Source: Candidatus Kaiserbacteria bacterium GW2011_GWA2_52_12 (GTDB lineage Bacteria > Patescibacteriota > Minisyncoccia > Phycocordibacterales > UBA2100). From it: DNA of 63,676 nt. Position 1 is the stretch's first letter; the number at the start of each line of letters is the position of its first letter. Positions 1 to 63,676 of this stretch are shown here, piece by piece. The notes beneath the pieces were generated by a model. It made no database searches. It was given only the letters and a program-made list of their open reading frames with translations, and was not told where the DNA came from. The position numbers were made by a program, and so were the translations under genes. The stretch spans positions 1 through 63,676 of the forward strand of contig LCQW01000001.1 of assembly GCA_001004345.1 (NCBI GenBank). Direction: 5' to 3'.

Positions 1-185
1 CATTGAATCATTCGAATTTCACGAAGAACGTCATTGTGAACATCATCCCCGTATTCTGCGAACCGGGCTCACCGGGGTGTTGAGAGGATGTTTGGAATAA
101 GAAAGCCGGAGGCAATTGCGCATTTTGTTGAGATAGTGCATACTCCATTCGTTCCCCGACGCACAAGCGGTTCGGGGCGAGAACT

Positions 186-650
186 ATGACAGCAGAGGAG
201 ACAGTTAAGAAGGCGCGCAAACCGCGCACCAAAGCTGCCAAGCCGGCAGACGGCTCTTCTGTTGCGCCAGGTTCGACCCCTTCGAAAAGTTCAGGGCAGG
301 CACACTCATCACAAGCCGCTCATCGTGCGAAAAAAAGCGACAGCATGCATCGTTTGCGTATTCGCGTGCGCGCGTATGAGCATGGCGTCTTGGACCTTTC
401 CGTAAAACAGATCATTGATACGGCAGCTCGGTACAATGCCGAAGTCATCGGCCCGGTGCCGCTCCCTATCGATATAAAAAAATACACGGTGAATCGCGCG
501 GCATTTATCGACAAAGATTCCCGCGAACAATTCGAAATGCGTATTCACAAGCGCATGATCGACATTTTAAACCCGGCTCCAAAAGTGATCGAGGCGCTCA
601 CCAACATTGACTTACCGTCGGGAGTCTCGATTGACGTAAAGATGATGTAG
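186..650 (+). CDS. rpsJ: 30S ribosomal protein S10 with ~53-aa Lys/Ala/Ser/Pro-rich N-terminal extension
   Basis: C-terminal ~100 aa (RLRIRVRAYEH...PLPIDIKKYTVNRAAFIDKDSREQFEMRIHKRMIDI...) is a typical S10 sequence. An alternative start at ATG 345 would remove the extension. Confidence 0.9.
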   Translation: MTAEETVKKARKPRTKAAKPADGSSVAPGSTPSKSSGQAHSSQAAHRAKKSDSMHRLRIRVRAYEHGVLDLSVKQIIDTAARYNAEVIGPVPLPIDIKKYTVNRAAFIDKDSREQFEMRIHKRMIDILNPAPKVIEALTNIDLPSGVSIDVKMM

Positions 651-680
651 CTTACCACGTGCGACATGTGGTTAAAAAAT

Positions 681-705
681 AAAGCCCGGCATGCAGCCGG
701 GCTTT
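681..705. terminator. Bidirectional hairpin terminator between rpsJ and the convergent small gene
   Basis: aaaGCCCGGCatgcaGCCGGGCttt: 7-bp GC stem with an A-run on one side and a T-run on the other. Confidence 0.6.
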
Positions 706-719
706 GCTTTATTGTCACG

Positions 720-914
720 CTACTTGTTCTTCGGCGGGCGCTTCACCGGTTTGGTAATCGGTGGTGGCTTGGGACATTCGCTTAAGCGAACGACCCTTGT
801 CCCATCGGCGCAGAAGTTTGCGCCTTGGGAAGTTCCGCGAGGGCCAGCCACGGACGCCGTTGCAAGGAGGCCGAACGCCACCGCGATGATCGCCAAAGTG
901 AACAACCTTTTCAT
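720..914 (-). CDS. Small secreted protein (signal peptide, Pro/Lys-rich tail), unknown function
   Basis: MKRLFTLAIIAVAFGLLATASVAG signal-like N-terminus from ATG 914. An AAGGAA SD-like motif lies upstream. The gene ends at the shared hairpin. Confidence 0.5.
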   Translation of the reverse strand: MKRLFTLAIIAVAFGLLATASVAGPRGTSQGANFCADGTRVVRLSECPKPPPITKPVKRPPKNK

Positions 915-1026
915 TTCACATTCCTTTCTTTCTTTGAACAACGATTCTTCCTGAATCGCAAGACCATTCTACGTTCATTTTATTATTTGTCAATGCGTGC
1001 GAGATTCAGACCCATACCGATGACCT

Positions 1027-1584
1027 ATGGGCTATCATGGTGGCATGTTGATCTGTATTGGCGGATTTCCCGGAAGCGGACGCAATCGCCTCTCTGAAGC
1101 GCTTGCGAATGCGCTCGATTTCCATTACTTCCGTTTGGCGCCATTTAAACAACACCCCTTGTTTATGCGCGAACACATCCTCCTACACAAGGGAGGGACT
1201 GCATATTCGGACGAATTATTACTGCGGATATACAAACACGTTGTTTCTCATTTCCGGCAACTGTCAAAAATGTATCCGGACATGATCATTAAAGATCATT
1301 TCACGCGCGAGGTTCCGCGCGAATTTCTATTTACGGAAGCAGAAAAATATTTCGGCCCGCCACTCATTATCTGGACGGAAAGTTCACAAGAAGAGTCAAC
1401 ATCGCGCCTGCACGAAGTCCTCGATACCAAGAAAAGGAAACTTGAAACGAGGCTCAAAATACAAGATGACATCCGTGCCCGCTTTGAGCCATTTACCCGG
1501 CCAGTGCATAGCGTGCAGTATATAAACAACTCTGCGGCGCTCGATCAGGCGCTCAATCTCGTTCGCGAGCACCGAGGTTTTTGA
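1027..1584 (+). CDS. P-loop NTPase / nucleotide-kinase-like protein
   Basis: Walker A-like GGFPGSGRN near the N-terminus. The start could instead be ATG 1045. No specific family recognised. Confidence 0.5.
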   Translation: MGYHGGMLICIGGFPGSGRNRLSEALANALDFHYFRLAPFKQHPLFMREHILLHKGGTAYSDELLLRIYKHVVSHFRQLSKMYPDMIIKDHFTREVPREFLFTEAEKYFGPPLIIWTESSQEESTSRLHEVLDTKKRKLETRLKIQDDIRARFEPFTRPVHSVQYINNSAALDQALNLVREHRGF

Positions 1585-1647
1585 TGTGGCAGCGTGGGCG
1601 GAAGATTTCACTCGGGCCGATTGCGGGCTAAAAAGTCCTAAAATGTG

Positions 1648-3450
1648 CTATCGACTCTTTCTGCGCAGCAAACTGGTGCGTAACGAATTCGTCGCGACGG
1701 TATCCACGATGAGGTCGTCTGTGTCGATTGACCCACTAAACGCGACCCCATAAACCTTTGACGCTTTTTTGACCGATTCAATTCCTTCGCGTACGTCATT
1801 GAGTACACGCTTCGGATCGCGGCGCAACGGATTACCGTACCCGCCGCCGCTCCCATCGCGCCCGCGGATGAACTCGCCTTTTTTTAGTATCACAGTTGTG
1901 ACATTTGGCAGTCGCTTTTCTTTCCCGAGGCGATTGTATTTGAATGTTGTGCCGGCGGCGCCGTTTTTGCCACCACGTACTCCGCGCGGCGGGGCGAATT
2001 GTCCGTCGCAGGGGATTACAACCGTCATTGGATTTTTCCGCGTTGCATACACGATCTCCTGCGCGGGCGCGCCGCGGAATTCTCCCGCGCCGGCACTGTC
2101 TCGTACAATACCGACTCGCTCGATGAGGAACGGGTGTTTCAGTTCGTCGATCTCAACGCTGTCGCGGTACATCAATCCGGAGATGATCGGCATGCCGTAA
2201 TTGATCCATCCATCCGAAGTGGGTGTTGCGGGACCGCCGTTGTTGGAGATCATAATGCGGTTTACGTAGCGTTTTTTGTAGCGATGATCGATACCGGAGA
2301 CGACCGCCTGTCCGGCGCCAAGGCCGGTACCGCCCTCGGCGAGTCCGAATCCGTCGCCAAGCTGCGCGAATGCAGACTGTGTAATATTCACGAGGCGCTC
2401 GGCCAGATTTGTCGTTGCCGTCGAACATGAATGCGGAAACAGTGGTGAACCGATTACGCAATTTTCGGCGAAGGAAAACACAAGACGCCTGAATGATCCG
2501 GCGTTGCGCGGCACGTTGTGCAGATTATTGAATATCCCCGCAGAGACGGAGCTCATAGCTGCGGCGCGAGATACATTGAGACCGCATTCCACCGATGGGG
2601 GGTTGTTCCGAAGGTCCGCTCTGATGATGCCCCGTTTCGGATCGATATCGAGGATCACTTTCAATGTAAGTCCCTTGGGGAGTATGTTTTCGAGTGGATC
2701 GGAAGCCCCGGTATTTACCACTCTCGCTTTCGGCAGTGCTCTGATCGCGTCAGCCATTCGACGCTCCGAATGGTCGAACCACTCTTTCAGGAATTGCTGC
2801 GTCTTCTTCCTGCCGTACTTCGCGCACAATTCAGTGAGGCGCTTTTCAGCGATGCGGGCCGCGCCGAGGGTCGCAAGGTAGTCGCCGTACCATTGCTCGG
2901 GTACGCGTATACGCGCGCGGCACATTCGAATAATGTCGTCTTCATTTTTGTATGCTCGTTGGATCCTCACGGCTGGAAACGTGAGAGAGCCCTCCTCGTA
3001 GACGTCGCGCGCGCGAGGGGAATAGCTAGACGGAATTGAATTGCCAATATCTGCCATGTGCGCTTTTACGACACCGTAAAAAAGTATTTCTCCGTTAATA
3101 AATACTGGCACGATAATAGCGTGATCCGCAGGGTGAGAGTTACCCCCGTATGGATCGTTATCCAGGTATGCATCTCCTGGCGCCGTGTCCTTCGCGTGTA
3201 TCTTTGCGAGATGCTTCGTCTGAAGATGTGCGCCGAAGATATGTACCGGAAGCCCTTCGCCTGAAGAGACAAGCTCGTGATCCGAGGTCACAATGCAGCA
3301 AGAGAAATCGCGGCAACTTGAAATAACGGTCGATCTAGCGGCGCGCAGAAGCGTATTCGACATTTCACGCACGATGCCATCGAAGCGGTTGGCAATGATC
3401 GCCATTTCAATGATGTCGATTTTTTTTTCTGGACGTTTCTTTTTTATCAT
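1648..3450 (-). CDS. hyuB: Hydantoinase B / oxoprolinase family protein (HyuB-like)
   Basis: IIEMAIIANRFDGIVREMSNTLLRAARS N-terminus and the DNDPYGGNSHPADHAIIVPVF motif are typical of HyuB. ATG 3450 is preferred because GAGG lies ~11 nt upstream; the ORF-track start 3525 would overlap hyuA. Confidence 0.85.
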   Translation of the reverse strand: MIKKKRPEKKIDIIEMAIIANRFDGIVREMSNTLLRAARSTVISSCRDFSCCIVTSDHELVSSGEGLPVHIFGAHLQTKHLAKIHAKDTAPGDAYLDNDPYGGNSHPADHAIIVPVFINGEILFYGVVKAHMADIGNSIPSSYSPRARDVYEEGSLTFPAVRIQRAYKNEDDIIRMCRARIRVPEQWYGDYLATLGAARIAEKRLTELCAKYGRKKTQQFLKEWFDHSERRMADAIRALPKARVVNTGASDPLENILPKGLTLKVILDIDPKRGIIRADLRNNPPSVECGLNVSRAAAMSSVSAGIFNNLHNVPRNAGSFRRLVFSFAENCVIGSPLFPHSCSTATTNLAERLVNITQSAFAQLGDGFGLAEGGTGLGAGQAVVSGIDHRYKKRYVNRIMISNNGGPATPTSDGWINYGMPIISGLMYRDSVEIDELKHPFLIERVGIVRDSAGAGEFRGAPAQEIVYATRKNPMTVVIPCDGQFAPPRGVRGGKNGAAGTTFKYNRLGKEKRLPNVTTVILKKGEFIRGRDGSGGGYGNPLRRDPKRVLNDVREGIESVKKASKVYGVAFSGSIDTDDLIVDTVATNSLRTSLLRRKSR

Positions 3451-3481
3451 GAGCGATTTAACCTCTGCCTTGTCAAATGGT

Positions 3482-5572
3482 TCATAGGAACAAAATGTAA
3501 TTTCCTGACGCGGACGTTTTGACACTGGCCCCTCGCGGTATCACGATCGTGGTCGTGATCTCCTCGATGATTGCCGGTCCGGTAATGTGCGCCCCAGCTT
3601 CCAGCGTGTGGCCGCGATATATTGGTATAAGGTGTTTTTTTGCCGAAAAAACGGCTTTACGCCGATTTTCGGGCAAAGCGCGAACATTAGTGGCGCGTTT
3701 TGACCGTGGAACTGCACTATTCGCGAGGCGAATGGAAATACGACCGCGCCAATTAATGCACTCGACATCGCTTTCAGTATCGCGTACCGCATACACGCGC
3801 TCGTGCACGTTGTGAAAATCTTCGACCAGATCGCGCACATCGTTTTCGTTCTTGAAGAAGATCGACCGAAGTGGCGTATCGAGTTCCCAAACCTGACCTC
3901 GATAACGCGCTTCGACAAAAAATTCTTTTTTATAAGGAGCATCCGCGGCGCCTTTCAGTCCTTTGCGAAAAATTTCAAGCGTACCATTGATCGTGCGAAG
4001 CTGTGCGTTAACCGCTTTTTTGTTGAACGCATTAGACGCAGTAACCATACTGTGCGTCTCCTCAAAAACGATGTCCGAAAAATGCATGCCGCACGCTGAC
4101 ATCGTGCTCGCGGTTTTCGGTATGAGTACTCGTGAACAGCCGAGCTCTCTCGCGATCTCCGCAATATTGATTCCTGCCGCGCCGCCACCCGCGACGATCA
4201 CACTCTCTTTAGGATCGATACCCTCGTTGATCGTTATCTCTCGGATTGCCTTTACCATATGATCGCTCCAAAGGGCGATGATCGCTTCCGCCGTTTCGTC
4301 CGTCGATTTTTTAATTTTTTTCGCGAGATGCGCAATAGCGGCATGTGCCGCCTTGGAATCCAGTGCTATCCGCCCGCCGTTGAAGTATGCAGGATTAATG
4401 TAGCCGAGCACCACAGATGCATCGGTGACGGTCGCTTCAGTGCCGCCGCGCCCGTAGCAGGCGGGCCCCGGATTGACGCCCGCGCTCTGCGGTCCCACGC
4501 GGAGCATTCCACCATCGTCGACTTGTGCAATCGATCCGCCCCCCGCACCGATTGATCGGACATCGACGGAGGAAAGCGCAATGACGTGTCCGGTCTTGGG
4601 CCGGCCGAGCCAGCTATCGCGAGTATAGGTGAGTGTGCCATCGCGCACGAGCGCCACATCGAAGGTGGTGCCTCCGGTATCGCAGACGATGGCATTTTTA
4701 CCGAGACCCTCGATCTTTGTATATGCCTTGCCTGCAATGGGCGCCATCGCGGGCCCTGACCGAAACATGCGCACGGGCTCGGTTGCCATTTCATTTCCGT
4801 ACCGCACGCCGCCGTTGGACGTGCCGATAAGAAGTTCTCCCGAAAAGCCCGCATCGTGCAGATCACACCCCATTGATCTCAAGTGTTCCTGCATGAGAGG
4901 TTTCAACGATGCATCAATCGCCGTTGTCGAGGCCCTTCGATATTCGCGTACGATCGGGATGAGCTCATGCGACAGCGTGTAGGGGACATCCGGCATTTCT
5001 TCCTGAAGAAGTTTCGCGATCTTTTTCTCATGCTCGCCGTTTGTGATTGACCATAGGAGGCAGACCGCCACAGCTTCGAATTTATTTTCGCGTAATGTGC
5101 GTATGCAGGCGCGTGTTTTTTGCATGTTGAGTGCCCTCACGATCCCGCCTTCCGAATCTATTCGCTCGTCGATCTCGAATGTGTGACGGCGGGGAATATA
5201 GGGAGGAGGATAATCGTATGAAAAATCATGCGGATCGTATTTACCGCCCTCCTTGAAAAGAAGAATATCTTTAAAACCTTTTGTTGTAAGGAATGCGGTC
5301 TTTGCGGTCTTACCGGTTACGATAGCGTTGGTTGCATGCGTTGTGCAGTACATGAGGAGCGACGAGTGTTGCAGCACTTCAGGGGCGGAGAGGCCAATGT
5401 CGCTTGCGGCTACTTCAAGTGCCGCCCAGAATCCCAGAAATATCCGATTGGGTGTCGTGAGTGCTTTTCCAATCGCCACAATGCCGCTCTTGTTGGCGAT
5501 GACAACATCGGTAAACGTGCCTCCGGTATCAACCGAAATACGGTAGCCACCCGCTTTTGTGCGCACACTCAT
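3482..5572 (-). CDS. hyuA: Hydantoinase/oxoprolinase A family protein (HyuA-like)
   Basis: YRISVDTGGTFTDVV N-terminal actin-like ATPase motif and CDTGGTTFDV second motif. The start is set at ATG 5572; the longer ORF overlaps the upstream SBP gene. Confidence 0.85.
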   Translation of the reverse strand: MSVRTKAGGYRISVDTGGTFTDVVIANKSGIVAIGKALTTPNRIFLGFWAALEVAASDIGLSAPEVLQHSSLLMYCTTHATNAIVTGKTAKTAFLTTKGFKDILLFKEGGKYDPHDFSYDYPPPYIPRRHTFEIDERIDSEGGIVRALNMQKTRACIRTLRENKFEAVAVCLLWSITNGEHEKKIAKLLQEEMPDVPYTLSHELIPIVREYRRASTTAIDASLKPLMQEHLRSMGCDLHDAGFSGELLIGTSNGGVRYGNEMATEPVRMFRSGPAMAPIAGKAYTKIEGLGKNAIVCDTGGTTFDVALVRDGTLTYTRDSWLGRPKTGHVIALSSVDVRSIGAGGGSIAQVDDGGMLRVGPQSAGVNPGPACYGRGGTEATVTDASVVLGYINPAYFNGGRIALDSKAAHAAIAHLAKKIKKSTDETAEAIIALWSDHMVKAIREITINEGIDPKESVIVAGGGAAGINIAEIARELGCSRVLIPKTASTMSACGMHFSDIVFEETHSMVTASNAFNKKAVNAQLRTINGTLEIFRKGLKGAADAPYKKEFFVEARYRGQVWELDTPLRSIFFKNENDVRDLVEDFHNVHERVYAVRDTESDVECINWRGRISIRLANSAVPRSKRATNVRALPENRRKAVFSAKKHLIPIYRGHTLEAGAHITGPAIIEEITTTIVIPRGASVKTSASGNYILFL

Positions 5573-5679
5573 GGGTCGATTGTATCGGAGGCGCGGCACT
5601 TGCACCAAATACAAAGATGTTCCAAAAAAGAATTCCACCCATTCCGAAGAATGGGTGGGAGGAATCAAAAGGACAGGTG

Positions 5680-6711
5680 TTAGCGTTCCGTCACCCGCGA
5701 TGGGTCGACGGCGAAGAGGGGCGAAGGATCGACGAACGGACTCATGTCGGTCGGCGGATCCCGTACATCCTGCACGGTGCCAAGCCATGCGAGTTCCTCG
5801 GAGAGCCACTTTTTCATCTGTGGAACGTTGAGCCCCACCTTAAAGCTCGTAGTATGCATGAAGTGGTCGAGGTCGCCAGGCTGCAGATTGAGCCACGCTT
5901 CGAGCCTTTGCTGCGCATCGGAGGGATTCCGTCTCATATATTCCTCGGTCCGAATGAGTGCGCGCAGCAGATTTTCCACGGCCGCCTCATTGCCTGCGAG
6001 CTTTTGCTTTGTTGAGACCACATTGAACGCGAGCGTATAGAGTTTTGGGTCAACGAAGACCTTTATTGCCCCGCGATCTCGCACGACTCGTCGTTCAACT
6101 TGATTTCTATACGCTCGTTTGGCTGTCGCTACGAAGGGATCCCAGAGTACTGCTGCGTCAATGTCGCCCCTAATGAGCAGATTGACGAGATCGGCCGGTT
6201 TCCCGTCGATGAGCGTCACGTCCTTTGGAGCGAGATTCGCTTTAGCGAGTAGTCGCGAGAGATAAATCTCACCGACCGTGTTGCGTACGCGACCGATCCG
6301 CCTAGCTCGAAGTGTCGAGGGCTCGGCGGTAATGCCGGTTTCGCTGAATGTCACCAGCTGGACTTGCTGATCGGAGAGTATCGTAGTCGCAAGGACTACG
6401 GGCTGCTGTCCCGATGCAATAAGTGTGACGACGGGCGTTACGGCGATCGTCGCTAGCTCGGTTCCCGCACGAGAGCGGAGTGCGGAGACTGCGTCGGGTC
6501 CTGCCGCCACCGGCATGATCGTGACCAGCGCATTTTCGCTTCTAATGTAGCCGAGCATTTCGGCCAGATGCGTCACGGCGCTGTACGAGATCGAGAGCTC
6601 CGCCATTTGTAGCGCCTTTTGCGCTGCCGCTTCGCGTGCGGATATACCCGTGAGCGCGAGCGACGCGGAAATTGCGATTGTTATCGCGACCAGTCGAATC
6701 GGTATTTTCAT
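5680..6711 (-). CDS. ABC transporter substrate-binding protein, NMT1/SsuA/TauA-like
   Basis: Signal peptide MKIPIRLVAITIAISASLALTG from ATG 6711. The periplasmic-binding-protein-like sequence sits directly downstream of a NitT/TauT-type permease-ATPase. Confidence 0.65.
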   Translation of the reverse strand: MKIPIRLVAITIAISASLALTGISAREAAAQKALQMAELSISYSAVTHLAEMLGYIRSENALVTIMPVAAGPDAVSALRSRAGTELATIAVTPVVTLIASGQQPVVLATTILSDQQVQLVTFSETGITAEPSTLRARRIGRVRNTVGEIYLSRLLAKANLAPKDVTLIDGKPADLVNLLIRGDIDAAVLWDPFVATAKRAYRNQVERRVVRDRGAIKVFVDPKLYTLAFNVVSTKQKLAGNEAAVENLLRALIRTEEYMRRNPSDAQQRLEAWLNLQPGDLDHFMHTTSFKVGLNVPQMKKWLSEELAWLGTVQDVRDPPTDMSPFVDPSPLFAVDPSRVTER

Positions 6712-6832
6712 TTCAATATTCCTTTCATTTGCATCTGTCCGGTAGTATAGGAAATTTTCTCGGCCTGTGCAACACATAGAGTCCTTAATGAAAAATCCCG
6801 CCCGTTGAAATGGGCGGGATATATAGTGGCAA

Positions 6833-8443
6833 TCACTTGGAACGGTTGTACTCCGCACGAAGCGCATCTGCAACCAGTTTTTTTTGCGCGGTGAATTCAC
6901 TCGTAAATTCACGGTTCCCCGGCTTCATATTCGTTCCGGAGAGAAATACCCGCGCATCGGCGCGTGTGCCGATGCGCACCAGATCGCCGATCAGGAGGGC
7001 TTCGTCGATATCATGCGTGATGAAGAGTGCGGTGATGCCGCCCCTCACATTTTCGGAGTAGAACTCTTGCATGGACCTTCTTGTGATCGCATCAAGTGCC
7101 CCGAATGGTTCGTCTAAGAGAAGAATTGTCGGCCGATAAGCGAGCGCCGAGGCTATGGCCAAACGTTGTTTTTGGCCACCGGAGAGATCGGCCGCGAGTG
7201 TGTGTGCCATGTTCAGAAGATCAAAGCGGTGCAGCATATCGCACACGCGCTCTTTGTCGCTCATGCTCGGGTGCGGTACTCCAAGCATGGCGTTGTCCCA
7301 TACCGTCATATGCTCGAACACCAACACTCCTTGAAAGACGACGCCTATTTTTGCGCATGGCCTTGTGAGGATCTCATGACCGATCTTCACTTCACCTTGG
7401 ATGGTGAAATTGGCGGACATGAAGTGGCCAATGGAGCGCATGAGCGTCGTTTTGCCGCATCCACTTTGACCGACTATGGAAAGCGTAGTGCCAGCGGGTA
7501 TGGTAAACGTTACGTTCTCGATGACCGGCACATTGCAATAACTCGCAAAGAGCCGACATATCGAGAGCGTCTCCGTCGAGTCCGCGTACACATGTGCGTT
7601 TCCGGAATCGAGTAACCCGACGAGGCGCCGCACTTTTTTCTCAAGCAAGTTCTCGCGGAGCCGTGCGATCTCGTTCCACAGGACCCTGAAGAATTGATCG
7701 AGCAGCAGTCCGATGAGCGCCATGATAACGACCGATGCCATCATGGTCGCGAGATCACCGACGTCGTACGAGCGGAAGATACGATTGCCTATGCCTTCGC
7801 TCCACCACCGGCCTGTCGAGCGCTCGTATACGCCGCTCATTTCTACGACCGCGACAGCTATGAGCGCGAGCGAGAGTGATGCACGGATAGCCGTCATGAT
7901 CTCCTTATGGATCGTAGGGATAATGACGCTGAATAGTTTCTTAAACCGGGAAATATTCAGCACCTGCAATCGCCAATCAATACGGTCAGAGATATTTTTT
8001 GCCGCATCATGCACGATGATCCACGATACAGTGCATGCGACCCAGCCGATGAGAAAAAATTTTCCCGACTCTTCGATGCCGAACACGAAGAGTGTGAGCG
8101 GCAAGAGAGCAATGAATGGAATGCCGCGGCAAAAGACGAAGAGACCCTCGAAGGTAAAACGAGCGAAATGCACGCGGCCCGTGAAGAGCCCACATGCGAT
8201 ACCGGCCGTCGTGCCGAGCGAGAATCCGATCGCCCAGCGTGAGAGTGAGACGAATATATCTTGGCCGAGCGTTCCGCTTTTCGCTTGGCGGACTACCGCC
8301 GAGCAGATCTCGGCAACGGTAGGGAAGCCGAGCGTAAGCGCGAGTGTTTGAAGCGCGACCCCCAAGAGAATGATGGTGAGCGCAGCCTTCACTGCGCTCA
8401 CCAGGAAACGTCTGCCGAGCGGCAGAAGTGTGGCTGTGCGCAT
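6833..8443 (-). CDS. Fused ABC importer permease (N-terminal) and ATP-binding domain (C-terminal), NitT/TauT-like
   Basis: About 270 aa of multi-TM permease are followed by Walker A GQSGCGKTT, signature LSGGQKQRLAIA and Walker B ILLLDEPFGALD in one ORF. Confidence 0.8.
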   Translation of the reverse strand: MRTATLLPLGRRFLVSAVKAALTIILLGVALQTLALTLGFPTVAEICSAVVRQAKSGTLGQDIFVSLSRWAIGFSLGTTAGIACGLFTGRVHFARFTFEGLFVFCRGIPFIALLPLTLFVFGIEESGKFFLIGWVACTVSWIIVHDAAKNISDRIDWRLQVLNISRFKKLFSVIIPTIHKEIMTAIRASLSLALIAVAVVEMSGVYERSTGRWWSEGIGNRIFRSYDVGDLATMMASVVIMALIGLLLDQFFRVLWNEIARLRENLLEKKVRRLVGLLDSGNAHVYADSTETLSICRLFASYCNVPVIENVTFTIPAGTTLSIVGQSGCGKTTLMRSIGHFMSANFTIQGEVKIGHEILTRPCAKIGVVFQGVLVFEHMTVWDNAMLGVPHPSMSDKERVCDMLHRFDLLNMAHTLAADLSGGQKQRLAIASALAYRPTILLLDEPFGALDAITRRSMQEFYSENVRGGITALFITHDIDEALLIGDLVRIGTRADARVFLSGTNMKPGNREFTSEFTAQKKLVADALRAEYNRSK

Positions 8444-8521
8444 TATATTGTTCCCTTTTGTGTCTCATTGAGACCTAGTGCAACACTATCAGAATGAGAA
8501 GCATGTCTCAATCGTCAGTGG

Positions 8522-9631
8522 TCAAATAAAATCGTTGACGGGATCGTGGTATGCCGCCAAACTGTGGTCGCGCTTAAAGCCCTCGGCACCCATGTCTTCT
8601 GTGATCTGTGTATAGGGGCGCTGATACAAAAGCAAAAAATAACGAGAAGCGTGTTTGATTTTATTGTCACGATACTCGGCATCTTTTGTGTATTCATAGA
8701 TGAAATCTTTGACGATCCATTTGTAACTCTTCCAGGTACCTTTGATACGTTTGTCGAGATTGTTCATGCTCCAGAGCTGGAATTCCTCGGTTGCGAAGAA
8801 CGGTGCGTAATGTGTTCCAAAGTATTCGGGAGTGATCTTTTTGATATTTCGCGGACCGGCGTAGGAGAGAATGAACATATGGACGAGCTGCCATTTGAGA
8901 CAGAAATTGATCCACCACAGACGGTCGTGGTTCGTGATGAGCGGTATCGGCGCAACGGCGGCCAGCTTTTCAAACATGTCGATATAAAAGTTGGTTATAG
9001 CGCCATCTCCGGTGAGCGCATTCCATGTCGAGAAAAATGTGTCGCGGTTGTATGTTGCCTGAATGACCGATTCTCCATACATGTTGATAAATTTACCGCA
9101 CATATCGGATCCAAAGAGCTGATCATTGGATTCGCCATTCACGATGAGATGGTTTCCGCCAAAAAGGAAATACGGTGCCATGATGCCGGGTTCGACTCGA
9201 ATCTTGCCGTGGATATGATCGCGGTAAAAATCGGGATATTCCGTTATCGATTCTTCCGACAGTATGACGACGATATTTTTCTTTTGCTCCGGCGTGGCGT
9301 TTTTGAAAAGAGATACCAGCACACAGGTTGAATCGATGCCGCCGGACCAAAAGACGTATATCGTAACCCCCATTTTTTCTGCGCGTGTGAGGAGCTCTTT
9401 AGCGCGCTCATCGCAGATCTCCCCATAGGTTTTTTTTATCGGACGGAACGCAGGCATGGGGAACAGTGATTTCACTCGGACGGGCGTCCGTATCGTTTCT
9501 GTACGGTCGACGAACAGTACACCAGTGCCGTACATCTTAAAAAAATACGAAAATGTACGTATGCCGGCTAGTGCGGCGTTTATTTTATGCGGAACGATAT
9601 TGCAATCATAATAAACAAGATGATCGCTCAT
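8522..9631 (-). CDS. PP-loop (adenine nucleotide alpha-hydrolase superfamily) ATPase, AsnB/QueC-like fold, specific function unknown
   Basis: SGGIDST PP-loop motif in the context VFWSGGIDSTCVLVSL. There is a 4-nt start/stop overlap with the upstream ORF. Confidence 0.6.
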   Translation of the reverse strand: MSDHLVYYDCNIVPHKINAALAGIRTFSYFFKMYGTGVLFVDRTETIRTPVRVKSLFPMPAFRPIKKTYGEICDERAKELLTRAEKMGVTIYVFWSGGIDSTCVLVSLFKNATPEQKKNIVVILSEESITEYPDFYRDHIHGKIRVEPGIMAPYFLFGGNHLIVNGESNDQLFGSDMCGKFINMYGESVIQATYNRDTFFSTWNALTGDGAITNFYIDMFEKLAAVAPIPLITNHDRLWWINFCLKWQLVHMFILSYAGPRNIKKITPEYFGTHYAPFFATEEFQLWSMNNLDKRIKGTWKSYKWIVKDFIYEYTKDAEYRDNKIKHASRYFLLLYQRPYTQITEDMGAEGFKRDHSLAAYHDPVNDFI

Positions 9632-10305
9632 ACGGTACCGAGCGGCTGATGATACATTTCACCCAAAAAATATTTCAGTATCGAAGACAGATCTTCTTCA
9701 GTTGTCGCTTTTTTCACTTTATTAAAATATGTCATACGCATCAGTTCTGTTTGGGAGAGACGCTGATCAGTAAGCGCAGCTTTGAAAATAATGTCATCGG
9801 CCGCCTGTTTGAGTGGAATGCCCGCATAATCCGCGTATTGCACCACGTACGGTATTTCCATGGTCCTCGTCTCGTCATACCCGCAATCCCGGAATAGTAT
9901 CGCCTGCAATTTTTTGGATAGATAGATAGTGTCTTGCGAGGCAATGCCATACGAAGAATCGTATCGTGCTATGATTATGTTTCTCATGATGGGAAGGATG
10001 GTCGCACCTTTATGCATAGCAAGCTTCGATTTGTCGCGAAGCATATCTACGTTCGGTGATGGATTTTTCTTCACCACTCTAGATGCCGGATCGAACACCC
10101 ATTCCGGATACTGTTCGGGGGAGGTATCTTTTAGCGGCGATTCATTGAGATAATTGGGAATATTGATATTAAAAACTGCGAATGAGTGCGGAGTGCAATC
10201 AGTTAAAAATGCTATGACCCCGGGGAATCTATCGATGGCGAGGATCGCCTTTGAGGAGAAATCGAGCAATGCATGGGTGGGCATACGAGTAAAATGTTGA
10301 TTCAT
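9628..10305 (-). CDS. Hypothetical protein, translationally coupled to the PP-loop ATPase
   Basis: 225-aa ORF with no recognisable motif. Its stop overlaps the start of the next gene by 4 nt. Confidence 0.5.
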   Translation of the reverse strand: MNQHFTRMPTHALLDFSSKAILAIDRFPGVIAFLTDCTPHSFAVFNINIPNYLNESPLKDTSPEQYPEWVFDPASRVVKKNPSPNVDMLRDKSKLAMHKGATILPIMRNIIIARYDSSYGIASQDTIYLSKKLQAILFRDCGYDETRTMEIPYVVQYADYAGIPLKQAADDIIFKAALTDQRLSQTELMRMTYFNKVKKATTEEDLSSILKYFLGEMYHQPLGTV

Positions 10306-10350
10306 TATATATTGCCATTTTGTTTTATCAATGTATGTAAGCCGCGATGT

Positions 10351-10380
10351 AAAAAAAGAGCCGACCTCCTGGATCGGCTC
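10351..10380 (-). terminator. Rho-independent terminator ending the YcaO operon
   Basis: On the minus strand, a GAGCCGAtccaggaggTCGGCTC hairpin is followed by a T7 run, 6 nt after the stop of the 80-aa ORF. Confidence 0.65.
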
Positions 10381-10386
10381 AGTGAT

Positions 10387-10629
10387 CTAATATCTTCGGC
10401 AGTTCCGCACGTCTTGCGCCCATCGCGTGCGAAGGAGCGACAGCATCCCGGGCGGACATAACCCCGAACGTGGATATATTTTTTTTAGTGAGTTTCTATC
10501 GAAACCCACACTGCCATCGTCCCGGTATCCAAACCCCGGGACTGGGGCACGTTTATCCATGATCAGCTGCGCTGATGCGCCGCTGATCATGAGTACCGAA
10601 ACTAAAACAGCTGCGATTACCGTCCTCAT
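10387..10629 (-). CDS. Small secreted protein (80 aa, signal peptide), last gene of the YcaO operon
   Basis: MRTVIAAVLVSVLMISGASAQ signal-like N-terminus. The mature part is Gly/Asp/Arg-rich with 2 Cys. Confidence 0.5.
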   Translation of the reverse strand: MRTVIAAVLVSVLMISGASAQLIMDKRAPVPGFGYRDDGSVGFDRNSLKKIYPRSGLCPPGMLSLLRTRWAQDVRNCRRY

Positions 10630-10661
10630 TTCAGCCTCCTTTTGCTAACTGAAATTATAGT

Positions 10662-11960
10662 TCATTTTTTTTGAAAGTCAAGTGATTCGTCGGCAACGAT
10701 TTTTGATTTCCCGCGCGGAGTTTGCGTAATGTGTGCAACGATTTCGACGTCAATGACAATGTGCTGCCCGGTGATTGTACGCACCGATTCTCGAATGCGA
10801 TCGCGGTCCGATTCTTTGAAATACGGGCCCGGAATGATCCGCACTGCGAGCCGGTCTTCCGCGTGTTTTACCACTTGATATTGCAGCACGATATCCATAA
10901 AGCCGTCGAGCGCCCCGTCAAACTCAAGATGATGGATTTTTCTGCCGTCAAACGATAAAAATGCCGAGTATCTCCCCTCTACCCATATGCGCGGCGTCTC
11001 GAGGCCGCAGGCGCACTTCTCCCGTGTCAGCACACCTTGATCCCCGGTTTCATAGCGAATGAAGGGCATATTGTAGTTCATAAGATCGGTAACGATGATT
11101 CTGCCGCGCCGTTTTTCTTTTTGCGGGAATCCGCGCTCATCCACGACCTCGACTATGACGGACTCACTGTTCACGTGCATGCCGTCATGGTATTTACATT
11201 CAATCGCGGCGCTTCCGCAGAGCTCTATGAGGCCGTAATAATCGTATACTTCCGCGGAAAATGCTTCGGCGATAGTGCGGCGGGCGAGGGGGCCGAGCAT
11301 TTCTCCGAAGGGGACGACATACTTCGATACAAGCGCCGCCGCCGTTTTGTCGCTTTTTATAATACTCACCATTTCCAGAAGAATAGAGGGGAAAGTTGTG
11401 ATGATGTCCGGCTGAAAATCGGCCATTTCACGGAGCGCTTTTTTGGGATTCCGCCGAAAGTCGGATAAATTGATAAAAAGAAGGTTGTCGAACTTCGGGA
11501 ATTTGACGTCTATGCGGACAGTTTTAAAGGTCTTGAATACATTCATGTCGTGGCTGTCCCAATACAGAAAACGATATCGCGTAAAGTTCGAGAAATTGGG
11601 ATTAAATGTCGCAGTTCCGGCAAGAACAGAAAACGGTTCGCCCGAAGAGCCCGATGTATTTTTCCATACCATTCGGAGCAATCGGCTGGTATCCGTATAT
11701 TCCTCGACCGCCTTACCTCTGAAAAAATCTTTCATAATGATCGGTAATCGTTCAAAGTCTCCCATGCGGATAATTTCATCAGGACGTACACCATGTGCCG
11801 CATATAATTCGGCGTATACAGGGATAGAGCGAACGGCGTGCCTCACGATCTTTCGAGCATAGGATACCTGCCACTTCTCGATGGCGCGCGCACCGCGCAT
11901 GTGCAAAAAGAACATCCGATACCAGTTCAGCCGATTTTTGATCGTGCGAAAGAGGTGCAT
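10662..11960 (-). CDS. Adenylate-forming enzyme, PaaK / CapK / coenzyme F390 synthetase-like (copy 2)
   Basis: TSGSSGEPF (acyl-AMP P-loop-like motif), YYGLIE, YETGDQG and a C-terminal PRGKSKIV lysine motif. Confidence 0.7.
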   Translation of the reverse strand: MHLFRTIKNRLNWYRMFFLHMRGARAIEKWQVSYARKIVRHAVRSIPVYAELYAAHGVRPDEIIRMGDFERLPIIMKDFFRGKAVEEYTDTSRLLRMVWKNTSGSSGEPFSVLAGTATFNPNFSNFTRYRFLYWDSHDMNVFKTFKTVRIDVKFPKFDNLLFINLSDFRRNPKKALREMADFQPDIITTFPSILLEMVSIIKSDKTAAALVSKYVVPFGEMLGPLARRTIAEAFSAEVYDYYGLIELCGSAAIECKYHDGMHVNSESVIVEVVDERGFPQKEKRRGRIIVTDLMNYNMPFIRYETGDQGVLTREKCACGLETPRIWVEGRYSAFLSFDGRKIHHLEFDGALDGFMDIVLQYQVVKHAEDRLAVRIIPGPYFKESDRDRIRESVRTITGQHIVIDVEIVAHITQTPRGKSKIVADESLDFQKK

Positions 11961-11985
11961 GCTGTTATTTCATGATTATAGACAC

Positions 11986-13320
11986 TTAAAATGTACGAAC
12001 AAAGTATACGGCTTTACCGCTCGCAGCCGGCGGTATGTCGTCCACAATTTCCCACGTGATACGCACGGTGGGAAGCATTTTTTCCATGAGAGCTCTTTCC
12101 ATGGCCGCCTTTTGTTCATCGTACAGCTTGCCGGGGATGACTTTCACCGTGAACGCAAGAGGGGCTGTATGAACGATTTGATACTGGCGGATTGACTGGA
12201 AGAAGCGGTCGAAAACAGAAGCGAGTTCCAGAAGCGGAACTTTTCTTCCCCTCGTAAGTTCGATCATATGCGCTTCGCGTCCTTTCAGGCGCATCGTGCG
12301 CAGTGTGCGACCACATGTACAGGGTGTAGTGTCGATAGTGCCAAGATCTCCTGTAAAATATCGGATGAAGGGCATCACACGTTGTTCAAATGCGGTAACA
12401 ACGACGCGGCCTTCGTCTCCTGCGGGAGTGGAGTGTCCCTGTATGTCGATAATTTCAACGAGATATGATTCTTCGTTGATGTGGAGCTTGTGATGTTCGC
12501 ATTCAAATGCCAGCCAGCCTAATTCCTGCGCAGGATAGCATGTGTATATATTTGCACCGAAGGCCTCTGCCATCACGCCGCGCGCCTCGGGGAGCAGTTC
12601 TTCTCCTGTAGCAATTACGCCGCGAATGGGGAGGAATATATTTTTTTCGCGCATTACACGCGCAAGTTCCAAGAGCGGGGATACGAATCCATACAAAATA
12701 AAGCCTTTTTTGTGCGACGAAGCCAATGCGACAAAATCTTTAAATCGATGTCGTATGAAATTGTAACCGCCGATGAAAAAGAACGCATAGCTCGTGAACG
12801 CAAATCCTTGCCGTTCCCGAGCGCGCATGGAAATGACGGGGAAACGCCTGCCGCCGCCTGCAGTGCGCAGCATCCGCTCACAGAGAGCGTACATACGGAG
12901 CACGTAGCCGCGATCCTGATAAAAACGGAACGGCATTCCCGTCGAGCCAGACGTGCGATCCCAAAAACTTCCATTGATATACCGTTCATTCGTAATGTAC
13001 CCGACATCTCTATCGAGGAGGTTCTTTTTTGATGTGATAGGAAGTTTTGAAAGATCATCAGCGGCGAATACATAAGGATCTACACCTGATCGAGAGAAAA
13101 CGTCTCGCCAGAAAGGAACCATATTCGAGTCTCGTATCAAGGCGGCAATACGCTTTCTTGTTATCGTTTCGATACGTGCACGCGGCCAGTACTGGCTTTT
13201 TAGGAGTACGTGCATATCGAAAAAGAACGGGATGCGCCTGAAAAGGCGATACGAAAAATGTATCGTCCACAGAGAATCATTCCGCAATCCTTTTTTGAGC
13301 AAGACATGTTCCGCAAACAT
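11986..13320 (-). CDS. Adenylate-forming enzyme, PaaK / CapK / coenzyme F390 synthetase-like (copy 1)
   Basis: TSGSTGMPF, YFTGDLG and a C-terminal ASGKAVYF motif. It is a paralogue of the adjacent gene. Confidence 0.7.
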   Translation of the reverse strand: MFAEHVLLKKGLRNDSLWTIHFSYRLFRRIPFFFDMHVLLKSQYWPRARIETITRKRIAALIRDSNMVPFWRDVFSRSGVDPYVFAADDLSKLPITSKKNLLDRDVGYITNERYINGSFWDRTSGSTGMPFRFYQDRGYVLRMYALCERMLRTAGGGRRFPVISMRARERQGFAFTSYAFFFIGGYNFIRHRFKDFVALASSHKKGFILYGFVSPLLELARVMREKNIFLPIRGVIATGEELLPEARGVMAEAFGANIYTCYPAQELGWLAFECEHHKLHINEESYLVEIIDIQGHSTPAGDEGRVVVTAFEQRVMPFIRYFTGDLGTIDTTPCTCGRTLRTMRLKGREAHMIELTRGRKVPLLELASVFDRFFQSIRQYQIVHTAPLAFTVKVIPGKLYDEQKAAMERALMEKMLPTVRITWEIVDDIPPAASGKAVYFVRTF

Positions 13321-13385
13321 ACCGAGTATGGTTCAATACTACCGCAATTCTGAAAAAATAACGTACAGAAGTGTCTAAAATATCG

Positions 13386-14075
13386 TCAAGTACTCCCGAT
13401 TGCTATCGCATACACAGGTTGCTCGATTGAATTGTCGAGGTCCAATATGTCGATCACAGCCTTGTCGTCAAATCTCGCCAGAGGACATGTGCCGAGATTC
13501 AGCGCCGTTGCGACGAGTAGTATATTTTGTGCCATGTGTCCGGCTTCGAGCATGCCCAGATAGTATCCAAAATCGCCGTACTTTTCACAATTACGATCCC
13601 ATACCGCGGTGAACATCAGGGTGAGAGGTGCGGCGTTAGCCCATGTATTTGCTGAATTATTTGAAAAAATATTCAATGGGTCTGGAATATTCCACAATCG
13701 TTCAAGTGCGTGCCCGACAACTCTGTAATGAAATGCGCCGCGCGTGAGCGATTCAACATTTTGTGTAAAGAGGTACGTTTCTATCGGGAACACCGCACCA
13801 CCCGAAGGATAGTGACGTGAGCGGCCTTCGCGAACGCCGAGCGCATGCCCAAGTAGCGTCCCGATATCACCTGCGGATAGAGGCACAGAAGAATCGAGTG
13901 ACCGACTAGAAGCCCGCTTCTTCAGCACCTCATCGAGGCCGACTCGGAGCGGGGAATACCCAAGCGATATCTGCTCCATCCGCGGGTAGCTTTTACTTTC
14001 TTTCACCACGTCGACACCCGTGCCGTTTTTGCACGTTCGCAAATGCTCGTGAATGGCGTACGGAAGTTTTTTCAT
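13386..14075 (-). CDS. SagB-type (nitroreductase-fold, FMN) dehydrogenase
   Basis: KRASSRS..., HYPSGGAVFPIETYLF, GAFHY and AGHMAQNILLVATALNLGTCPL are typical SagB/nitroreductase blocks. An ATGA overlap joins it to the YcaO stop. Confidence 0.8.
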   Translation of the reverse strand: MKKLPYAIHEHLRTCKNGTGVDVVKESKSYPRMEQISLGYSPLRVGLDEVLKKRASSRSLDSSVPLSAGDIGTLLGHALGVREGRSRHYPSGGAVFPIETYLFTQNVESLTRGAFHYRVVGHALERLWNIPDPLNIFSNNSANTWANAAPLTLMFTAVWDRNCEKYGDFGYYLGMLEAGHMAQNILLVATALNLGTCPLARFDDKAVIDILDLDNSIEQPVYAIAIGST

Positions 14076-15490
14076 GCGAACGGGTGCGGCTCATCGAGGT
14101 ACGGTGAGGAACGAGGCGTATATCCGAACATGCGAGCGACGCGCTCCCTTCGGGGCCCGCCGCCGTATTGATATCTCTCATTTTGATGGATTGGCAGGAG
14201 CTCTGGCATTACGACCATCTCTATATGCCACGGCGAAACATTCTCGGGAGATTCTGTATAGGAGATGGCGGCACATTCGTACTTATTTTTCCCGCACCAC
14301 TCCGTGATGAGCGACAAGTGCGCCTCCGGCGAAACGGCGATGTCTGTTCCGGAATGTTCCACGAGCGGTCCGCTCGTCAAAAAAGCGAGTTTCTTGTATC
14401 TGTCGCCGATAGCCCAGTACTGCGAGCGCTCCGTATGTACGACATCGCATGCTTTTTTTTCCTCGCCGAACGACTTCGTCTCTCTCTGCCGCCGAATGTT
14501 ACGCCGCATGCGGAGCGCTTCGAGCGCGGCATGTTCAACGGCATGTGAAAGATTGCGGTGCGCACAGAGCCCCATCGACCACGGAGGCATTTTCGCATGC
14601 TCGTCGTGGACAACGACACATACCGTATATGCCGGTGCGTCCGACGGCAAGAGCATCGCGTCGACGGAGAGCCGATAGCGGGCGCACTTTGCAAGGAGCG
14701 CTCTCACGTCGGAGGATTTTTTGTTGAATTTCGCGAGGTCGATGCGTGGGGGCGAAATTTGATTGAGCCACGTGATCATAAAGGCATCCCGCTCGATGAT
14801 CTCGAGCGCTCCGCCAAGGCGGGCAAATGCTTGCGACGGGCCCGCCGCCATGCCGGTCGTGATGGGTTCAAGAATGACCGGCTCGTGGCCCTTTCTGAAA
14901 TTCTCGATACCGTATTTGCCGCTCGCTACCTGTGCGGGAACCCATACCGGTTTGCCGCTCACAAGCGATTGCCCGCAAACCCATCGATATTCCGCATCGG
15001 GGTGCAATGTAAGGCGTTGAATATTCGCGCGCTGCTCCCTGGTAAATCCGGCGAATTGTTCCGGCAATAGGACGTGCCCTTGCGCAAGAATATCGCGTGC
15101 ACTCGCACGTACGACATCGGAAAATTCTACGGTGTACCACAGATGCCGCTCGACTGCTTCTGCGAGCGTAGATATGAGTGCCGAGCGATCACTCCCCCGT
15201 GACATCCCTCCCGCGACGCCGCCCTCGTGCACGAGAGTGGCTCGCCATTGGAAAAATCGCGGTTCGTCGGGAAAACCACCAACGGGCCCGTATGAGTGTA
15301 TTATTTTTGCCGCTCGCAGCCGCTCGGCCACTTCGAGCAGATCGACAAGGTCTTCACGCCCGAAAGGTATACGCGCCCGCTCAAATACGAATGTTCCTCC
15401 AAGGCGACGCTCTAAAAAACGAACAAATGCTTGGATGCCTGGTTTGGATTTCCCCCAGAGAACCTCGAAGGAGATCGCGTCTATAAGCAT
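14072..15490 (-). CDS. YcaO-domain cyclodehydratase-like protein
   Basis: STLAEAVERHLW, LEPITTGMAAGPSQAFARLGGALEIIERDAFMITWLN and a Pro-rich C-terminus resemble YcaO family proteins. No fused E1-like domain is seen. Confidence 0.8.
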   Translation of the reverse strand: MLIDAISFEVLWGKSKPGIQAFVRFLERRLGGTFVFERARIPFGREDLVDLLEVAERLRAAKIIHSYGPVGGFPDEPRFFQWRATLVHEGGVAGGMSRGSDRSALISTLAEAVERHLWYTVEFSDVVRASARDILAQGHVLLPEQFAGFTREQRANIQRLTLHPDAEYRWVCGQSLVSGKPVWVPAQVASGKYGIENFRKGHEPVILEPITTGMAAGPSQAFARLGGALEIIERDAFMITWLNQISPPRIDLAKFNKKSSDVRALLAKCARYRLSVDAMLLPSDAPAYTVCVVVHDEHAKMPPWSMGLCAHRNLSHAVEHAALEALRMRRNIRRQRETKSFGEEKKACDVVHTERSQYWAIGDRYKKLAFLTSGPLVEHSGTDIAVSPEAHLSLITEWCGKNKYECAAISYTESPENVSPWHIEMVVMPELLPIHQNERYQYGGGPRRERVARMFGYTPRSSPYLDEPHPFA

Positions 15491-15552
15491 GGTGCGGATT
15501 ATATATCAACACCTTCCATTTGACAGAGTTTCGGGTATGCATACACCCGAGA

Positions 15553-15558
15553 TATAAT
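15553..15558 (+). promoter_or_regulatory. TATAAT -10-like hexamer 6 nt upstream of the precursor ATG (possible leaderless transcript)
   Basis: TATAAT at 15553-15558, ATG at 15565, and no SD motif. The -35 region is weak (TTCGGG). Confidence 0.3.
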
Positions 15559-15564
15559 AAGATT

Positions 15565-15843
15565 ATGTTTCTAGCTCATAAAGTGCGAAACGCGGCAAGA
15601 TCGTTTACCCGCAAGACGCGTATCAAACTCCTACTTGTTTTAGGGTTTGCTTCTATTTTCTTTATTGCCGCTCCGCGCGTTCTTCACTACGATCAGACCC
15701 CTGTGGGACCCGATGCGGCGCATGCCGATGCCCCCGATTGCGGTGATTGCGGTTGCGGCGCCCCTGACTGCGCCTCTGACTGCGCCTCTGACTGCGCCCC
15801 TGACTGCGCCTCTGACTGCGGCTCCTGTGCCTGTGGTAAATAG
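15565..15843 (+). CDS. Candidate RiPP (TOMM/azole-type) precursor peptide with signal-anchor-like N-terminus and Cys-rich repetitive C-terminal core
   Basis: MFLAHKVRNAARSFTRKTRIKLLLVLGFASIFFIAAPRVL...APDCGDCGCGAPDCASDCASDCAPDCASDCGSCACGK. It has 10 Cys in the last 35 aa and lies divergent, 74 bp from YcaO. The ORF-track TTG start at 15520 is less likely. Confidence 0.65.
   Translation: MFLAHKVRNAARSFTRKTRIKLLLVLGFASIFFIAAPRVLHYDQTPVGPDAAHADAPDCGDCGCGAPDCASDCASDCAPDCASDCGSCACGK
15766..15825 (+). repeat. Five tandem copies of a 12-bp unit GACTGCGCCTCT (in-frame, encoding D-C-A-S/P)
   Basis: Copies run 15766-77, 15778-89, 15790-801 (one substitution), 15802-13 and 15814-25 (degenerate). The repeat lies inside the precursor ORF. 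Confidence 0.95.
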
Positions 15844-15915
15844 ACTTTCCACTGCGTGGGATCAATACGTTGTGCGTTGCGCAACAGCTTTGTGGTGTAT
15901 GATAATATTATCTAA

Positions 15916-16728
15916 ATGTTTAGTGGACGCGCGCAATCGAGTGGATCAATTTTGTCGCTGCGCGATCTTGTTGTTATCGTCGTCGCACTCGGACTGCTTG
16001 GATTTTTTGATGGGGCCATCGGATACACAGTCGGTGCGTATGAACGTGCTATGTTCGCCGTCGCGCCGAGTGCGCAGCGTGCTGCTTCGTATGGGGAGCG
16101 TCATATCGACGCGCGGCAGTTTCCGGCTTTGTACGATATAGACCGCGCAGAATATTATTATGAGGAACTCGAAAAAATTGATCCGACATATCCATATCTC
16201 TATCACCAACGTGCGCGCATAGAATTTTTGCGTGGACATTTCATTATTGCGCTTTCGTACATAAACAAGGAGATCGAGACTCGTGGCGCAGATGAACCAA
16301 ACACCTATTACGTCCGCGGTCTTATCGAAGGGTATATGGGGCGCTACAAACAAGCAGCCGAGGACTATGCCACATACTTGAAGTCCGATCCATACAACTG
16401 GGCGGCGCTCAATGACTATGCGTGGGTGCTTCTGAAGGCAGGTCGACCCGATAAAGCGTTGGAAGTGATCAGTCGAGGACCCGCGGGTCACCAAATACAA
16501 AATGCATGGCTCCTGAATTCAAAAGCGATAGCGTTGTATGAACTTGGCCGGATGCCCGAGGCTCTTGAGGCGGCGAAACAAGCATTGACCATGGTCGGAA
16601 ACGTCAAAGAAAAGAATTGGCTCACGGCATATCCCGGCAATGATCCGAAGATCGCTGGAGAGGGGATTGCGGCACTCAAACGATCCATAGAAACGAACAT
16701 GAAAGCTATCGAACTCGCAATAAAATAG
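15916..16728 (+). CDS. Membrane-anchored TPR-repeat protein
   Basis: N-terminal hydrophobic helix, then repeated 34-aa Ala/Tyr/Leu-patterned units (YYVRGLIEGYMGRYKQAAEDYATYLKSDP, NDYAWVLLKAGRPDKALEV, ...). Confidence 0.7.
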   Translation: MFSGRAQSSGSILSLRDLVVIVVALGLLGFFDGAIGYTVGAYERAMFAVAPSAQRAASYGERHIDARQFPALYDIDRAEYYYEELEKIDPTYPYLYHQRARIEFLRGHFIIALSYINKEIETRGADEPNTYYVRGLIEGYMGRYKQAAEDYATYLKSDPYNWAALNDYAWVLLKAGRPDKALEVISRGPAGHQIQNAWLLNSKAIALYELGRMPEALEAAKQALTMVGNVKEKNWLTAYPGNDPKIAGEGIAALKRSIETNMKAIELAIK

Positions 16729-16827
16729 CCTATCAACACATTATTCGGTAACAGGTACTGAATATATGCCCGGTCGGATATAATGGAAATCATCTCTCTT
16801 TGATCCTAATCGGAGAATCGCAATATC

Positions 16828-17985
16828 ATGAACTTGTATTATAAAATATTCGCAGGTGTCGTAGTAATAGGTTGCGTATCTGCCGCGGCTATCTACTTAT
16901 ACTTACAGCAACAGAAGCAAAAAGACGATGCGGCAGTGCAGGCAATAACAACGAACTTACTCGAAGCGAAGTACAGAGATGCAATACAAGAAACGGAAAC
17001 ATTACGTGCCAACAAACAAGAATCGGACCCACTCTACGCAATAGATCTTGAAATAGCGTCAATAGCAAGTTTCAGCGAGCTTGCTTTAAATCGCGCGGAT
17101 GCAGTGTCATCCGAGGAGTGGATCAACGTTATTCACATGGCAAAAAAACAGCTTGAATCCACGCGGGATCCATACCTTCAAGCAGGAGCCGTCGATCTAT
17201 TACTGCTTGTACTCCACCAAACGAACGATCCGGTTGTTGCCGCAGAAATCTTTGCAGGTGAACCCTTCAATAAACTTCGCGGACAGGATCGGAGTACCTC
17301 GCTCAAAAATCTGGCGACATATTCGATTGAACTATACCCGACAGCACCCCCCTACATCATGCTTGCGCGTGTACGGGCTGATGCGATAAATTATCTCCTC
17401 AAGCCCGGCTCAATCGTGCCGATTGACAATGCTAGTAGCACAGGCCTTATTTCGCGGGCTAATCAAATTGAAGAAAATGTAAAAAATGCGGAAATGGCTG
17501 CAAAAACTACGAAGGCCCGTGACGGGCGATCACCATTTTCCCTACTCACATACCCGTGGAACACAATATGGTCTGCGTATGCTCTTTCGCAGGCGGCGAG
17601 GGTTGACAAAAAGTATTGGTTGGAGACTGAAAACATGTTTAAGGACGCTATTTTATATACAGAGACGACGGTAGATAAAAATGGAAAGCCATATCCAGCT
17701 CTCCTGCAGCTTTCGGCGAAAGCACGCCTATATTACGCTCGCGGATTGTATGATATTTTTGGCGATGCGCGCGCGTCTGATATCACGAATACGCTCGATA
17801 CTTTAAGTGCGATGATTGAACGTCAGCCGGAGTTATACACGGCACAACAGCGACTTTTTGATCTCATACTCAAGAATCGCCATAGATCTGAAGTAACTCG
17901 CCATTGGTATGAAGAATTCGCCGGTCTTGCGAAATACTCGTCTTCATTTGCGTCGTATCTTAAGAGTAGAGGCTGGGATCTGTGA
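16828..17985 (+). CDS. Membrane-anchored hypothetical protein (385 aa)
   Basis: N-terminal TM helix (IFAGVVVIGCVSAAAIYLYL) and a helical-repeat-like remainder. No family recognised. Confidence 0.55.
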   Translation: MNLYYKIFAGVVVIGCVSAAAIYLYLQQQKQKDDAAVQAITTNLLEAKYRDAIQETETLRANKQESDPLYAIDLEIASIASFSELALNRADAVSSEEWINVIHMAKKQLESTRDPYLQAGAVDLLLLVLHQTNDPVVAAEIFAGEPFNKLRGQDRSTSLKNLATYSIELYPTAPPYIMLARVRADAINYLLKPGSIVPIDNASSTGLISRANQIEENVKNAEMAAKTTKARDGRSPFSLLTYPWNTIWSAYALSQAARVDKKYWLETENMFKDAILYTETTVDKNGKPYPALLQLSAKARLYYARGLYDIFGDARASDITNTLDTLSAMIERQPELYTAQQRLFDLILKNRHRSEVTRHWYEEFAGLAKYSSSFASYLKSRGWDL

Positions 17986-17989
17986 TTGC

Positions 17990-18427
17990 ATGAAGCATAT
18001 GCGCGAATATACAAAAAGCATTCTCCGACACATACGCAAAGAATTATTTTTTGTTATATTACTTTGCATCGTCTCTCTTGCGCTCGTTGCCTACATTCCG
18101 CATTCCGGCGATCGGCCCTCCCTGTCGCCTGAAGTGAAATTTGCCGATGCATCGCCAGCGGGCCTTTCCATTGTTCCTGCGTCCTGCCCGTCTGACCCGC
18201 ATTATACCAACGAATGCTCCTGCCCCACTTCGATAGAAACACCATGGCAATCGAGCGGGCTTCTTCTATATAGTGCCGCGACACGCTACATTACACAGCA
18301 GGCGAATAGTATCTGCGTAACCAATAATTCAGGCAGCCATTATTTCATCCCCGCCAACACCACAGGCGAACTGCAATCCTTTTACAACGCCGCACCGGGT
18401 CTTGGTGTGAGTGTATATTCGCCGTAG
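17990..18427 (+). CDS. Membrane-anchored hypothetical protein
   Basis: ATG 17990 lies 5 nt after the previous stop. It has a TM helix (FFVILLCIVSLALVAYI) and a Cys-containing extracytoplasmic part. Confidence 0.5.
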   Translation: MKHMREYTKSILRHIRKELFFVILLCIVSLALVAYIPHSGDRPSLSPEVKFADASPAGLSIVPASCPSDPHYTNECSCPTSIETPWQSSGLLLYSAATRYITQQANSICVTNNSGSHYFIPANTTGELQSFYNAAPGLGVSVYSP

Positions 18428-18454
18428 ACCTTCTCAGCATATACTTCTATCATC

Positions 18455-18928
18455 ATGAATGGGATCTTTTCTCGCCACTATTTCACATCATTTCTTGCGT
18501 TCCTGTGCGCTGTTGTCATTGTTGTATTCGTGCTCGCACCGGTAGCTGCTCGCGCGCAAACCGGTTCGCAGGATATTGGCACCGCGATACGCGCGGCGCT
18601 CTTCTCTGACTCGCGGGCTGCTCAAATGTCCCCGCAGCAATTCGATGCGGTGGTTGCCGCTCTTACATCAGAAGCGGTAAAGCAGGGAATGACCGCGCAC
18701 GATATCACATGGAACATGGTTGCATCGGCGGTTGATTTCGCGGAAGCAGCATGTGATTCGTATCTGTGCACCCTCAACGACGCATTCGGATTTTCAGGCT
18801 CCAACATGATGATACCCATCGGGCTCGGATTTTCCTCCGCGCTTCTCCTGCTCATAATTGGCACAATGAGGGGGATGCACCGTACGCCAGCTGTTCCGCC
18901 GTCTGTAGCACGCGCACCGGTGCAATAA
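18455..18928 (+). CDS. Hypothetical protein with N-terminal signal/TM and C-terminal TM helix
   Basis: FLAFLCAVVIVVFVLAPVAARAQ signal-like segment and a C-terminal MMIPIGLGFSSALLLLIIG helix. Confidence 0.5.
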   Translation: MNGIFSRHYFTSFLAFLCAVVIVVFVLAPVAARAQTGSQDIGTAIRAALFSDSRAAQMSPQQFDAVVAALTSEAVKQGMTAHDITWNMVASAVDFAEAACDSYLCTLNDAFGFSGSNMMIPIGLGFSSALLLLIIGTMRGMHRTPAVPPSVARAPVQ

Positions 18929-18946
18929 TGAACCTGATAACGACCC

Positions 18947-18974
18947 TTGCTTTTTTAGGATCGATACGTATACT
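18947..18974 (+). promoter_or_regulatory. Candidate sigma-70-type promoter restarting the S10 operon at rplC
   Basis: TTGCTT-16 nt-TATACT, ~100 nt upstream of rplC. Confidence 0.3.
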
Positions 18975-19019
18975 GCTTTCACCCCAAGTCCACATATGGA
19001 CCAATGGTGGAGCTCACGA

Positions 19020-19047
19020 GCCCGCCATTGCGGGCGTTTACATTTTT
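19020..19047 (+). promoter_or_regulatory. Terminator-like hairpin in the rplC 5' leader (possible attenuator)
   Basis: GCCCGCcattGCGGGC is followed by the T-rich GTTTACATTTTT, 26 nt before ATG 19073. Confidence 0.3.
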
Positions 19048-19072
19048 AACTACGAACTACATTCTACGAACT

Positions 19073-19681
19073 ATGAAGTGTATGCTCGGTACCAAGGGAA
19101 GAATGACGCAGGTCTTCGATGAGAGGGGCGTCGTTTCTGCTGCGACGCTCATTACTGCCGGGCCGCTCACCATTACGCAAGTGAAGAGTATAGAGAAAGA
19201 CGGATATGCCGCCGTACAGGTAGGTTTTGGAGTGCGCAAAGAAAAAAATATCAACAACGCACAAAAAGGACACACGAAAGACCTCGGCAACATTCGCTAT
19301 ATGCGCGAATTTGTCGGATCGGAAGAGGTGAAGAGAGGAGACACAGTCGACATTTCGGTCTTTATACCGGGAGATGTCGTTGAAGTCTCCGCTATTTCAA
19401 AAGGCAAAGGTTTTCAGGGTGTGGTGAAGCGTCATGGTTTTAGTGGCGGTCCACGCAGTCACGGTCAAAAGAACAAAGAGCGCGCACCGGGCTCTATCGG
19501 CGGCGGTGCTCGCGCCGGCGCGCACGTAGCGAAAGGGATGCGCATGGGCGGCCGCATGGGCGGCGATCGTGTCACCGTAAAAAATCTGCGCATATTGCAG
19601 GTTGATGCCGCAAGTAATACATTGGTGATTTCTGGTGCTGTTCCAGGTCGACTGGGCACACTTGTAGAAATCAGAGGATAA
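19073..19681 (+). CDS. rplC: 50S ribosomal protein L3
   Basis: MKCMLGTKGRMTQVFDERG...VQVGFG...FQGVVKRHGFSGGPRSHG typical L3 blocks. Confidence 0.9.
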   Translation: MKCMLGTKGRMTQVFDERGVVSAATLITAGPLTITQVKSIEKDGYAAVQVGFGVRKEKNINNAQKGHTKDLGNIRYMREFVGSEEVKRGDTVDISVFIPGDVVEVSAISKGKGFQGVVKRHGFSGGPRSHGQKNKERAPGSIGGGARAGAHVAKGMRMGGRMGGDRVTVKNLRILQVDAASNTLVISGAVPGRLGTLVEIRG

Positions 19682-19683
19682 AT

Positions 19684-20352
19684 ATGGAATCACCAATGTA
19701 CACCGCAGAGGGAAAAGAGAAAGGGAACATCCAACTTCCCGAAAGCGTTTTTAACGTGCCGTGGAACGGTCCACTGATGCATCAGGTGGTGACATCGATG
19801 CAGGACAATGCCCGCACGCCGGTAGCACACGTGAAGACGCGCGGAGAGGTGCGTGGCGGCGGCAAAAAGCCGTGGCAGCAAAAAGGCACCGGCCGCGCGC
19901 GCCATGGTTCCATTCGTTCGCCTATCTGGAAAGGAGGCGGCGTGACGCACGGTCCGCTCAAAGAAAAGGATTACAGCAGAGCTATCCCGAAGAAAATGCG
20001 CGCAAAAGCCCTCTTCATGGCGCTTTCCCGCAAGCACAAGGATGGCGAAATAATCTTCGTAGATTCATTCAGGCTCGATACACCAAAGACGGCAAGCGCA
20101 AAAAAAGCACTCATGATGCTCTCGAAAGTTCCGGCATTTAAAACACTTGCCACCAAGAAGCGCAATGCGGCGCTCATCGCGCTTCCCGAAGCGACCGATG
20201 CCGTGCAAAAAAGTTTCCGCAATATCGGCTCCGTCACGACGATTGCTATGCGCAATCTGAATCCGGTACTGGTCCTCTCCAATAAATATCTGATCATCGA
20301 AAATCCCGAAGCTGCGCTCGCGATAGTATCGCAGCGTGCACCAAAAAAATAA
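19684..20352 (+). CDS. rplD: 50S ribosomal protein L4
   Basis: KTRGEVRGGGKKPWQQKGTGRARHGSIRSPIWKGGGVTHGP typical L4 motif; operon position. Confidence 0.9.
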   Translation: MESPMYTAEGKEKGNIQLPESVFNVPWNGPLMHQVVTSMQDNARTPVAHVKTRGEVRGGGKKPWQQKGTGRARHGSIRSPIWKGGGVTHGPLKEKDYSRAIPKKMRAKALFMALSRKHKDGEIIFVDSFRLDTPKTASAKKALMMLSKVPAFKTLATKKRNAALIALPEATDAVQKSFRNIGSVTTIAMRNLNPVLVLSNKYLIIENPEAALAIVSQRAPKK

Positions 20353-20358
20353 GATCAT

Positions 20359-20751
20359 ATGGCACTCTTCAGCAAAAAAATTTCAAAGCCAGCGTCCGAG
20401 GCTCCGGTCAAGGAAAAAAAGACAAAAATGGAAAAGGCAACACCTGTCTCTATAGCCACAAGCGGGGGAAATGCCGTCGCACAGGTCCTGAAGCACGCAC
20501 GCATTACGGAGAAAGCGTCGATGCACCAAAGCGAGGGCGTGTACACCTTCGACATCGCCGAGGGGGCGACCAAGAATCAGGTCACCCAAGCCGTTTTTGC
20601 TCTCTACAAAGTCACGCCGCGCCTCGTGCGCGTGGTCAAAGTGCCATCAAAAGTACGCCGCAATGCCCGCACGGGGAAGATGGGCATAAAACGTGGCGGA
20701 AGAAAGGCGTATGTCTTTTTGAAGAAAGGTGAGACTATAACCATCGCATAG
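20359..20751 (+). CDS. rplW: 50S ribosomal protein L23 with ~40-aa N-terminal extension
   Basis: VLKHARITEKASMHQSEGVYTFDIAEGATKNQVTQAV...YKV L23 core; operon position. Confidence 0.85.
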   Translation: MALFSKKISKPASEAPVKEKKTKMEKATPVSIATSGGNAVAQVLKHARITEKASMHQSEGVYTFDIAEGATKNQVTQAVFALYKVTPRLVRVVKVPSKVRRNARTGKMGIKRGGRKAYVFLKKGETITIA

Positions 20752-20779
20752 TTCGACACATTCACTATAAATAAATCCT

Positions 20780-21628
20780 ATGGCACTCAAACAATACAGA
20801 CCGATAACGAAATCGCAGCGGCAGCACACGTCGATCAATTACCGCGAGCTTCTTTCGGGCCACAAGCCGGAGAAATCACTCATGCAAGGCCGTAAGAGCA
20901 TGGGCGGCCGCAATTCCTTTGGACGTATCACGACCAGACATCAGGGCGGTGGTCACAAGAAGTCGTATCGCGAGGTGGATTTTCGATTCAATAAGAAAAA
21001 TATTCTGGCAAAGATCGTCAGTATCGAATACGACCCATATCGGAGCGCGTTCATCTCGCTCGCCATCTATGCAGACGGTGAAAAACGATACGTGCTCGTG
21101 CCGCAGCGCGTGAAAGTGGGGGACACGTTCATCGTATCCGAAACGGCTCCGATCGAGGCGGCAAATCGTTTGCCGCTCGGCAAAATTCCCGTGGGCACCT
21201 TTGTCTACAACATTGAATTGAAGCCGGGTGCTGGCGGCAAGATCGCCCGCTCGGCGGGGAATTTCTGCGAAGTGGTCGCGCAAGATGCCGGTTACACGCA
21301 CCTCAAAATGCCATCGACCGAAGTGCGCCGCATCATCGCGACCGCATGGGCATCGATTGGCGAGGTGTCCAATGAAGAGCATCGGCTCATCAATCTAGGC
21401 AAAGCGGGCCGCTCGCGCTGGATGGGTGTACGCCCGACGGTGCGTGGCACCGCGATGAACCCTGTCGATCACCCGCACGGTGGAGGCGAAGGCAAACAGG
21501 GTCGCGGTCTGCGCCGTGCAAAATCTCTGTGGGGCAAGCCGACCGGCAAGGGCCAGAAATCCCGCCGCCCGAAAAAATATTCGAATGTTTTCATCGTCAG
21601 TCGACGTAAAGTGGGAAAAAGGAAATAA
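20780..21628 (+). CDS. rplB: 50S ribosomal protein L2
   Basis: GRNSFGRITTRHQGGGHK, MNPVDHPHGGGEGK motifs. Confidence 0.95.
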   Translation: MALKQYRPITKSQRQHTSINYRELLSGHKPEKSLMQGRKSMGGRNSFGRITTRHQGGGHKKSYREVDFRFNKKNILAKIVSIEYDPYRSAFISLAIYADGEKRYVLVPQRVKVGDTFIVSETAPIEAANRLPLGKIPVGTFVYNIELKPGAGGKIARSAGNFCEVVAQDAGYTHLKMPSTEVRRIIATAWASIGEVSNEEHRLINLGKAGRSRWMGVRPTVRGTAMNPVDHPHGGGEGKQGRGLRRAKSLWGKPTGKGQKSRRPKKYSNVFIVSRRKVGKRK

Positions 21629-21728
21629 AGCATCATATGAGCGATAAAATGCGCCTGCATATATGTGCGTAGGCGATTTTCGCCTATACTCTAAATAGAA
21701 CATAGAGTACAAAACAGAGGAGTCCGAA

Positions 21729-23507
21729 ATGTCGGGCCGCTTCACAGAAGTTAAAAAACGCTTTCGCGGCATGTTTCAGGCGCTTCGAGAAGTCAACAGC
21801 CTTATTTATGAGGCCGACAAGATACTGATGTGCGTTGTGCTCGCGGAAACGATTGTGCACAGCTTCGTCATGCTCGCTACTTTTTTGGGAGCGAGTATGT
21901 TCCTTTCCCAAATAGGGCAGCTGACGCCTACATTGACGATCGTTCTCCTCGTTGCCGCGTACTACATCATTTCGGAAATTCTCACCGCATCCGTCGGAGC
22001 GTTCAAAGAAAAACACCTCTACATCTTCAACCGGCGTATCGGTGATGTCATCGATAAGCGCACCGTTGAAATGATGACAGCACTTGATGTCGGTCAACTC
22101 CAGAGTCCCGAATTCCATAATATTCGAATTCTGGCAGAGAGGCGTGGCGTAAGCGCGCCGCTTCGTGTGTGGCAATTTGAAACGATGCTCATCGGGTCCC
22201 TGATCGGACTCGTCGTCGGCATTGTCACGCTCGTGTCGATCAACATTCTCATCGTTGCGCCCGTCATCTTCGTCGCCTCATCGCAGATCGCGTACCAATG
22301 GTTTTCGCAAGCGTACATGCGCAAGGTGGAAGAAGAGGAGGCGTTCATACGGCTCAAGCAGGGCTACACGTTCTGGGAAATGACTTCATGGGAATTCGGA
22401 TTCCAGATGCATCTGACGGGGTATATGCCGATTTTGAGGGTGCGGTATTTCGATCGCACGCTTGAGATCTATAACAACGCAGTCAGGGTGGCGAGTTATA
22501 AGTTTCGCTGGAGCACGCTCGTCGGCGGCATCGTGGTCATCGGCCATGCCGGTTTTTGGCTGATTTTTGGCATTGATGTGCTCCACGGTTCCTACACGCT
22601 TCTCGAGATAGGTGCTGTTCTTGGCGGTTTCCATCTGGTGAGCAATGCCACACGCGACTCTGGCGTAAGTACTGCGCAGCTCGATCACAGTACCCGCGAC
22701 TATGGCTATCTGGCTGAATTTCACCGCACCAAGCCGATGCTCGACGAGAGCATGGCGAGTGCGGTAACTCTCGAGAAGACGCCCGTCCTTGAGGTCTCGA
22801 ACGCGACGTTCATGTACCCGGGGTCTTCGCAAGAAGCGCTCAAGGGCTGTACACTTCGTTTCGAAGCCGGTGAAAAGATCGCGTTCATCGGTAAAAACGG
22901 TTCCGGCAAAACGACGTTCGCGCAACTCATCGCGAAGGTGTATCTCGCTACGAGCGGCGACGTGCTCGTGGATGGGACGTCGATCAGAACCATCACACAA
23001 AAATCGTGGATCGAACAGTTCCTCTATATAAAGCCGCCGACGCGCGTTCCCGAGCTCACGCTTCGGGAAGTGTTCACGGCCGTGGAACCAGAAGAAGTGG
23101 ACGAAGCTCGCCTGCAAAAAGCGCTCGAGTACGCGGGAGCGAAAGATATCATTGATGAGATGCCCGACGGGCTCGATACGCAACTGGGGCAGCATTGGCC
23201 GGGTGGGCGGGATGTGTCGAGCGGACAGTATCAGCGTTTCGCGCTCGTCCTTGCCTTCTATCGGCTCCTGCATCCTTCGGTGCGCATGGCCATCTTCGAT
23301 GAGGCGATGGCGCACTGCGACCTGGAGACAAAAGGGCGCTTCTATCCGCTCGTTGCAGGAGAAACGGGGGACTTTGCGGATAAAACCATCATAACTATCC
23401 TCCATGACCAGCAATTCGTTCCAAAATTCGGCCGCATTGTTGAGTTTGAGGAGGGGTTGATCAAGAGAGACTTGAAGAATCAAGTAATTGCACTGGCCTC
23501 CCCGTGA
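21729..23507 (+). CDS. ABC exporter half-transporter (TMD-NBD fusion, MsbA/bacteriocin-exporter-like, no C39 peptidase domain)
   Basis: About 330 aa of multi-TM region, then Walker A GKNGSGKTT, signature SSGQYQRFAL and Walker B AIFDEAMAHCD. Confidence 0.8.
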   Translation: MSGRFTEVKKRFRGMFQALREVNSLIYEADKILMCVVLAETIVHSFVMLATFLGASMFLSQIGQLTPTLTIVLLVAAYYIISEILTASVGAFKEKHLYIFNRRIGDVIDKRTVEMMTALDVGQLQSPEFHNIRILAERRGVSAPLRVWQFETMLIGSLIGLVVGIVTLVSINILIVAPVIFVASSQIAYQWFSQAYMRKVEEEEAFIRLKQGYTFWEMTSWEFGFQMHLTGYMPILRVRYFDRTLEIYNNAVRVASYKFRWSTLVGGIVVIGHAGFWLIFGIDVLHGSYTLLEIGAVLGGFHLVSNATRDSGVSTAQLDHSTRDYGYLAEFHRTKPMLDESMASAVTLEKTPVLEVSNATFMYPGSSQEALKGCTLRFEAGEKIAFIGKNGSGKTTFAQLIAKVYLATSGDVLVDGTSIRTITQKSWIEQFLYIKPPTRVPELTLREVFTAVEPEEVDEARLQKALEYAGAKDIIDEMPDGLDTQLGQHWPGGRDVSSGQYQRFALVLAFYRLLHPSVRMAIFDEAMAHCDLETKGRFYPLVAGETGDFADKTIITILHDQQFVPKFGRIVEFEEGLIKRDLKNQVIALASP

Positions 23508-23518
23508 GGCCGGTTTTT
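23495..23518 (+). terminator. Rho-independent terminator of the ABC exporter gene
   Basis: GGCCTCcccgtGAGGCC followed by GGTTTTT. The hairpin overlaps the stop codon. Confidence 0.6.
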
Positions 23519-23522
23519 CATA

Positions 23523-23562
23523 TATAACGCTAGCATGTCCGGCCGGACACGCTAACGTTATA
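23523..23562. repeat. 40-nt near-perfect palindrome
   Basis: tATAACGCTAGCATGTCCGG/CCGGACACGCTAACGTTATa; 20 potential bp with 2 mismatches and no loop. Confidence 0.8.
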
Positions 23563-23587
23563 GATTACTCCAGAGATCCCGCGAAAT

Positions 23588-23616
23588 TTGACTTATCAAG
23601 CTATTTCCTATACATT
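23588..23616 (+). promoter_or_regulatory. Candidate promoter restarting transcription at rpsS
   Basis: TTGACT-17 nt-TACATT, 33 nt upstream of the rpsS ATG. Confidence 0.4.
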
Positions 23617-23648
23617 GTTCGGACGCCCTCACGGCGTTTTTAATTGAT

Positions 23649-23993
23649 ATGTCACGTTCAGTCAAGAAAGGTCCCTACGTGGACGAAAAATTGATGAAAA
23701 AAGTCTCGACCCGAAAAAGCGGGGCGGGAACTATCAAGACGTGGGCGCGCGCTTCGCAAATCGCACCAGAGTTCGTTGGCTACACATTCGGTGTGCACAA
23801 CGGCAAGAGCCACGAGGAAGTCTTCGTGACGGAAGACATGGTGGGCCACCGATTGGGCGAATTCGCGCCGACGACCAAATTCATCCGCCACGGAGGCAAG
23901 ATGCAAAAGGAGATCGAAATGGCGAAGCAACAGTCCGAGATCGCGGCCGCACAAGCCGCCAAAGCGACCGGCGATACGGCGAAGAAAAAATAA
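23649..23993 (+). CDS. rpsS: 30S ribosomal protein S19 with ~25-aa C-terminal extension
   Basis: [15 protein letters not shown]...[25 protein letters not shown] typical S19. Confidence 0.95.
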
Positions 23994-23999
23994 AATACT

Positions 24000-24380
24000 A
24001 TGAAAGCACTGCTCACCAATTATCACCAGTCGCCGCGCAAAGTGCGGCTCGTCGCGAACCTCATTCGCGGCAAATCCGTGCCCGCAGCGCGCGCGGCGCT
24101 TTTGTATTTGCCGAAAAAATCCTCGCCAGCACTTTCAAAATTGCTCGATTCCGCCATCGCCAACGCGCGCAATGCCGGGGCGAATGTCGAAAATCTTTTT
24201 ATTAAGAAGATCACCGTCGACAAAGGTGCCGTGATGCGCCGAGCGCGCCCATTTGCGCGCGGCCGCTCGGGCTCGATACGAAAGGAGATGTCGATAGTAT
24301 TCCTTGAACTCGGTACTACCGTGAAAGAACAAAAAACAAAGAACAAAAAACAGATAGCTAAAAAACCGAAGAAAATCTAA
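24000..24380 (+). CDS. rplV: 50S ribosomal protein L22 (Lys-rich C-terminal tail)
   Basis: SPRKVRLVANLIRGKSV...AL..L typical L22; operon position. Confidence 0.9.
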   Translation: MKALLTNYHQSPRKVRLVANLIRGKSVPAARAALLYLPKKSSPALSKLLDSAIANARNAGANVENLFIKKITVDKGAVMRRARPFARGRSGSIRKEMSIVFLELGTTVKEQKTKNKKQIAKKPKKI

Positions 24381-24426
24381 CATTTTCTATTTACTATCTA
24401 TTTTCTACTAACTACTATCTATTCCT

Positions 24427-25113
24427 ATGACCCACGTCGTACATCCCTACGCTCACCGACTTGGTATTATCCGCGATTGGAAATCGCGCTGGTTTTCTAA
24501 GAGTCCGGCAAAATATCGCGAAAATGTGATGGTGGATTCCGCGATTCGCCGCTTCCTCAAGAAGCGTCTGCGTGGCAATTATGTCACGTCTGTCGAGATC
24601 GAGCGCAACGAGAAGGCGATACACGTCATCATCAAGACGTCGCGCCCCGGACTCGTCATTGGCCGCGGCGGTGAAGGCTCGACCAAGCTCACCAAAGAAA
24701 TCGAACGGATCATTATGAAAGTGCCAAAAGCGGAGCGCAAAGCCGTTCGTCTCGACATCGAAGAAGTCCGCTCGCCCGAAGCACAGGCCGCTGTTGTCGC
24801 CTATATGGTCGCCGAGGGACTGGAGAAGCGTCAGACGTTCCGCAGAGTACTGAAGCAGACCGTGGAAAAAGTGATGGCGAATCGCGATGTGCAGGGCGTG
24901 CGCATCTGCATTGCCGGCCGTCTTGGCGGCGCGGAAATGTCGCGCACCGAAGAGATAAAGAGGGGACGCGTCCCGCTTCAGACACTCCGTGCCGACATCG
25001 ACTATGCGCGTGAGATAGCGTATCTCCCGTACGGCGTGATCGGCGTTAAGGTGTGGATCTACCGCGGGGAAATATTTAATAAACAAGAAAACAAAAAACA
25101 AAAAGCGGCTTAA
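24427..25113 (+). CDS. rpsC: 30S ribosomal protein S3
   Basis: KH-domain block RPGLVIGRGGEG and C-terminal RLGGAEMSRTE..GRVPLQTLRADIDY. Confidence 0.95.
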   Translation: MTHVVHPYAHRLGIIRDWKSRWFSKSPAKYRENVMVDSAIRRFLKKRLRGNYVTSVEIERNEKAIHVIIKTSRPGLVIGRGGEGSTKLTKEIERIIMKVPKAERKAVRLDIEEVRSPEAQAAVVAYMVAEGLEKRQTFRRVLKQTVEKVMANRDVQGVRICIAGRLGGAEMSRTEEIKRGRVPLQTLRADIDYAREIAYLPYGVIGVKVWIYRGEIFNKQENKKQKAA

Positions 25114-25145
25114 TCTTTGTTTTATTGTATATTTTTTAATCTATT

Positions 25146-25568
25146 ATGCTCGCACCAAAGAAAGCAAAATATCGCAAATGGCAGTCGGGCCGCAAGAACC
25201 CCGCCCGCTGGAATCTTCCGGACACGCGCGGACTCACCGTTGCATTCGGCTCACACGGGCTGAAAGCGATCACCGCGGCTCGCGTCACATCGAATCAGAT
25301 CGAAGCCGCGCGCCGCGCTCTCACGCGCGCCGGTGGCAAGAGCGCCAAGGTGTGGGTGCGCATTTTCCCCGACCGTCCGTTTACCCAAAAGGCCGCCGAA
25401 GTGGGCATGGGTAGCGGCAAAGGCGATGTAGCGGGCTACGTGATGGAAGTGCGCCCGGGCCGCGTCATTTTTGAGATAGACGGAGCGGGGGATAAGGTGG
25501 CGCGCGAGGCTCTCCGTAAAGCGGGAACGAAACTTCCTCTCAAGGCGCGCGTCGTCGTGCGTCAATGA
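25146..25568 (+). CDS. rplP: 50S ribosomal protein L16
   Basis: MLAPKKAKYRK...IEAARRALTR...VWVRIFPD.P.T.K..E..MG.GKG typical L16; ends with TGA. Confidence 0.95.
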   Translation: MLAPKKAKYRKWQSGRKNPARWNLPDTRGLTVAFGSHGLKAITAARVTSNQIEAARRALTRAGGKSAKVWVRIFPDRPFTQKAAEVGMGSGKGDVAGYVMEVRPGRVIFEIDGAGDKVAREALRKAGTKLPLKARVVVRQ

Positions 25569-25571
25569 TCT

Positions 25572-25793
25572 ATGAGTGACTTTTCAAAAAACAATGTCGA
25601 TGATCTGCAGAAGCTGCTTGTTGACAAGCGGGAACGATTGCGGGTATTTCGATTCGGAGGAGCTGGCAGCCGTTCGCGGAACGTTCGCGAGGGTCGCACG
25701 CTCCGCAAAGAAATAGCGCAGATATTGACCGAACTTCGGGCGCGGGACATGACTGCGCAGGCAGGAATTGCATCCGAGAAGAAAACAGCGTAG
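25572..25793 (+). CDS. rpmC: 50S ribosomal protein L29
   Basis: LQKLLVDKRERLRVFRF...IAQILTEL pattern; operon position. Confidence 0.85.
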   Translation: MSDFSKNNVDDLQKLLVDKRERLRVFRFGGAGSRSRNVREGRTLRKEIAQILTELRARDMTAQAGIASEKKTA

Positions 25794-25810
25794 TGTAGTC
25801 ATTCCATTGT

Positions 25811-26116
25811 ATGGCAAAAGAACCAGCTACAGAAATCAACACAAGCCTGCCTGCTCGCCTCGCTGACGCTCCGGCGAAGCGGGCCGGTAGGCAGGGGAAA
25901 TTCTTCGATGGCGTCGTCGTCAAGACGGCGATGAAAGACACGGCGACCGTCTCGGTGGAGCGCTACGTGAAGCACCCGAAATACCAGAAGTACCAGCGCC
26001 GTAGCCAAAAATTCCTCGTGCATGACCCGGGCAACACGCTCTCCGTGGGGCAGAAGGTCACCATCCGCGAGACTCGTCCCATTTCCCGCCGCAAGCGTTT
26101 CGTTATCGCTCAATAA
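25811..26116 (+). CDS. rpsQ: 30S ribosomal protein S17 (N-terminal extension)
   Basis: GVVVKTAMKDTATVSVERYVKHPKYQKY.RRSQKFLVHD typical S17. Confidence 0.9.
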   Translation: MAKEPATEINTSLPARLADAPAKRAGRQGKFFDGVVVKTAMKDTATVSVERYVKHPKYQKYQRRSQKFLVHDPGNTLSVGQKVTIRETRPISRRKRFVIAQ

Positions 26117-26120
26117 TTTT

Positions 26121-26501
26121 ATGTTGCAGGACCGTTCACTCGTAAAGATTGCAGATAATTCCGGCGGTCAGATCGGACGCGTGTTCAAGATTCTCGGCGG
26201 CACACGCAAGCGTTATGCGGAGCTTGGTGACGAGATCGTCATTTCCATCCAGAGTGCCCAGCCGCGAAAATCGGTCAAGAAAAAGGAAGTGCATCGCGCG
26301 GTCGTCGTCCGTCAAAGAAAACCGTATCGTCGCGCCGACGGTTCGTATGTGCGTTTTGACGAGAATGCCGTCGTACTCATTGTCGGGTCGGGAAAGGAAC
26401 CAAAAGAACCGAAGGCAAATCGCGTATTCGGCCCCATTCCGCGCGAGCTTGTCGAACGTGGATATCAAAAAATCGCATCACTGGCACCGGAAATCGTCTA
26501 A
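26121..26501 (+). CDS. rplN: 50S ribosomal protein L14
   Basis: MLQDRSLVKIADNSGG...RFDENAVVL typical L14. The start is set at ATG 26121, not the long ORF start. Confidence 0.95.
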   Translation: MLQDRSLVKIADNSGGQIGRVFKILGGTRKRYAELGDEIVISIQSAQPRKSVKKKEVHRAVVVRQRKPYRRADGSYVRFDENAVVLIVGSGKEPKEPKANRVFGPIPRELVERGYQKIASLAPEIV

Positions 26502-26510
26502 ATAATATAT

Positions 26511-26822
26511 ATGAAACTCAAGAAAGGAGATAAAGTAATAGTGATAGCTGGCAAAGCGCGCGGACAGACGAGTACCATCGTACGTGTGCTGACGGATAAA
26601 AATCTCGTCGTTCTGGACGGGCTCAATCTCGTCAAGCGTCATCGCCGCCCGAGCGCGCAGAATCGGAAGGGGCAGATCATCGACAAGCCGATGCCCATCC
26701 ATGCTTCGAACGTGATGCTTGCCGATCCGAAGACAGGGAAACCTACGCGGATCAAGATCGTACGCGATGAAAAGGGTGGGCGCACACGTGTTGCGGTAAA
26801 AAGCGGCAACGAGCTTAAATAA
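26511..26822 (+). CDS. rplX: 50S ribosomal protein L24
   Basis: MKLKKGDKVIVIAGKARGQTS KOW motif; operon position. Confidence 0.9.
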   Translation: MKLKKGDKVIVIAGKARGQTSTIVRVLTDKNLVVLDGLNLVKRHRRPSAQNRKGQIIDKPMPIHASNVMLADPKTGKPTRIKIVRDEKGGRTRVAVKSGNELK

Positions 26823-26830
26823 AAATATTT

Positions 26831-27382
26831 ATGGCACACGCAACAGTACATACAAAAACATTCGACGCTCTCAAGGGCGATTTCGGATACAAAAATATCA
26901 TGCAGGCGCCACGCGTCTTGAAGGTAGTCGTTGGGACGGGAGTCGGCAAGGTGAACAAAGACAAAAAGCGCCTTGAATTGGTCATCGATCGGCTCGCACG
27001 GATCACCGGACAAGCACCAGCGCCGCGACTCGCGAAGAAAGCCATCGCCAATTTCAAGAGTCGCGCAGGAGACACTATCGGCTACCAGATCACGCTCCGG
27101 GGCGCGCGGATGCAAGCCTTTCTCGACAAGCTCATCCACATCGTATTTCCGCGCATGAAAGACTTCCGCGGGCTAAAACCGGCGACCATCGACGAGATGG
27201 GCAACATTTCTATCGGCATCAAAGAGCACACCGTCTTTCCGGAGACGTCCGATGAAGATTCAAAAGACATATTCGGCCTTGCAGTCACGATCGTCACCTC
27301 TGCAAAAAATAAAAAAGAAGCCGAAGCCTTCCTCCGCCACCTCGGATTGCCGCTGCGCGAAGCAGAAGTAAAAGGGAAGTAA
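26831..27382 (+). CDS. rplE: 50S ribosomal protein L5
   Basis: PRVLKVVVGTGVG..., FPRMKDFRGL..., NISIGIKEHTVFPE typical L5. Confidence 0.95.
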   Translation: MAHATVHTKTFDALKGDFGYKNIMQAPRVLKVVVGTGVGKVNKDKKRLELVIDRLARITGQAPAPRLAKKAIANFKSRAGDTIGYQITLRGARMQAFLDKLIHIVFPRMKDFRGLKPATIDEMGNISIGIKEHTVFPETSDEDSKDIFGLAVTIVTSAKNKKEAEAFLRHLGLPLREAEVKGK

Positions 27383-27411
27383 ACAGTGAAATCAAGCTCA
27401 AACTCTTGGCA

Positions 27412-27426
27412 CGAGGTGTCACCTCG
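27412..27426. terminator. Short GC hairpin between convergent rplE and the reverse-strand membrane gene
   Basis: CGAGGTGtCACCTCG palindrome followed by GTATTT. It is a weak terminator candidate. Confidence 0.3.
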
Positions 27427-27430
27427 GTAT

Positions 27431-27772
27431 TTACGTCTTCTTGTATACAGCTCGTAGGGCGAACCAGATGAATACTCCGGTGTAGATGAGGTACATCACT
27501 GCGGAAAAGACGGTGGCGACGAGCGGGTCCACGGTGCTCGGGTCCCCAAGCAGAAAGTCGGGCCTGAAGATCATCGAGAGCGGCGCAAAGATTAATCCGA
27601 CGCCCGCTGTGTACATGACCCTGAAACTCCCGAGGACAATGAGGCCCATCACGACTCCGGGCACAACGAGACTCTTTGGGGAACCGCGTCGAACTCTGCG
27701 CGCGGCGAATACCACGAGAAACGCAATAATGACTATCTCGATCAGGGTCAGGATAAGGAACGTCTCGAGCAT
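27431..27772 (-). CDS. Small integral membrane protein (about 3-4 TM), unknown function, antisense orientation inside the spc operon
   Basis: 113-aa ORF, hydrophobic throughout (LILTLIEIVIIAFLVVFAA, VVMGLIVLGSF, VFSAVMYLIYTGVFIWFAL). Confidence 0.55.
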   Translation of the reverse strand: MLETFLILTLIEIVIIAFLVVFAARRVRRGSPKSLVVPGVVMGLIVLGSFRVMYTAGVGLIFAPLSMIFRPDFLLGDPSTVDPLVATVFSAVMYLIYTGVFIWFALRAVYKKT

Positions 27773-27795
27773 GGGAAAATTGTAGTACCGCGCGA

Positions 27796-27824
27796 TTGAC
27801 TTTGCAATTCATTTCGCGTATATT
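27796..27824 (+). promoter_or_regulatory. Near-consensus sigma-70 promoter restarting the spc operon at rpsZ
   Basis: TTGACT-17 nt-TATATT. A ~135-nt leader follows before ATG 27960. Confidence 0.5.
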
Positions 27825-27959
27825 GGCCGAGCCTCGTAGGGGGCTTTGTTTTTCAACCACAGGTTGGACGAAGAACAGGGCCACGCGAAGAAGCTTCTGT
27901 AAGTCGGCTGCGCAAGCGCCGGATGCAAGGGTTTCCAAGTCCCCTTGGGATATTCATTC

Positions 27960-28145
27960 ATGGCCAAGAAATCAATGATCATAAAGGCGAATCGAAAGCC
28001 GAAATTCTCGAGCCGCACCGTGCGGCGCTGCTTCAAGTGCGGCCGCCCACGCGGTTTTATGCGCGATTTCAATCTTTGCCGCATTTGTTTCCGCGAGGAG
28101 GCGCTCGAGGGCAATATTCCCGGCATTAAAAAATCCTCTTGGTAA
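27960..28145 (+). CDS. rpsZ: 30S ribosomal protein S14, zinc-binding type Z
   Basis: [18 protein letters not shown]...[22 protein letters not shown]; 61 aa with a CxxC...CxxC pattern. Confidence 0.95.
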
Positions 28146-28150
28146 TTTTT

Positions 28151-28546
28151 ATGGTAAATGATCCCGTAGCAGATCTCATAACGCGTCTCGCCAATGCCGG
28201 TGCTGTCAATAAGGCGTCGGTATCCGTTCCGTTCTCCATATTTAAAATGGCGATCGCCGAGAAACTCTGCGACGCTGGTTATGTGAAAGCGATCGAGAAG
28301 AAAGGTAAAAAGGTAAAGAAGACGCTCGACGTGACGCTCAAGTACGACGAAGCGGGAAATCACGCGATACAGGGCGTGAAGCGCGTTTCCAAACCGGGTC
28401 GCCGACTCTACAAGAGCGCGAATCATATCGTGCCCATCCGCTACGGACATGGCGCACTGCTCCTCTCGACGCCAAAAGGCATCAAAACGGATAAAGAGGC
28501 ACGCAAGGAAAAGATCGGCGGCGAGGCCTTGTTTGAAATTTGGTAG
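28151..28546 (+). CDS. rpsH: 30S ribosomal protein S8
   Basis: MVNDPVADLITRLANA...GGEALFEIW typical S8. Confidence 0.95.
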   Translation: MVNDPVADLITRLANAGAVNKASVSVPFSIFKMAIAEKLCDAGYVKAIEKKGKKVKKTLDVTLKYDEAGNHAIQGVKRVSKPGRRLYKSANHIVPIRYGHGALLLSTPKGIKTDKEARKEKIGGEALFEIW

Positions 28547-28574
28547 TTCGATATGGCTCACTATAAATAAATAT

Positions 28575-29120
28575 ATGTCACGCACCGGCAAACATCCCAT
28601 AAAAATCCCCGCAGGCACCGAGGTGGCTGTCGTCGCCGGTGAGATCACGGTGAAAGGGAAGGGCGGCACGCTGAAACGTCACGTGCATCCGGCCGTTTTG
28701 ATCACGGTTGCAAACGGCGAGGTCCTCGTGACTCCCGCTGAGAAATCACGCCTTGCAAAAGCGCTCTGGGGCACTTACGCCGCACACATGCGCAATATGG
28801 TCGCGGGTGTCAACACGCCGTTCGTGAAGAAATTACAGGTAGAAGGTATCGGCTATCGGGTGGAATTAGCAGGAAAGCAGCTCAAATTGAACGTTGGCTA
28901 CTCACACCCTGTTCTCGTTGCTATCCCTGCTGGTGTCACTGTGGCAGTGGAGAAAAACATCATCACCGTTTCCGGTCCCGACAAAGAAGAGGTCGGAGAG
29001 TTTGCCGCATCGGTCCGCGCCATCAAAAAGCCCGAACCGTACAAAGGTAAAGGCATTCGCTACGAAGGCGAGGTCGTTCGCCTTAAACAGGGCAAGAAAG
29101 CGGCAACAGCGGCTGCATAA
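28575..29120 (+). CDS. rplF: 50S ribosomal protein L6
   Basis: MSRTGKHPIKIPAGTEV...GYSHPV...PEPYKGKGIRY typical L6. Confidence 0.95.
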   Translation: MSRTGKHPIKIPAGTEVAVVAGEITVKGKGGTLKRHVHPAVLITVANGEVLVTPAEKSRLAKALWGTYAAHMRNMVAGVNTPFVKKLQVEGIGYRVELAGKQLKLNVGYSHPVLVAIPAGVTVAVEKNIITVSGPDKEEVGEFAASVRAIKKPEPYKGKGIRYEGEVVRLKQGKKAATAAA

Positions 29121-29123
29121 TTT

Positions 29124-29246
29124 ATGAATCATAAAATTAGCACATTTCATCGTTGCGGAGCCTCTGCGTCGTTCTCGTCGTACGTTCAGTACGACTCGAA
29201 CGCCGCATTCTCCGCGCCTCGAACTGCGCGTAATTTTGTGATTCAT
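29124..29246 (+). other. About 123-nt nested imperfect hairpin filling the rplF-rplR spacer
   Basis: The outer arms ATGAATCATAAAATTA (29124-39) and TAATTTTGTGATTCAT (29231-46) match 15/16. Inner pairs are TGCGGAG/CTCCGCG, GCGTCGTTC/GAACGCCGC and GTCGTAC-gttca-GTACGAC. Confidence 0.6.
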
Positions 29247-29258
29247 TCCATCTAAAAT

Positions 29259-29606
29259 ATGGCAACGATTTCACGACACAATAAGCGAGAGAGCAGGCAC
29301 AAGCGGGTGCGCGCGAAGGTCGTCGGTACGAAAGCGCGTCCGCGTCTTTCGATCTACAAATCCAACACTCGCGTGATCGCGCAGCTTATTGATGATGCGG
29401 AAGGAAAGACGCTGCTCGCAGTCTCGTCGCAAGGTGAAAAGGGGAAGACGCCGCTCGAGCGTGCAGAGAAAGCCGCAGCGACGCTCGCTTTGCTTGCGAG
29501 CGCGAAAGGGCTGAAGGCGGTCGTTTTTGATCGCGGCGGATTTCAGTACGTGGGCACAGTCAAAGCATTTGCCGAATCAGCGCGCGCTGCCGGTTTGGAA
29601 TTTTAA
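29259..29606 (+). CDS. rplR: 50S ribosomal protein L18
   Basis: RHKRVRAKV.GT..RPRLSIYKSN...AVVFDRGGF.Y.G.VKA.AE.AR..GL.F typical L18. Confidence 0.95.
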   Translation: MATISRHNKRESRHKRVRAKVVGTKARPRLSIYKSNTRVIAQLIDDAEGKTLLAVSSQGEKGKTPLERAEKAAATLALLASAKGLKAVVFDRGGFQYVGTVKAFAESARAAGLEF

Positions 29607-29622
29607 ATCAGATATTGATTAT

Positions 29623-30273
29623 ATGTCCGAAGAACAAAAAACAGTGGAACAAGAAGACGTGGTAGTGCCCGCCGAAATATCGGTGGATGTGCCGATCGTT
29701 GCAGACGAAGCGGGGCCGCGTGTTTCGGAGCGCAAGCCATTTGGCGGAGCGTCTCGACGAGGTGATCGCGGCGGATCGCGCGACAGGCGGGGCGGTCCGG
29801 GCGGCGGTCGGCCGCGCCGCGGAGGTGATCAGGGTGAGCGTCGCAGTGAGTTTGCACAAAAATTGATCGGCATTCGCCGCGTGGCGCGCGTTATGGCAGG
29901 CGGTCGTCGTTTCAACTTTTCCGCAGGGATCGTCATCGGCGACAAAAAGGGCCGCGTCGGTGTAGGCTTGGGGAAGGCCGCTGATACGCAGCTTGCTATC
30001 GAAAAAGCGACGCGCAGTGCAAAGCGCTCTATGATCAATCTCAATCTCACCAAGAACCGTTCCATTTCGCGCAATGTCGAATCCAAGTACTGCGCGTCAA
30101 TCGTGCAGATACGCCCATCGCCGGGTCGCGGATTAGTCGCCGGTTCTTCGGTGCGCACCGTCCTCGAGCTCGCTGGTGTCTCAGACGTGACCGCAAAATT
30201 GCTTTCGCGCAGCAAGAATCCGCTCAACAACGCTCGCGCAGCCATCGAAGCGCTCCGTAAACTTTCAAAATAA
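29623..30273 (+). CDS. rpsE: 30S ribosomal protein S5 with ~75-aa acidic then RGG-rich N-terminal extension
   Basis: IRRVARVMAGGRRFNFSAGIVIGDKKGRVGVGLGKA typical S5 core, preceded by RRGDRGGSRDRRGGPGGGRPRRGGDQGERR. Confidence 0.9.
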   Translation: MSEEQKTVEQEDVVVPAEISVDVPIVADEAGPRVSERKPFGGASRRGDRGGSRDRRGGPGGGRPRRGGDQGERRSEFAQKLIGIRRVARVMAGGRRFNFSAGIVIGDKKGRVGVGLGKAADTQLAIEKATRSAKRSMINLNLTKNRSISRNVESKYCASIVQIRPSPGRGLVAGSSVRTVLELAGVSDVTAKLLSRSKNPLNNARAAIEALRKLSK

Positions 30274-30274
30274 T

Positions 30275-30754
30275 ATGGCCAACCTCAACGTACTCAAACG
30301 AACAGGTAAACGGCCGTACCGTCGCGTTGGCCGCGGCCAATCGTCAACGCGCGGAAAGCAATCCGGTCGCGGCGGCAAGGGTCAGACAGCGCGCGCCGGC
30401 AACAAGCGCCGCCCCGAATTGCGCGACATCATCAAGAAGATTCCAAAACGCCGCGGATACGGAAAGAATCGCGGTCGTACGGTTGATGGCACGATACAAG
30501 ATGCCGTCGCTATCTCGGTTGAGCGTCTCGGCACCATTTTTGAGAGCGGCGCGGAGGTGACCAGACACTCATTCATTGAGCGCGGTTTGGTGCATGCGCG
30601 CAAAGGCCAGGTCGTAAAGATCGTCGGCCCTTCGACGAAGCTCGGGGCAAGCGGCCTTACCAAAAAACTCGTCATCAAGGGCGTCGCCACTACAGCTACT
30701 GCGCGCGCAGCCATCGAAAAAGCTGGCGGCTCTATCGAGGCCAATTCGCGCTAA
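30275..30754 (+). CDS. rplO: 50S ribosomal protein L15
   Basis: KRVGRGQSSTRGKQSGRGGKGQTARAG typical L15 N-terminus. It starts 1 nt after the rpsE stop, leaving no room for L30. Confidence 0.9.
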   Translation: MANLNVLKRTGKRPYRRVGRGQSSTRGKQSGRGGKGQTARAGNKRRPELRDIIKKIPKRRGYGKNRGRTVDGTIQDAVAISVERLGTIFESGAEVTRHSFIERGLVHARKGQVVKIVGPSTKLGASGLTKKLVIKGVATTATARAAIEKAGGSIEANSR

Positions 30755-30760
30755 ATAAAT

Positions 30761-32035
30761 ATGTGGGACGCATTCACACGTAAACTGAAGCTCATTACCG
30801 AAGACGAGACTCTGCGCACGCGCATTCTGTTCGTGCTTGCGGCGCTCGTCGTTTTCCGGTTGCTCGCAGCTATCCCCGTGCCGGGTATCAATGCCGGTCA
30901 GCTCGAAGCATTTTTGAACAACAATCAATTTCTCGGACTCCTCAACGTATTTTCGGGCGGCGGATTTTCAAATCTTTCCATCGTCATGCTCGGCGTCGGT
31001 CCGTACATTACCGCGTCGATCGTGATGCAGCTGATGACCATCCTCATTCCAAAATTGAAAGAGATCTATCAAGAAGAAGGAGATGCGGGCCGCATGCGTT
31101 TTATGCAATATTCGCGCTACCTCACCGTGCCACTCGCGCTTATCCAGGCATTCGGATTCCTACTCCTTCTTCGCCAGAACGGCATTCTCCCGACGCTCGA
31201 CCTCATGAGCATGTTCACGAGCGTCATGGTCGTCGCCGCGGGTTCGATGCTCCTCATGTGGATCGGCGAACTCATTACCGAATTCGGTGTGGGCAACGGC
31301 GTTTCGCTGCTCATTTTCGCGGGCATCGTCTCGCGTATTCCGCAGGATATCGGGCAATTCATCTTTTCGTTCGATACCGCCCAGCTTCCCGCATATCTTG
31401 CATTTGCGGCGGCCGCAGTCGTCATTATGGCTGGCGTCGTCTTTATCACCGAGGCCGAACGTCCGATTCCCGTCACGTATGCGCGCCGCGTGCGCGGCAT
31501 GAAAGTATTGGGAGGTATCTCTACATACCTGCCGCTTCGTGTCAATCAAGCTGGTGTCATGCCGATAATCTTCGCGCTCTCCATCCTTCTCTTTCCGCAA
31601 ATGGTGGCGACATTCCTTTCCAAGAGTGCGATAGCTATCGTTGCGACGCTCGCGCAGGCCGTCGTCACTGCGCTCGGCAACCAATGGGTCTACGGCATTC
31701 TCTACTTCGTGCTCGTCTTCCTTTTCACCTACTTCTATACGGCCATCACCTTTGAGCCGCATCAGGTCGCAAAAAATCTGCAGAAAAACGGTGCCTTTAT
31801 CCCCGGCGTGCGTCCCGGCCCGACGACCGCCGACTACCTCGGCAATATCATCACGCGCATCACGCTCGTGGGCGCGCTGTTCCTCGGTCTTCTCGCGATC
31901 TTGCCGCTCGTATTGCAAGGTCTCACCGGCATTACCGCAATCTCGATCGGCGGCACTGCGCTTCTCATCGTCGTGTCAGTCGTTCTCGACGTCGTGAAGA
32001 AGATTGATGCACAGACGTCAATTCGCGAGTACTAA
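30761..32035 (+). CDS. secY: Preprotein translocase subunit SecY
   Basis: 10-TM protein with LNVFSGGGFSNLSIVMLGVGPYITASIVMQL and GVSLLIFAGIV typical SecY blocks. Confidence 0.95.
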   Translation: MWDAFTRKLKLITEDETLRTRILFVLAALVVFRLLAAIPVPGINAGQLEAFLNNNQFLGLLNVFSGGGFSNLSIVMLGVGPYITASIVMQLMTILIPKLKEIYQEEGDAGRMRFMQYSRYLTVPLALIQAFGFLLLLRQNGILPTLDLMSMFTSVMVVAAGSMLLMWIGELITEFGVGNGVSLLIFAGIVSRIPQDIGQFIFSFDTAQLPAYLAFAAAAVVIMAGVVFITEAERPIPVTYARRVRGMKVLGGISTYLPLRVNQAGVMPIIFALSILLFPQMVATFLSKSAIAIVATLAQAVVTALGNQWVYGILYFVLVFLFTYFYTAITFEPHQVAKNLQKNGAFIPGVRPGPTTADYLGNIITRITLVGALFLGLLAILPLVLQGLTGITAISIGGTALLIVVSVVLDVVKKIDAQTSIREY

Positions 32036-32592
32036 TTTTCGAGCCACTTTTTGTAGGTTTCGGTGATGATCTGTACGACCTCAACAAGTGGATGCCTGGT
32101 GGTGTCGACAACCAGGTCATATTGGGATTCGTCGATGTAACTCACGCCATAAAGTTCATGGTATCGTTTACTCTCGCTTTGCACGCGCTCGAGCGTGGTG
32201 TTATACGCCTGCTCGACTGACTCAGCCGTTTCATTCACTCGTCCAACCTTTTGCATTTGTTCAAAAATTCGTTGCGAAGCCGTGTGCGGATCGATATGGA
32301 GGAAGACCTTGAACGCATCCGGGATCCAATGAAAGGCAAGACGCGAATCGATGACGATATCGCTTTTCGCGCCGGCATTGCGCACCGTATCGTCGATCAT
32401 TTTGTCGATCGAAGGATCGTTCTCGGCCGTTTTGCTCAACTCGGCCATCGTGAGCCCGCGCTCGATTGCGACTTCGCGCCAGAAATCTCCGCTCGAGAAG
32501 TGCTGATAGCCGAGCATACTCGCAACACCCTTCGCAGTACTCGATTTGCCGCTGCCGGGGAGACCCCCGATGGTGATGATATGTTTTTTCAT
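32032..32592 (-). CDS. Cytidylate-kinase-like P-loop kinase (archaeal-type CMP kinase-like)
   Basis: ITIGGLPGSGKSSTAKGVASMLGYQHFSSGDFWRE, DSRLA block. Its stop codon overlaps the secY stop. Confidence 0.6.
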   Translation of the reverse strand: MKKHIITIGGLPGSGKSSTAKGVASMLGYQHFSSGDFWREVAIERGLTMAELSKTAENDPSIDKMIDDTVRNAGAKSDIVIDSRLAFHWIPDAFKVFLHIDPHTASQRIFEQMQKVGRVNETAESVEQAYNTTLERVQSESKRYHELYGVSYIDESQYDLVVDTTRHPLVEVVQIITETYKKWLEN

Positions 32593-32670
32593 GTAAAAAC
32601 ATAATCATATAGAAAAGTCTCATTAGAGCAAACTGATTTTGGTAATAACTCTTGAGAATGTATAATCCGA

Positions 32671-33264
32671 ATGATGCAACCGCTCACCGTTTTATTTTTC
32701 GGCTCGCAGGGCGCTGGCAAGGGGACGCAAGTGAAGCGTCTCGTGGAATTTTTGCAGGCAAAATCCGAGCACACAATTATTCACATTGACATGGGTCTCC
32801 TCCTACGCGAACTTGTGTCTGCGGGGAGTTATAGTGGAAAACTCACTGCAGAAGTGATTGAGCCGGGGCATCGGATGTCTGATTTTATGCCGATCTATCT
32901 TCAGACGAAGAAGCTCGTTGAGAATTTTACGGGAGAAGAACATATCATTGCCGACGGTCTAGCGCGTGGTGAGGACCAGACGCGTGCATTTGATGACGCG
33001 ATGAAATTTTACAAACGCGAAAATTATCACATCATCTCGATCCATCTTTCAGAAGAGTCCTCGATCAAGCGCTTGCTTTTGCGGGGGCGCAACGATGATA
33101 CGGAATCGGGAATCCGCAACCGGCTCGCGTGGATGAAAACCGACGTATTGCCGCAACTCGAATTTCTCAAAAAGCGCGGTCGGGTTGCCCACGAGATTGA
33201 CGGCGAGCCCGATGTTGAGACCATTCACAAAAACATTCTTTCAGTGCTAGGATTGGCGGGATGA
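32671..33264 (+). CDS. adk: Adenylate kinase (short form, no zinc lid)
   Basis: FFGSQGAGKGTQ P-loop, DG.AR, RGRNDD; position after secY. Confidence 0.8.
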   Translation: MMQPLTVLFFGSQGAGKGTQVKRLVEFLQAKSEHTIIHIDMGLLLRELVSAGSYSGKLTAEVIEPGHRMSDFMPIYLQTKKLVENFTGEEHIIADGLARGEDQTRAFDDAMKFYKRENYHIISIHLSEESSIKRLLLRGRNDDTESGIRNRLAWMKTDVLPQLEFLKKRGRVAHEIDGEPDVETIHKNILSVLGLAG

Positions 33265-34031
33265 TAGCAAAGACAGAACAAGAAATTGCAGCACTGCGCG
33301 AAGGCGGGAGGCGCTTGGCGCGGCACGTGCGCGAGCTTTCAAAGTTCGTGAAGCCGGGTGTTACTGCTGCGGAACTGGAAAAAAAAGCAAGGGAAATGGT
33401 GCGGGCGGACGGCGATGAGCCCGCTTTTTTGGGACACAAGGATCCGCACGACAAGACAGGATATCCATCAGCGCTCTGTCTCTCGATAAACGACGTGATC
33501 GTTCATTCTCCGGCAGCGGTAAATGATGCGGTCATCAAAGACGGCGACATTGTGTGTCTCGATTTCGGTATTAAACACAAGGGTCTATATACCGACCATG
33601 CCGTGACGGTGATCGCCGGTACGCCGAAAAGTAAAGATGATGTAAAGCTCCTTCGGGGCACCAAAGAAGCGCTTGTCGTTGGAATTACGCAGGCGCTCGT
33701 TGGTAATACGACTGGCGACATCGGTGCCGCGGTCGAAGAGGTTGCAGAAAAGTATCATTTCGGATTCCCGCGCAATCTCTCCGGCCATGGCGTTGGAAAA
33801 AAAGTGCACGAAGAGCCGCATGTGCCGAATTTCGGCGACTCCGGTAAAGGGACGAAGCTTGTGGAAGGACTCGTGATAGCGATCGAACCGATGATGACGC
33901 TCGGGAAGGGGGATTTGTACGTCGACAAAGATAATTTTTCATATCGCACAAAGGACGGCTCACGCACCGCGCACTTTGAGCACACCGTTCTCATTACCAA
34001 AAACGGTCCTGAAATTTTGACGATAGAATAA
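33261..34031 (+). CDS. map: Methionine aminopeptidase type I
   Basis: DIVCLDFG, YTDHAVT, GHGVGKKVHEEPHVPN, IAIEPM, EHTVLIT metal-ligand blocks. Confidence 0.9.
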   Translation: MIAKTEQEIAALREGGRRLARHVRELSKFVKPGVTAAELEKKAREMVRADGDEPAFLGHKDPHDKTGYPSALCLSINDVIVHSPAAVNDAVIKDGDIVCLDFGIKHKGLYTDHAVTVIAGTPKSKDDVKLLRGTKEALVVGITQALVGNTTGDIGAAVEEVAEKYHFGFPRNLSGHGVGKKVHEEPHVPNFGDSGKGTKLVEGLVIAIEPMMTLGKGDLYVDKDNFSYRTKDGSRTAHFEHTVLITKNGPEILTIE

Positions 34032-34036
34032 ATACC

Positions 34037-34615
34037 ATGGAACGTATTCGTCCTGGAGAATCAATGCCTCGCTTTGATTTCTTGAACGAAAATGATGTTG
34101 TTTCTTTTGAAATTGTGCCCGAGGCCTTAGAACATCTACCAATTATTTCCGCTGAAGACAAATTATCGGGTAAGGAGCGTTTCCGGATCCTGTTAGGAAG
34201 TGCCTCGATACTCGATGCAAGTCATGCTCATTTAAAAATCAGTGGCGTTTTGGAAATGGAGCAGGGTGATGATTATCTATATGGTCTATACACAGAAGGA
34301 ATTGAGCAGGTCACATATGACCCGCAAAAAATCCGTTCATACGTTCAGAGTATACAACGTTTACCCCAATACAGATCTTTCAACCATCTCGGTGAAATTC
34401 ATACGCATCCAAAGTCACTGCTCGCGTATCCCTCGCAGGTTGACCTTGAGGGATTCGTTTCTCAGTACGAGCATAGCACTGCCGAACCACATAAACCATA
34501 TATTTTCGGCATAGCCGGGATCCATAAGAGTGGAGAAGTGGAGTGTAACTTCTATAGAATAGTTCGCGTAGGTAAGGGATATGGCTTCAAGCTGCTTGAC
34601 GGGGATGAGAGGTAA
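34037..34615 (+). CDS. JAB/MPN-domain (JAMM-like metalloprotease) protein
   Basis: GEIHTHPKSLLAYPSQVD resembles the HxH-x7/8-S-xx-D JAMM motif. Confidence 0.45.
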   Translation: MERIRPGESMPRFDFLNENDVVSFEIVPEALEHLPIISAEDKLSGKERFRILLGSASILDASHAHLKISGVLEMEQGDDYLYGLYTEGIEQVTYDPQKIRSYVQSIQRLPQYRSFNHLGEIHTHPKSLLAYPSQVDLEGFVSQYEHSTAEPHKPYIFGIAGIHKSGEVECNFYRIVRVGKGYGFKLLDGDER

Positions 34616-34656
34616 GATAGTGATACAGTAATTTCGTTCCGTTGGCGTTCAGATTA

Positions 34657-34686
34657 TTGTACTTATTATATCCGGTCGTATATAAT
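34657..34686 (+). promoter_or_regulatory. Candidate promoter giving a leaderless transcript for the PaaX-like regulator
   Basis: TTGTAC-18 nt-TATAAT. The ATG at 34693 is 6 nt after the -10 hexamer, and there is no SD. Confidence 0.35.
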
Positions 34687-34692
34687 CAGTAC

Positions 34693-35256
34693 ATGGGAAA
34701 ACTTGAGGAAGCGAGTAGAAAAAGGACAAAGAAGAACCAGCTTCAAAAAATAATTCTTCAAACGGTCAAAGTAGCCGGTCTTTTGAGCATCGCACTTGTT
34801 GCACCCAATGTAATTGGAGCGATGGCAAAATTGGGTTTGATACCGTCTCCACGGCAAGGAGATGTAGTAGAACGCACATCCGATCGGCTTGTGCGTAAAG
34901 GGCTGATGGAGTGGCGAGGCGGGAAACTTCGTCTTACTGCGAAAGGGGAACGGCAACTCATCGAGCTTGAGTTGCGCGAACTCGTGAAGCGTCCGAGACG
35001 GTGGGATCATAAGTGGCGAGTAATAATTTTCGATATTCCAGAGCGTCGTAAAGCGTTGCGGATTAAACTTCGAGAAACTCTGAAGTCGATCGGCTTCGAA
35101 CGACTACAGGATAGTGTGTGGCTGTATCCTCATGATTGCGAAGACCTCATCGCACTACTAAAAGCGGATTTTCACGTTGGAAATGATGTTATCTACATGA
35201 TTGTCGACTCTATTGAACGCGACGGAAAATTCCGTAAACACTTCAAAATATCCTAA
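34693..35256 (+). CDS. PaaX-like / winged-helix plus Cas2-fold C-terminal domain transcriptional regulator-like protein
   Basis: WRVIIFDIPERRKALRIKLRETLKSIGFERLQDSVWLYP resembles the PaaX C-terminal (Cas2-like) domain. Confidence 0.5.
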   Translation: MGKLEEASRKRTKKNQLQKIILQTVKVAGLLSIALVAPNVIGAMAKLGLIPSPRQGDVVERTSDRLVRKGLMEWRGGKLRLTAKGERQLIELELRELVKRPRRWDHKWRVIIFDIPERRKALRIKLRETLKSIGFERLQDSVWLYPHDCEDLIALLKADFHVGNDVIYMIVDSIERDGKFRKHFKIS

Positions 35257-35257
35257 T

Positions 35258-35291
35258 GTACTTATATCTATCTATAGATATATATAAGTAC
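35258..35291. repeat. 34-nt AT-rich palindrome just after the PaaX-like gene and upstream of purD
   Basis: GTACTTATATCTATCTA/TAGATATATATAAGTAC; 17 potential bp with 1 mismatch. Confidence 0.8.
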
Positions 35292-35344
35292 GTATGGACG
35301 CGTATCATTATGTTTATGAATAAACATTGTTACAATCATCCTGT

Positions 35345-36625
35345 ATGGACGTGTTGATCGTGGGTGGTGGCGGAAGAGAACATGCGCTTGCGTGGAAGCT
35401 GAAGCAGTCGCCGAGGATCGGCAAGCTCTATGTCGCACCGGGCAACGGTGGTACGGAGGCGCTGGGTTGCAAGAATGTTGCCATTAGCGTGACGGACATC
35501 AATGCGCTGGCAAAGTTTGCATCTGAAAACAACATTGGTCTGACGGTTGTCGGTCCGGAGGAGCCGCTTGCGCTCGGGATAGTCGATCTGTTCAAGGCGC
35601 GCGACCTGCGGATCTTTGGTCCTACAAAAGCGGCGGCACAGATCGAATCGTCAAAAGCATTCGGGAAGCAATTAATGAAAGAGGCGAACATTCCTACCGC
35701 CGAACATGAGGTGTGCTCCGATTTTAATCAGGCGATCTCCGTAGTGCGAAGGTACACGTTGCCGGTCGTTGTGAAGGCCGATGGGTTTGCGGGGGGGAAA
35801 GGAGTGTACATATGCAAAAATTTTGAAGAAGCCGAAGCTGCGCTCCACACACTTTTCGATGTACCGGGAGATGTGGAACACACAGTGCTCATCGAACAAT
35901 TTCTCGACGGTTCGGAGCTCTCAATCCATGCGATCACCGATGGCACATCGTTCCTCATGTTCCCGCCGTCGCAAGACCATAAGCGCGCGCTCGATGGCGA
36001 CCTCGGCAAAAATACCGGCGGCATGGGTGCGATATGTCCCGTCCCGTGGATGCCGCAAGGCACACCGAGCTTTGTCGAGCATCGGGTGATCAGGGCCGCA
36101 TTTGATGCGATACGGAACTACGGAATATATTTTACGGGGATGTTGTATCCCGGGATCTTGATGACACTCAATGGGCCAAAAGTACTCGAGTTCAATGCGC
36201 GCTTCGGCGACCCCGAGTGCCAAGTGTATATGCGCCTTATGAAAACCGACCTCCTTGATCTCTTGGAAGCATGTGTCGACGGGAGCATCGCGGATAGGCG
36301 GATCGACTGGAAATATGGATATGCCATTAGTGTCGTGCTTGCATCCCTGGGCTACCCCGATGCGTACAAAACGGGATTCAAGATCGAGGGTATTCGTGAG
36401 GCGGAGATCATTACCGAAGTCGTCGTATTTCACGGAAGCACGATCAACGACGGCGAACTCAAGACGACGGGTGGACGCGTGCTCTCGGTAACTGCAGTCG
36501 GGCCGACGCTCAAAGACGCCATCGATCGCGCCTATGAGGCGGTGGGAAAGATAACCTTCGAGGGTATGCAGTATCGCCGCGATATCGGCGGAACGGCACT
36601 CAAATACGACACGACGCGGTCATAG
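35345..36625 (+). CDS. purD: Phosphoribosylamine-glycine ligase
   Basis: MDVLIVGGGGREHALAWKL, APGNGGT, VVKADGFAGGKGV, LEFNARFGDPE typical PurD. Confidence 0.9.
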   Translation: MDVLIVGGGGREHALAWKLKQSPRIGKLYVAPGNGGTEALGCKNVAISVTDINALAKFASENNIGLTVVGPEEPLALGIVDLFKARDLRIFGPTKAAAQIESSKAFGKQLMKEANIPTAEHEVCSDFNQAISVVRRYTLPVVVKADGFAGGKGVYICKNFEEAEAALHTLFDVPGDVEHTVLIEQFLDGSELSIHAITDGTSFLMFPPSQDHKRALDGDLGKNTGGMGAICPVPWMPQGTPSFVEHRVIRAAFDAIRNYGIYFTGMLYPGILMTLNGPKVLEFNARFGDPECQVYMRLMKTDLLDLLEACVDGSIADRRIDWKYGYAISVVLASLGYPDAYKTGFKIEGIREAEIITEVVVFHGSTINDGELKTTGGRVLSVTAVGPTLKDAIDRAYEAVGKITFEGMQYRRDIGGTALKYDTTRS

Positions 36626-36652
36626 CAAGAGAGCCAGTGGTATAATTTCTGT

Positions 36653-39469
36653 ATGCCTCCGTTGCAGATGGAGCGGCTGAAGCCCGCTCTCCCCGAGAAA
36701 TTCAAATCTCCGCAGGAAGAACTTGCGTATTTGCGACAGCGCGTGGCGGAGAAGGAACAGGAGCTTGAAAGCGCGCCGAACCGTTTTGAAAAAGACCGCA
36801 TCGCAAAGCGTGAAATAGAACAGTACGGCGCGACGCCACAGGCGCAGGTGCTGCACGAGGCAGCCATCATGCCGCAGCACGATATCCTGCAGCATGTCCT
36901 CAAACTCGAGCCGGAGGACCACGACACGAAGATCGATGAACTCTTGAAGATCGTTTCGGAAAAAGGCATCCGCAATGCGCTCTCGATCGTCGCACGATTC
37001 GGCAATGCGCACCTCGAAGACGATCTCCATCGCGCCCTCGTGCGCTACGTTGCCGAAGGAATGCCGGATCACGGCATGGCGCCTCCCGAGCAGGTCAGAA
37101 AAGCACTCAACCTCGTTCTTTTTGAAATTCATCCGCAGGCGCACGGAGAGGGCGACCAAAAAGAGATCGCGCAGCACAAACTGGAGCAGCTTCTGTCATC
37201 ATCCGAGCAGCTGTACGCCGGACTCATTTCGCTTATTGAAGAAGGTGAGGGGTATTCGCTTGAAATAGCCGTCCCGCAGGGGACCGAAGAGGCCTCGCTT
37301 TACCTCGCCGTGCCGCATCAACGGAAAGTTCTTGCGGAACGCCTCATCTCATCGGTGTTTCCCAACGCCCATATCGTCGAGAGTCGCGGCGATTATAACA
37401 TTTTCAATTTTCAAGGCGCACATGCAGCATCCTATGCCGTGCTTGCCGATCATCCATCGCTTCCACTCAAGACGCCGGAGATGTTCGAACATGATCCGAT
37501 GAATATCATGCTCGCGGCATTCGCAAAGATCGCGAAGCACGGCGAGGGCGCCGCGCTGCAGATCACCGTCGGGACGGAAGGGGATCGGTACAATCACCAT
37601 TACAAAAAAATCCTGCGCGAGCTTGAGAAAGGCAGGTCGTACCGCGAAGCGCTGAAGATACCGGAGACGGAGCTCGGCGAGGCGGTTCGTGATCTTGCGA
37701 AGCAGCTGTTTTCATCCAAAGAGCAGCAACAAAAAGAGCTCGATAGGCAATTCCGCAAAACAGCGGATCAGGTGTCGACCGAAGAAATAAGCCGCAAAGT
37801 GAAGACACGCATCGCGCCGGTTTCCATCCGCCTCGTCACGTCGGCACCCACCCATGCACGCGCCGTCGATCTCTTGCGCAATCTGAAAGCGCCGTTTACC
37901 CAATATGACGACTCAAAAGGGAATCGACTTCTCTTTAAGAACGTGGGGAGCTGGAGCATGAGCAATTTTCTCCGCGATTTTACCTACCGCACATTCGATC
38001 ATTCCATCGCGATGCCGCTGTCACTCGCAGAATTGACCGCGATGTACCACTTTACCGCCGAGCGCGTCACGACCTCGCGCGAGCTCAAGCGCTCGTTCGG
38101 CAAACAAGCTCCCGCGCCGGTCGAAACTCCAGCGAACGGGATAACCATCGGCATCAACCGGTACGGCGCGGATGAAACAAAAGTTCATTTCGGGGAGAGT
38201 GATCGCCTGCGTCACTGCTATGTCATCGGACAAACCGGTACCGGAAAGACCGGGTTTCTCAAAAATCTCATCCGTCAGGACATGGAGAACGGCGAAGGAA
38301 TCGCATTTATCGATCCGCACGGTAACGACATTGAGGACGTGCTCGCCATGGTTCCGCCCGAACGCGCCGAGGATGTCGTGTATTTCGACCCCGCGTATAC
38401 GGCTCGTGCAATGGGACTCAATATGCTCGAATACGACCGTTCGCGGCCGGAGATGAAGACGTTTGTCGTCGACGAAGTATACGGCATTTTCCGCAAGCTC
38501 TATGCCGACGTGCCGGAGGCGTTCGGGCCTATGTTCGAGCAATACTACCGCAATGCCGTGCAGCTTGTGGTCGAAGATCCCGAATCGGGGAGCACGTTCG
38601 TCGAAATTCCGCGCGTATTTGCCGACCCCGCTTTTCGCAATCTGAAACTCTCGCGCTGCAAAAATCCCATCATAGTACAATTTTGGCGCAAGATTGCCGA
38701 GCAGGCGCAGGGGGACCCATCGCTCGAGAACGTCGCCCCCTATATCACGAGTAAATTCGACGTCTTTCTTACCAATGACATCATGCGACCGATCGTGTCG
38801 CAGGAAAAATCGGCGTTCAACTTTCGCGAGATCATGGATGGCAAGAAAATTTTCCTCGCCAATCTCTCAAAAGGCCGCCTCGGCGACAGGAACACCTCGC
38901 TTTTGGGCCTCATTCTCGTATCCAAATTCCTGCAGGCGGCATTCTCGCGCGTCGATACGCATGGAGCACTTCCGGTGTTCTACATGTACATCGACGAATT
39001 CCAGAATTTCGCCACACCATCCATCTCGACCATCCTCTCCGAGGCGCGAAAATACAACCTTTCGCTCACGATCGCGCACCAATTCATCGCGCAGCTCGAA
39101 GAGCCGATCCGCGACGCGGTCATCGGCAACGTGGGCACCAAAGCGGCGTTTCGTATCGGCACGACCGATGCCGAATTCCTCGAAAAGCAGTTTGCGCCGA
39201 TATTTGGCGCACAAGACCTCGAAAATCTACCCAACCGCACCGCCGTCCTTTCATTGCTGGTCAATGGTGTGCCGGCGCGGCCATTCACCATCGGCACGGA
39301 AAATCTGCCGCACATGAACTACGAGAACGTAGCTGCTCTCAAGGAGCTTTCGTACACTACCTACGGCCGCCCGCGCGAGGAAGTGGAAGAAGAGATCCGC
39401 ATCAAATTCGACGCCAGCTACGGCAAGAAACCCGCGGCAGAAGCACCCTCCACACCGCTGTATCAGTGA
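36653..39469 (+). CDS. Large P-loop NTPase, VirD4/TraD/TraG coupling-protein-like C-terminal half with ~500-aa uncharacterised N-terminal half
   Basis: Walker A GQTGTGKTGFLKNL, Walker B-like FYMYIDEFQNF, and ARKYNLSLTIAHQFIAQL as in T4SS-type DNA-translocase ATPases. Confidence 0.6.
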   Translation: MPPLQMERLKPALPEKFKSPQEELAYLRQRVAEKEQELESAPNRFEKDRIAKREIEQYGATPQAQVLHEAAIMPQHDILQHVLKLEPEDHDTKIDELLKIVSEKGIRNALSIVARFGNAHLEDDLHRALVRYVAEGMPDHGMAPPEQVRKALNLVLFEIHPQAHGEGDQKEIAQHKLEQLLSSSEQLYAGLISLIEEGEGYSLEIAVPQGTEEASLYLAVPHQRKVLAERLISSVFPNAHIVESRGDYNIFNFQGAHAASYAVLADHPSLPLKTPEMFEHDPMNIMLAAFAKIAKHGEGAALQITVGTEGDRYNHHYKKILRELEKGRSYREALKIPETELGEAVRDLAKQLFSSKEQQQKELDRQFRKTADQVSTEEISRKVKTRIAPVSIRLVTSAPTHARAVDLLRNLKAPFTQYDDSKGNRLLFKNVGSWSMSNFLRDFTYRTFDHSIAMPLSLAELTAMYHFTAERVTTSRELKRSFGKQAPAPVETPANGITIGINRYGADETKVHFGESDRLRHCYVIGQTGTGKTGFLKNLIRQDMENGEGIAFIDPHGNDIEDVLAMVPPERAEDVVYFDPAYTARAMGLNMLEYDRSRPEMKTFVVDEVYGIFRKLYADVPEAFGPMFEQYYRNAVQLVVEDPESGSTFVEIPRVFADPAFRNLKLSRCKNPIIVQFWRKIAEQAQGDPSLENVAPYITSKFDVFLTNDIMRPIVSQEKSAFNFREIMDGKKIFLANLSKGRLGDRNTSLLGLILVSKFLQAAFSRVDTHGALPVFYMYIDEFQNFATPSISTILSEARKYNLSLTIAHQFIAQLEEPIRDAVIGNVGTKAAFRIGTTDAEFLEKQFAPIFGAQDLENLPNRTAVLSLLVNGVPARPFTIGTENLPHMNYENVAALKELSYTTYGRPREEVEEEIRIKFDASYGKKPAAEAPSTPLYQ

Positions 39470-39567
39470 AATATGGACCTTGATTCTGCCATAGAAAGAA
39501 AGAATTCGAGAGTCGAAACAGAAAGGGAAAAGGTGTCAGGAACCTTTTCTCGAACTTCTAAATGTAT

Positions 39568-39582
39568 GAGGTCGAACCTCGT
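39568..39582 (+). repeat. Left copy of a 15-nt direct repeat bracketing the TA cassette
   Basis: GAGGTCGAACCTCGT; it matches 40218-40232 at 14/15. Confidence 0.7.
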
Positions 39583-39607
39583 TCATAGAGCGAAAGGGCA
39601 CTACTAC

Positions 39608-39635
39608 TTGCGCTATTTTGTACATTTTGTACAAT
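39608..39635 (+). promoter_or_regulatory. Candidate promoter giving a leaderless antitoxin transcript
   Basis: TTGCGC-16 nt-TACAAT. The ATG at 39642 is 6 nt after the -10. Confidence 0.35.
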
Positions 39636-39641
39636 ATCAGC

Positions 39642-39893
39642 ATGAAAATTATAACAACGACAAGCGCTCGAAAGCATATCAAGGATATTGTTGACCGGGC
39701 CAAGTACCGCGGCGAAGTGTTTGCAATCGGCAGGCGCGATTCGATCGACGCCATCGTAATCGGTTTTCCGCGTGCATATAGCGATGCAGTGAACGACATC
39801 ACGAACGTCAATGCGTATTCCCGCAGTTTTGATTTTCTTGAGAGTGAGCCCGACCTATACTCCGCCGATGATCTGAAAAATCGATATGCTTAA
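39642..39893 (+). CDS. Type II antitoxin (Phd/YefM-like)
   Basis: 83-aa ORF MKIITTTSARKHIKDIVDRAKYRGEVFAIGRR. It overlaps the toxin gene start by 8 nt. Confidence 0.6.
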   Translation: MKIITTTSARKHIKDIVDRAKYRGEVFAIGRRDSIDAIVIGFPRAYSDAVNDITNVNAYSRSFDFLESEPDLYSADDLKNRYA

Positions 39894-40206
39894 AGGGCGC
39901 ATTGTTCTCATTCCGTTCCCGTTCACCGATCTCACCGGCCAGAAAGTGCGCCCAGCACTCGTCTTGCATGTCTCGCGCGGTGAGGATTGCATTGTCGCTT
40001 TTATATCCACGCGTATCGAAAAGAGGAACCCCTACGATATACGCGTGTCCCCGTCGAGTACCAATGGGCTCAAGGTCGAATCAGTCGTAAAAGTCGACAA
40101 ACTCGCGACACTGCAAAAGAAAATTGTTATCGGAGAGCTCGGCGTTCTTGAACGGCAGAATCTTCATATCGTCGATGTGGCGCTCCGCAAGCTATTCAAG
40201 ATATAA
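39886..40206 (+). CDS. mazF: PemK/MazF-family type II toxin (endoribonuclease)
   Basis: GRIVLIPFPFTDLTGQKVRPALVL...VKVDKLATL typical MazF/PemK pattern. Confidence 0.75.
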   Translation: MLKGRIVLIPFPFTDLTGQKVRPALVLHVSRGEDCIVAFISTRIEKRNPYDIRVSPSSTNGLKVESVVKVDKLATLQKKIVIGELGVLERQNLHIVDVALRKLFKI

Positions 40207-40217
40207 ATTGCATGCAC

Positions 40218-40232
40218 GAGATCGAACCTCGT
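40218..40232 (+). repeat. Right copy of the 15-nt direct repeat bracketing the TA cassette (inside a 7-bp hairpin)
   Basis: GAGATCGAACCTCGT, within the hairpin GCACGAGatcgaacCTCGTGC at 40214-40234. Confidence 0.7.
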
Positions 40233-40277
40233 GCAACGAAAACCCACGTTTCCCCACTGTGATCAATACGCTATAAT

Positions 40278-40676
40278 GTGCACATGCGGTCGCATCATAT
40301 ACAACGATTCATTGCGGCACTCATCGCATCCATAGCGTTCATAAGTCCGTGGTGTGCCGTGGCGACGACACTTGACGATATGCAGACCACTCTGCACTAC
40401 GCGCTCTCGGCGGTGGCGGCAGTGACTGCCGATCAGCCGATATCCTGCGCGATACTGACTAGCAAGAATGTCGTGAAGGTCAATGAGACATTCACATTTG
40501 CCTGGTACTCGACGGGCAAGAATTCGCAGATAGCGCCCGAAGGCGGACTCGCGTGGCAGCCTTTCAACGTCATTTCAATGGCCATCTCGAAACCCGGCAA
40601 ATGGACTTACACACTGAACTTTTACGGATCGGGCACGGTAACTCCCTGTTCCAGGATAATAACGGTCGTGCCGTAG
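40278..40676 (+). CDS. Small secreted hypothetical protein
   Basis: Signal-like FIAALIASIAFISPWCAVA and a beta-rich remainder. Confidence 0.5.
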   Translation: MHMRSHHIQRFIAALIASIAFISPWCAVATTLDDMQTTLHYALSAVAAVTADQPISCAILTSKNVVKVNETFTFAWYSTGKNSQIAPEGGLAWQPFNVISMAISKPGKWTYTLNFYGSGTVTPCSRIITVVP

Positions 40677-40725
40677 GCACTCGAAGTAATGTGACGTATC
40701 GGCAAAATATGCTACAGTAGCGCGC

Positions 40726-41313
40726 ATGGCACATCCTATAAAAGAAGAGAAGACGTTTGTTCTTATCAAACCCGACGGAGTGCGCAAGGGGCTCATCGGC
40801 GAGGTTATAAAGCGATTCGAGCAGCGCGACCTTAAGATCGTCGCACTCGAGATGTTCATGCCGACGCGTCAGATGATCGATGACCACTATCCCAAAGATC
40901 CGGCATGGATTGAGCGACTTGGCATGAAGACACTCTCTACGTATGAGAAGTATGGCATCGACGCCAAAAAAGAACTGGGGAGCAATGACGCAAAAGAACT
41001 CGGTAACATGGTGCGCGGCTGGCTTCTTGATTTTATGACGTCGGCACCCCTGGTGCGTATGGTGGTGCAGGGGACGCATGCAGTCGATGTTGTGCGCAAG
41101 ATCGCCGGACCGACGCTGCCGTATGCAGCGGATATGGGCACTATCCGTGGTGATTTCTCGATCGATTCGCCAGCGCTTGCGAACAGCGAGAAGCGCGCCG
41201 TTGCGAATATCGTTCACTGTTCAGAGACCCCGGAGGAAGCGGCTCATGAGATCAAACACTGGTTTGGTAAAGCCGTAATCCACCAATACAAGCGGCATGG
41301 CGTCGATGAGTAA
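40726..41313 (+). CDS. ndk: Nucleoside diphosphate kinase (long form with ~50-aa insertion)
   Basis: EKTFVLIKPDGV.KGLIGEVIKRFE...L, NIVHCSETPEEA (active-site His) typical NDK. Confidence 0.85.
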   Translation: MAHPIKEEKTFVLIKPDGVRKGLIGEVIKRFEQRDLKIVALEMFMPTRQMIDDHYPKDPAWIERLGMKTLSTYEKYGIDAKKELGSNDAKELGNMVRGWLLDFMTSAPLVRMVVQGTHAVDVVRKIAGPTLPYAADMGTIRGDFSIDSPALANSEKRAVANIVHCSETPEEAAHEIKHWFGKAVIHQYKRHGVDE

Positions 41314-41317
41314 TTTG

Positions 41318-41362
41318 GTATACCCCTTACCACAGTTTTTTAAAAAGTGGTAAGGGGTATAC
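41318..41362. terminator. 16-bp perfect hairpin after ndk
   Basis: GTATACCCCTTACCAC-agttttttaaaaa-GTGGTAAGGGGTATAC. Confidence 0.7.
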
Positions 41363-41524
41363 TGAACACAGCGGCCGGTACATACACCTGCTTGGTTCAC
41401 AAAAGGGAGTCTCACATCGCTCAATTCCAATGAACACTGCCTCGGTAGTATTCAGCGGAATTGTAGCTGCGGACACCCACCTGGTCCCAAAGTCCAGGCT
41501 CGAGTACTTGCCGCGACGAAGCAT

Positions 41525-41547
41525 CCCCGCGAAGGCGGGGTTGTTTT
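41525..41547 (+). terminator. Orphan terminator-like hairpin immediately upstream of the next gene
   Basis: CCCCGCgaagGCGGGG followed by TTGTTTT. No plus-strand CDS lies between it and the ndk hairpin. Confidence 0.45.
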
Positions 41548-41941
41548 GCAAAAATCAAAAAATTATACTGGCATGCATACACAACGAGTCCTATACGTTC
41601 AATTTTTTTCTGTGGCGGTACTTGCTGCGCTCACATGGGTCGCACTTGCGCAAGATCTTTTTTTTCGCTTGTGGTGGTTTGATATTCCGATGCATCTCCT
41701 TGGCGGTGTATGGGCCGGATACGCAGTGATCTGGGTACTACAGAGGAAGGGATGGGGAGTATCACTCGTACATGCGGTAGTCGGAGCGTTTGCAATTGGA
41801 GTAGCGTGGGAATTGTTTGAATATTTTTGGGACATGCCGCGTTCCCCATTTATGAGTTATCCACTCGACACGGCCAAAGACCTGCTCATGGACATACTCG
41901 GCGGCGTCGTCGCGTACTTGAGTACCCGTAGAAGATCATGA
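41546..41941 (+). CDS. Integral membrane protein (about 4 TM), unknown function
   Basis: Hydrophobic ORF; the likely start is ATG 41573. An ATGA overlap joins it to the downstream beta-CASP gene. Confidence 0.55.
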   Translation: MQKSKNYTGMHTQRVLYVQFFSVAVLAALTWVALAQDLFFRLWWFDIPMHLLGGVWAGYAVIWVLQRKGWGVSLVHAVVGAFAIGVAWELFEYFWDMPRSPFMSYPLDTAKDLLMDILGGVVAYLSTRRRS

Positions 41942-43347
41942 CAGCACGAATTACATTCTATGGGGGAGCGGGCACGGTGACCGGCGCGAATTTTCTTTTT
42001 GATACCGGTACACAAAAAATTCTTATCGATTGCGGCACTATCGAACGTGAGAACGTGAGTGATACGGCAAATAGTGACCCATTCGCATACGATCCGTCGA
42101 GTATCGACGCGCTCATCGTGACGCATGCCCACGCCGATCACATCGGGAGAATACCCAAGCTCGTACACGACGGATTCAAAGGCGTTATCTATTCGACGAC
42201 ACCCACCAAAGAGCTCGCGGCGGCCATGTTCGCCGATGCGCTCACTATCATGCACGAGGAAGATAAACGCAGCGGCCGTGTTGTCTTGTACGAGCGCGCG
42301 GATGTGGACCGCGCGCTTAGCCTGTGGGAGACGTATGGATACCACGAAGCCTTTGACCTCGGCGACGTATGTATTGAATTTCTCGATGCGGGGCACATTC
42401 TCGGCTCCGCGATGATCCGCGTCACCCGCCTTCGCCCCGATTCCGCCAAGGCTCCAACGGGCAAGCAAGGCTTCGGCGGGCAAGAACGCTCCATCCTCTT
42501 CACCGGCGATTTGGGCAATTCTCCGGAGCCGCTCCTCAACGACACGGAGTCACCGGAAGGGACGACATATCTCGTTATGGAGAGCGTATATGGCGACCGT
42601 CTACATGCGGATAGGGGACAGCGTCAAAAGATGCTGCAAAATATGGTACTCGATGCGCGCAATCGCAGCAGCACGCTGCTCATTCCGTCGTTCTCGATAG
42701 AGAGGACGCAGATACTTCTCTACGAGCTCAATGCTATGGTGGAAAAAGGGAAATTGGATCCGGTAGACGTGTACTTCGACGCACCGCTCGCTATCGAGGT
42801 GACGGATATATACCGGAAGTACAAAGACTGGCTAAATCCTGCAGTCAGCGAGCACTTCGAGAAGGGCGATGACCCGTTCAGTTTCAAAAATCTAAAGTTG
42901 ACGCCGCATGTGGAACAATCAGACGCGATACACAGCGCGCGCAACCCGAAAGTCATCATTGCGGGAGCGGGAATGGCGGCAGGAGGGCGGGTGCGGTTGC
43001 ATCTCAAATGCTACGCACCGGACCAAAATACGGTCATTTTATTCGTCGGCTACCAAGTGCCGGGTTCGCTCGGACGGCGCATCGAGGACGGTGAGAAAAC
43101 AGTGCACATAGATGGCGAGTACGTAAAAGTCCGCGCTCACATCGCGTCCATCACTGGCTACTCCGGCCATAAAGACAGGGACGCACTGCTTGATTTCGTT
43201 GAAAGCTCCGGTGAGTCATTACAGGAAGTGTTTGTGACCATGGGGGAACCAAAGTCGTCGATGTTCCTCGCCCAGCGCATACGCGATTTCCTTGGTGTCG
43301 AAGCGCTCGTGCCGCAGATCGGCGAATCGTTCGAACTTTCGTTCTAA
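41938..43347 (+). CDS. MBL-fold metallo-hydrolase, beta-CASP (RNase J/CPSF-like) family
   Basis: THAHADHIGRIP (HxHxDH), GHILGSA, and later ..GYSGHKD typical beta-CASP motifs. Confidence 0.8.
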   Translation: MTARITFYGGAGTVTGANFLFDTGTQKILIDCGTIERENVSDTANSDPFAYDPSSIDALIVTHAHADHIGRIPKLVHDGFKGVIYSTTPTKELAAAMFADALTIMHEEDKRSGRVVLYERADVDRALSLWETYGYHEAFDLGDVCIEFLDAGHILGSAMIRVTRLRPDSAKAPTGKQGFGGQERSILFTGDLGNSPEPLLNDTESPEGTTYLVMESVYGDRLHADRGQRQKMLQNMVLDARNRSSTLLIPSFSIERTQILLYELNAMVEKGKLDPVDVYFDAPLAIEVTDIYRKYKDWLNPAVSEHFEKGDDPFSFKNLKLTPHVEQSDAIHSARNPKVIIAGAGMAAGGRVRLHLKCYAPDQNTVILFVGYQVPGSLGRRIEDGEKTVHIDGEYVKVRAHIASITGYSGHKDRDALLDFVESSGESLQEVFVTMGEPKSSMFLAQRIRDFLGVEALVPQIGESFELSF

Positions 43348-43382
43348 AATAGGCGTTCCGTGGAGGTGATATAATTATTGAA

Positions 43383-44063
43383 ATGAAGAAAATACTGAAT
43401 CCAAACCATACGATGGTACCGAAGAATTTTTGTCGGCTTCCCGATGAGTATGGGATCATCAAGATAGGCGTCGCCGGTGCCGCTGACACGGGCCATTGCG
43501 GGCTCGATGCATTCGAGAAAGCAAAAGAAACGGGTCGGGAGATCGCGCGACAGGGCGCGATCGTCGTGACGGGTGCCACGACCGGATTCCCGATGTATGC
43601 GGCGATGGGTGCAAAAGACGAGTGCGGTTTCTCGATAGGATTTTCACCGGCTGCGAATGACCGCGAGCACACCGAAGTCTATGGTCTCCCGCTCGATTTC
43701 ATGGATGTTGTCGTGTACACCGGCTTTGGGTACGCCGGACGAGACCTCCTTTTTACCCGCTCGGTAGACGCCATGATCATCGGCTGCGGGCGCATCGGCA
43801 CGATGAATGAATTCGCCGTCGCATTTGAAGACCGTCGGCCCATAGGTATTTTGGAAGGAAGCTGGAAGACCGACGAACTGTTGCGGAAAATCATCGAAGA
43901 AGCACATCGTCCGAATGAAAAAATTGTCTTTGATCCCGATCCAAAAAAACTCGTCGAGAAGTTGATCGCGCTCATACAAAAAGACAAAGCAGGACTGCGT
44001 CTTGTCTACAACAATCACGACAGCCGCAGCGGCACGGGCAAGAACGTCGAGATGGTGCAGTAA
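43383..44063 (+). CDS. TIGR00725/LOG-like Rossmann-fold protein
   Basis: IGVAGAADTG...GAIVVTGATTGFPMYAAMGA...GCGRIGTMNEFAVAF resembles the LOG/lysine-decarboxylase-like family. Confidence 0.5.
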   Translation: MKKILNPNHTMVPKNFCRLPDEYGIIKIGVAGAADTGHCGLDAFEKAKETGREIARQGAIVVTGATTGFPMYAAMGAKDECGFSIGFSPAANDREHTEVYGLPLDFMDVVVYTGFGYAGRDLLFTRSVDAMIIGCGRIGTMNEFAVAFEDRRPIGILEGSWKTDELLRKIIEEAHRPNEKIVFDPDPKKLVEKLIALIQKDKAGLRLVYNNHDSRSGTGKNVEMVQ

Positions 44064-44082
44064 TTGGCGCTATACTTACGGT

Positions 44083-44154
44083 GGCCCGGTGGCAGAAGAG
44101 CGATGCACAGGATTGCAACTCCTGATATGCCGGTGACGACTCCGGCTCGGGCCT
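44083..44154 (+). tRNA. Candidate tRNA-Cys(GCA) with 3-bp D-stem and aberrant 8-nt T-loop lacking TTC (possibly a pseudo-tRNA)
   Basis: 7-bp acceptor GGCCCGG/TCGGGCC (one G-U); anticodon arm CAGGA-TTGCAAC-TCCTG; T-arm GCCGG-TGACGACT-CCGGC; discriminator T as in tRNA-Cys. A hairpin with a T-run follows at 44164-44185. Confidence 0.5.
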
Positions 44155-44163
44155 TCATTCACG

Positions 44164-44185
44164 AAAACCCCCAGTCGGGGGTTTT
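44164..44185. terminator. Bidirectional terminator shared by the candidate tRNA-Cys (+) and rplT (-)
   Basis: AAAACCCCCagtcGGGGGTTTT. Confidence 0.65.
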
Positions 44186-44531
44186 ACTTTTTCAAACTTT
44201 TTGTGAGACGCACAAATACCTCGGGGTGATCTTTGGCGAGAGCAGAGAGCACTTTGCGGTCGAGGGCGATGTTGGCTTTCTTGAGAGCGTCGATGAACCT
44301 TGAGTACGACATGCCGCCCCCGCGCGCTGCCGCGTTGATGCGGATTGTCCAGAGGTAGCGGAACTCGCGCTTCTTGGTGCGGCGATGCCTGAATGCGTGT
44401 ACGCCGGCATGATGAATGGCCTCCTTGGCCACGCGCTCTTTGCGCGAGCGATCAAAACGATAGCCCTTGGTCTGTGCAAGGATATTCTTGCGGCGTTTAT
44501 TCTTCTGTACTCCTCGTTTGACTCGCGACAT
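44184..44531 (-). CDS. rplT: 50S ribosomal protein L20
   Basis: MSRVKRGVQKNKRRKNILAQTKGYR typical L20 N-terminus. Confidence 0.95.
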   Translation of the reverse strand: MSRVKRGVQKNKRRKNILAQTKGYRFDRSRKERVAKEAIHHAGVHAFRHRRTKKREFRYLWTIRINAAARGGGMSYSRFIDALKKANIALDRKVLSALAKDHPEVFVRLTKSLKK

Positions 44532-44583
44532 AAAATTTATTTATAGTGACTTGTAGTGAGTGTAATCGAACTGGCTTGTCGAA

Positions 44584-44769
44584 CTATGAAAGGAAACGGC
44601 TTTTGTCGGCGGCGGTCATGATGCCGTGAAAGGTCACGGAACGGTTCTTGTGCTGTTTTTCACCGCCGCTTCGCTTTGCGTTGAAATGGTTGTGGCCTGG
44701 CACGCGGGCAATGATCTTGCCCTTTTTGGTGACGCGCAACCGCTTTGAGAATGATTTGTTACTTTTCAT
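44584..44769 (-). CDS. rpmI: 50S ribosomal protein L35
   Basis: MKSNKSFSKRLRVTKKGKIIARVPGHNHFNAKRSG typical L35. Confidence 0.9.
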   Translation of the reverse strand: MKSNKSFSKRLRVTKKGKIIARVPGHNHFNAKRSGGEKQHKNRSVTFHGIMTAADKSRFLS

Positions 44770-45373
44770 GAGGCGATTGAGATCCGACTACCTTTTTAGG
44801 AGGCACTGCGCCCTGCGAAGCCTTGTGCGAAATAGGGTCTCGCTCAAGGACGACCGAGAGGCCCTTGGGGCTCTTCTTGATCTCGTCAGCGATTTTATAC
44901 GATTCGGGGATTATTGCAAGAAAACGAGCTAAGCGCTCCTTGAGGAAGTTGAACTCCATATACTTGTAGCGGCCCCACAAAAAGAGGTCGATCTTGACCC
45001 GGTGTCCCTCACGGAGCCATACGCCGATCTTTGATGCTTTGATATGCATGTCGTGGTCTGACGTCCCGATCTTCACTTGCGCCTCTTTTGTCTCGGTGAC
45101 GTGCGCCTTCGACTTCACCTCCTTGTCCTTTTTCTTTTGTTCATACTTGAATTTGCCGTAATCGGTGATTTTTGCGACCGGCGGATTGGCGTTGGGGGAT
45201 ATTTCTATGAGATCAAGCTTGAATTCTTGCGCCTTCGCGAGAGCATCGCGTAGCGAAATAACGCCGAAGTTCTCTCCGGTCGGTCCTATGACGCGCATCT
45301 CCTTGGCTCGTATGCCTTCGTTCATGCGGACGCGCTCTTTCTCCGCTTGCGATGTGTATTTGGTGAATCCCAT
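44759..45373 (-). CDS. infC: Translation initiation factor IF-3 (C-terminal extension; start codon uncertain)
   Basis: INEGIRAKEMRVIGPTGENFGVISLRDALAKAQEFKLDLIEISPNANPPVAKI.DYGKFKYE typical IF-3. The true start may be ATG 45325 or a non-canonical codon. Confidence 0.85.
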   Translation of the reverse strand: MGFTKYTSQAEKERVRMNEGIRAKEMRVIGPTGENFGVISLRDALAKAQEFKLDLIEISPNANPPVAKITDYGKFKYEQKKKDKEVKSKAHVTETKEAQVKIGTSDHDMHIKASKIGVWLREGHRVKIDLFLWGRYKYMEFNFLKERLARFLAIIPESYKIADEIKKSPKGLSVVLERDPISHKASQGAVPPKKVVGSQSPHEK

Positions 45374-45539
45374 TTGTTCTCGATTCGCGCATGCGGCGCG
45401 TTTCGTCGTTGCGGGATTCTCGCTTTGTCGTCATCGTAGATTACTACGACTCCGACTCCGCTTAGCCCGCGCCTAGAAATGCATCCACCTGCGCGAATCT
45501 TGTTGCGACACTATACCACAATCGCTCTTTCCATTCCAT

Positions 45540-47057
45540 CTATGTTTGTCGCGGAGCGCCCCCGAACGGTTGCAAATAATGCAGTACCTGGACCAACACA
45601 TCGCGTAGTTGTGTGAGTATCCTTTGGAACGTAGAGAGCTGTTGCGGAGAGTAGGAAGACAATGCCGAATTCGGACCCGCGTCTGTTGGTCGCAGGTTAT
45701 TTGACGTGAACGTCTGTGTGGGTATGTAGGCGGGAAGCTGCGTGCTGGTGGAGGTGATGGCGACCGTGCCCGTTGAGCTCGTTGTGCGGTTCTGTGTTGT
45801 GATATTCGACGCATTTACATTTGAATTGAGTGCGGCCGGACCGGTCGTTCCGTTCGTAAACACAACGCCGGTCGTACTGGCCCCATACCCGGCGAGCTGC
45901 TCTATCATTTCGAGTGCTGAGATGCCGCCGCTTGTGCTTGCATTTCCGTTGGTATTTTGGGTGTATAGATACAAGCCCGATGTTTGACCGGTCGTATTGG
46001 ATGAATTAGACGAATTATTTGATGCGGAATTGGCGAGAGTGTTGAGCGACGTGCCGGAAGTATTATTCCCGGAGTTGGCGTTGACCGTAGTATTGCCGGA
46101 AGCGGTTGTTCGCGTTTGGGTGCCTGATGTTGCGCTGGTCCCGGTCGTATATGTGCCAGTCGTAGGGTCGTACGTGGTCGATTGCGTGTACGTAAATGGT
46201 TGCTGCGTTTGCGGCAGCGGCTGCTGCTGATACGGTTGTTGTTGAGTAGGTTGCTGTGATGCCTGGAGCAAATACGGGGCGGCCGTCAATAAACCGCGAA
46301 GTGCGTTCGTAATACCGGACGATGGTGCGCCCGAGTATCCAATGCCGGCGTTTGTCGCCGGTGTTATGGGAGTGAACGGAAGTCCGTTGCAGGGCTTGGT
46401 GACACCTTGCCGTGCGCACATCGCCGCTTCACCTGTGCCGCTTCCAGCGAGCGTCATGTGTGGATTATCACCACCGAGATATGGAAAACAGACACCGAAT
46501 CGCGGATTTGCCCGCGCAAAATCCCACATCGATTCATACGAACTGCGCAAAGGATTTACGTCGATGGCGAGTCCGAGCATATGGTTGGAACCGCCTGCCC
46601 CGCCTGCCCGTCCATTTTCAGTGCGATCACATTGAATGACCGTGGGTGTCTTTGGACCGCATCGAAATGTCGATGACATACTCACGGGACCATATTTAGC
46701 TTGATACGCTTTGAAAAAATCCGCCGCACAGATTGCAAATGTATTATCGAGTTTGTCGATGTGGGCTTTATCGGGCAACGCTTGGCATGCACCGACGCAT
46801 TTATTCGGCAAGTTATTGAGATACTCTTTTGCCACTCCGGCTGCATTGCTGATACCGAGTGTCGCGTCGCTCCCGCATACTTGCGTCACGCCTGCGATGA
46901 TGCCCTCTCCCACAGCGTTCACCTCCTGCTGCGTTGCGGGGTGAGACATTCCACCGGCCGCACACCGGAATGCTATTTCAGCATGTGAAAGGGTAGGAAT
47001 TGCAGCCAAAAAAACAATCACAATGATTATACTTTGTTCATGGAGCGATGTCCGCAT
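45540..47057 (-). CDS. Secreted peptidase M15-like (DD-/LD-carboxypeptidase, Hedgehog/VanY zinc fold) with ~250-aa Gln/Thr/Ser/Asn-rich C-terminal tail
   Basis: Signal peptide from ATG 47057, then GGSNHMLGLAIDV (SxHxxGxAxD-like) and GGDNPHMTL (DxxH-like). The tail is low-complexity (TYTTGTSATSGTQT...NNSSNSSNTTGQTSG...). Confidence 0.6.
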   Translation of the reverse strand: MRTSLHEQSIIIVIVFLAAIPTLSHAEIAFRCAAGGMSHPATQQEVNAVGEGIIAGVTQVCGSDATLGISNAAGVAKEYLNNLPNKCVGACQALPDKAHIDKLDNTFAICAADFFKAYQAKYGPVSMSSTFRCGPKTPTVIQCDRTENGRAGGAGGSNHMLGLAIDVNPLRSSYESMWDFARANPRFGVCFPYLGGDNPHMTLAGSGTGEAAMCARQGVTKPCNGLPFTPITPATNAGIGYSGAPSSGITNALRGLLTAAPYLLQASQQPTQQQPYQQQPLPQTQQPFTYTQSTTYDPTTGTYTTGTSATSGTQTRTTASGNTTVNANSGNNTSGTSLNTLANSASNNSSNSSNTTGQTSGLYLYTQNTNGNASTSGGISALEMIEQLAGYGASTTGVVFTNGTTGPAALNSNVNASNITTQNRTTSSTGTVAITSTSTQLPAYIPTQTFTSNNLRPTDAGPNSALSSYSPQQLSTFQRILTQLRDVLVQVLHYLQPFGGAPRQT

Positions 47058-47192
47058 GTATGTGAAGTATACAAGAAAAAACCTCCGGTTGCGCAGGCGT
47101 TTGAAGTAGTCATCGCAGACAAATTGTGATTCTGCCAGGCAGGCGTATAGTGAAATGAGTACATAATCAACCAAACGAAAAGGGAGGCAGCG

Positions 47193-48020
47193 ATGATGGT
47201 ATCAATGCGACATGTCGTCGGCCTCCTTCTGGGAGCGCTGATCACCATCTATGCAACATCTGCCGACGCGAAGCGATCCGAGGAAGTAAAGCAGCGAGAC
47301 GAAATTGAGCGAATTGCGGAAGAGCAAAAAAAGTATGAAGAGTGCGTGCTTGAGACGCAGATAATTGCTGGCACATATTTCGCGGACCAAACCGCGCGTT
47401 CCGGGCGTACTTCGGACATCGATGAATATTTGTTTCTTATATATTTGCGCACCACCAAGTTTGACGGCAAATGTTTCGCGCACAAGGATCCTCAAGCTGC
47501 AGAAAGGCGCAAGATGACATTGCCACAATATACAATTGGCGGGGTTCACCCTGTTTTTAAAGAACGCCTGGTCAGGCTTTGTAAAAAACTGGAAACCGAA
47601 GGTTTTTTGTGCGGCATCACGAGTCCGTTTCGCGATGACTATCGGCAAAAAATCTCGGAAGGTTTCAGGGCGGGTAACTGCAATTCGTATCACGGCGGCA
47701 GCTGTCGAACCAAAGGATGGGGGGATGGCCGCGCGGTCGATATGGTCAATATATCTTCTATAACAGCCACGAAAAAAGAGCGTGTGGCCAATAACATAAA
47801 ATTGTGGGCTCGCATCGATGAACTCGAAAAAGAATTTCTGATATATCGGCCGATGCCGGATCGCGATCCCATGCACATTCAGCCGCGCGGCACGCTTGAA
47901 GCCGTCGCTGGTTTGCGCGAGGAAATGCAAAAATCCGTTGAGGTCGAGAAAAGGAAAGAAGACGTCTCTGGACACGGAAAGAAAAAGAGGCACATCAAGA
48001 AAAAAACGAAAAAGAGATGA
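47193..48020 (+). CDS. Secreted peptidase M15A-like protein with Lys-rich C-terminus
   Basis: Signal peptide LLLGALITIYATSADA, then NSYHGG...GDGRAVDM and DPMHIQP zinc-ligand-like motifs. A GGGAGG SD lies upstream. Confidence 0.5.
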   Translation: MMVSMRHVVGLLLGALITIYATSADAKRSEEVKQRDEIERIAEEQKKYEECVLETQIIAGTYFADQTARSGRTSDIDEYLFLIYLRTTKFDGKCFAHKDPQAAERRKMTLPQYTIGGVHPVFKERLVRLCKKLETEGFLCGITSPFRDDYRQKISEGFRAGNCNSYHGGSCRTKGWGDGRAVDMVNISSITATKKERVANNIKLWARIDELEKEFLIYRPMPDRDPMHIQPRGTLEAVAGLREEMQKSVEVEKRKEDVSGHGKKKRHIKKKTKKR

Positions 48021-48052
48021 TGGCGATGATTGCATCGCACGTCGTCGGGTCG

Positions 48053-48073
48053 GCCCGCGGCTATGCCGCGGGC
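48053..48073 (+). terminator. GC-rich hairpin after the M15A-like gene
   Basis: GCCCGCGGCtatGCCGCGGGC followed by ATCTTT. Confidence 0.45.
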
Positions 48074-48161
48074 ATCTTTCGTGCGACCTGTGCATTTCTC
48101 CCGTAAGGTGTCTTGCGAGCTGCTATAATTACAAAATACTAGCTAACGACATTATTGATGT

Positions 48162-48584
48162 ATGAGACGACAGTGGCTTCACGACATGGCCAAGTTTGGT
48201 GCAGGGCTTATTGCGGCTGACTTTATTACGATGTGGTGGCTTTCAATGCAGCACACGCTGCCGAAGGTCTTCCTCGGGCTTTCCATTACAAGCGATATGC
48301 TCGTGCCAGCGATGGTGGTGGATATTTTCATCCTCCTTATTCTTGTGCATTACGGTTGGAATATCGGACGCATCCCGCAGATAAAGGAGCGGATGTACCT
48401 GACCGCCGCCGGTGCCATCTTCACGGTTATTTTGCTCGGACACCTCGCGCACGTGCTGTATTCGGGCGACATTTCGATCCTCGGGTGGGACGTGCCGGTT
48501 TTCCTCTCATGGCTCGGTGTATTGGTCGCTGGTTATCTGGCGTATGCCAGCTTCCACTTTGCGATGCGAATGAAGGGCAGGTAG
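48162..48584 (+). CDS. Integral membrane protein (4 TM), unknown function
   Basis: Hydrophobic 140-aa ORF. Confidence 0.5.
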   Translation: MRRQWLHDMAKFGAGLIAADFITMWWLSMQHTLPKVFLGLSITSDMLVPAMVVDIFILLILVHYGWNIGRIPQIKERMYLTAAGAIFTVILLGHLAHVLYSGDISILGWDVPVFLSWLGVLVAGYLAYASFHFAMRMKGR

Positions 48585-48728
48585 TTCTTCCGCCCATCGA
48601 ACACAAAGCGCCCCGATCGGGGCGCTTTGTGCATAGGCAGGTCAGACTTTCTTGAACTTCTGGAATGGTGGTTGAGTTGTGCACCTCGACCTCTCGACGC
48701 CATTATGAGGCGGCGAGATACTGTACGC

Positions 48729-49286
48729 ATGTCATACATTACTATTGAAGAATCATCATTATCACATTTCCTTAAGAACGATACGCGCATCGCCGTTTTA
48801 TGGCTCGTCGTCCGCGTCTATCTCGGATGGGAGTGGCTACAGGCAGGATGGGGTAAGTTCAACAATCCCGCATGGATAGGCGACAACATCGGCCAGGGCA
48901 TCGGCGGCTTTGTCCAAAACGCCCTCAAGAAAACGGCCGACGCGTGCGCGCCGGCGCCGGCAGTATGTCATGCCGACGTCCAGAGCTGGTACGCGGCGTT
49001 CCTTCAGACTTTCGTCCAGCCATATCCGGAGCTTTGGTCGTACCTCATCACGTTCGGTGAAATTGCCGTAGGTATTGGTCTGATTGTCGGCTGTCTCACG
49101 GGGCTCGCGGCGTTCTTCGGCTTCACGATGAACCTTAATTTCATGCTCGCCGGCACGGTGAGTACCAATCCCATCATGATGGTGCTCGCTATCCTCCTCG
49201 TCTGCTCGTGGCGCGTGGCGGGCTATTGGGGATTGGACCAGTATGTTCTTCCGGTTGTATTTCGTAAGCGGTATTTGAAGAGGTAG
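48729..49286 (+). CDS. DoxX-family membrane protein
   Basis: VVRVYLGWEWLQAGWGK...FGEIAVGIGLIVG..TGLAAFFGFTMNLNFMLAG resembles the DoxX/DoxD family. Confidence 0.6.
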   Translation: MSYITIEESSLSHFLKNDTRIAVLWLVVRVYLGWEWLQAGWGKFNNPAWIGDNIGQGIGGFVQNALKKTADACAPAPAVCHADVQSWYAAFLQTFVQPYPELWSYLITFGEIAVGIGLIVGCLTGLAAFFGFTMNLNFMLAGTVSTNPIMMVLAILLVCSWRVAGYWGLDQYVLPVVFRKRYLKR

Positions 49287-49384
49287 CATAACGACTTACG
49301 ATGTCGTTATACAAGGACAAACAAATAGACTAAAAAAGAGTCTCCTATATACTGCAGCAGGGAATTCAAAAGAGGAGATGCGTC

Positions 49385-49681
49385 GTGCCCGAAGTGTTCG
49401 TCAAAGAACTCAATGCGACATTCTATCAGTTGCCGGAACAGTGGATACAAAAACTTGTCGACATGCCGGAAACGGCGATGGGATATCAACTCGTCGACAT
49501 CTTTTTGAAAGATGGGACAGTGATCGAGGGAGCTTGGATAGGGAATTGTCAGTACGTCGTACCCGGATATGGCCGCGAATCGTATCCTCCGTTCACGGAT
49601 GACGATATCGCCGACATCAAAATGAATCCTGCCGGTATCCGGCACGCTGGACCAAAAATCCAACTCAACCGTTCTCCATGA
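49385..49681 (+). CDS. Hypothetical protein (98 aa)
   Basis: ORF only; no motif recognised. Confidence 0.4.
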   Translation: MPEVFVKELNATFYQLPEQWIQKLVDMPETAMGYQLVDIFLKDGTVIEGAWIGNCQYVVPGYGRESYPPFTDDDIADIKMNPAGIRHAGPKIQLNRSP

Positions 49682-49699
49682 ACGGTTTTGTTTTTGAGG

Positions 49700-49730
49700 A
49701 AATGGTGTCAGAAATGGTGTCAGGAACCTT
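49700..49730 (+). repeat. Tandem AAATGGTGTCAG x2; the second copy extends to GGTGTCAGGAACCTT, also found at 39532-39546
   Basis: Direct reading: 49700-49711 and 49712-49723 are identical. The 15-mer 49716-49730 equals 39532-39546. Confidence 0.8.
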
Positions 49731-49795
49731 ATACGAAACAATCGGGTGGGGGAATCGCCCCCGCTCCGCTGAGGCTTCGCGGGGCACAGCCGCGA

Positions 49796-49832
49796 CTGAA
49801 CAATCCTCGCCTGCAAGGCGAGGGTTGTTCAG
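49796..49832. other. 16-bp hairpin within a GC-rich non-coding stretch next to a GIY-YIG gene remnant
   Basis: CTGAACAATCCTCGCC-tgcaa-GGCGAGGGTTGTTCAG (one G-U). Confidence 0.7.
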
Positions 49833-49983
49833 ACTTTCGAGTATGTAAACGTAGAACATGTTTACCCCACGTCGTTCGCTATCGCGAGCTATGGGGGGTT
49901 CACCACTTTACTTCGTCACACTTCGCTTGTTAAGCTTCGCGCGATTCGTATCGCAATGCTCGCAAGTGCGCGCACCGCGAAGC

Positions 49984-50010
49984 AAAAGAGCTCCCATAGG
50001 GAGCTCTTTT
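49984..50010 (-). terminator. Rho-independent terminator of ssrA
   Basis: AAAAGAGCTCCCataGGGAGCTCTTTT, 6 nt after the tmRNA 3' CCA. Confidence 0.8.
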
Positions 50011-50016
50011 GCGAAG

Positions 50017-50407
50017 TGGTGGAGGTGGGGAGAATCGAACTCCCGTCCAAAGAAAAGTAAGTGTATGTGTCTACGAGGCGTAGGACATCTGATTTTGTTT
50101 AAGAACGTTGCATATGAGATGAACAGAAACACAACATCCCGATTCCGAAGTCTTAGATGCATAGTGGACGCTATTCATCAGTGCTTGAAATTTTTTACGC
50201 CCAGCCACGCTTGATCAAGCGTCGACGTGGTGGACGGAACTTAGGCTATAAGAGCGTAAGCTGGCTGCAGGTCTGCCAATTGAATTGGCGAGAGCACTGC
50301 CCGTGCTACTTTGTTCGCACTTAGGTTTTTTGAGCATTTTGAGAGAGGTGCTCACTCTCGCCGCGCGCATACATATACCGATTTCCTTGTCGAAGCCAGT
50401 CACCCCC
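50017..50407 (-). ncRNA. ssrA: tmRNA (transfer-messenger RNA)
   Basis: 5' GGGGGTGACTGGCTTCGACAAGG...; 3' T-arm GGGAGTTCGATTCTCCC plus CACCTCCACCA. The acceptor stem has a G3-U pair. An internal tag ORF ends ...CAGCCAGCTTACGCTCTTATAGCCTAA. The gene lies adjacent to smpB. Confidence 0.9.
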
Positions 50408-50463
50408 GAGGAATAGGGATTAGGTACCCAATCTCTACTTTTCACGAGTGGCTGGCAATTTTG

Positions 50464-50672
50464 TATTGAGTGTCGAAATGTGGACGGAATCCCGTATCGC
50501 CGAACATCTCGTCGGCGTTCAGTCCGCGGTTGAGAAGAATTTTTCTTTCCGGCACAACCGAAGGCTGTGCCAGTATTTCATCCAGGGACAATTCTTTATC
50601 CCCGGGTTCTCGACGTCGCTTCCCCGACATTGTGGCATCCTCCATTTGTTGGCCACATTTCGACACTCAATA
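50464..50672. repeat. 209-bp unit bounded by a perfect 20-bp inverted repeat (MITE-like or long-range stem)
   Basis: TATTGAGTGTCGAAATGTGG (50464-83) and its exact reverse complement at 50653-72. Confidence 0.85.
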
Positions 50673-50711
50673 TTATATAGTTTCGTGCGATGAGATGTCA
50701 TCTCATCGACA

Positions 50712-51155
50712 CTACTTCGTTTTCAAAGTTCTCTGAATTCTTCGCTTTTCCTCGCGGGCGCGGATGGAATAACGTTTGTCTTCCTTTTTCTTTCCACGCA
50801 CGATCGCGATGCCAAGCTTCAAATTCCGATTTCCATTATACACCGATAAAGGCACAATTGTCAAGCCTTTTTCACCCTCTGCGGAGGCTATATGGGCGAT
50901 TTCCTTGGTATTCAGCAGTAGTCTTCGGGTCCTTTCAGGATCATAGGATTTTGGGGCATTTTTTACCTGCCACGGGGGAATGGTGGCGCCCACGAGGTAG
51001 GCTTCACCGCCACGTGCCACGACGCGCGCGCCTTTGAGCGAGCCGAGGCCCGCACGGAGCGATTTCACCTCAAACCCGAGCAATTCCAAACCCGCCTCCA
51101 TTGTCTCGAGGATGGTGTAGTCGAATCCCACGCGTTTGTTCTCAATGAGTGACAT
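50712..51155 (-). CDS. smpB: SsrA-binding protein SmpB
   Basis: IENKRVGFDYTILETMEAGLELLGFEVKSLR...GKKKEDKR typical SmpB. The start is set at ATG 51155. Confidence 0.9.
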   Translation of the reverse strand: MSLIENKRVGFDYTILETMEAGLELLGFEVKSLRAGLGSLKGARVVARGGEAYLVGATIPPWQVKNAPKSYDPERTRRLLLNTKEIAHIASAEGEKGLTIVPLSVYNGNRNLKLGIAIVRGKKKEDKRYSIRAREEKRRIQRTLKTK

Positions 51156-51258
51156 GTCCACACATATTGACTCATTTATACACTTCACTCAATCGACCCT
51201 CGTGCGTGGGTGCTACCCTGAATGGAGGCTCATTCACATTGGAAAATAGTGAAGGGAG

Positions 51259-52260
51259 GTGAGGCGCGTGAAGGTGATCGAGAATGTCGTCGTCGTTGGC
51301 GACGAGAACGTCGTGCGCGATCTCTTTTATCCAAAAATTATTGGAAAGAACAGCATGCCGACCCTGCGTGCGGTCATAGAACCCGGTGGCACGAAATCGG
51401 GGCTTACGGGAGGCCAGCGATTCTGTGCTTTTGAGGAAATGGGCATTTCCGCAAGTCACTTCGATAAGGGGTTGTTCACGTCTGCAGCCTCGTGCAACGG
51501 AATTGCGTATGCGGCGAAGCAGTCGCATATGATCTTGGAGTATTACCAAAAAATCTCCTTGCTCAATCCGCATATTTTGTGGTCTGCGATAACGAGGAGA
51601 GATTATCTTGGTCTCTTGTATTTGATGGATGAATTGCGCAGTACGCTTGATGTCGAGACATTTCGGAAGTGCCCGACGGACATCACGATCGCCGTTGCGG
51701 ATCTCCGCGCCAACGTTCACCTGCATAAGGCCAAGGAAGTCGAAGACATATTTGATCTTATGATGGCATCCTCGGCGCTGTTACCAGACATATACGGTCG
51801 GGAGATCAATGGTATCTACAGTGTCGATGGGGGATACACGATCGACAGCACCGTCATTGCATGGTTGCGCAAAATACTGAGCGAAATACCGAAAGAGCAG
51901 CGCACAAAGCAAAGAATCGACCTCTTGTATATCGCCAATCGTCCGCATCCGCGCGTTCATTTCAGTAAACTCGAAGAGTATATTTTCCATAAACTCATCG
52001 ATTGGACGACCGCAAAAAAATATCCGGAGCTCGCGCGCGGAGCGCGCTCTATTGATGGCAAATTGCGCAAGGTGGCTGATCTCTTCGACAAGCCGCGTCC
52101 ACATTTCCCATTCCTGCGCATGTGTGCGCTTTTCCCGATGCCGGATGAAAACATTTATCCCATCGAAATGCGCAAAAAAATATTGCGTACATGTGGTGAA
52201 CTCACGCGTATGCGCACGGAAAAATTTCTGTGTGCACTCATGCCGAAACACGAAATATGA
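51259..52260 (+). CDS. Divergent patatin-like phospholipase-family protein (tentative)
   Basis: EPGGTKSGLTGG (GGGxRG-like), FTSAASCNGIAYA (degenerate GxSxG region) and DGGYTIDS (DGG dyad motif). The GTG at 51268 is better spaced from the GGGAGG SD. Confidence 0.35.
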   Translation: MRRVKVIENVVVVGDENVVRDLFYPKIIGKNSMPTLRAVIEPGGTKSGLTGGQRFCAFEEMGISASHFDKGLFTSAASCNGIAYAAKQSHMILEYYQKISLLNPHILWSAITRRDYLGLLYLMDELRSTLDVETFRKCPTDITIAVADLRANVHLHKAKEVEDIFDLMMASSALLPDIYGREINGIYSVDGGYTIDSTVIAWLRKILSEIPKEQRTKQRIDLLYIANRPHPRVHFSKLEEYIFHKLIDWTTAKKYPELARGARSIDGKLRKVADLFDKPRPHFPFLRMCALFPMPDENIYPIEMRKKILRTCGELTRMRTEKFLCALMPKHEI

Positions 52261-52270
52261 AGAACGTCTG

Positions 52271-52297
52271 AAAACGGCTCTGTACGGGCCGTTTTTT
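52271..52297 (+). terminator. Rho-independent terminator
   Basis: AAAACGGCTC-tgtac-GGGCCGTTTT followed by a T-rich tail. Confidence 0.6.
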
Positions 52298-52320
52298 CTT
52301 TTCAACAGAGCCGAAATATG

Positions 52321-52326
52321 TATAAT
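52321..52326 (+). promoter_or_regulatory. TATAAT hexamer 7 nt upstream of the ftsH ATG (possible leaderless start)
   Basis: TATAAT 52321-26; ATG 52334; no SD. Confidence 0.3.
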
Positions 52327-52333
52327 ACCTCAA

Positions 52334-54259
52334 ATGGCCACCCGTAACACGGAAAAGGGCCCTCGTAAAAGCGGGGGCGCACCAGCCTCGCAAGGGCCGA
52401 ACATCTGGATACAGCTTTCCACTGCGTTCGCGGTTTTTCTCGTGCTCTCGCTCGGCTACTCGCTGTTGCGCCAGTATATCGTGACACAGAACGAAAGCGT
52501 CCCAATCTCGCAGATCGCCACGGATATTTCGGCGGATAAAATATCTACGATCACCGTCGAGGGCGACACGATCACTGCCACATACATCGATAAGACCGTC
52601 AAAACGTCCCGCAAGGAAACGGAAACGTCGCTCACCCAGACGCTTTCCGATTACAACATTCCGGCGGAAAAATTGGCCAAAGTATCGATAGAAATAAAAG
52701 ATGAAGGCGGTGTGCGATTTTGGTTTCTCACGCTCGCGCCTATCATCGTGCCGGTTCTCCTCCTCTTCGGCGTCATCTGGTATCTCTCGCGGCAGCTACG
52801 TCAGGGCGGCATGCAGGCGTTTACCTTTGGCCGTTCAATGGCGCGGTTGGTGGATCCGGAAGACAAAGTGCAGCGAGTCACCTTTGCCGACGTGGCTGGC
52901 GCAAAGGAAGCGAAAGAGGAACTCACCGAGATAGTTGACTTTCTCAAAAATCCCAAGAAATTCATTTTGATCGGCGCACGCATTCCGAAGGGCGTCCTCC
53001 TCATGGGCGCACCGGGGACGGGGAAGACGCTTCTCGCGCGCGCGGTCGCCGGCGAGGCGGGTGTGCCGTTCTTCTCGATATCAGGTTCCGAATTCGTTGA
53101 AATGTTCGTCGGTGTCGGCGCTTCCCGCGTGCGCGACCTCTTTCAGACCGCAAAAAAGTCTGCGCCCGCGATCGTGTTCCTCGATGAGATCGATGCAGTG
53201 GGACGCGTGCGCGGTTCGGGGGTGGGCGGCGGCAACGACGAACGCGAACAGACCTTGAACCAGATACTCGTCGAGATGGATGGATTCGAACCCAATGAAA
53301 AAGTTATCGTAATGGCGGCGACGAACCGTCCCGACGTGCTCGATCCGGCGCTCATCCGTCCAGGCCGATTCGACCGCCGCGTCGTTATCGATTTACCCGA
53401 CCGAAAGGACCGTGAAGACATTCTTGCCACCCATTCTCGCACCAAGCCGCTTGGTCCCGATGTGAAACTCTCGGTTATTGCGGAACGCACGCCCGGCTTT
53501 TCCGGCGCCGACCTCGCCAACCTTATGAACGAAGGCGCCATCCTCGCGGCGCGGGAAAATCGAAAAGAGGTGACGCAGTACGATCTCGTTCGTTCCATCG
53601 AAAAGGTGATGCTCGGACCCGAACGCCGCTCGCACGTCTTGAATAAAAAAGAAAAAGAAATTACCGCATATCACGAGGCGGGACACGCACTCATTGCATC
53701 CGTGCTCACGTATGCAGACCCGGTGCACAAAATTTCTATCATCAGCCGCGGCCGCGCCGCGGGCTACACGCTGAAGCTGCCGCTTGAAGACCGAAGGATG
53801 CAATCGCGCAAGGAATTTTTGGACGATATCGCGGTATCGCTCGGCGGCTACATCGCGGAAAAATTGGTGTTCAATGACATCACGACCGGCGCATCCAACG
53901 ACCTGCAGGTACTGACCGCACTCGCGCACAACATGGTCGCGCGGTACGGCATGTCGGACAAAATGGGTCCCATCGCGTTCGTGGCCTCGTCGCAGCGAGC
54001 GATGTTTGGCGAAGGGGTCGATGGGGAACAGTCGGAAGCGGTGGCGGCGGCTATCGGCGAAGAAGTGCACAAAATAATCGATGGCGCGTACAAGCAAGCC
54101 GAAGCGGTGATCAAAATGCATCGCAAAGCGCTCGATGCGATAGCCGCGAAGCTCGTCGAGGTGGAAACCATCGAACAGGTTGAGTTTGAAAAGATACTCA
54201 TTGCACACGGGATAACACCGAAGAAAAAGCAGGATATCGAACATCAGCCGTTGGCATGA
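52334..54259 (+). CDS. ftsH: ATP-dependent zinc metalloprotease FtsH
   Basis: [60 protein letters not shown], and the HEAGHAL zinc motif. Confidence 0.95.
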
Positions 54260-54262
54260 AGA

Positions 54263-54287
54263 AGCGCCCCGCCGAAGGCGGGGCGCT
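54263..54287. terminator. GC hairpin between convergent ftsH and a small membrane-peptide ORF
   Basis: AGCGCCCCGCCgaaGGCGGGGCGCT (11-bp stem). Confidence 0.55.
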
Positions 54288-54298
54288 ACGAAAGAGCT

Positions 54299-54403
54299 CT
54301 AATTCAAAATCTGTAATACGTTTGGATTTGTGGCGATCAATAGACAAGCGGCGATTACGATACCTATCGCGGCCACGATGAAGTATTTTCCAATCGAATC
54401 CAT
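54299..54403 (-). CDS. 34-aa single-TM peptide
   Basis: MDSIGKYFIVAAIGIVIAACLLIATNPNVLQILN. AGGAGGAAAAAACT lies immediately upstream of the ATG. It is too short for the ORF track. Confidence 0.45.
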   Translation of the reverse strand: MDSIGKYFIVAAIGIVIAACLLIATNPNVLQILN

Positions 54404-54456
54404 AGTTTTTTCCTCCTTTTGCTATACTACCACAGTATGAATCCCGTTAGAAGTTG

Positions 54457-54576
54457 ATGAAAATAAAAGCCGCGAAAGCCATCGCCGCCCTCGTGCCAAA
54501 GCCGACAGCGCAAAAAATCATCCCTGACATGTTCGACAAACGCGTTGCTCCCGCCGTCGCTAAAGTCATCCGTTGA
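54457..54576 (+). pseudogene. Remnant resembling the C-terminal ~39 codons of an NAD(P)-malic enzyme
   Basis: ..AAKAIAALVPKPTAQKIIPDMFDKRVAPAVAKVIR* resembles malic-enzyme C-termini (..IIP.PFD.RV.PAVA.AV..). No upstream body is present. Confidence 0.4.
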
Positions 54577-54685
54577 CTGGATGAGACCCCCTCTATACCT
54601 CTAGCTTGAACGGCCGTCTAAGCTAGGGGTATATGGATGCCCAGGTGACAAATTCTGTTCGATGTGCGAATGTAATACTGTAGTA

Positions 54686-54759
54686 CCGCCCTTAGCTCAA
54701 TTGGTTAGAGCACCGAGCTTATACCTCGGGGGTTCTTGGTTCGAGTCCAAGAGGGCGGA
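54686..54759 (+). tRNA. tRNA-Ile(UAU)
   Basis: Full cloverleaf: acceptor CCGCCCT/AGGGCGG; D-arm GCTC-AATTGGTTA-GAGC; anticodon arm CCGAG-CTTATAC-CTCGG; T-arm CTTGG-TTCGAGT-CCAAG; discriminator A. CCA is not encoded. Confidence 0.85.
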
Positions 54760-54766
54760 CAAGCAT

Positions 54767-54793
54767 AAAAACTGTGCGGGGCACAGTTTTTTT
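54767..54793 (+). terminator. Rho-independent terminator after tRNA-Ile
   Basis: AAAACTGTGCgggGCACAGTTTTTTT. Confidence 0.75.
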
Positions 54794-54946
54794 GACTTGT
54801 CCGAGCCGGAGGGCGACGGCCCGAGGCGGGGTCGCGAGATTTTTCAGCAGAAAAATACTTGTGACGACATGAACTAAGGACACTTGCTGTATTCAAGCGC
54901 TGGGGTATAACGACCACAGAAGAAAAGGACTGAAAGGGAAGTGGCC

Positions 54947-55858
54947 ATGTTGAAGGCGGTGCTTTTGCAGCTTGCCAAAAGCAGGCGTTTTGCGCGCTTT
55001 GTCACAGGAAATTCTTTTGCGCGCCGCTGCGCGCGCCGGTTCATCGCCGGAGACATGCTGCACGAGGCGGTTGCCGTCGTGCGGGAGCTCAATAGTGAGG
55101 GAATTTCCGCGACGATAGATTTTCTCGGAGAACACGTGACATCTGCGGACGGGGCGCAAAGGGTCTCGTACGTGTGCCTCGACCTCGTGGAAGCGATCGC
55201 AAATGAAAAGCTCGATGCGAATGTGTCCGTCAAACTTTCGCAGCTTGGTCTCGATGTTGACCCGAAGCTATGCGAGGGGCTCCTCAAAAATATCGTTACA
55301 CGCGCCGAGCTGCGTAATTCGTTCGTACGGGTTGATATGGAAGGTTCGGCGTATGCGGAACAAACTATCAACATAGTAGAGCGGGTCCGTGAACATTCCC
55401 ATGCGGTGGGCCCTGTCATTCAGGCGTATCTGTATCGCAGTGAATTGAACGTCGTCAAATTGCTGCACTCTCGCTGCCCTATGCGACTATGTAAGGGCGC
55501 ATACAAGGAACCGTCGCGCATCGCCTACCAGCGGAAAAAAGAAGTAGATGCGAATTTCGTGCATCTCATGCAGATATTGCTCAAAAGCGGCATATATCAT
55601 GGCATCGCGACGCACGACAAGAAGATAATCGACCAGTGCATTGAGTTCTCACAGATGTGGTGCATTTCCAAAAAAGAATTTGAATTCCAGATGCTGTATG
55701 GTATCCGGCGCGATCTCCAAAAAGACCTCGTTCGCAGAGGATACAAGGTGCGCGTGTACGTACCGTTCGGCAACCAATGGTTCCCGTACTTCATGCGCCG
55801 CCTTGCGGAGCGGCCGGCCAATCTATGGTTCTTTCTGCGCAGTGCGCTGCGCGCATGA
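54947..55858 (+). CDS. Proline dehydrogenase (monofunctional PutA-like PRODH)
   Basis: VSVKLSQLG, VRVDMEGS, CKGAYKEP, GIATHD, FQMLYGIR, VYVPFG..W.PYFMRRLAERPANLWF typical PRODH blocks. The ORF-track GTG at 54941 is an alternative start. Confidence 0.85.
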   Translation: MLKAVLLQLAKSRRFARFVTGNSFARRCARRFIAGDMLHEAVAVVRELNSEGISATIDFLGEHVTSADGAQRVSYVCLDLVEAIANEKLDANVSVKLSQLGLDVDPKLCEGLLKNIVTRAELRNSFVRVDMEGSAYAEQTINIVERVREHSHAVGPVIQAYLYRSELNVVKLLHSRCPMRLCKGAYKEPSRIAYQRKKEVDANFVHLMQILLKSGIYHGIATHDKKIIDQCIEFSQMWCISKKEFEFQMLYGIRRDLQKDLVRRGYKVRVYVPFGNQWFPYFMRRLAERPANLWFFLRSALRA

Positions 55859-55863
55859 CACTA

Positions 55864-55891
55864 AAACCCGCTTCTTTATCGAAGCGGGTTT
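55864..55891 (+). terminator. Rho-independent terminator after PRODH
   Basis: AAACCCGCTTCtttatcGAAGCGGGTTT. Confidence 0.7.
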
Positions 55892-55964
55892 AACTTTGGT
55901 ATTACAAGTGTGCATTGTCGGTTGTCGGTTTTGCGCGAGTCGGTGCCCGTGCGACAATGCATGC

Positions 55965-57392
55965 ATGCGTGTACTCGGAACGATTGGCGTCGTTGTTTTG
56001 TTCGGGTTTTCTTTTTCGCTTCCTTTTTCGGCGGGAGCAGTCACTGTCGATGAACTGACCGCGCAGGTCAACGCGCTTCTTCAACAGGTGCAATCGTTGC
56101 AATCACAGGTTGGCGGCACAACGTCTACGACCGCAACCGCATCCAATAGCTCGGCGTTTTGTCCGGGTATCGGCAGAAGCTTGAAATCCGGCTCTACCGG
56201 CGACGACGTCACGCGTCTGCAGCAATTTCTTGCGCAAGACTCCGCGATATATCCGGAAGCGAAGGCGACCAGCTACTACGGCGCTCTTACAGAAGCTGCA
56301 GTGAAGCGTTGGCAGACAAAATTTCATATCGTGTCTTCGGGAACGCCGGCAACGACCGGCTATGGCCTCGTCGGTCCGCGCACGGCTGCAGCGATAGCGA
56401 TAGTATGCGGCGGTGGTTCATATAATGGCATCACGAGTGCCGGTACCACAGGCACAGGAATCACGAATTCACCCGTGGGGGGATTTATCAAGGTGACGCC
56501 GATTCAGGGGGCCGCTCCGCTTACAGTGAGTATTGAAGCGACCATAAATACGACACAATCATGCTCTGCCGCCACGTACATTCTCGATTTTGGGGATCAA
56601 TCGACGCCACAGATCCTGCCGGTCTCGGCCGGGATATGTGCTCAACTGGTGAACATGCTGACGCACACCTACATATCCGAAGGAACATTCACCATCACCC
56701 TTTCGGCGGGAGGACACAAAACGACCGCGTCGGTGCAGGTGGGCGGCACGTCGACGCAGACACAATCTGGGGCGGCGAGCGTTTCAATAACCGACAACGC
56801 GTTCACGCCGAAAGTTCTGACCGTGCAGCCGGGAACAAAGGTCACCTGGACGAATGCGGGAACGATGTCGCACAGCGTGACGGCCGACAACGATAGTTTT
56901 TACAGTGCGACGCTGCAGCACGGACAAACATACTCGCAAACATTTACAGTGGCCGGAACGTACCCATACTACTGCGCATTCCACGGAGGGGTTGGTGGCA
57001 TCGGCATGTCAGGTTCCATTGTCGTTACATCGAGTGCAAATACGAACACGAACACCACGAACACTACGACCAATACCGCAACGACATCGGCGAATACGTA
57101 TTACGGTACGACCGTCGCTTCTACTCCCGAGACGGTTTCGTATGGAAAGCTTGCCGTGACGCCCGGCATCAGCGGCAATGCGCTCATGGTGCAAGTGCAA
57201 TTCGATCTGCCCGGATGTCCCTCGTTCGCGCTCGATTGGGGCGATGATTCTTCTCCCGTGACATCGGGTGCGACACAATGCAGTCAAAATATGGTGCTCA
57301 ATCACACCTACGTGGATAGCGGCTCATACACGATCGAATTGGATCGCGGGGCGCGTATCGACCGCGCATCGGTCGTCTTGTGGGGCAACTGA
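55965..57392 (+). CDS. Secreted multidomain protein: coiled N-terminal motif, PG-binding-like domain, PKD-like domain, cupredoxin (plastocyanin-like) domain, second PKD-like domain
   Basis: Signal peptide from ATG 55965; GSTGDDVTRLQQFLA...YYGALTEAAVKRWQ (PG_binding_1-like); TWTNAGTMSHSV...YPYYCAFHGGVGGIGMSG (His/Cys/His/Met type-1 copper-like ligands). Confidence 0.65.
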   Translation: MRVLGTIGVVVLFGFSFSLPFSAGAVTVDELTAQVNALLQQVQSLQSQVGGTTSTTATASNSSAFCPGIGRSLKSGSTGDDVTRLQQFLAQDSAIYPEAKATSYYGALTEAAVKRWQTKFHIVSSGTPATTGYGLVGPRTAAAIAIVCGGGSYNGITSAGTTGTGITNSPVGGFIKVTPIQGAAPLTVSIEATINTTQSCSAATYILDFGDQSTPQILPVSAGICAQLVNMLTHTYISEGTFTITLSAGGHKTTASVQVGGTSTQTQSGAASVSITDNAFTPKVLTVQPGTKVTWTNAGTMSHSVTADNDSFYSATLQHGQTYSQTFTVAGTYPYYCAFHGGVGGIGMSGSIVVTSSANTNTNTTNTTTNTATTSANTYYGTTVASTPETVSYGKLAVTPGISGNALMVQVQFDLPGCPSFALDWGDDSSPVTSGATQCSQNMVLNHTYVDSGSYTIELDRGARIDRASVVLWGN

Positions 57393-57459
57393 TACGCGCT
57401 ACCGCACGTATCCCCACAAAGGTAAGGGGGTGATGCGGTAATCGTCTATACTTACACCT

Positions 57460-57560
57460 ATGAAAAAGCTACTCGTCGGCTTGACGGCTGCCGCTGTTTT
57501 TGCGCCGCTCTTTACCAGCGCTCTTACCGCCAACGATATCCAACAGCAGATCGCAAGTCT
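57460..57560 (+). pseudogene. 5' fragment (34 codons) of a secreted-protein gene truncated by the IS
   Basis: MKKLLVGLTAAAVFAPLFTSALTANDIQQQIASL, then reading enters the IS inverted repeat at 57561. The N-terminus is similar in style to the 55965 protein. Confidence 0.55.
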
Positions 57561-59154
57561 TCCTGACTTGTATTTTTTAGTGCGACAGGCCCAGTTTGTC
57601 CACGATGTCGGTGATCTCGGAAAGCAGCGGCGAGCGTAGCGTCTCCGTCTCGCGCGTGACGCGGTGGACAAAAGAAACATCGGTGACTTTCATGAGCGCA
57701 TCGGTGATCCGTCTGATTGAAAGCCCTGTCTTGATCTCCATGTACTTGGATACCGCAAGCGCCATGAAGCACATGAGCACATGCACCCGGATGGGATCCT
57801 CCTTGAAGTGAAAGATGGGCCGCGTGGCCAGATCACCCTTCTCGACACGGAATGCTTGTTCGATGCGCCACAGGTCGCGGTACCTCTCGACTATCATCAG
57901 GTCGCTCCAGTCGCTCCCGAGGTCCGTGTAGTACCCTTTGATACCAAGGCGAAGCTTCGTCTTCAGAAGCAGTTCCTCGTTGAGCGCGTATGAGGCTCCC
58001 TCCGCCTTCAGAAACTTTGCACGCTTCACCTTCCCGGGCGTCTGCACCAGTGTCTTCGCGCGCGCGAGTTGCTTTTCCATTTCTTGTTTGTCGTGGGCAT
58101 AGCGTTTCGCCGAGAAGTGGCACACCATGGTGCCGAGTTTCGTGACAGTGCGCACTGTCGCGCCATCGCGCTTCCCGAGCTCCTCGCTGATGCTAGCAAG
58201 GTCGAGGGTTCCCATTCTCGCGCCCACGATGTAGCGGAGGTTGTGTTTCTTCAGTTCTTCGATGTTGGCGGCGCTGATCATCGCGGCATCGGCAACGACG
58301 GTCAACGTCCCGATGCCGTGCTTCTTTTGGAGCGCCTGTATGACCGGAATCATCGTGTGACCCTCGAAGGTGTTCCCCGGGAAGATATCGTACGATACGG
58401 GAAACCCTTCCTTCGTCACCACAATCGCAAGCATGATTTGTGGCTGCTGCGACTTGTTGTCCTTGGAAAATCCCGGCTTGCGCAACGTGTCTGATTTGAA
58501 TGTCTCGAAATAGAGCGTGGTGACATCGTAGAAGACGACGGAGAAATCGAAGGCGAACGCATCCTTCGCGACGGCGACTGCACAGCGCTCAGCCGCGTCT
58601 TTCTGCGAAAGGTACTTCTTGAGCGATTGGTAAAAGAGAACGCGGCGATGGGTGATGCCGAAATACTGTTCGATGAGCGCTATAGACCGGAGCTTGGACG
58701 CAGGCTCGATGACGCGCATGATGACGAGGTCATGGAGGAGCGTGTTGCCGAGCGCCGCGAATCCGAAGCGTACGAGGAGCCCGTGGAGACATTCGCGGGC
58801 GAACGGGTGCATTGTGCCGACATAGTCGTACGCATCGAACGGCGAGTGTCGCATATCCCTCGGAAACAATACCGGCTGTCGCGTCTCGCCCGCCATCCAT
58901 TTCTGTGCGCTCTCGATGAGCGTCTTCTTTTCTTCAGGAGAATGAGCGGACCCCACGTGCAATCGAACTTTTACTTTGCGCTTCACGTATTCGACCACCT
59001 GTATGGCTGTCGCACCGGAAGCAGTAGTGACCGATCGAATGTGGAGCATACGGGGGTTAACCCCGTTAGTATGGCAGACACTATGAAAAACGAAAAAATA
59101 CAGCGCTATTGAGCCACTGATTTTTTCAAGATGGGGATTAAATACAAGTCAGGA
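57561..59154 (-). mobile_element. IS element, IS4 superfamily (IS1634-like), 1594 bp with 15-bp terminal inverted repeats
   Basis: TCCTGACTTGTATTT at 57561-75 and its exact reverse complement at 59140-54 enclose a single 490-aa DDE transposase ORF. Confidence 0.8.
57577..59049 (-). CDS. DDE transposase (IS1634/IS4-like)
   Basis: MLHIRSVTTASGATAIQVVEY... N-terminus, TLTVVADAAMIS, and YRDLWRIEQAFRVEKGDL..RPIFH (YREK-type block). Confidence 0.75.
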   Translation of the reverse strand: MLHIRSVTTASGATAIQVVEYVKRKVKVRLHVGSAHSPEEKKTLIESAQKWMAGETRQPVLFPRDMRHSPFDAYDYVGTMHPFARECLHGLLVRFGFAALGNTLLHDLVIMRVIEPASKLRSIALIEQYFGITHRRVLFYQSLKKYLSQKDAAERCAVAVAKDAFAFDFSVVFYDVTTLYFETFKSDTLRKPGFSKDNKSQQPQIMLAIVVTKEGFPVSYDIFPGNTFEGHTMIPVIQALQKKHGIGTLTVVADAAMISAANIEELKKHNLRYIVGARMGTLDLASISEELGKRDGATVRTVTKLGTMVCHFSAKRYAHDKQEMEKQLARAKTLVQTPGKVKRAKFLKAEGASYALNEELLLKTKLRLGIKGYYTDLGSDWSDLMIVERYRDLWRIEQAFRVEKGDLATRPIFHFKEDPIRVHVLMCFMALAVSKYMEIKTGLSIRRITDALMKVTDVSFVHRVTRETETLRSPLLSEITDIVDKLGLSH

Positions 59155-59157
59155 CTC

Positions 59158-59228
59158 GCGGATATGGTTTAGTGGTAGAACGCGTCCTTGCCAAGGACGA
59201 GGTCGGGGTTCGATTCCCCGTATCCGCA
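59158..59228 (+). tRNA. tRNA-Gly(GCC)
   Basis: Acceptor GCGGATA/TATCCGC; anticodon arm CGTCC-TTGCCAA-GGACG; T-arm CGGGG-TTCGATT-CCCCG; discriminator A. Confidence 0.9.
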
Positions 59229-60047
59229 CACAGATGAAACAGGGGGTCTTCTCGGGTGGCACAGGGGCGAAAGTTGCCATACGGCGAACAGGACAAGAAG
59301 CGGTAGAGCAATGGCAACTCCCACGAGGATATACGAGCGCATGTCAATTTTGAACGGTGGCAGTGCAAGTATGGCAGCAGCCACGACGAGTAAATAGATG
59401 GCCAAAAGGACAGTCCACAAACGCGAAGCAGCTCCCGATATGGCGCATGTCGTGTTCAGGATGTTTTGCACCCGTGTCGTTAGTGCTGTTGTGGCTCCGG
59501 TAGCATTCGCGCCCGCGCTTTCTTTACCTTGCGGTGCCGGAACAGCAGACTCTTGCTCTTGTTGCCAATTGTAATTTACAGCTGCGGTACCTATTGTAGA
59601 AACCTCTTTTTCCTCACCCGGCAGCGTGATCGTCACTGACGAGGTGCATACCGGCTCCCCCACGCCCTTTGACGAAAGCATAGTGAGCTTGATGGTCACA
59701 CCGCTTCCAATAGACGTCGACTGTACATCGACGTGCATACGGACGCCACCGGTCGCATCGGCGAACCGTGTGACGAAATGGAGCGGGATATTTGCTCCAT
59801 TGAGCGAACCGGCGATGATCACATAGGAGCTATCAGAGACGATAACATCGAACGAGTTGAGCTCCCCATCGTAAATGTAGGGCATGAATGAAGTCACCTG
59901 CAGTGCATCACAAGATGACGGAACGATCGCGGAATTGGACGCGGGCAACATTTGCGCATTCTGCGCGGAAATTTCCGCCGCCGATGCGTTGGTTGGAAGC
60001 AGTAACGCAGCGAACAATATAAAACCCAATGCGAGAGATCTGATCAT
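59169..60047 (-). CDS. Secreted/membrane hypothetical protein (signal peptide, C-terminal TM helices); its 3' end runs antisense through tRNA-Gly
   Basis: MIRSLALGFILFAALLLPTNASA from ATG 60047. C-terminal hydrophobic helices. The stop at 59169 lies inside the tRNA on the opposite strand. Confidence 0.5.
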   Translation of the reverse strand: MIRSLALGFILFAALLLPTNASAAEISAQNAQMLPASNSAIVPSSCDALQVTSFMPYIYDGELNSFDVIVSDSSYVIIAGSLNGANIPLHFVTRFADATGGVRMHVDVQSTSIGSGVTIKLTMLSSKGVGEPVCTSSVTITLPGEEKEVSTIGTAAVNYNWQQEQESAVPAPQGKESAGANATGATTALTTRVQNILNTTCAISGAASRLWTVLLAIYLLVVAAAILALPPFKIDMRSYILVGVAIALPLLVLFAVWQLSPLCHPRRPPVSSVCGYGESNPDLVLGKDAFYH

Positions 60048-60277
60048 CACACGCAAATCCAAGTCGATGATCGATGCACGGCTCATAGAATAGTGGCAAC
60101 GTAGTACCCTTCAGCCACTTGCGTCAAGCGCAAAAGAATTGTCAAATTGTGTGTTAATTTTTTTCCGGAAAAAGGCAACGTTCCCCAACATAATTTCATG
60201 ACAAAAAAATGATACAAAAGACGATTGCCATAAGTTAAAGCACGACACACGACAACCGCGTAAATAATCGGAACGAA

Positions 60278-60532
60278 TTATGTATGTGCGAACTCTTGCC
60301 CCCCGTTGTGCAAAGCGTGTAGAAAGCTTTGATCAAAATAAGGAACCAGATCGAGGAACATAGCACTGAACCCCGCCGGTTCTCTTGCAATATTTTTTAT
60401 GAGAAAAGATACGGTTACACGTAAACCGCTGCCTTTACAATGAAGAATGCCCTCGCATGAAACGAAAATTATATAATCTGGGGAAAACTCTGTGGAAATG
60501 TGGATAACGGACATAATGGTCTCCTTGTCCAT
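60278..60532 (-). CDS. Hypothetical protein (84 aa) in an AT-rich stretch
   Basis: ORF only. Confidence 0.3.
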   Translation of the reverse strand: MDKETIMSVIHISTEFSPDYIIFVSCEGILHCKGSGLRVTVSFLIKNIAREPAGFSAMFLDLVPYFDQSFLHALHNGGQEFAHT

Positions 60533-60726
60533 GTCTCTAATTTGAATTAATGGCTAAGAACATGGTTATTTGAAGTTTTATTAGACGTAAAAGACATACA
60601 TAACGTTACTTCGAAACGTATTTCGATGTTTTCACGTGAACCATAGCACCAAACAACTTAACTATATTTTAAGCCACAAAAGTTGCTTCTACACAGCGAA
60701 TAGCTTTCGGTTGAATTCCGCTTATA

Positions 60727-61137
60727 ATGCTACCCGTGATAAATGACCATCAAAGAAAAGAGATCGGCCGGATCGGTGAGGAAATAGCCTCAAAGTTCCT
60801 TGAGAGGAAGGGATTTGTAATCATAGAGAGGAACTTCAGGAAACCGTGGGGAGAGATAGATATTATCGCCGAAAAAGATCGCATCGTTCGTTTTGTAGAG
60901 GTAAAGACAGTTTCACGTGAAAGCTCGTCAGACTTTTCACGTGAAATGGACTATAGACCGGAAGAGATGGTCACTAATTCCAAATTGCGCAAATTGGCTC
61001 GGACGGCCGCACTATATATGGAGCAAAAGAAGGACAAAAAGGAATATCAGATAGATGTGGTCGGTGTTATTCTTGATAAGATAAGGAGAACCGCACGGTG
61101 TCGTCTCTTTGAACAAGCAATGGAAGGCAATTTGTAA
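60727..61137 (+). CDS. yraN: YraN-family (UPF0102) endonuclease-like protein
   Basis: GRIGEEIASKFLERKGFVIIERNFR...GEIDIIAEKD..VRFVEVKT typical YraN. Confidence 0.8.
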   Translation: MLPVINDHQRKEIGRIGEEIASKFLERKGFVIIERNFRKPWGEIDIIAEKDRIVRFVEVKTVSRESSSDFSREMDYRPEEMVTNSKLRKLARTAALYMEQKKDKKEYQIDVVGVILDKIRRTARCRLFEQAMEGNL

Positions 61138-61201
61138 CGGACATTCAATAGGACAAATTATATGTCCTTTATGAATCGTGCTAATATATTCGAACAGTTG
61201 A

Positions 61202-61272
61202 CGGGGTGTCGTATACCGGTAGTACGCTTGCTTTGGGAGCAAGTAGACCCAGTTCGATTCTGGGCACCCCGA
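61202..61272 (+). tRNA. tRNA-Pro(UGG)
   Basis: Acceptor CGGGGTG/CACCCCG (C1-G72 as in bacterial tRNA-Pro); anticodon arm CTTGC-TTTGGGA-GCAAG; T-arm CCCAG-TTCGATT-CTGGG. Confidence 0.9.
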
Positions 61273-61300
61273 CAAAGTGAATCTCCAGCAGTCTGGGAGA

Positions 61301-62482
61301 CTATCTCGAAAGTTGCCCAATGTATTTGGCGATGAGGATGGGGGCGATGTTTGTATTGAAATCCGATGCGATCGTGGCGATGTCACCAGCCAAAAGTTCC
61401 GATAGAGGATGGCCGGTTTGTTTGGTGAAATCACGGTTGATGTAGCCGAGGGTAAGTGCGTGTAAGTCTCGTTGCCCTGTCGTTTGCCCTTCGCTGGTCG
61501 TGACGATAATGCCAATAAGACGGCCCCAAGCATTTGCGACGGCACCACCCGACGAGCCGCTTTGCGCCTCGATGACACCTCCGAGAGATATGAGATCGAC
61601 GGAGTTGACATCAAAGGTCAGGAGCTGTTTTATTGTTGTTCCGGAAGAAGCGGCATATACATTATCTTGCGTGCTAACAGAGAATTCAGCCGGATAACTT
61701 GCCGCTAAGACAGAATCTCCTTCGAATCCTATTGCTTCCCGTATATCTGTGAGGAGATAGGGGAGTGGTGCCGAAAGAGGAGTCCCGTCAAGAGAGCTGA
61801 CTATGCGCAATAGTGCATAATCGTGCTCGCCGGTACCGAGAGCGTGTTGTGATCTGATCTCCGCCACGTGAGCATCGACCCAGACGGGTGGAATATATAG
61901 TGTTTCAGCCTTAAATCTGACAATCGCGGGAGAGCCCATCCGAATCATGCAGGAGAGATTAACGTCAGAACTTTGTGAGAGAAGAACATATTGCGCAACG
62001 TGTGCATTGGTGAGAATGACTCCTCGCGGGTCGATGATAATGCCGCTTCCGGTAATGGAGCGCATGTCCCCGCTCCCCGCGATGCATAAAATATTAACGA
62101 GTGCCGCACGCGTCATTTCATTGACGGCGGAGAATTCAAAAGGGGAAAACGAATACGGATTTTGTATACGTGAAGCCTGATTTGTTGCAGCCTGCTCTGC
62201 GACGGGGACACTTGAAGGACGAGGAGCGGAGCGTGCCACCGGCGCTTTTTTAGCCGGAGGTTTTTTGGCAGGCGTACTCGAAGTGGCTGCCGTTGTGGTC
62301 GCAATGGGAGCAATCAGGGAGGATGTCGCCGCTCGTGTTATCTCAACCCCCGCAGTTTGGTCGATCTGATTCGTGGCCACTGGCACCGTAGCATATATTT
62401 CCGGACGGGCAGAGATAAAAAGGATGCCCCCGAGAAACACGAGTGCGGCGATATGTAAGAGTATCGCTTGAGAGCGGGACAT
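61301..62482 (-). CDS. Membrane-anchored trypsin-like serine protease (S1C/HtrA-like catalytic domain, no obvious PDZ)
   Basis: N-terminal TM; GSGIIIDPRGVILTNAHV (His), DYALLRI (Asp), AQSGSSGGAV (Ser). Confidence 0.75.
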   Translation of the reverse strand: MSRSQAILLHIAALVFLGGILFISARPEIYATVPVATNQIDQTAGVEITRAATSSLIAPIATTTAATSSTPAKKPPAKKAPVARSAPRPSSVPVAEQAATNQASRIQNPYSFSPFEFSAVNEMTRAALVNILCIAGSGDMRSITGSGIIIDPRGVILTNAHVAQYVLLSQSSDVNLSCMIRMGSPAIVRFKAETLYIPPVWVDAHVAEIRSQHALGTGEHDYALLRIVSSLDGTPLSAPLPYLLTDIREAIGFEGDSVLAASYPAEFSVSTQDNVYAASSGTTIKQLLTFDVNSVDLISLGGVIEAQSGSSGGAVANAWGRLIGIIVTTSEGQTTGQRDLHALTLGYINRDFTKQTGHPLSELLAGDIATIASDFNTNIAPILIAKYIGQLSR

Positions 62483-62610
62483 TGAACGTACGGTACCGCA
62501 TCAGTCGCGACGATACAATGCGTAGCGCGTGAAAACTTCATGTAGGCTTCATTGCGTGTCGTCAGTTTGGGACGTAGTATCGAAAGGGAAATTGGATAAG
62601 GAGAAATACC

Positions 62611-63474
62611 ATGCGAGTTCTAGCATCCCCTATGATCTGTGGCGCAATGCGCATTGAGGGGAAGTATGAGGGTCCGCGGATTGTTATATTCGCAGGAGAG
62701 CACGGCGATGAGCCGTGCGGGGCCTATGCTATCGAGAAGTTGTTCTATGATTTCTCGATGGGTGCGCGAGAGCTCTTGAAGGGCACACTCACACTCGTGC
62801 GGGCCAATGAGGTGGCGCTTGCCGAAAATAAGCGCTACGTCGTTCACAACCTCAACAGGCTCTACAAAGACACGAATGCAGAGTCGACTGACATGAGCTC
62901 ATACGAGTACCTGCGCGCGCAGGAATTAAAACCCCTGCTTCGCGAATGTAATTATTTTCTGACGCTTCACTCGGCGCCGATCGCAGACGAGCCGTTTCTT
63001 GTGGTTGAGGAGAGGCACGTGGAAGCATTTCGACCCATGGGAATTAGGAAGTTCGTCACGGGCTGGGGCGCTTTTGACGTTCTCGGCGGTGATTCGGAAG
63101 GGTATGCCAATACCTATGGCGCGGTTGCATGCACGTTGGAGGCGGGGAATCACACTGACATGACCGGTATCTCGGTAGCATACAGTGCGGTTCTCTCGAT
63201 GCTCACTCATTGGGGGATGATTGCGGACGAGCTTCCGCAGTCATCAGGCAGACCGGAGATTTTCAGAATTTACGAAGTAATCATCAAACGCGAACCGTTC
63301 AGTTGGATGGGGAGTGCACGGCGCAACTTCGATTTCATTCGACGCGGCGAGTTTGTGTGCATGAATGGCAAGGAATATCTTCAGACAGAGGAAGATGCCT
63401 ATCTTCTTATGCCGAGTCCGGCTGAAAAGCAGAGGGTGGGCGAGGAAATTGGATACCTTGCGCGTAAATTGTAA
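62611..63474 (+). CDS. Succinylglutamate desuccinylase/aspartoacylase (AstE/AspA, M14-like) family protein
   Basis: IFAGEHGDEPCG zinc-binding HxxE-type motif, and LTLHSAP. Confidence 0.65.
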   Translation: MRVLASPMICGAMRIEGKYEGPRIVIFAGEHGDEPCGAYAIEKLFYDFSMGARELLKGTLTLVRANEVALAENKRYVVHNLNRLYKDTNAESTDMSSYEYLRAQELKPLLRECNYFLTLHSAPIADEPFLVVEERHVEAFRPMGIRKFVTGWGAFDVLGGDSEGYANTYGAVACTLEAGNHTDMTGISVAYSAVLSMLTHWGMIADELPQSSGRPEIFRIYEVIIKREPFSWMGSARRNFDFIRRGEFVCMNGKEYLQTEEDAYLLMPSPAEKQRVGEEIGYLARKL

Positions 63475-63485
63475 TTCGTTCCATT

Positions 63486-63519
63486 GCTCCGGAGGTCGCT
63501 GAGGCTTCCGGAGCTTTTT
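63486..63519 (+). terminator. Rho-independent terminator
   Basis: GCTCCGGAggtcgctgaggctTCCGGAGC followed by TTTTT. Confidence 0.7.
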
Positions 63520-63612
63520 CTGCGTCAAATTTTCGTGTACAGTTACTCAAAACCCACCATCGCGGATTCGTTCAACGGGCATTGCCCGCCGAAGCCCGCT
63601 GTGGCGGGCGAG

Positions 63613-63676
63613 GGCGGGATTAGTTTAATGGCAAAATAACAGTTTTCCAAACTGTGGTCGGGGGTCCGATTCCCCC
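63613..63676 (+). tRNA. tRNA-Gly(UCC), 3' end cut by the window edge
   Basis: Acceptor 5' GCGGGAT; anticodon arm ACAGT-TTTCCAA-ACTGT; T-arm GGGGG-TCCGATT-CCCCC reaches the last base of the window. Confidence 0.8.

What the first reader, a model, noticed from the sequence alone, without database searches (positions are those of the whole stretch)
8522..15843. Non-canonical TOMM-type RiPP cluster: YcaO + SagB dehydrogenase + two PaaK-like ligases facing a Cys-rich repeat precursor
What the sequence shows:
- A minus-strand operon starts with a YcaO-domain protein (14072-15490).
- YcaO is ATGA-coupled to a SagB-type FMN dehydrogenase (13386-14075).
- Two paralogous PaaK/CapK-like adenylate-forming enzymes follow.
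- An 80-aa signal-peptide protein comes next.
- A clean terminator closes the operon (10351-10380).
- A 92-aa ORF lies 74 bp away on the other strand, and its last 35 residues contain 10 Cys.

Established knowledge: YcaO plus a SagB dehydrogenase next to a short Cys/Ser/Thr-rich ORF is the hallmark of thiazole/oxazole-modified microcin (linear azole peptide) biosynthesis.

What is unusual:
- No E1-like/Ocin-ThiF-like partner or recognisable RRE-containing ORF is present.
- No leader peptidase or C39 exporter is in the operon.
- Two ANL-superfamily ligases are embedded as core operon members.
- The precursor looks membrane-targeted.
- The whole locus sits inside the ribosomal-protein superoperon of a CPR-like genome.

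This combination is not one I recognise from described TOMM classes.
Basis: partly seen in the sequence, partly recalled or inferred. Interest (0 to 1): 0.9.

Follow-up and report, generated by a model that had tools for sequence, protein, structure and literature searches.

The report
Azole-peptide gene cluster in CPR bacterium
This is a real gene cluster for a ribosomally made, chemically modified peptide (thiazole/oxazole type) from an uncultivated ultra-small bacterium; the kind is known, but this version has no helper protein, a membrane-targeting leader on its peptide and two unusual ligases.

Summary
The 472-aa ORF is a YcaO, and the 229-aa ORF overlapping it by ATGA is a SagB-type dehydrogenase. 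Two paralogous PaaK/CapK-like ligases follow. A 92-aa ORF with 10 Cys in its last 35 residues lies 74 bp upstream on the other strand.

Comparative data support the RiPP reading. The YcaO defines a metagenome-only Patescibacteria family of about 234 clusters at 50% identity. SagB is almost always adjacent. In 52 of 60 loci with room upstream there is a divergent short ORF of the same design:
- a basic N-terminus;
- a hydrophobic helix of about 18 aa;
- a conserved (V/I)AHA-D(A/V)P junction;
- an acidic core rich in Gly, Ser, Cys and Asp.

No E1-like, ThiF-like or RRE partner was found, including in the YcaO N-terminus. Two membrane-anchored TPR proteins are the next most conserved neighbours.

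The ligase pair is a recurrent accessory rather than a core part. It occurs in about one third of full-length loci. Conversely, 5 of 7 LigA homologues examined lie within 10 kb of a YcaO.

YcaO-plus-nitroreductase clusters in CPR genomes were already reported in a 2020 survey. I therefore rate this a new variant of a known kind. Export, cleavage and the ligase chemistry are inferred, not shown.

The parts
15565..15843 (+). Precursor peptide gene (92 aa; an alternative TTG start at 15520 would give 107 aa). It has a basic N-terminus, a hydrophobic helix, an AAHA-DAP junction and an acidic core DCGDCGCGAPDCASDCASDCAPDCASDCGSCACGK with 10 Cys.
   Evidence: Homologues of the same design occur in 52 of 60 related loci. 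The charge bias predicts N-in/C-out.
15758..15824 (+). 12-bp tandem repeat (5.6 copies, 92% matches) encoding the DCAS/DCAP repeats of the core.
14072..15490 (-). YcaO cyclodehydratase (472 aa), stand-alone type, with no fused E1-like domain.
   Evidence: PF02624 E=2.7e-45 and TIGR03604 at 176 bits. AF2 model pLDDT 92.5. The best fold matches are LynD, MusD, TruD, archaeal YcaO and McbD. The ExxER and ExxERD motifs and the C-terminal PHPF are invariant in the family.
13386..14075 (-). SagB-type FMN dehydrogenase (229 aa), overlapping YcaO by 4 nt (ATGA).
   Evidence: TIGR03605 at 124 bits, above the cut-off of 78. The RxYPSGG and EAGH motifs and Tyr166 of the Lys-Tyr pair are conserved in 43-44 of 44 homologues.
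11986..13320 (-). LigA: PaaK/CapK-like adenylate-forming enzyme (444 aa).
   Evidence: All ANL core motifs are kept. The A-type forms an orthologous group across loci.
10662..11960 (-). LigB: a paralogous PaaK/CapK-like adenylate-forming enzyme (432 aa), 28% identical to LigA.
10358..10380 (-). Intrinsic-terminator-like hairpin plus a T7 run, downstream of the 80-aa ORF.
10387..10629 (-). 80-aa secreted-protein-like ORF. It is probably not part of the system: it has its own promoter-like site, and its homologue in L001 lies elsewhere, near S10.
15916..16728 (+). 270-aa membrane-anchored TPR protein, directly after the precursor gene.
   Evidence: TPR Pfam hits. Present in 29 of 54 loci. 27 of 31 members have an N-terminal hydrophobic anchor.
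16828..17985 (+). 385-aa membrane-anchored TPR-repeat protein (p385). It is the third most conserved gene of the locus and in other loci lies next to the precursor gene.
   Evidence: Present in 39 of 54 loci. The family profile matches consensus TPR proteins at E=2e-35. Member-wise TPR Pfam hits. 40 of 42 members have an N-terminal anchor.
9628..10305 (-). 225-aa protein of unknown function. With the next gene it forms a second recurrent accessory pair and has its own promoter-like site.
   Evidence: No family hits. It recurs with p369 in at least 7 fetched loci and in the P0028 contig.
8522..9631 (-). 369-aa protein of the PP-loop (SGGIDS) ATP-pyrophosphatase superfamily, specific function unknown.
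   Evidence: S96-G97-G98 are invariant, and I99, D100 and S101 are conserved in at least 90% of sequences. There are weak profile matches to NAD synthase, TilS, LarE and QueC.
17909..18928 (+). Two small envelope-protein genes (172 aa and 157 aa) between p385 and L3. Their synteny is conserved; whether they take part in the system is unknown.
15498..15526 (-). Promoter-like site (CTGTCA-17-TATAAT) upstream of YcaO.
   Evidence: This is a consensus match only.

Best explanation
The locus encodes a Patescibacteria-specific variant of a linear azol(in)e-peptide (TOMM/LAP) system.

Shown:
- A TOMM-type YcaO and a SagB-type FMN dehydrogenase are translationally coupled.
- They sit divergently next to a short gene whose product has a basic N-terminus, a hydrophobic helix of about 18 residues, a conserved (V/I)AHA-D(A/V)P junction, and an acidic low-complexity core rich in Gly, Ser, Cys and Asp.
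- This arrangement is conserved across a diverse family of loci.

Inferred from the established chemistry of these enzyme families:
- In the cytoplasm the YcaO uses ATP to cyclodehydrate Cys residues of the core, and possibly Ser/Thr residues, to azolines.
- SagB then oxidises the azolines to azoles.

Inferred with lower confidence:
- The YcaO recognises the precursor without an E1-like or RRE partner, possibly through the conserved junction motif.
- The hydrophobic leader then takes the modified peptide to the membrane with its N-terminus inside and its C-terminus outside.
- The acidic polyazole part is either released by cleavage after the Ala-x-Ala site or stays anchored on the cell surface.
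- The membrane-anchored TPR proteins encoded beside the precursor handle the peptide at the surface.

Most speculative step: the two PaaK/CapK-like ligases are optional tailoring enzymes. They would adenylate a carboxylate, either a small acid or a peptide carboxyl group, and join it to the peptide or to an envelope acceptor.
For: Enzyme identity:
- HMM scores support both assignments.
- The YcaO AF2 model has pLDDT 92.5. Its best fold matches are azoline-forming heterocyclases: LynD at TMq 0.70 and E=7e-22, MusD, TruD, and also McbD.
- The Glu-x-x-Glu-Arg motifs and the C-terminal Pro-His-Pro-Phe are invariant in the family.
- SagB keeps RxYPSGG, EAGH and the Tyr of the Lys-Tyr pair.

Linkage:
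- SagB lies next to the YcaO in essentially every locus with room.
- A precursor of the same design is present in 52 of 60 loci, with 45 distinct cores: G 27%, S 18%, C 14%, D 12.5%, K+R 1%, median 6 Cys.
- One genome carries up to 4 precursor paralogues.
- The linkage persists in L003/L004, which lie outside the ribosomal-protein operon.

Membrane targeting:
- The median hydrophobic run is 18 residues.
- The N-flank has net charge +2.7 against +0.1 for the C-flank, with N greater than C in 32 of 36 precursors.
- All co-oriented neighbours (TPR270, p385, p172) carry N-terminal anchors.
- A subset of loci has membrane-anchored DsbA-like and rhodanese genes in the same operon.

Ligases:
- A-type and B-type form orthologous pairs, and all ANL motifs are intact.
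- 5 of 7 LigA homologues examined lie within 10 kb of a YcaO, and the gene order is shuffled between loci.

Family size and taxonomy: 234 representatives at E<=1e-30. Named hits are all Patescibacteria MAGs.
Against: - Nothing here is biochemical. No azole has been observed.
- The YcaO scores below the curated SagD-family cut-off, 176 against 219 bits.
- The partner that azoline-forming YcaOs need 'in most cases' (PMC7136475) was not found.
- Some cores have only 1-3 Cys. These would have to be modified at Ser/Thr or hardly at all.
- The Ala-x-Ala site lies 11-29 residues after the hydrophobic run, which is far for a classical signal-peptidase I site.
- DsbA-like and rhodanese neighbours hint that at least some Cys stay as thiols outside the cell.
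- The ligases are absent from about two thirds of full-length loci, and more distant homologues occur away from any YcaO.
- All the accessory modules share one variable island between S10 and L3. Co-location could therefore partly reflect the island rather than shared function.
Confidence: 0.78

Rival explanations
1. The short Cys-rich ORF is an ordinary membrane-anchored envelope protein, acting in metal binding or as a disulfide-rich acidic surface protein. It belongs to the operon of envelope genes upstream of L3. YcaO and SagB merely lie next to it and modify something else, or nothing that is encoded nearby.
For: - The ORF is co-oriented with, and possibly co-transcribed with, four membrane-anchored proteins and the L3 operon.
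- DsbA-like and rhodanese genes lie in the same operon in 8-9 loci.
- Several homologues have only 1-3 Cys.
- No recognised leader-binding partner was found.
Against: - The ORF is divergently adjacent to the YcaO in 52 of 60 loci. This includes loci outside the ribosomal context, where 4 paralogues flank the YcaO.
- The core composition (G/S/C with CxC and GC runs) matches known azole-peptide cores such as microcin B17.
- The precursor copy number and the repeat-driven variation of the core are typical of RiPP precursors.
Confidence: 0.1
2. The YcaO performs another YcaO chemistry on the precursor, such as thioamidation, amidine formation or ATP-dependent peptide cleavage, rather than azoline formation.
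For: - It is a stand-alone YcaO without an E1-like partner.
- It scores below the SagD-family cut-off.
- One of its top fold matches is MusD, a YcaO with ATP-dependent peptidase activity (7u58).
- A rhodanese, a possible sulfur donor, is present in some loci.
Against: - It is translationally coupled to a SagB-type azoline dehydrogenase that keeps its active-site motifs. This pairing is universal in the family.
- No TfuA gene was found.
- TIGR03604 is by far the best NCBIfam match, 176 bits against 61 for the thioamidation YcaO.
Confidence: 0.07
3. The two ligases, and likewise the p225/p369 pair, have nothing to do with the peptide. They belong to separate cassettes, for example envelope glycan or lipid modification in the manner of CapK. 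These cassettes accumulate in the same variable island between S10 and L3.
For: - The ligases are present in only 5-6 of 17 full-flank YcaO loci.
- Their position and orientation relative to YcaO vary.
- More distant homologues occur without a YcaO (one search is ambiguous).
- The family name CapK_C points to capsule-type chemistry.
- Unrelated genes, a hydantoinase pair and an ABC importer, share the island.
Against: - In the window and in L008/L164, L013 and L103 the pair follows SagB on the same strand.
- 5 of 7 homologues examined are within 10 kb of a YcaO despite the shuffled gene order. Linkage that survives rearrangement argues for shared function.
Confidence: 0.35
4. YcaO and SagB modify a ribosomal protein. 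This is suggested by the position inside the S10-L3 operon and by the link between E. coli YcaO and S12 methylthiolation.
For: - The locus lies between S10 and L3 in many genomes.
- Automatic annotations read 'ribosomal protein S12 methylthiotransferase accessory factor'.
Against: - L003/L004 carry the YcaO, SagB, p385 and four precursors away from ribosomal-protein genes.
- The annotation is a generic transfer from E. coli YcaO, which is a distant fold match (TMq about 0.5).
- The constant partner of the YcaO is the short ORF, not the ribosomal genes.
Confidence: 0.02

Closest known systems
Microcin B17 system (McbA precursor, McbBCD synthetase)
   Same: - The core is rich in Gly, Ser and Cys.
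- A YcaO cyclodehydratase works with an FMN dehydrogenase.
- McbD is a significant fold match to the window YcaO (6gos/6gri, E about 1e-12).
   Different: - McbBCD needs the E1-like scaffold McbB for leader binding. No such gene exists here.
- The McbA leader is not hydrophobic, and export uses a dedicated ABC pump.
- Here the leader carries a helix of about 18 hydrophobic residues and the core is strongly acidic.

The features of the Mcb system are from my own knowledge and from the general description in PMC7136475.
Cyanobactin heterocyclases LynD / TruD / PatD
   Same: They are the closest solved structures to the YcaO (4v1v, TMq 0.70, E=7e-22). The sequence profile aligns from residue 97 onward with their YcaO domains.
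   Different: Those enzymes are about 750-780 aa, with a fused N-terminal RRE and an E1-like domain. The window protein is 472 aa. Its first 100 residues have no RRE-like or any other significant fold match.
Stand-alone YcaOs of bottromycin biosynthesis
   Same: They are YcaO enzymes that act on a ribosomal peptide without a partner protein (PMC7136475). One of them forms a thiazoline.
   Different: The bottromycin cluster has no SagB-type dehydrogenase. It uses a follower peptide and a short core with a single Cys. There is no sequence-level closeness to those enzymes in my searches.
LAP clusters of CPR bacteria reported by Sharrar et al. 2020 (mBio, PMC7298704)
   Same: They are YcaO-plus-nitroreductase clusters with an adjacent short precursor in CPR genomes: 110 clusters in 93 genomes, 51 of them in Parcubacteria, and 89 with the nitroreductase next to YcaO. 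The present family is very probably among them.
   Different: - That report is an antiSMASH-level survey.
- The cluster it illustrates is from Microgenomates and includes a peptidase.
- In the passages read (a term search of the paper), it does not mention the hydrophobic leader, the AHA-D junction, the TPR partners, the lack of a C/F partner, the ligase pair or the S10-L3 location.
Bufferins (MNIO-modified, Sec-exported peptide metallophores)
   Same: They are RiPP precursors with an N-terminal export signal whose Cys residues are converted to heterocycles, and whose product acts outside the cytoplasm in metal binding (PMC11626156 and PMC12452194, abstracts).
   Different: The modifying enzyme there is an MNIO (DUF692) with a partner, not YcaO and SagB. 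No such gene exists here. Whether the present peptide binds metal is unknown.
PaaK-family ligases, including NatL2/AjiA1 and CapK
   Same: LigA and LigB match phenylacetate-CoA ligases (4r1l E=1.5e-22; 9s3l E=2e-19) and NatL2/AjiA1. They keep all ANL motifs. Their homologues carry the Pfam family CapK_C.
   Different: They fall far below every NCBIfam equivalog cut-off, for example PaaK at 57-76 bits against 646. Their substrate is unknown. I found no described RiPP pathway that combines YcaO with such ligases: a full-text search returned 0 papers.

Membership tests
Linear azol(in)e-containing peptide (LAP/TOMM) gene cluster | A YcaO-domain cyclodehydratase (D protein). | tested here: met
   PF02624 E=2.7e-45. 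The fold matches LynD, TruD and McbD.
Linear azol(in)e-containing peptide (LAP/TOMM) gene cluster | An FMN-dependent SagB-type azoline dehydrogenase (B protein). | tested here: met
   TIGR03605 at 124 bits against a cut-off of 78. The motifs are conserved in 44 homologues.
Linear azol(in)e-containing peptide (LAP/TOMM) gene cluster | An adjacent precursor gene with a leader and a Cys/Ser/Thr-rich core. | tested here: met
   ORF at 15565-15843. The same design occurs in 52 of 60 related loci.
Linear azol(in)e-containing peptide (LAP/TOMM) gene cluster | An E1-like (C) or Ocin-ThiF-like (F) partner, or an RRE, for leader recognition. This is present 'in most cases' and is not strictly obligatory (PMC7136475). 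| tested here: not met
   - No ThiF, E1-like or RRE hit in any gene between S10 and L3.
- None among the conserved gene families of 54 loci.
- p385 is a TPR protein.
- The YcaO N-terminus has no RRE-like fold match.
Linear azol(in)e-containing peptide (LAP/TOMM) gene cluster | Azol(in)e rings are actually installed on the peptide. | not testable with these tools
   This needs mass spectrometry after co-expression or in vitro reconstitution.
NCBIfam TIGR03604 (SagD-family TOMM cyclodehydratase) | A whole-protein score at or above the curated cut-off of 219.25 bits. | tested here: not met
   The score is 175.9 bits, aligned over model positions 5-377 of 377. It is the best-matching family but below threshold, so this is a divergent relative.
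Azoline-forming YcaO (C-terminal Pro-rich PxPxP motif; feature recalled from my own knowledge of Dunbar et al. 2014) | A conserved Pro-x-Pro-x-Pro at the extreme C-terminus. | tested here: inconclusive
   The family ends in an invariant P468-H469-P470-F471 followed by Ala or Cys. This gives Pro-x-Pro, and the third Pro is absent.
Classical Sec signal peptide (n-h-c regions with Ala-x-Ala 3-7 residues after the h-region) | A short c-region between the hydrophobic core and the Ala-x-Ala cleavage site. | tested here: not met
   The hydrophobic run has a median of 18 residues. The spacer to the AHA motif has a median of about 20 and a range of 11-29. The design looks like a signal anchor with a distal Ala-x-Ala site. 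The positive-inside bias is met.
ANL superfamily, PaaK/CapK branch | The core adenylation motifs: the P-loop TSGSTGxP, YGxxE, TGD, the GR hinge and the catalytic Lys. | tested here: met
   All are present in both LigA-type and LigB-type sequences. Solved PaaK proteins are the best hits.
Phenylacetate-CoA ligase PaaK proper (TIGR02155) | An equivalog score at or above 646 bits. | tested here: not met
   The scores are 56.9 and 76.3 bits.
Bufferin-type MNIO RiPP system | An MNIO (DUF692) enzyme and its partner next to a signal-peptide precursor. | tested here: not met
   No such domain occurs in any gene of the island.

The most novel reading that the evidence does not exclude
This would be the first YcaO-type RiPP whose leader is a membrane signal anchor. 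A partner-less YcaO/SagB pair would modify the peptide in the cytoplasm. The peptide would then be inserted N-in/C-out and displayed, or released at the conserved AHA-D site, as a highly acidic polyazole on the surface of an episymbiotic CPR cell. There the membrane-anchored TPR proteins would hold it. It could serve in metal capture or in contact with the host. The CapK-like ligase pair would perform a tailoring step not yet seen in RiPPs, for example joining peptide carboxylates to an envelope acceptor or acylating the peptide.
Probability: 0.22. Interest if true: 0.8.

Novelty: new variant of a known kind. Interest (0 to 1): 0.6.

Why it matters
CPR/Patescibacteria have tiny genomes and almost no recognised secondary metabolism. 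A conserved and diversified peptide-modification system is therefore likely to matter for their life as episymbionts. This one comprises about 234 clusters at 50% identity and sits beside core ribosomal genes.

For RiPP enzymology it offers three things:
- a natural YcaO/SagB pair that seems to work without the usual leader-binding partner;
- a leader that looks like a membrane anchor;
- a recurrent pair of adenylate-forming enzymes with no described role in azole-peptide pathways.

Each of these can be tested by heterologous expression, because the genes are few and small.

Tried and rejected
1. **RRE in the YcaO N-terminus.** I modelled the first 100 residues alone (pLDDT 88). The best PDB fold match had E=0.04 and TM below 0.3, and no PqqD/RRE or winged-helix hit appeared. 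The idea is not supported.

2. **p385 as the missing, divergent E1-like C protein.** Its size of about 380 aa fits. I rejected this because the family profile matches TPR repeats (E=2e-35), members hit TPR Pfam families, and it has an N-terminal membrane anchor.

3. **Word-index homology search for p385.** It found only 3 proteins. The family evolves too fast, so I built it from the fetched loci instead.

4. **p225.** Pfam and NCBIfam scans of the protein and a PDB-sequence search with its family profile gave no informative hit. PHROGs gave one hit to a family of unknown function. Its function is left open.

5. **p369 and its shorter paralogue c20.** I could place them only in the PP-loop superfamily. 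A lasso-cyclase-like (asparagine-synthetase-type) role was considered. The matches are too weak (E about 1e-3 to 0.06) to claim it.

6. **C-terminal tail of the YcaO against PDB sequences.** I tried this to check the PxPxP motif. Only spurious hits came back.

7. **Ribosomal-protein substrate.** Rejected because the system also occurs away from ribosomal genes.

8. **Literature searches.** Combinations of YcaO with Patescibacteria or Parcubacteria, with phenylacetate-CoA ligase, and with TPR/transmembrane precursors were searched. They found only survey-level mentions.

Full report
**1. What is in the sequence**

On the minus strand there is a 472-aa ORF at 14072-15490. It overlaps by 4 nt (ATGA) with a 229-aa ORF at 13386-14075. 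Two ORFs of 444 aa (11986-13320) and 432 aa (10662-11960) follow, then an 80-aa ORF (10387-10629).

A hairpin with a 9-bp stem and a T7 run lies at 10358-10380. Promoter-like sites precede the 80-aa ORF, the next gene (225 aa, 9628-10305) and the YcaO gene. The tight operon is therefore YcaO-SagB-LigA-LigB.

A 92-aa ORF starts 74 bp from the YcaO start on the plus strand (15565-15843). It has 10 Cys in its last 35 residues. That part is encoded by a 12-bp tandem repeat of 5.6 copies.

The whole region is an 18.3-kb stretch between ribosomal protein genes S10 (186-650) and L3 (19004-19681), followed by L4, L23 and L2.

**2. Identity of the enzymes**

- *YcaO.* The 472-aa protein matches Pfam YcaO (E=2.7e-45). 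Its best NCBIfam match is the SagD-family TOMM cyclodehydratase (175.9 bits, end-to-end on the model, but below the curated 219-bit cut-off). An AlphaFold2 model built on 40 homologues has mean pLDDT 92.5. Its best solved neighbours are the cyanobactin heterocyclase LynD (TMq 0.70, E=7e-22), MusD, TruD, archaeal YcaOs and McbD. The two Glu-x-x-Glu-Arg motifs and a C-terminal Pro-His-Pro-Phe are invariant in the family.
- *SagB.* The 229-aa protein passes the curated SagB threshold (124 against 78 bits). Across 44 homologues it keeps RxYPSGG, EAGH and the Tyr of a Lys-Tyr pair.
- *Ligases.* LigA and LigB are 28% identical paralogues. They are nearest to PaaK-type ligases and to NatL2/AjiA1 among solved structures. 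Both keep every core ANL motif.

**3. The family and its neighbourhood**

The YcaO has about 55 homologues of 38-69% identity in the word-indexed search. All come from metagenomes, and the only named one is from Candidatus Paceibacterota. An exhaustive phmmer search finds 234 representatives of 50%-identity clusters at E<=1e-30. Genome hits are MAGs labelled Paceibacteria, Parcubacteria, Kaiserbacteria, Nomurabacteria, Adlerbacteria and the like.

I fetched 169 loci. I then clustered the ORFs of 54 loci whose YcaO is at least 34% identical to the window's. The counts are:

| Gene family | Loci (of 54) |
|---|---|
| SagB (clustered as an ORF) | 42 |
| Membrane-anchored ~380-aa protein (window 16828-17985, p385) | 39 |
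| 270-aa TPR protein (window 15916-16728) | 29 |
| Phosphoribosyltransferase + PQQ-like beta-propeller fusion (absent from the window) | 25 |
| Ligase family | 10 |
| 225-aa protein / PP-loop protein (window 8522-10305) | 7 / 6 |
| Membrane-anchored DsbA-like and rhodanese genes | 8-9 |

By tblastn, SagB is adjacent wherever the contig extends far enough; the ORF count is lower mainly because of truncated contigs and ORF-calling.

The p385 family profile matches consensus TPR proteins (E=2e-35), and many members hit TPR Pfam families. It is therefore not an E1-like protein.

No ThiF, E1-like or RRE protein appears anywhere in the window island or among the conserved families. By contrast, more distant YcaOs in the database do carry fused ThiF domains.

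**4. The precursor**

A motif search, a manual check of the loci it missed and a final census agree. Of 60 loci with at least 450 nt upstream of the YcaO, 52 have a divergent short ORF within 1.3 kb built as follows:
- a basic N-terminus;
- a hydrophobic run (median 18 residues);
- a spacer (median about 20, range 11-29);
- a conserved (V/I)-A-H-A / D-(A/V)-P junction;
- a core of 17-103 residues.

The 45 distinct cores contain G 27%, S 18%, C 14%, D 12.5% and almost no Lys or Arg. Cys counts range from 1 to 17, with a median of 6.

One genome has four paralogues around the YcaO. That locus is not in a ribosomal-protein operon.

The charge distribution predicts the N-terminus inside and the acidic core outside: N-flank +2.7 against C-flank +0.1, with N greater than C in 32 of 36 precursors. 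The co-oriented neighbours TPR270, p385 and p172 nearly all carry N-terminal hydrophobic anchors.

**5. How substrate recognition might work**

Azoline-forming YcaOs 'in most cases' need an E1-like or ThiF-like partner (PMC7136475). I tested two candidate replacements.
- The first 100 residues of the YcaO lie outside the Pfam and TIGR models. They fold confidently (pLDDT 88) but have no significant structural neighbour and none of RRE type.
- p385 is a TPR protein with a membrane anchor.

The evidence therefore points to a stand-alone YcaO, as in bottromycin biosynthesis. This one, however, is coupled to a SagB dehydrogenase. The invariant junction motif next to the core is the most plausible recognition element. 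That is inference only.

**6. The ligases**

A-type and B-type ligases form orthologous pairs, usually adjacent and in the order A then B. They occur in 5-6 of 17 YcaO-seeded loci with full 10-kb flanks.

Starting from LigA instead, the family is large, with more than 120 proteins of at least 36% identity. Of 7 homologues on long contigs:
- 5 lie within 10 kb of a YcaO. Four of these have an adjacent nitroreductase, and one duplicates L008.
- Orientation and intervening genes vary between them.
- One sits at a contig end and is uninformative.
- One, the most distant at 37% identity, has no YcaO nearby.

Linkage that survives rearrangement suggests a shared function. All these cassettes share the same variable S10-L3 island, however, so I give the 'unrelated cassette' rival 0.35. 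The chemistry is unknown. PaaK-family enzymes adenylate a carboxylate and pass it to a thiol, amine or hydroxyl.

**7. Comparison with what is known**

The system works like a linear azole peptide (LAP/TOMM) pathway. It meets three defining features (YcaO, SagB, adjacent precursor). It fails the usual but not obligatory fourth, a C or F partner.

It resembles microcin B17 in core composition, LynD in YcaO fold, bottromycin YcaOs in being stand-alone, and bufferins in having an export-type leader on a Cys-modified peptide.

CPR LAP clusters were reported at survey level in 2020: 110 clusters, 51 in Parcubacteria, 89 with a nitroreductase next to YcaO (PMC7298704). In the held literature I found no description of the following:
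- the hydrophobic leader;
- the junction motif;
- the TPR partners;
- the missing C/F protein;
- the ligase pair;
- the S10-L3 position.

**8. Verdict**

It is a new variant of a known kind.

My confidence that YcaO and SagB modify this precursor to an azole peptide is about 0.78. Export, cleavage, the role of the TPR proteins and the role of the ligases are inferred and much less certain.

Noticed in passing
window 54686-54760 (+): A tRNA-Ile gene with anticodon TAT. Most bacteria read AUA with a lysidine-modified CAT tRNA, so this is unusual.
   Followed up: no
window 15553-15567 (+): A perfect TATAAT lies only 7 nt before the ATG of the precursor gene, with no room for a Shine-Dalgarno sequence. 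The precursor mRNA may be leaderless. The TTGACA at 15520-15525 is 27 nt upstream, too far for a standard -35.
   Followed up: partly
related loci, e.g. L110 3818-5467 (+), L011, L014, L089, L099: A fusion of a phosphoribosyltransferase-like domain with a PQQ/BamB-like beta-propeller (about 549 aa) follows SagB in 25 of 54 family loci. It is absent from the window. Its role in a peptide pathway is unexplained.
   Followed up: partly
related loci L011, L017, L021, L090, L093, L106, L108, L131 (between the p385 and TPR genes): Membrane-anchored DsbA-like (Thioredoxin_4) and rhodanese genes sit inside the precursor-side operon. This hints at thiol or sulfur chemistry on the exported peptide.
   Followed up: partly
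L003/L004 7268-9887; L027, L093, L097, L022: One genome has four precursor paralogues around a p385 gene. Several genomes carry two YcaO-SagB pairs in one locus.
   Followed up: partly
window 186-19681: S10 and L3, normally adjacent, are separated by 18.3 kb. Besides the peptide system, this stretch holds a hydantoinase/oxoprolinase A+B pair (1648-5809), an NMT1-type binding protein (5680-6912) and a fused permease-ATPase ABC protein (6833-8443). The same split of S10 from L3 recurs in related genomes.
   Followed up: partly
window 8522-10305 (-); L010, L018, L027, L099, L102, L105: A 225-aa protein with no detectable relatives and a 369-aa PP-loop (SGGIDS) protein form a recurrent pair. A shorter PP-loop paralogue (about 298 aa) often lies next to a LigA-type ligase in other loci. 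These may form a second ATP-dependent tailoring module.
   Followed up: partly
window 50017-50407 (-): A tmRNA gene (127.8 bits) with the tag peptide ANKVARAVLSPIQLADLQPAYALIA.
   Followed up: no
L163 12652-14004 (+); L167 65-3690 (+): In L163 the LigA/LigB pair is followed by a third, similar-sized gene (450 aa, no Pfam hit, not shown to be a ligase). In L167 three ligase-type genes lie in a row: two with CapK_C hits (316 and 455 aa) and a third with an AMP-binding hit only. The ligase module may therefore be expandable.
   Followed up: no

Follow-up and report, generated by a model that had tools for sequence, protein, structure and literature searches.

A probable YcaO/SagB peptide precursor of Patescibacteria with a signal-anchor-like leader and a repeat-built, cysteine-rich core

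Microcin B17 (McbA, McbBCD) and other LAPs/TOMMs, such as streptolysin S (SagA, SagBCD), start from a small precursor that joins a conserved leader to a Gly/Ser/Cys-rich low-complexity core; a YcaO cyclodehydratase and a SagB/McbC-type FMN dehydrogenase are encoded beside it. In heterocycloanthracin/sonorensin (TIGR03601), the core of the TOMM precursor consists of short Cys-containing repeats (Haft 2009, PMC2674419). Whole repeat units (Cys-Xaa-Xaa) have been gained or lost in its variants, and the precursor gene is frequently overlooked by gene callers (PMC2674419). A different route is taken by the bufferins, MNIO-modified metallophores in which a signal-bearing RiPP is modified in the cytoplasm and then exported by Sec (PMC11626156).

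Which peptides are the substrates of the YcaO enzymes of Patescibacteria (CPR bacteria)? Their genomes are tiny, and very few natural-product pathways have been recognised in them. Surveys report that CPR RiPP clusters "mainly encode YcaO proteins", and one of them guessed that methyl-coenzyme M reductase (MCR) might be thioamidated (PMC12153355). In the window (the whole stretch of DNA analysed here, 63.7 kb), a short open reading frame beside a YcaO gene is likely to encode the precursor of a linear azol(in)e-peptide pathway peculiar to Patescibacteria/CPR, with a membrane-insertion leader and a slippage-variable core. Its parts are:

15553..15558, + strand: TATAAT, a -10-like hexamer 6 nt before the precursor ATG, with no SD
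15565..15843, + strand: precursor peptide gene, 92 aa plus stop (translation), with leader-HMM homologues in 59 loci
15565..15627, + strand: leader n-region, residues 1-21, net charge +7
15628..15672, + strand: leader h-region, residues 22-36 (LLLVLGFASIFFIAA), a membrane or signal segment predicted from hydropathy
15673..15726, + strand: spacer, residues 37-54 (PRVLHYDQTPVGPDAAHA), starting with a conserved P-R and ending in A-H-A
15718..15735, + strand: junction motif A52-H53-A54-D55-A56-P57, near-invariant, the presumed leader/core boundary
15727..15840, + strand: core, residues 55-92, acidic and rich in Cys (10 Cys, 8 Asp, 1 Lys)
15766..15825, + strand: five tandem 12-bp units, (D-C-A-S/P)n, TRF score 113; a 36-bp (3-unit) deletion allele is known

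The translation agrees exactly with that given in the initial annotation. A protein search with the whole 92-aa open reading frame returned a single match, its own 80-aa allele, and homologues were therefore gathered through YcaO-anchored loci and an HMM of the leader. The presence of homologous short open reading frames beside related YcaO genes had been set beforehand as a test, and such frames were found: leader-HMM matches lie upstream of all 33 YcaO relatives scoring at least 300 bits and of 15 of the 19 scoring 200-300 bits, dropping to 4/46 and then 0/37 in the more distant tiers. The homologues stand directly upstream of YcaO, nearly always divergent from it and no more than about 150 bp from its start, and several genomes hold two to four paralogous precursors with differing cores. 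This distribution indicates that the precursor is strictly linked to one clade of YcaO and SagB-type dehydrogenase genes.

Could the open reading frame nevertheless be spurious, or a low-complexity artefact of the DNA tandem repeat? The gene is short, lacks an SD and is of low complexity in its 3' half; neither Pfam nor NCBIfam has a match for the window peptide, and gene finders often miss the gene, for example at loci L002 and L175. Against this stand leader homology of up to E=1e-22 over about 60 loci with fixed position and orientation, the invariance of H53 and A54, and the fact that every length change keeps the frame. Conservation rules the spurious reading out, leaving it a negligible probability, and on this comparative evidence the open reading frame is a real gene, beyond chance, conserved in dozens of other genomes beside YcaO genes related to the one here. 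The precursor family is unannotated in these ultra-small groundwater CPR/Patescibacteria bacteria; a literature search found no description of it, nor was a database family found for these peptides.

One architecture runs through the family: a basic N-terminus, a hydrophobic helix, a spacer ending in the near-invariant A-H-A-D-x-P, and an acidic, indel-rich G/S/C/D core. The combination of a basic n-region with a hydrophobic helix had been singled out as atypical for a leader, and it proves to be a trait of the whole family (n=52). Residues 1-21 of the window peptide include seven Lys/Arg and no acidic residue (the family n-region has a median length of 17 aa and a median net charge of +3, n=52). 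Its h-region is 15 aa long (family median 19 aa, range 15-25 aa, n=52), with a mean Kyte-Doolittle hydropathy of 2.45 in the best 17-residue window and 2.73 in the best 15. Among 30 leaders, G27 in the h-region and A52 and D55 in the junction are at least 90% conserved, while H53 and A54 are invariant.

The charged n-region followed by an uninterrupted h-region that marks Sec-type signals is present in the window peptide and in the family. The short c-region (about 3-7 residues) closing in an AxA site is not; A-H-A stands 13-28 residues past the h-region (median 20, and 18 in the window peptide). With this distance and a conserved Pro-Arg/Lys immediately C-terminal to the hydrophobic segment, the SPase I geometry is non-canonical, and a canonical SPase I site at A-H-A was rejected as too far from the helix. 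By contrast, a 157-aa protein encoded nearby has a normal AxA site straight after its h-region.

In the tail after A54, the translation contains the 10 Cys initially counted, seven of them after Asp. To our knowledge, Asp right before Cys is unusual among known cyclodehydratase substrates. Across the family cores it is a minority context, Cys being preceded by G in 109 cases, by S in 92 and by D in 49. These cores are composed of 27% G, 18% S, 14% C and 12% D, and some are Gly/Ser/Asp repeats that hold just 0-2 Cys. The Asp-Cys context and the Cys-poor cores weigh against an azol(in)e precursor.

The five 12-bp copies reported at 15766-15825 were recovered: units 1, 2 and 4 match GACTGCGCCTCT exactly, unit 3 differs at one position (Ser to Pro) and unit 5 at two. 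TRF calls the array at 15758-15824 (period 12, 5.6 copies, 92% matches), and no other tandem repeat in the window comes near it, the rest scoring at most 59. The initial annotation had also proposed that the repeat makes core length variable, and a comparison of copy number in variants and homologous loci bears this out. A natural allele, represented by one metagenome contig, is the same gene minus exactly three units (36 bp) and is otherwise 100% identical (L001 alignment). Of 55 distinct family cores, 30 contain tandem DNA repeats (TRF arrays), and indels are concentrated in the cores (31-77% identical, many indels) and not in the leaders (48-94% identical, about 0 indels). Eighteen contigs, drawn from many samples, share the identical 92-aa protein with five units, and the short allele is known from one 601-bp contig only. 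Because of this constancy, variation in core length is, on these alignments, real yet not rapid; the short allele, resting on that one contig, might still be an assembly error.

The hexamer 6 nt upstream of the ATG was likewise described correctly, and no Shine-Dalgarno-like 4-mer is present upstream. The leaderless mRNA proposed from this arrangement gains comparative support: TAnnnT occurs 5-10 nt before the start in 23 of 50 family members, compared with 6.8 +/- 2.3 in shuffles, and SD-like motifs upstream in only 1 of 50. The precursor transcript is thus probably leaderless, driven from the -10 box. Several operon-first genes of the window also have TATAAT 6-7 nt before the ATG, and a promoter scan places one at 15498-15503, 7 nt before the ATG of the YcaO gene. 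The leaderless promoter was accordingly rejected as a precursor-specific trait, being common in the genome generally.

The genes around the precursor are:

14072..15490, - strand: YcaO cyclodehydratase, 472 aa, divergent from the precursor (Pfam YcaO PF02624, 2.7e-45)
13386..14075, - strand: SagB-type FMN dehydrogenase, 229 aa (TIGR03605, 124.4 bits, above the 78.4 cutoff)
15916..16728, + strand: TPR protein with an N-terminal membrane anchor (Pfam TPR families; TM residues 18-36)
16828..17985, + strand: membrane-anchored all-helical protein, 385 aa, directly after the precursor in most loci
17909..18928, + strand: two small membrane/secreted proteins, 172 and 157 aa, with TM segments, in 11-14 of 59 loci
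8522..13320, - strand: accessory genes, in 6-8 of 59 loci only, namely
11986-13320 and 10662-11960, - strand: two PaaK/F390-synthetase-like adenylating enzymes
9628-10305, - strand: 225-aa protein of no assigned family
8522-9631, - strand: protein with a PP-loop SGGIDS motif

The YcaO aligns with the TOMM SagD-family model TIGR03604 over its full length (model 5-377 of 377) but is divergent, scoring 175.9 bits, below the cutoff of 219.25. Forty homologues show no variation in the predicted ATP/Mg-binding residues of this YcaO (E110/E113/R114 and E229/E232/R233), in the ExxER and ExxERD motifs or in the C-terminal PHP. The AF2 model (pLDDT 92.6) superposes on LynD, TruD and McbD, with the LynD YcaO domain as top fold match; MusD and archaeal thioamidating YcaOs are also among the PDB matches. 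Further marks of a LAP/TOMM locus are a SagB gene adjacent in 49 of 59 precursor loci and a small adjacent precursor whose leader is conserved and whose core is variable and rich in Cys/Ser/Thr. Judged from these genes, the peptide is very probably what the neighbouring thiazole-forming enzymes YcaO and SagB act on.

What recognises the leader? No E1-like (SagC/McbB), Ocin-ThiF-like or RRE partner was matched by Pfam or NCBIfam models in 10 neighbouring proteins, and the neighbourhoods of loci L002, L004, L173, L174 and L175 likewise gave no E1-like/RRE partner. An RRE at the YcaO N-terminus was rejected, since residues 1-96 are part of the YcaO fold, as in LynD. The lack of an RRE-containing partner and the score below the TOMM SagD cutoff count against the azol(in)e-peptide reading; with YcaO a bare catalytic domain, leader recognition would fall to YcaO itself or to the membrane-anchored TPR or helical proteins. 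Exporter or protease genes were absent from the conserved neighbourhoods of the precursor loci, and no TfuA-like gene was found in them.

The conserved partners of the precursor are the YcaO, the SagB dehydrogenase, the membrane-anchored TPR protein (in 33 of 59 loci, and also in the sister clade) and the membrane-anchored helical protein. The last has no Pfam or PDB relative; family profile searches matched its membrane-anchor segments only, and the quality of an AF2 model made without an alignment (pLDDT 56.8) did not permit a fold search. On account of their few loci, the PaaK-like pair and the PP-loop and 225-aa proteins were rejected as core components and are accessory at most. A fused permease/ATPase ABC gene (6833-8443), which co-occurs in the same organism only, was rejected as an exporter: it is of importer type (BPD_transp_1), with an NMT1-like binding protein adjoining. 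In the 172-aa neighbour, a KFADASP after the TM segment resembles A-H-A-D-A-P; the resemblance was set aside as coincidence, the motif being conserved in close relatives only.

Might the peptide act without modification? A membrane-anchored, metallothionein-like metal chelator had been suggested as an alternative, in which case the adjacency of YcaO and SagB would be incidental. The tail is indeed very rich in Cys and Asp and nearly free of Lys and Arg, and the N-terminus resembles a membrane anchor. The strict linkage to YcaO/SagB makes this reading unlikely, however: co-occurrence with the YcaO clade drops from 33/33 to 0/37 with distance, and the genes are adjacent and nearly always divergent. 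In addition, several family cores have 0-2 Cys, intolerable for a thiolate chelator, and the pattern of Cys spacing is not conserved. The unmodified chelator is thus left with a slim chance, and metal binding may be an end function of the modified product. It is also very improbable that this YcaO installs a thioamide or an amidine, or cleaves the peptide, instead of forming azol(in)es. Among YcaOs without E1-like partners there are indeed enzymes that form thioamides or amidines, as well as the peptidase MusD, some of them are among the PDB matches noted above, and the YcaO score falls under the TOMM SagD cutoff. Such activities are hard to square with a SagB-type azoline dehydrogenase above its curated cutoff in the operon at most loci, with the lack of TfuA-like genes, with heterocyclases as top fold and sequence matches, or with cores rich in Cys and Ser.

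The peptide could instead be a true YcaO/SagB substrate whose helix acts in the cytoplasm as a recognition element for the TPR protein, the helical protein or YcaO to bind, with a product that stays in the cell or exits by an unlinked route. TPR proteins bind extended or helical peptides. An unusual mode of leader recognition is needed here because there is no RRE partner. The A-H-A spacing, unfit for SPase I, and the basic residue directly after the helix also favour this reading. Yet a basic n-region with 15-25 uninterrupted hydrophobic residues in all 52 members is the classical signature of a signal anchor, the K/R-depleted tail fits translocation, the co-conserved partners are themselves membrane-anchored, and no dedicated exporter is linked. 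We therefore regard a purely cytoplasmic helix as unlikely.

If the precursor is, as preferred here, an azol(in)e-peptide substrate with a membrane-insertion leader, its maturation might proceed as follows. The 92-aa product would leave the ribosome before co-translational targeting is possible. The cytoplasmic, ATP-dependent YcaO would cyclodehydrate core Cys, and possibly Ser, to azolines, which the FMN-dependent SagB would oxidise to azoles, the leader being recognised by YcaO or by the co-conserved TPR and helical proteins. The basic n-region and helix would then insert N-in/C-out as a Sec- or YidC-type signal anchor, exposing a K/R-free acidic polyazole tail outside the cell; the 18 K+R against 322 D+E in the family cores fit a translocated tail. 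The tail would remain tethered, or be released by a cut between A-H-A and D-x-P. In-frame core repeats (12 bp, D-C-A-S) would let the number of modifiable units shift by slippage or recombination, as in the 3-unit deletion allele. We infer azole chemistry, export and cleavage from the sequences of the peptide and its neighbours. A more tentative possibility is that these peptides form an undescribed class of YcaO-derived CPR products, in which the leader is a signal anchor, a partner-less YcaO and SagB carry out heterocyclisation in the cytoplasm, TPR/helical scaffolds replace the RRE, and general secretion flips a repeat-adjustable acidic polyazole tail to the surface of episymbiotic cells, where it is displayed or shed. 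Such a tail could serve in metal binding, in host contact or in antagonism.

The predicted substrate of CPR YcaOs can now be named as a widespread, unannotated precursor family that is frequently not called as a gene. Azole chemistry would here be joined to an anchor- or secretion-type leader with none of the leader-binding partner, exporter and protease that usually go with it. This would, if confirmed, extend the RiPP use of the general secretion pathway, as in bufferins, to YcaO systems and point to a new mode of leader recognition. For genome mining, the rule would be a match to the leader profile together with the A-H-A-D-x-P motif upstream of a bare YcaO. The family also appears to be a natural case of a RiPP core diversified by repeats.

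How does the locus compare with the systems described at the outset? With microcin B17 and other LAPs it shares the small precursor, the conserved leader, the low-complexity core and both adjacent enzymes; McbD is a structural match of the window YcaO, and the sister-clade cores (AAHAS-NNNGGGGGGG-CSGSGCGCGGC...) strikingly resemble McbA. Unlike those systems, it has no E1-like/RRE partner (McbB/SagC), dedicated ABC exporter or leader protease, its leader has a hydrophobic membrane- or signal-type helix and an A-H-A-D-x-P junction, its cores are strongly acidic, and its YcaO scores under the TIGR03604 cutoff. The cyanobactin heterocyclases LynD and TruD (PDB 4v1t, 4bs9) give the best match to the YcaO domain (TM-score 0.70 on the query, profile E about 1e-14), but they carry about 300 extra N-terminal residues (RRE and E1-like domains) that bind the leader. 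The window YcaO corresponds to the C-terminal YcaO domain of LynD alone (query 97-333 against LynD 403-640).

Heterocycloanthracin is similar in its repeat-built Cys core, its whole-unit indels and its often uncalled gene. The window peptide and nine relatives gave no NCBIfam match at E<=1 to its leader model, TIGR03601; the unit here is the four-residue D-C-A-S, the anchor-like leader is hydrophobic, no ThiF-like cyclodehydratase component belongs to the maturation set, and the host is a CPR bacterium, not Bacillus. Membership of the YxzE-like putative bacteriocins (PF25184) was rejected: the best relative scored 24.2 bits against a 40-bit gathering threshold, the window peptide was unmatched, and the resemblance is compositional (a hydrophobic segment and a G/S/D/C tail) to a family itself uncharacterised. 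With bufferins, the precursor has in common an N-terminus resembling a general secretion signal, the absence of a dedicated exporter and a possible metal-binding role, and the Cys-derived heterocycles that bufferins acquire in the cytoplasm before export are proposed here as well. Bufferins, however, depend on MNIO/DUF692 and DUF2063 proteins in place of YcaO and SagB; their signal peptides are canonical and cut by SPase, and their cores, of about 60 residues, are folded, whereas here AxA follows the hydrophobic segment at a distance of 13-28 residues and the repetitive core is disordered.

The ORF at 15565-15843 (+) translates exactly as the initial annotation had read it, as 92 codons followed by TAG. 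The basic n-region and hydrophobic helix described there are evident: residues 1-21 include seven Lys or Arg and no acidic residue, and residues 22-36 (LLLVLGFASIFFIAA) are hydrophobic without interruption. The final 38 residues carry the expected 10 Cys, with seven D-C dyads. Within the core-coding DNA, the 12-bp repeat at 15766-15825 comprises five units of GACTGCGCCTCT, of which three are exact and the other two have one and two mismatches, respectively; with a TRF score of 113 it is the top tandem repeat of the window, where all others score 59 or less. The TATAAT noted earlier lies at 15553-15558, 6 bases 5' of the ATG, and an SD-like motif is absent.

Does this peptide belong to a family? 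A direct search with the precursor ORF gave one relative only; therefore, 158 loci around YcaO relatives were fetched and scanned in all six frames. At L002, the locus of the nearest different species (its YcaO is 69% identical), an uncalled 85-aa ORF that reads ...KLLLIAGLASIFFVAAPRVF...SAHADTSCAGCDCGCDCACCGE occupies the same divergent position. A leader profile made from 19 leaders found homologues in 59 loci.

Occurrence of the precursor in loci with at least 450 bp upstream, binned by YcaO similarity to the window enzyme
At least 300 bits: 33 of 33 loci
200-300 bits: 15 of 19 loci
120-200 bits: 4 of 46 loci
60-120 bits (Sorangium, actinomycetes, etc.): 0 of 37 loci

The precursor is tied strictly to one YcaO clade, and its ORF is nearly always divergent and starts no farther than about 150 bp from that of YcaO. 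Whether conserved short ORFs lie beside related YcaO genes was the decisive test named in the initial annotation; the ORF passes it, with a precursor at every locus in the nearest bin and at none in the most distant one. Some genomes have 2-4 paralogous precursors with differing cores. At L173 (5371-7920, -), L026, and L013, three further YcaO-linked loci, paralogous precursors with near-identical leaders and different cores flank the gene for an anchored helical protein.

Measured over 52 members, the n-region has a median length of 17 aa and a median net charge of +3. The hydrophobic segment that follows is 15-25 aa long (median 19), usually with Pro-Arg/Lys immediately after it. A spacer of 13-28 aa then terminates in [V/I]-A-H-A, with D-[A/V]-P next, and core length ranges from 14 to 133 aa (median 41). 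Across 30 aligned leaders, H53 and A54 never vary, and conservation of A52, D55, and G27 reaches at least 90%. Family cores consist largely of Gly (27%), Ser (18%), Cys (14%), Asp (12%), and Ala (10.5%), with 322 acidic residues versus 18 basic ones. The residue before Cys is Gly in 109 cases, Ser in 92, Asp in 49, and Ala in 35; Asp being in the minority, the Asp-Cys context of the window core represents a family extreme. Related precursors are 48-94% identical in their leaders, with essentially no indels, and 31-77% identical in their indel-rich cores. At the level of sequence, conserved leaders, diverging cores, and paralogues are the classical evolutionary signature of RiPP precursors. In one member (L007, 1-714, -), the Gly/Cys-rich core is followed by about 90 more ordinary, non-repetitive residues up to the contig end; a fusion or a frameshift could account for this.

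The following genes surround the precursor ORF.

14072-15490 (-): YcaO, 472 aa, divergent, 74 bp from the precursor ORF (PF02624, 2.7e-45)
13386-14075 (-): SagB-type dehydrogenase, next after YcaO (TIGR03605, 124 bits; cutoff 78)
Within 8522-13320 (-), farther along the YcaO strand: two PaaK/F390-synthetase-like adenylating enzymes (also CapK_C)
Within 8522-13320 (-), farther along the YcaO strand: 225-aa protein, function unassigned
Within 8522-13320 (-), farther along the YcaO strand: protein with a PP-loop SGGIDS motif
Farther along the YcaO strand: importer-type ABC system
15916-16728 (+), 3' of the precursor ORF: TPR protein, membrane-anchored at its N-terminus
16828-17985 (+), 3' of the precursor ORF: 385-aa membrane-anchored protein with no known domain
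3' of the precursor ORF (+): two small membrane/secreted proteins

Only 6-8 of 59 loci have the adenylating pair, the SGGIDS protein, and the 225-aa protein alongside the cassette; these proteins may tailor the product optionally, for instance at Asp or C-terminal carboxylates. A 172-aa neighbour (17909-18427, +) has, at residues about 46-90, a TM helix and some 15 residues later K-F-A-D-A-S-P, which resembles the precursor junction A-H-A-D-A-P; this stretch is kept in L002 and is unalignable in more distant loci. The window also holds a tmRNA gene (50017-50407, -; Rfam 127.8 bits) and four tRNA genes (54686, 59158, 61202, and 63614, +), the last interrupted by the window end.

What chemistry might these enzymes perform? 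The predicted YcaO structure is confident (pLDDT 92.6). Its top structural matches, at a TM-score of about 0.70 on the query, are LynD/TruD, which are cyanobactin heterocyclases, and MusD, a peptidase; archaeal and E. coli YcaOs and McbD rank next. In the profile alignment, residues 97-333 fall on LynD 403-640; therefore, the whole protein corresponds to the C-terminal YcaO domain only and, unlike LynD, lacks the RRE and E1-like domains. The Mg/ATP motifs AEAVER and LEIIERD, like the C-terminal PHP, do not vary across 40 YcaO homologues. With SagB present, azoline-to-azole chemistry is favoured over thioamidation. Of the 59 precursor loci, 49 have SagB and 33 have the membrane-anchored TPR protein; contig ends truncate many of the loci. 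The 385-aa protein belongs to an N-terminally anchored, all-helical family that terminates in ...SPEF..L.S.GW.. and is encoded directly after the precursor in most loci; Pfam and PDB searches gave no known relative. Genes for E1-like/ThiF-like proteins, TfuA-like proteins, proteases, and exporters are absent from the window and five other annotated neighbourhoods. For the missing role in leader binding or docking, the strongest candidates are the anchored TPR and helical proteins.

The 92-residue product would be complete before its hydrophobic segment can meet co-translational targeting, so the core would be available to cytoplasmic ATP- and FMN-dependent enzymes. The basic n-region, hydrophobic helix, and nearly K/R-free acidic tail would then favour N-in/C-out insertion, placing the modified tail outside, and A-H-A-D-x-P would mark the leader/core junction. 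The tail might be cleaved by SPase I, cleaved by an unlinked protease, or permanently tethered. A textbook SPase I site at A-H-A was rejected as too far from the helix; in a neighbouring 157-aa protein, by contrast, an ordinary A-R-A site directly follows the h-region.

TRF detects tandem repeats in the core-coding DNA of 30 of 55 distinct family genes, examples being ACGDSS x3, DSGT x4 with GADA x7, SCGS/SCDS, and DGCGSA. The suggestion that slippage can alter the number of units is supported by one natural allele. A 601-bp contig of another sample (ERZ27254733) is 100% identical to the window gene save for a 36-bp in-frame deletion that takes out exactly three units (APDCASDCASDCAPDCASDC to APDCASDC). 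A 27-bp direct repeat stands on either side of the deletion, an arrangement expected from slippage or unequal recombination, although an assembly artefact is possible with one short contig. The five-unit allele, however, is carried without change by 18 contigs of many samples, so the array varies, but not at a rapid pace.

A leaderless mRNA, also proposed initially, is plausible. Among 50 distinct family upstream regions, 23 have a TAnnnT hexamer ending 5-10 nt before the predicted start (most commonly TATAAT or TATACT, with a gap of 6 nt), against 6.8 +/- 2.3 in shuffles (maximum 15 in 1000) and 3-6 at displaced positions; SD-like 4-mers occur in only one of the 50. However, this layout is not peculiar to the precursor. 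YcaO, on the opposite strand, is preceded by a separate TATAAT (15498-15503, -) 7 nt before the ATG. Many operon-first genes of this genome, among them those near 36653, 43383, 34037, 18455, and 24427, likewise lack an SD and show a TATAAT-like hexamer 6-9 nt before the start. Their layout suggests that leaderless mRNAs are widespread in this CPR lineage, and leaderless transcription looks like a lineage habit rather than a speciality of the precursor.

The 124 YcaO homologues (E<=1e-10) are almost only metagenomic, and named sources are Patescibacteria/CPR MAGs (Paceibacteria, Parcubacteria, Kaiserbacteria, Nomurabacteria, Adlerbacteria, and others). The identical precursor peptide is carried by 18 contigs, mostly from Rifle aquifer groundwater and including GCA_001004425.1. 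In that assembly (L165; LCRA01000008.1, 1852-3109), the TPR gene is shortened to 111 aa and followed by an opposite-strand Peptidase_M50 gene; this difference from the window may reflect a rearrangement or a mis-join. On a Rifle scaffold of the same organism (L004, 8398-9787; ANAN16-1_SAMN03202994 scaffold_1926), YcaO is called in two pieces of 308 and 145 aa; this is a frameshift or sequencing error, the gene being intact (472 aa) in the window and other contigs. In L175 (ERZ24907706 'Nordella_1' contig_2172; YcaO 51% identical to that of the window), the YcaO/SagB/precursor cassette sits amid integrase, relaxase, TrwB-like coupling protein, and DNA methylase genes, a setting that hints that the cassette may travel on a mobile element. 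The L175 precursor gene is uncalled and has an unusually long core.

How does this system compare with those already described? Pfam and NCBIfam have no model for the precursor family, the 20 database members found by the leader profile are all unnamed or 'hypothetical', and a search across about 8.3 million papers turned up no more than brief mentions of YcaO proteins being encoded in CPR RiPP clusters. Both the chemistry class (LAP/TOMM) and cores with variable repeats have been described before; strain-variable repeat number in the thiazole/oxazole-peptide core of heterocycloanthracin is a precedent (PMC2674419). As far as gene content and sequence can tell, what is new is that the leader is of anchor/signal type, that an RRE partner, an exporter, and a protease are all lacking, that the TPR and helical partners are anchored, and that the hosts are CPR bacteria. 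For the unrelated bufferins, a signal-bearing RiPP has been shown to be heterocyclised in the cytoplasm and then exported by Sec, a route called rare (PMC11626156). The set of precursor, 407-aa anchored helical protein, SagB, YcaO, and anchored TPR protein is retained in a sister clade (L137, L142-L144, L155, L158-L160), whose YcaO shares about 28% identity with that of the window, for example at L143, where the precursor (898-1155, +) is in an operon with the helical, SagB, YcaO, and TPR genes. The sister-clade precursors combine a hydrophobic leader and the A-H-A motif (K-[AT]-A-H-A) with a Gly/Cys/Ser core, whose poly-Gly length varies among contigs. These cores (NNNGGGGGGG-CSGSGCGCGGCASG...) are strikingly like that of microcin B17.
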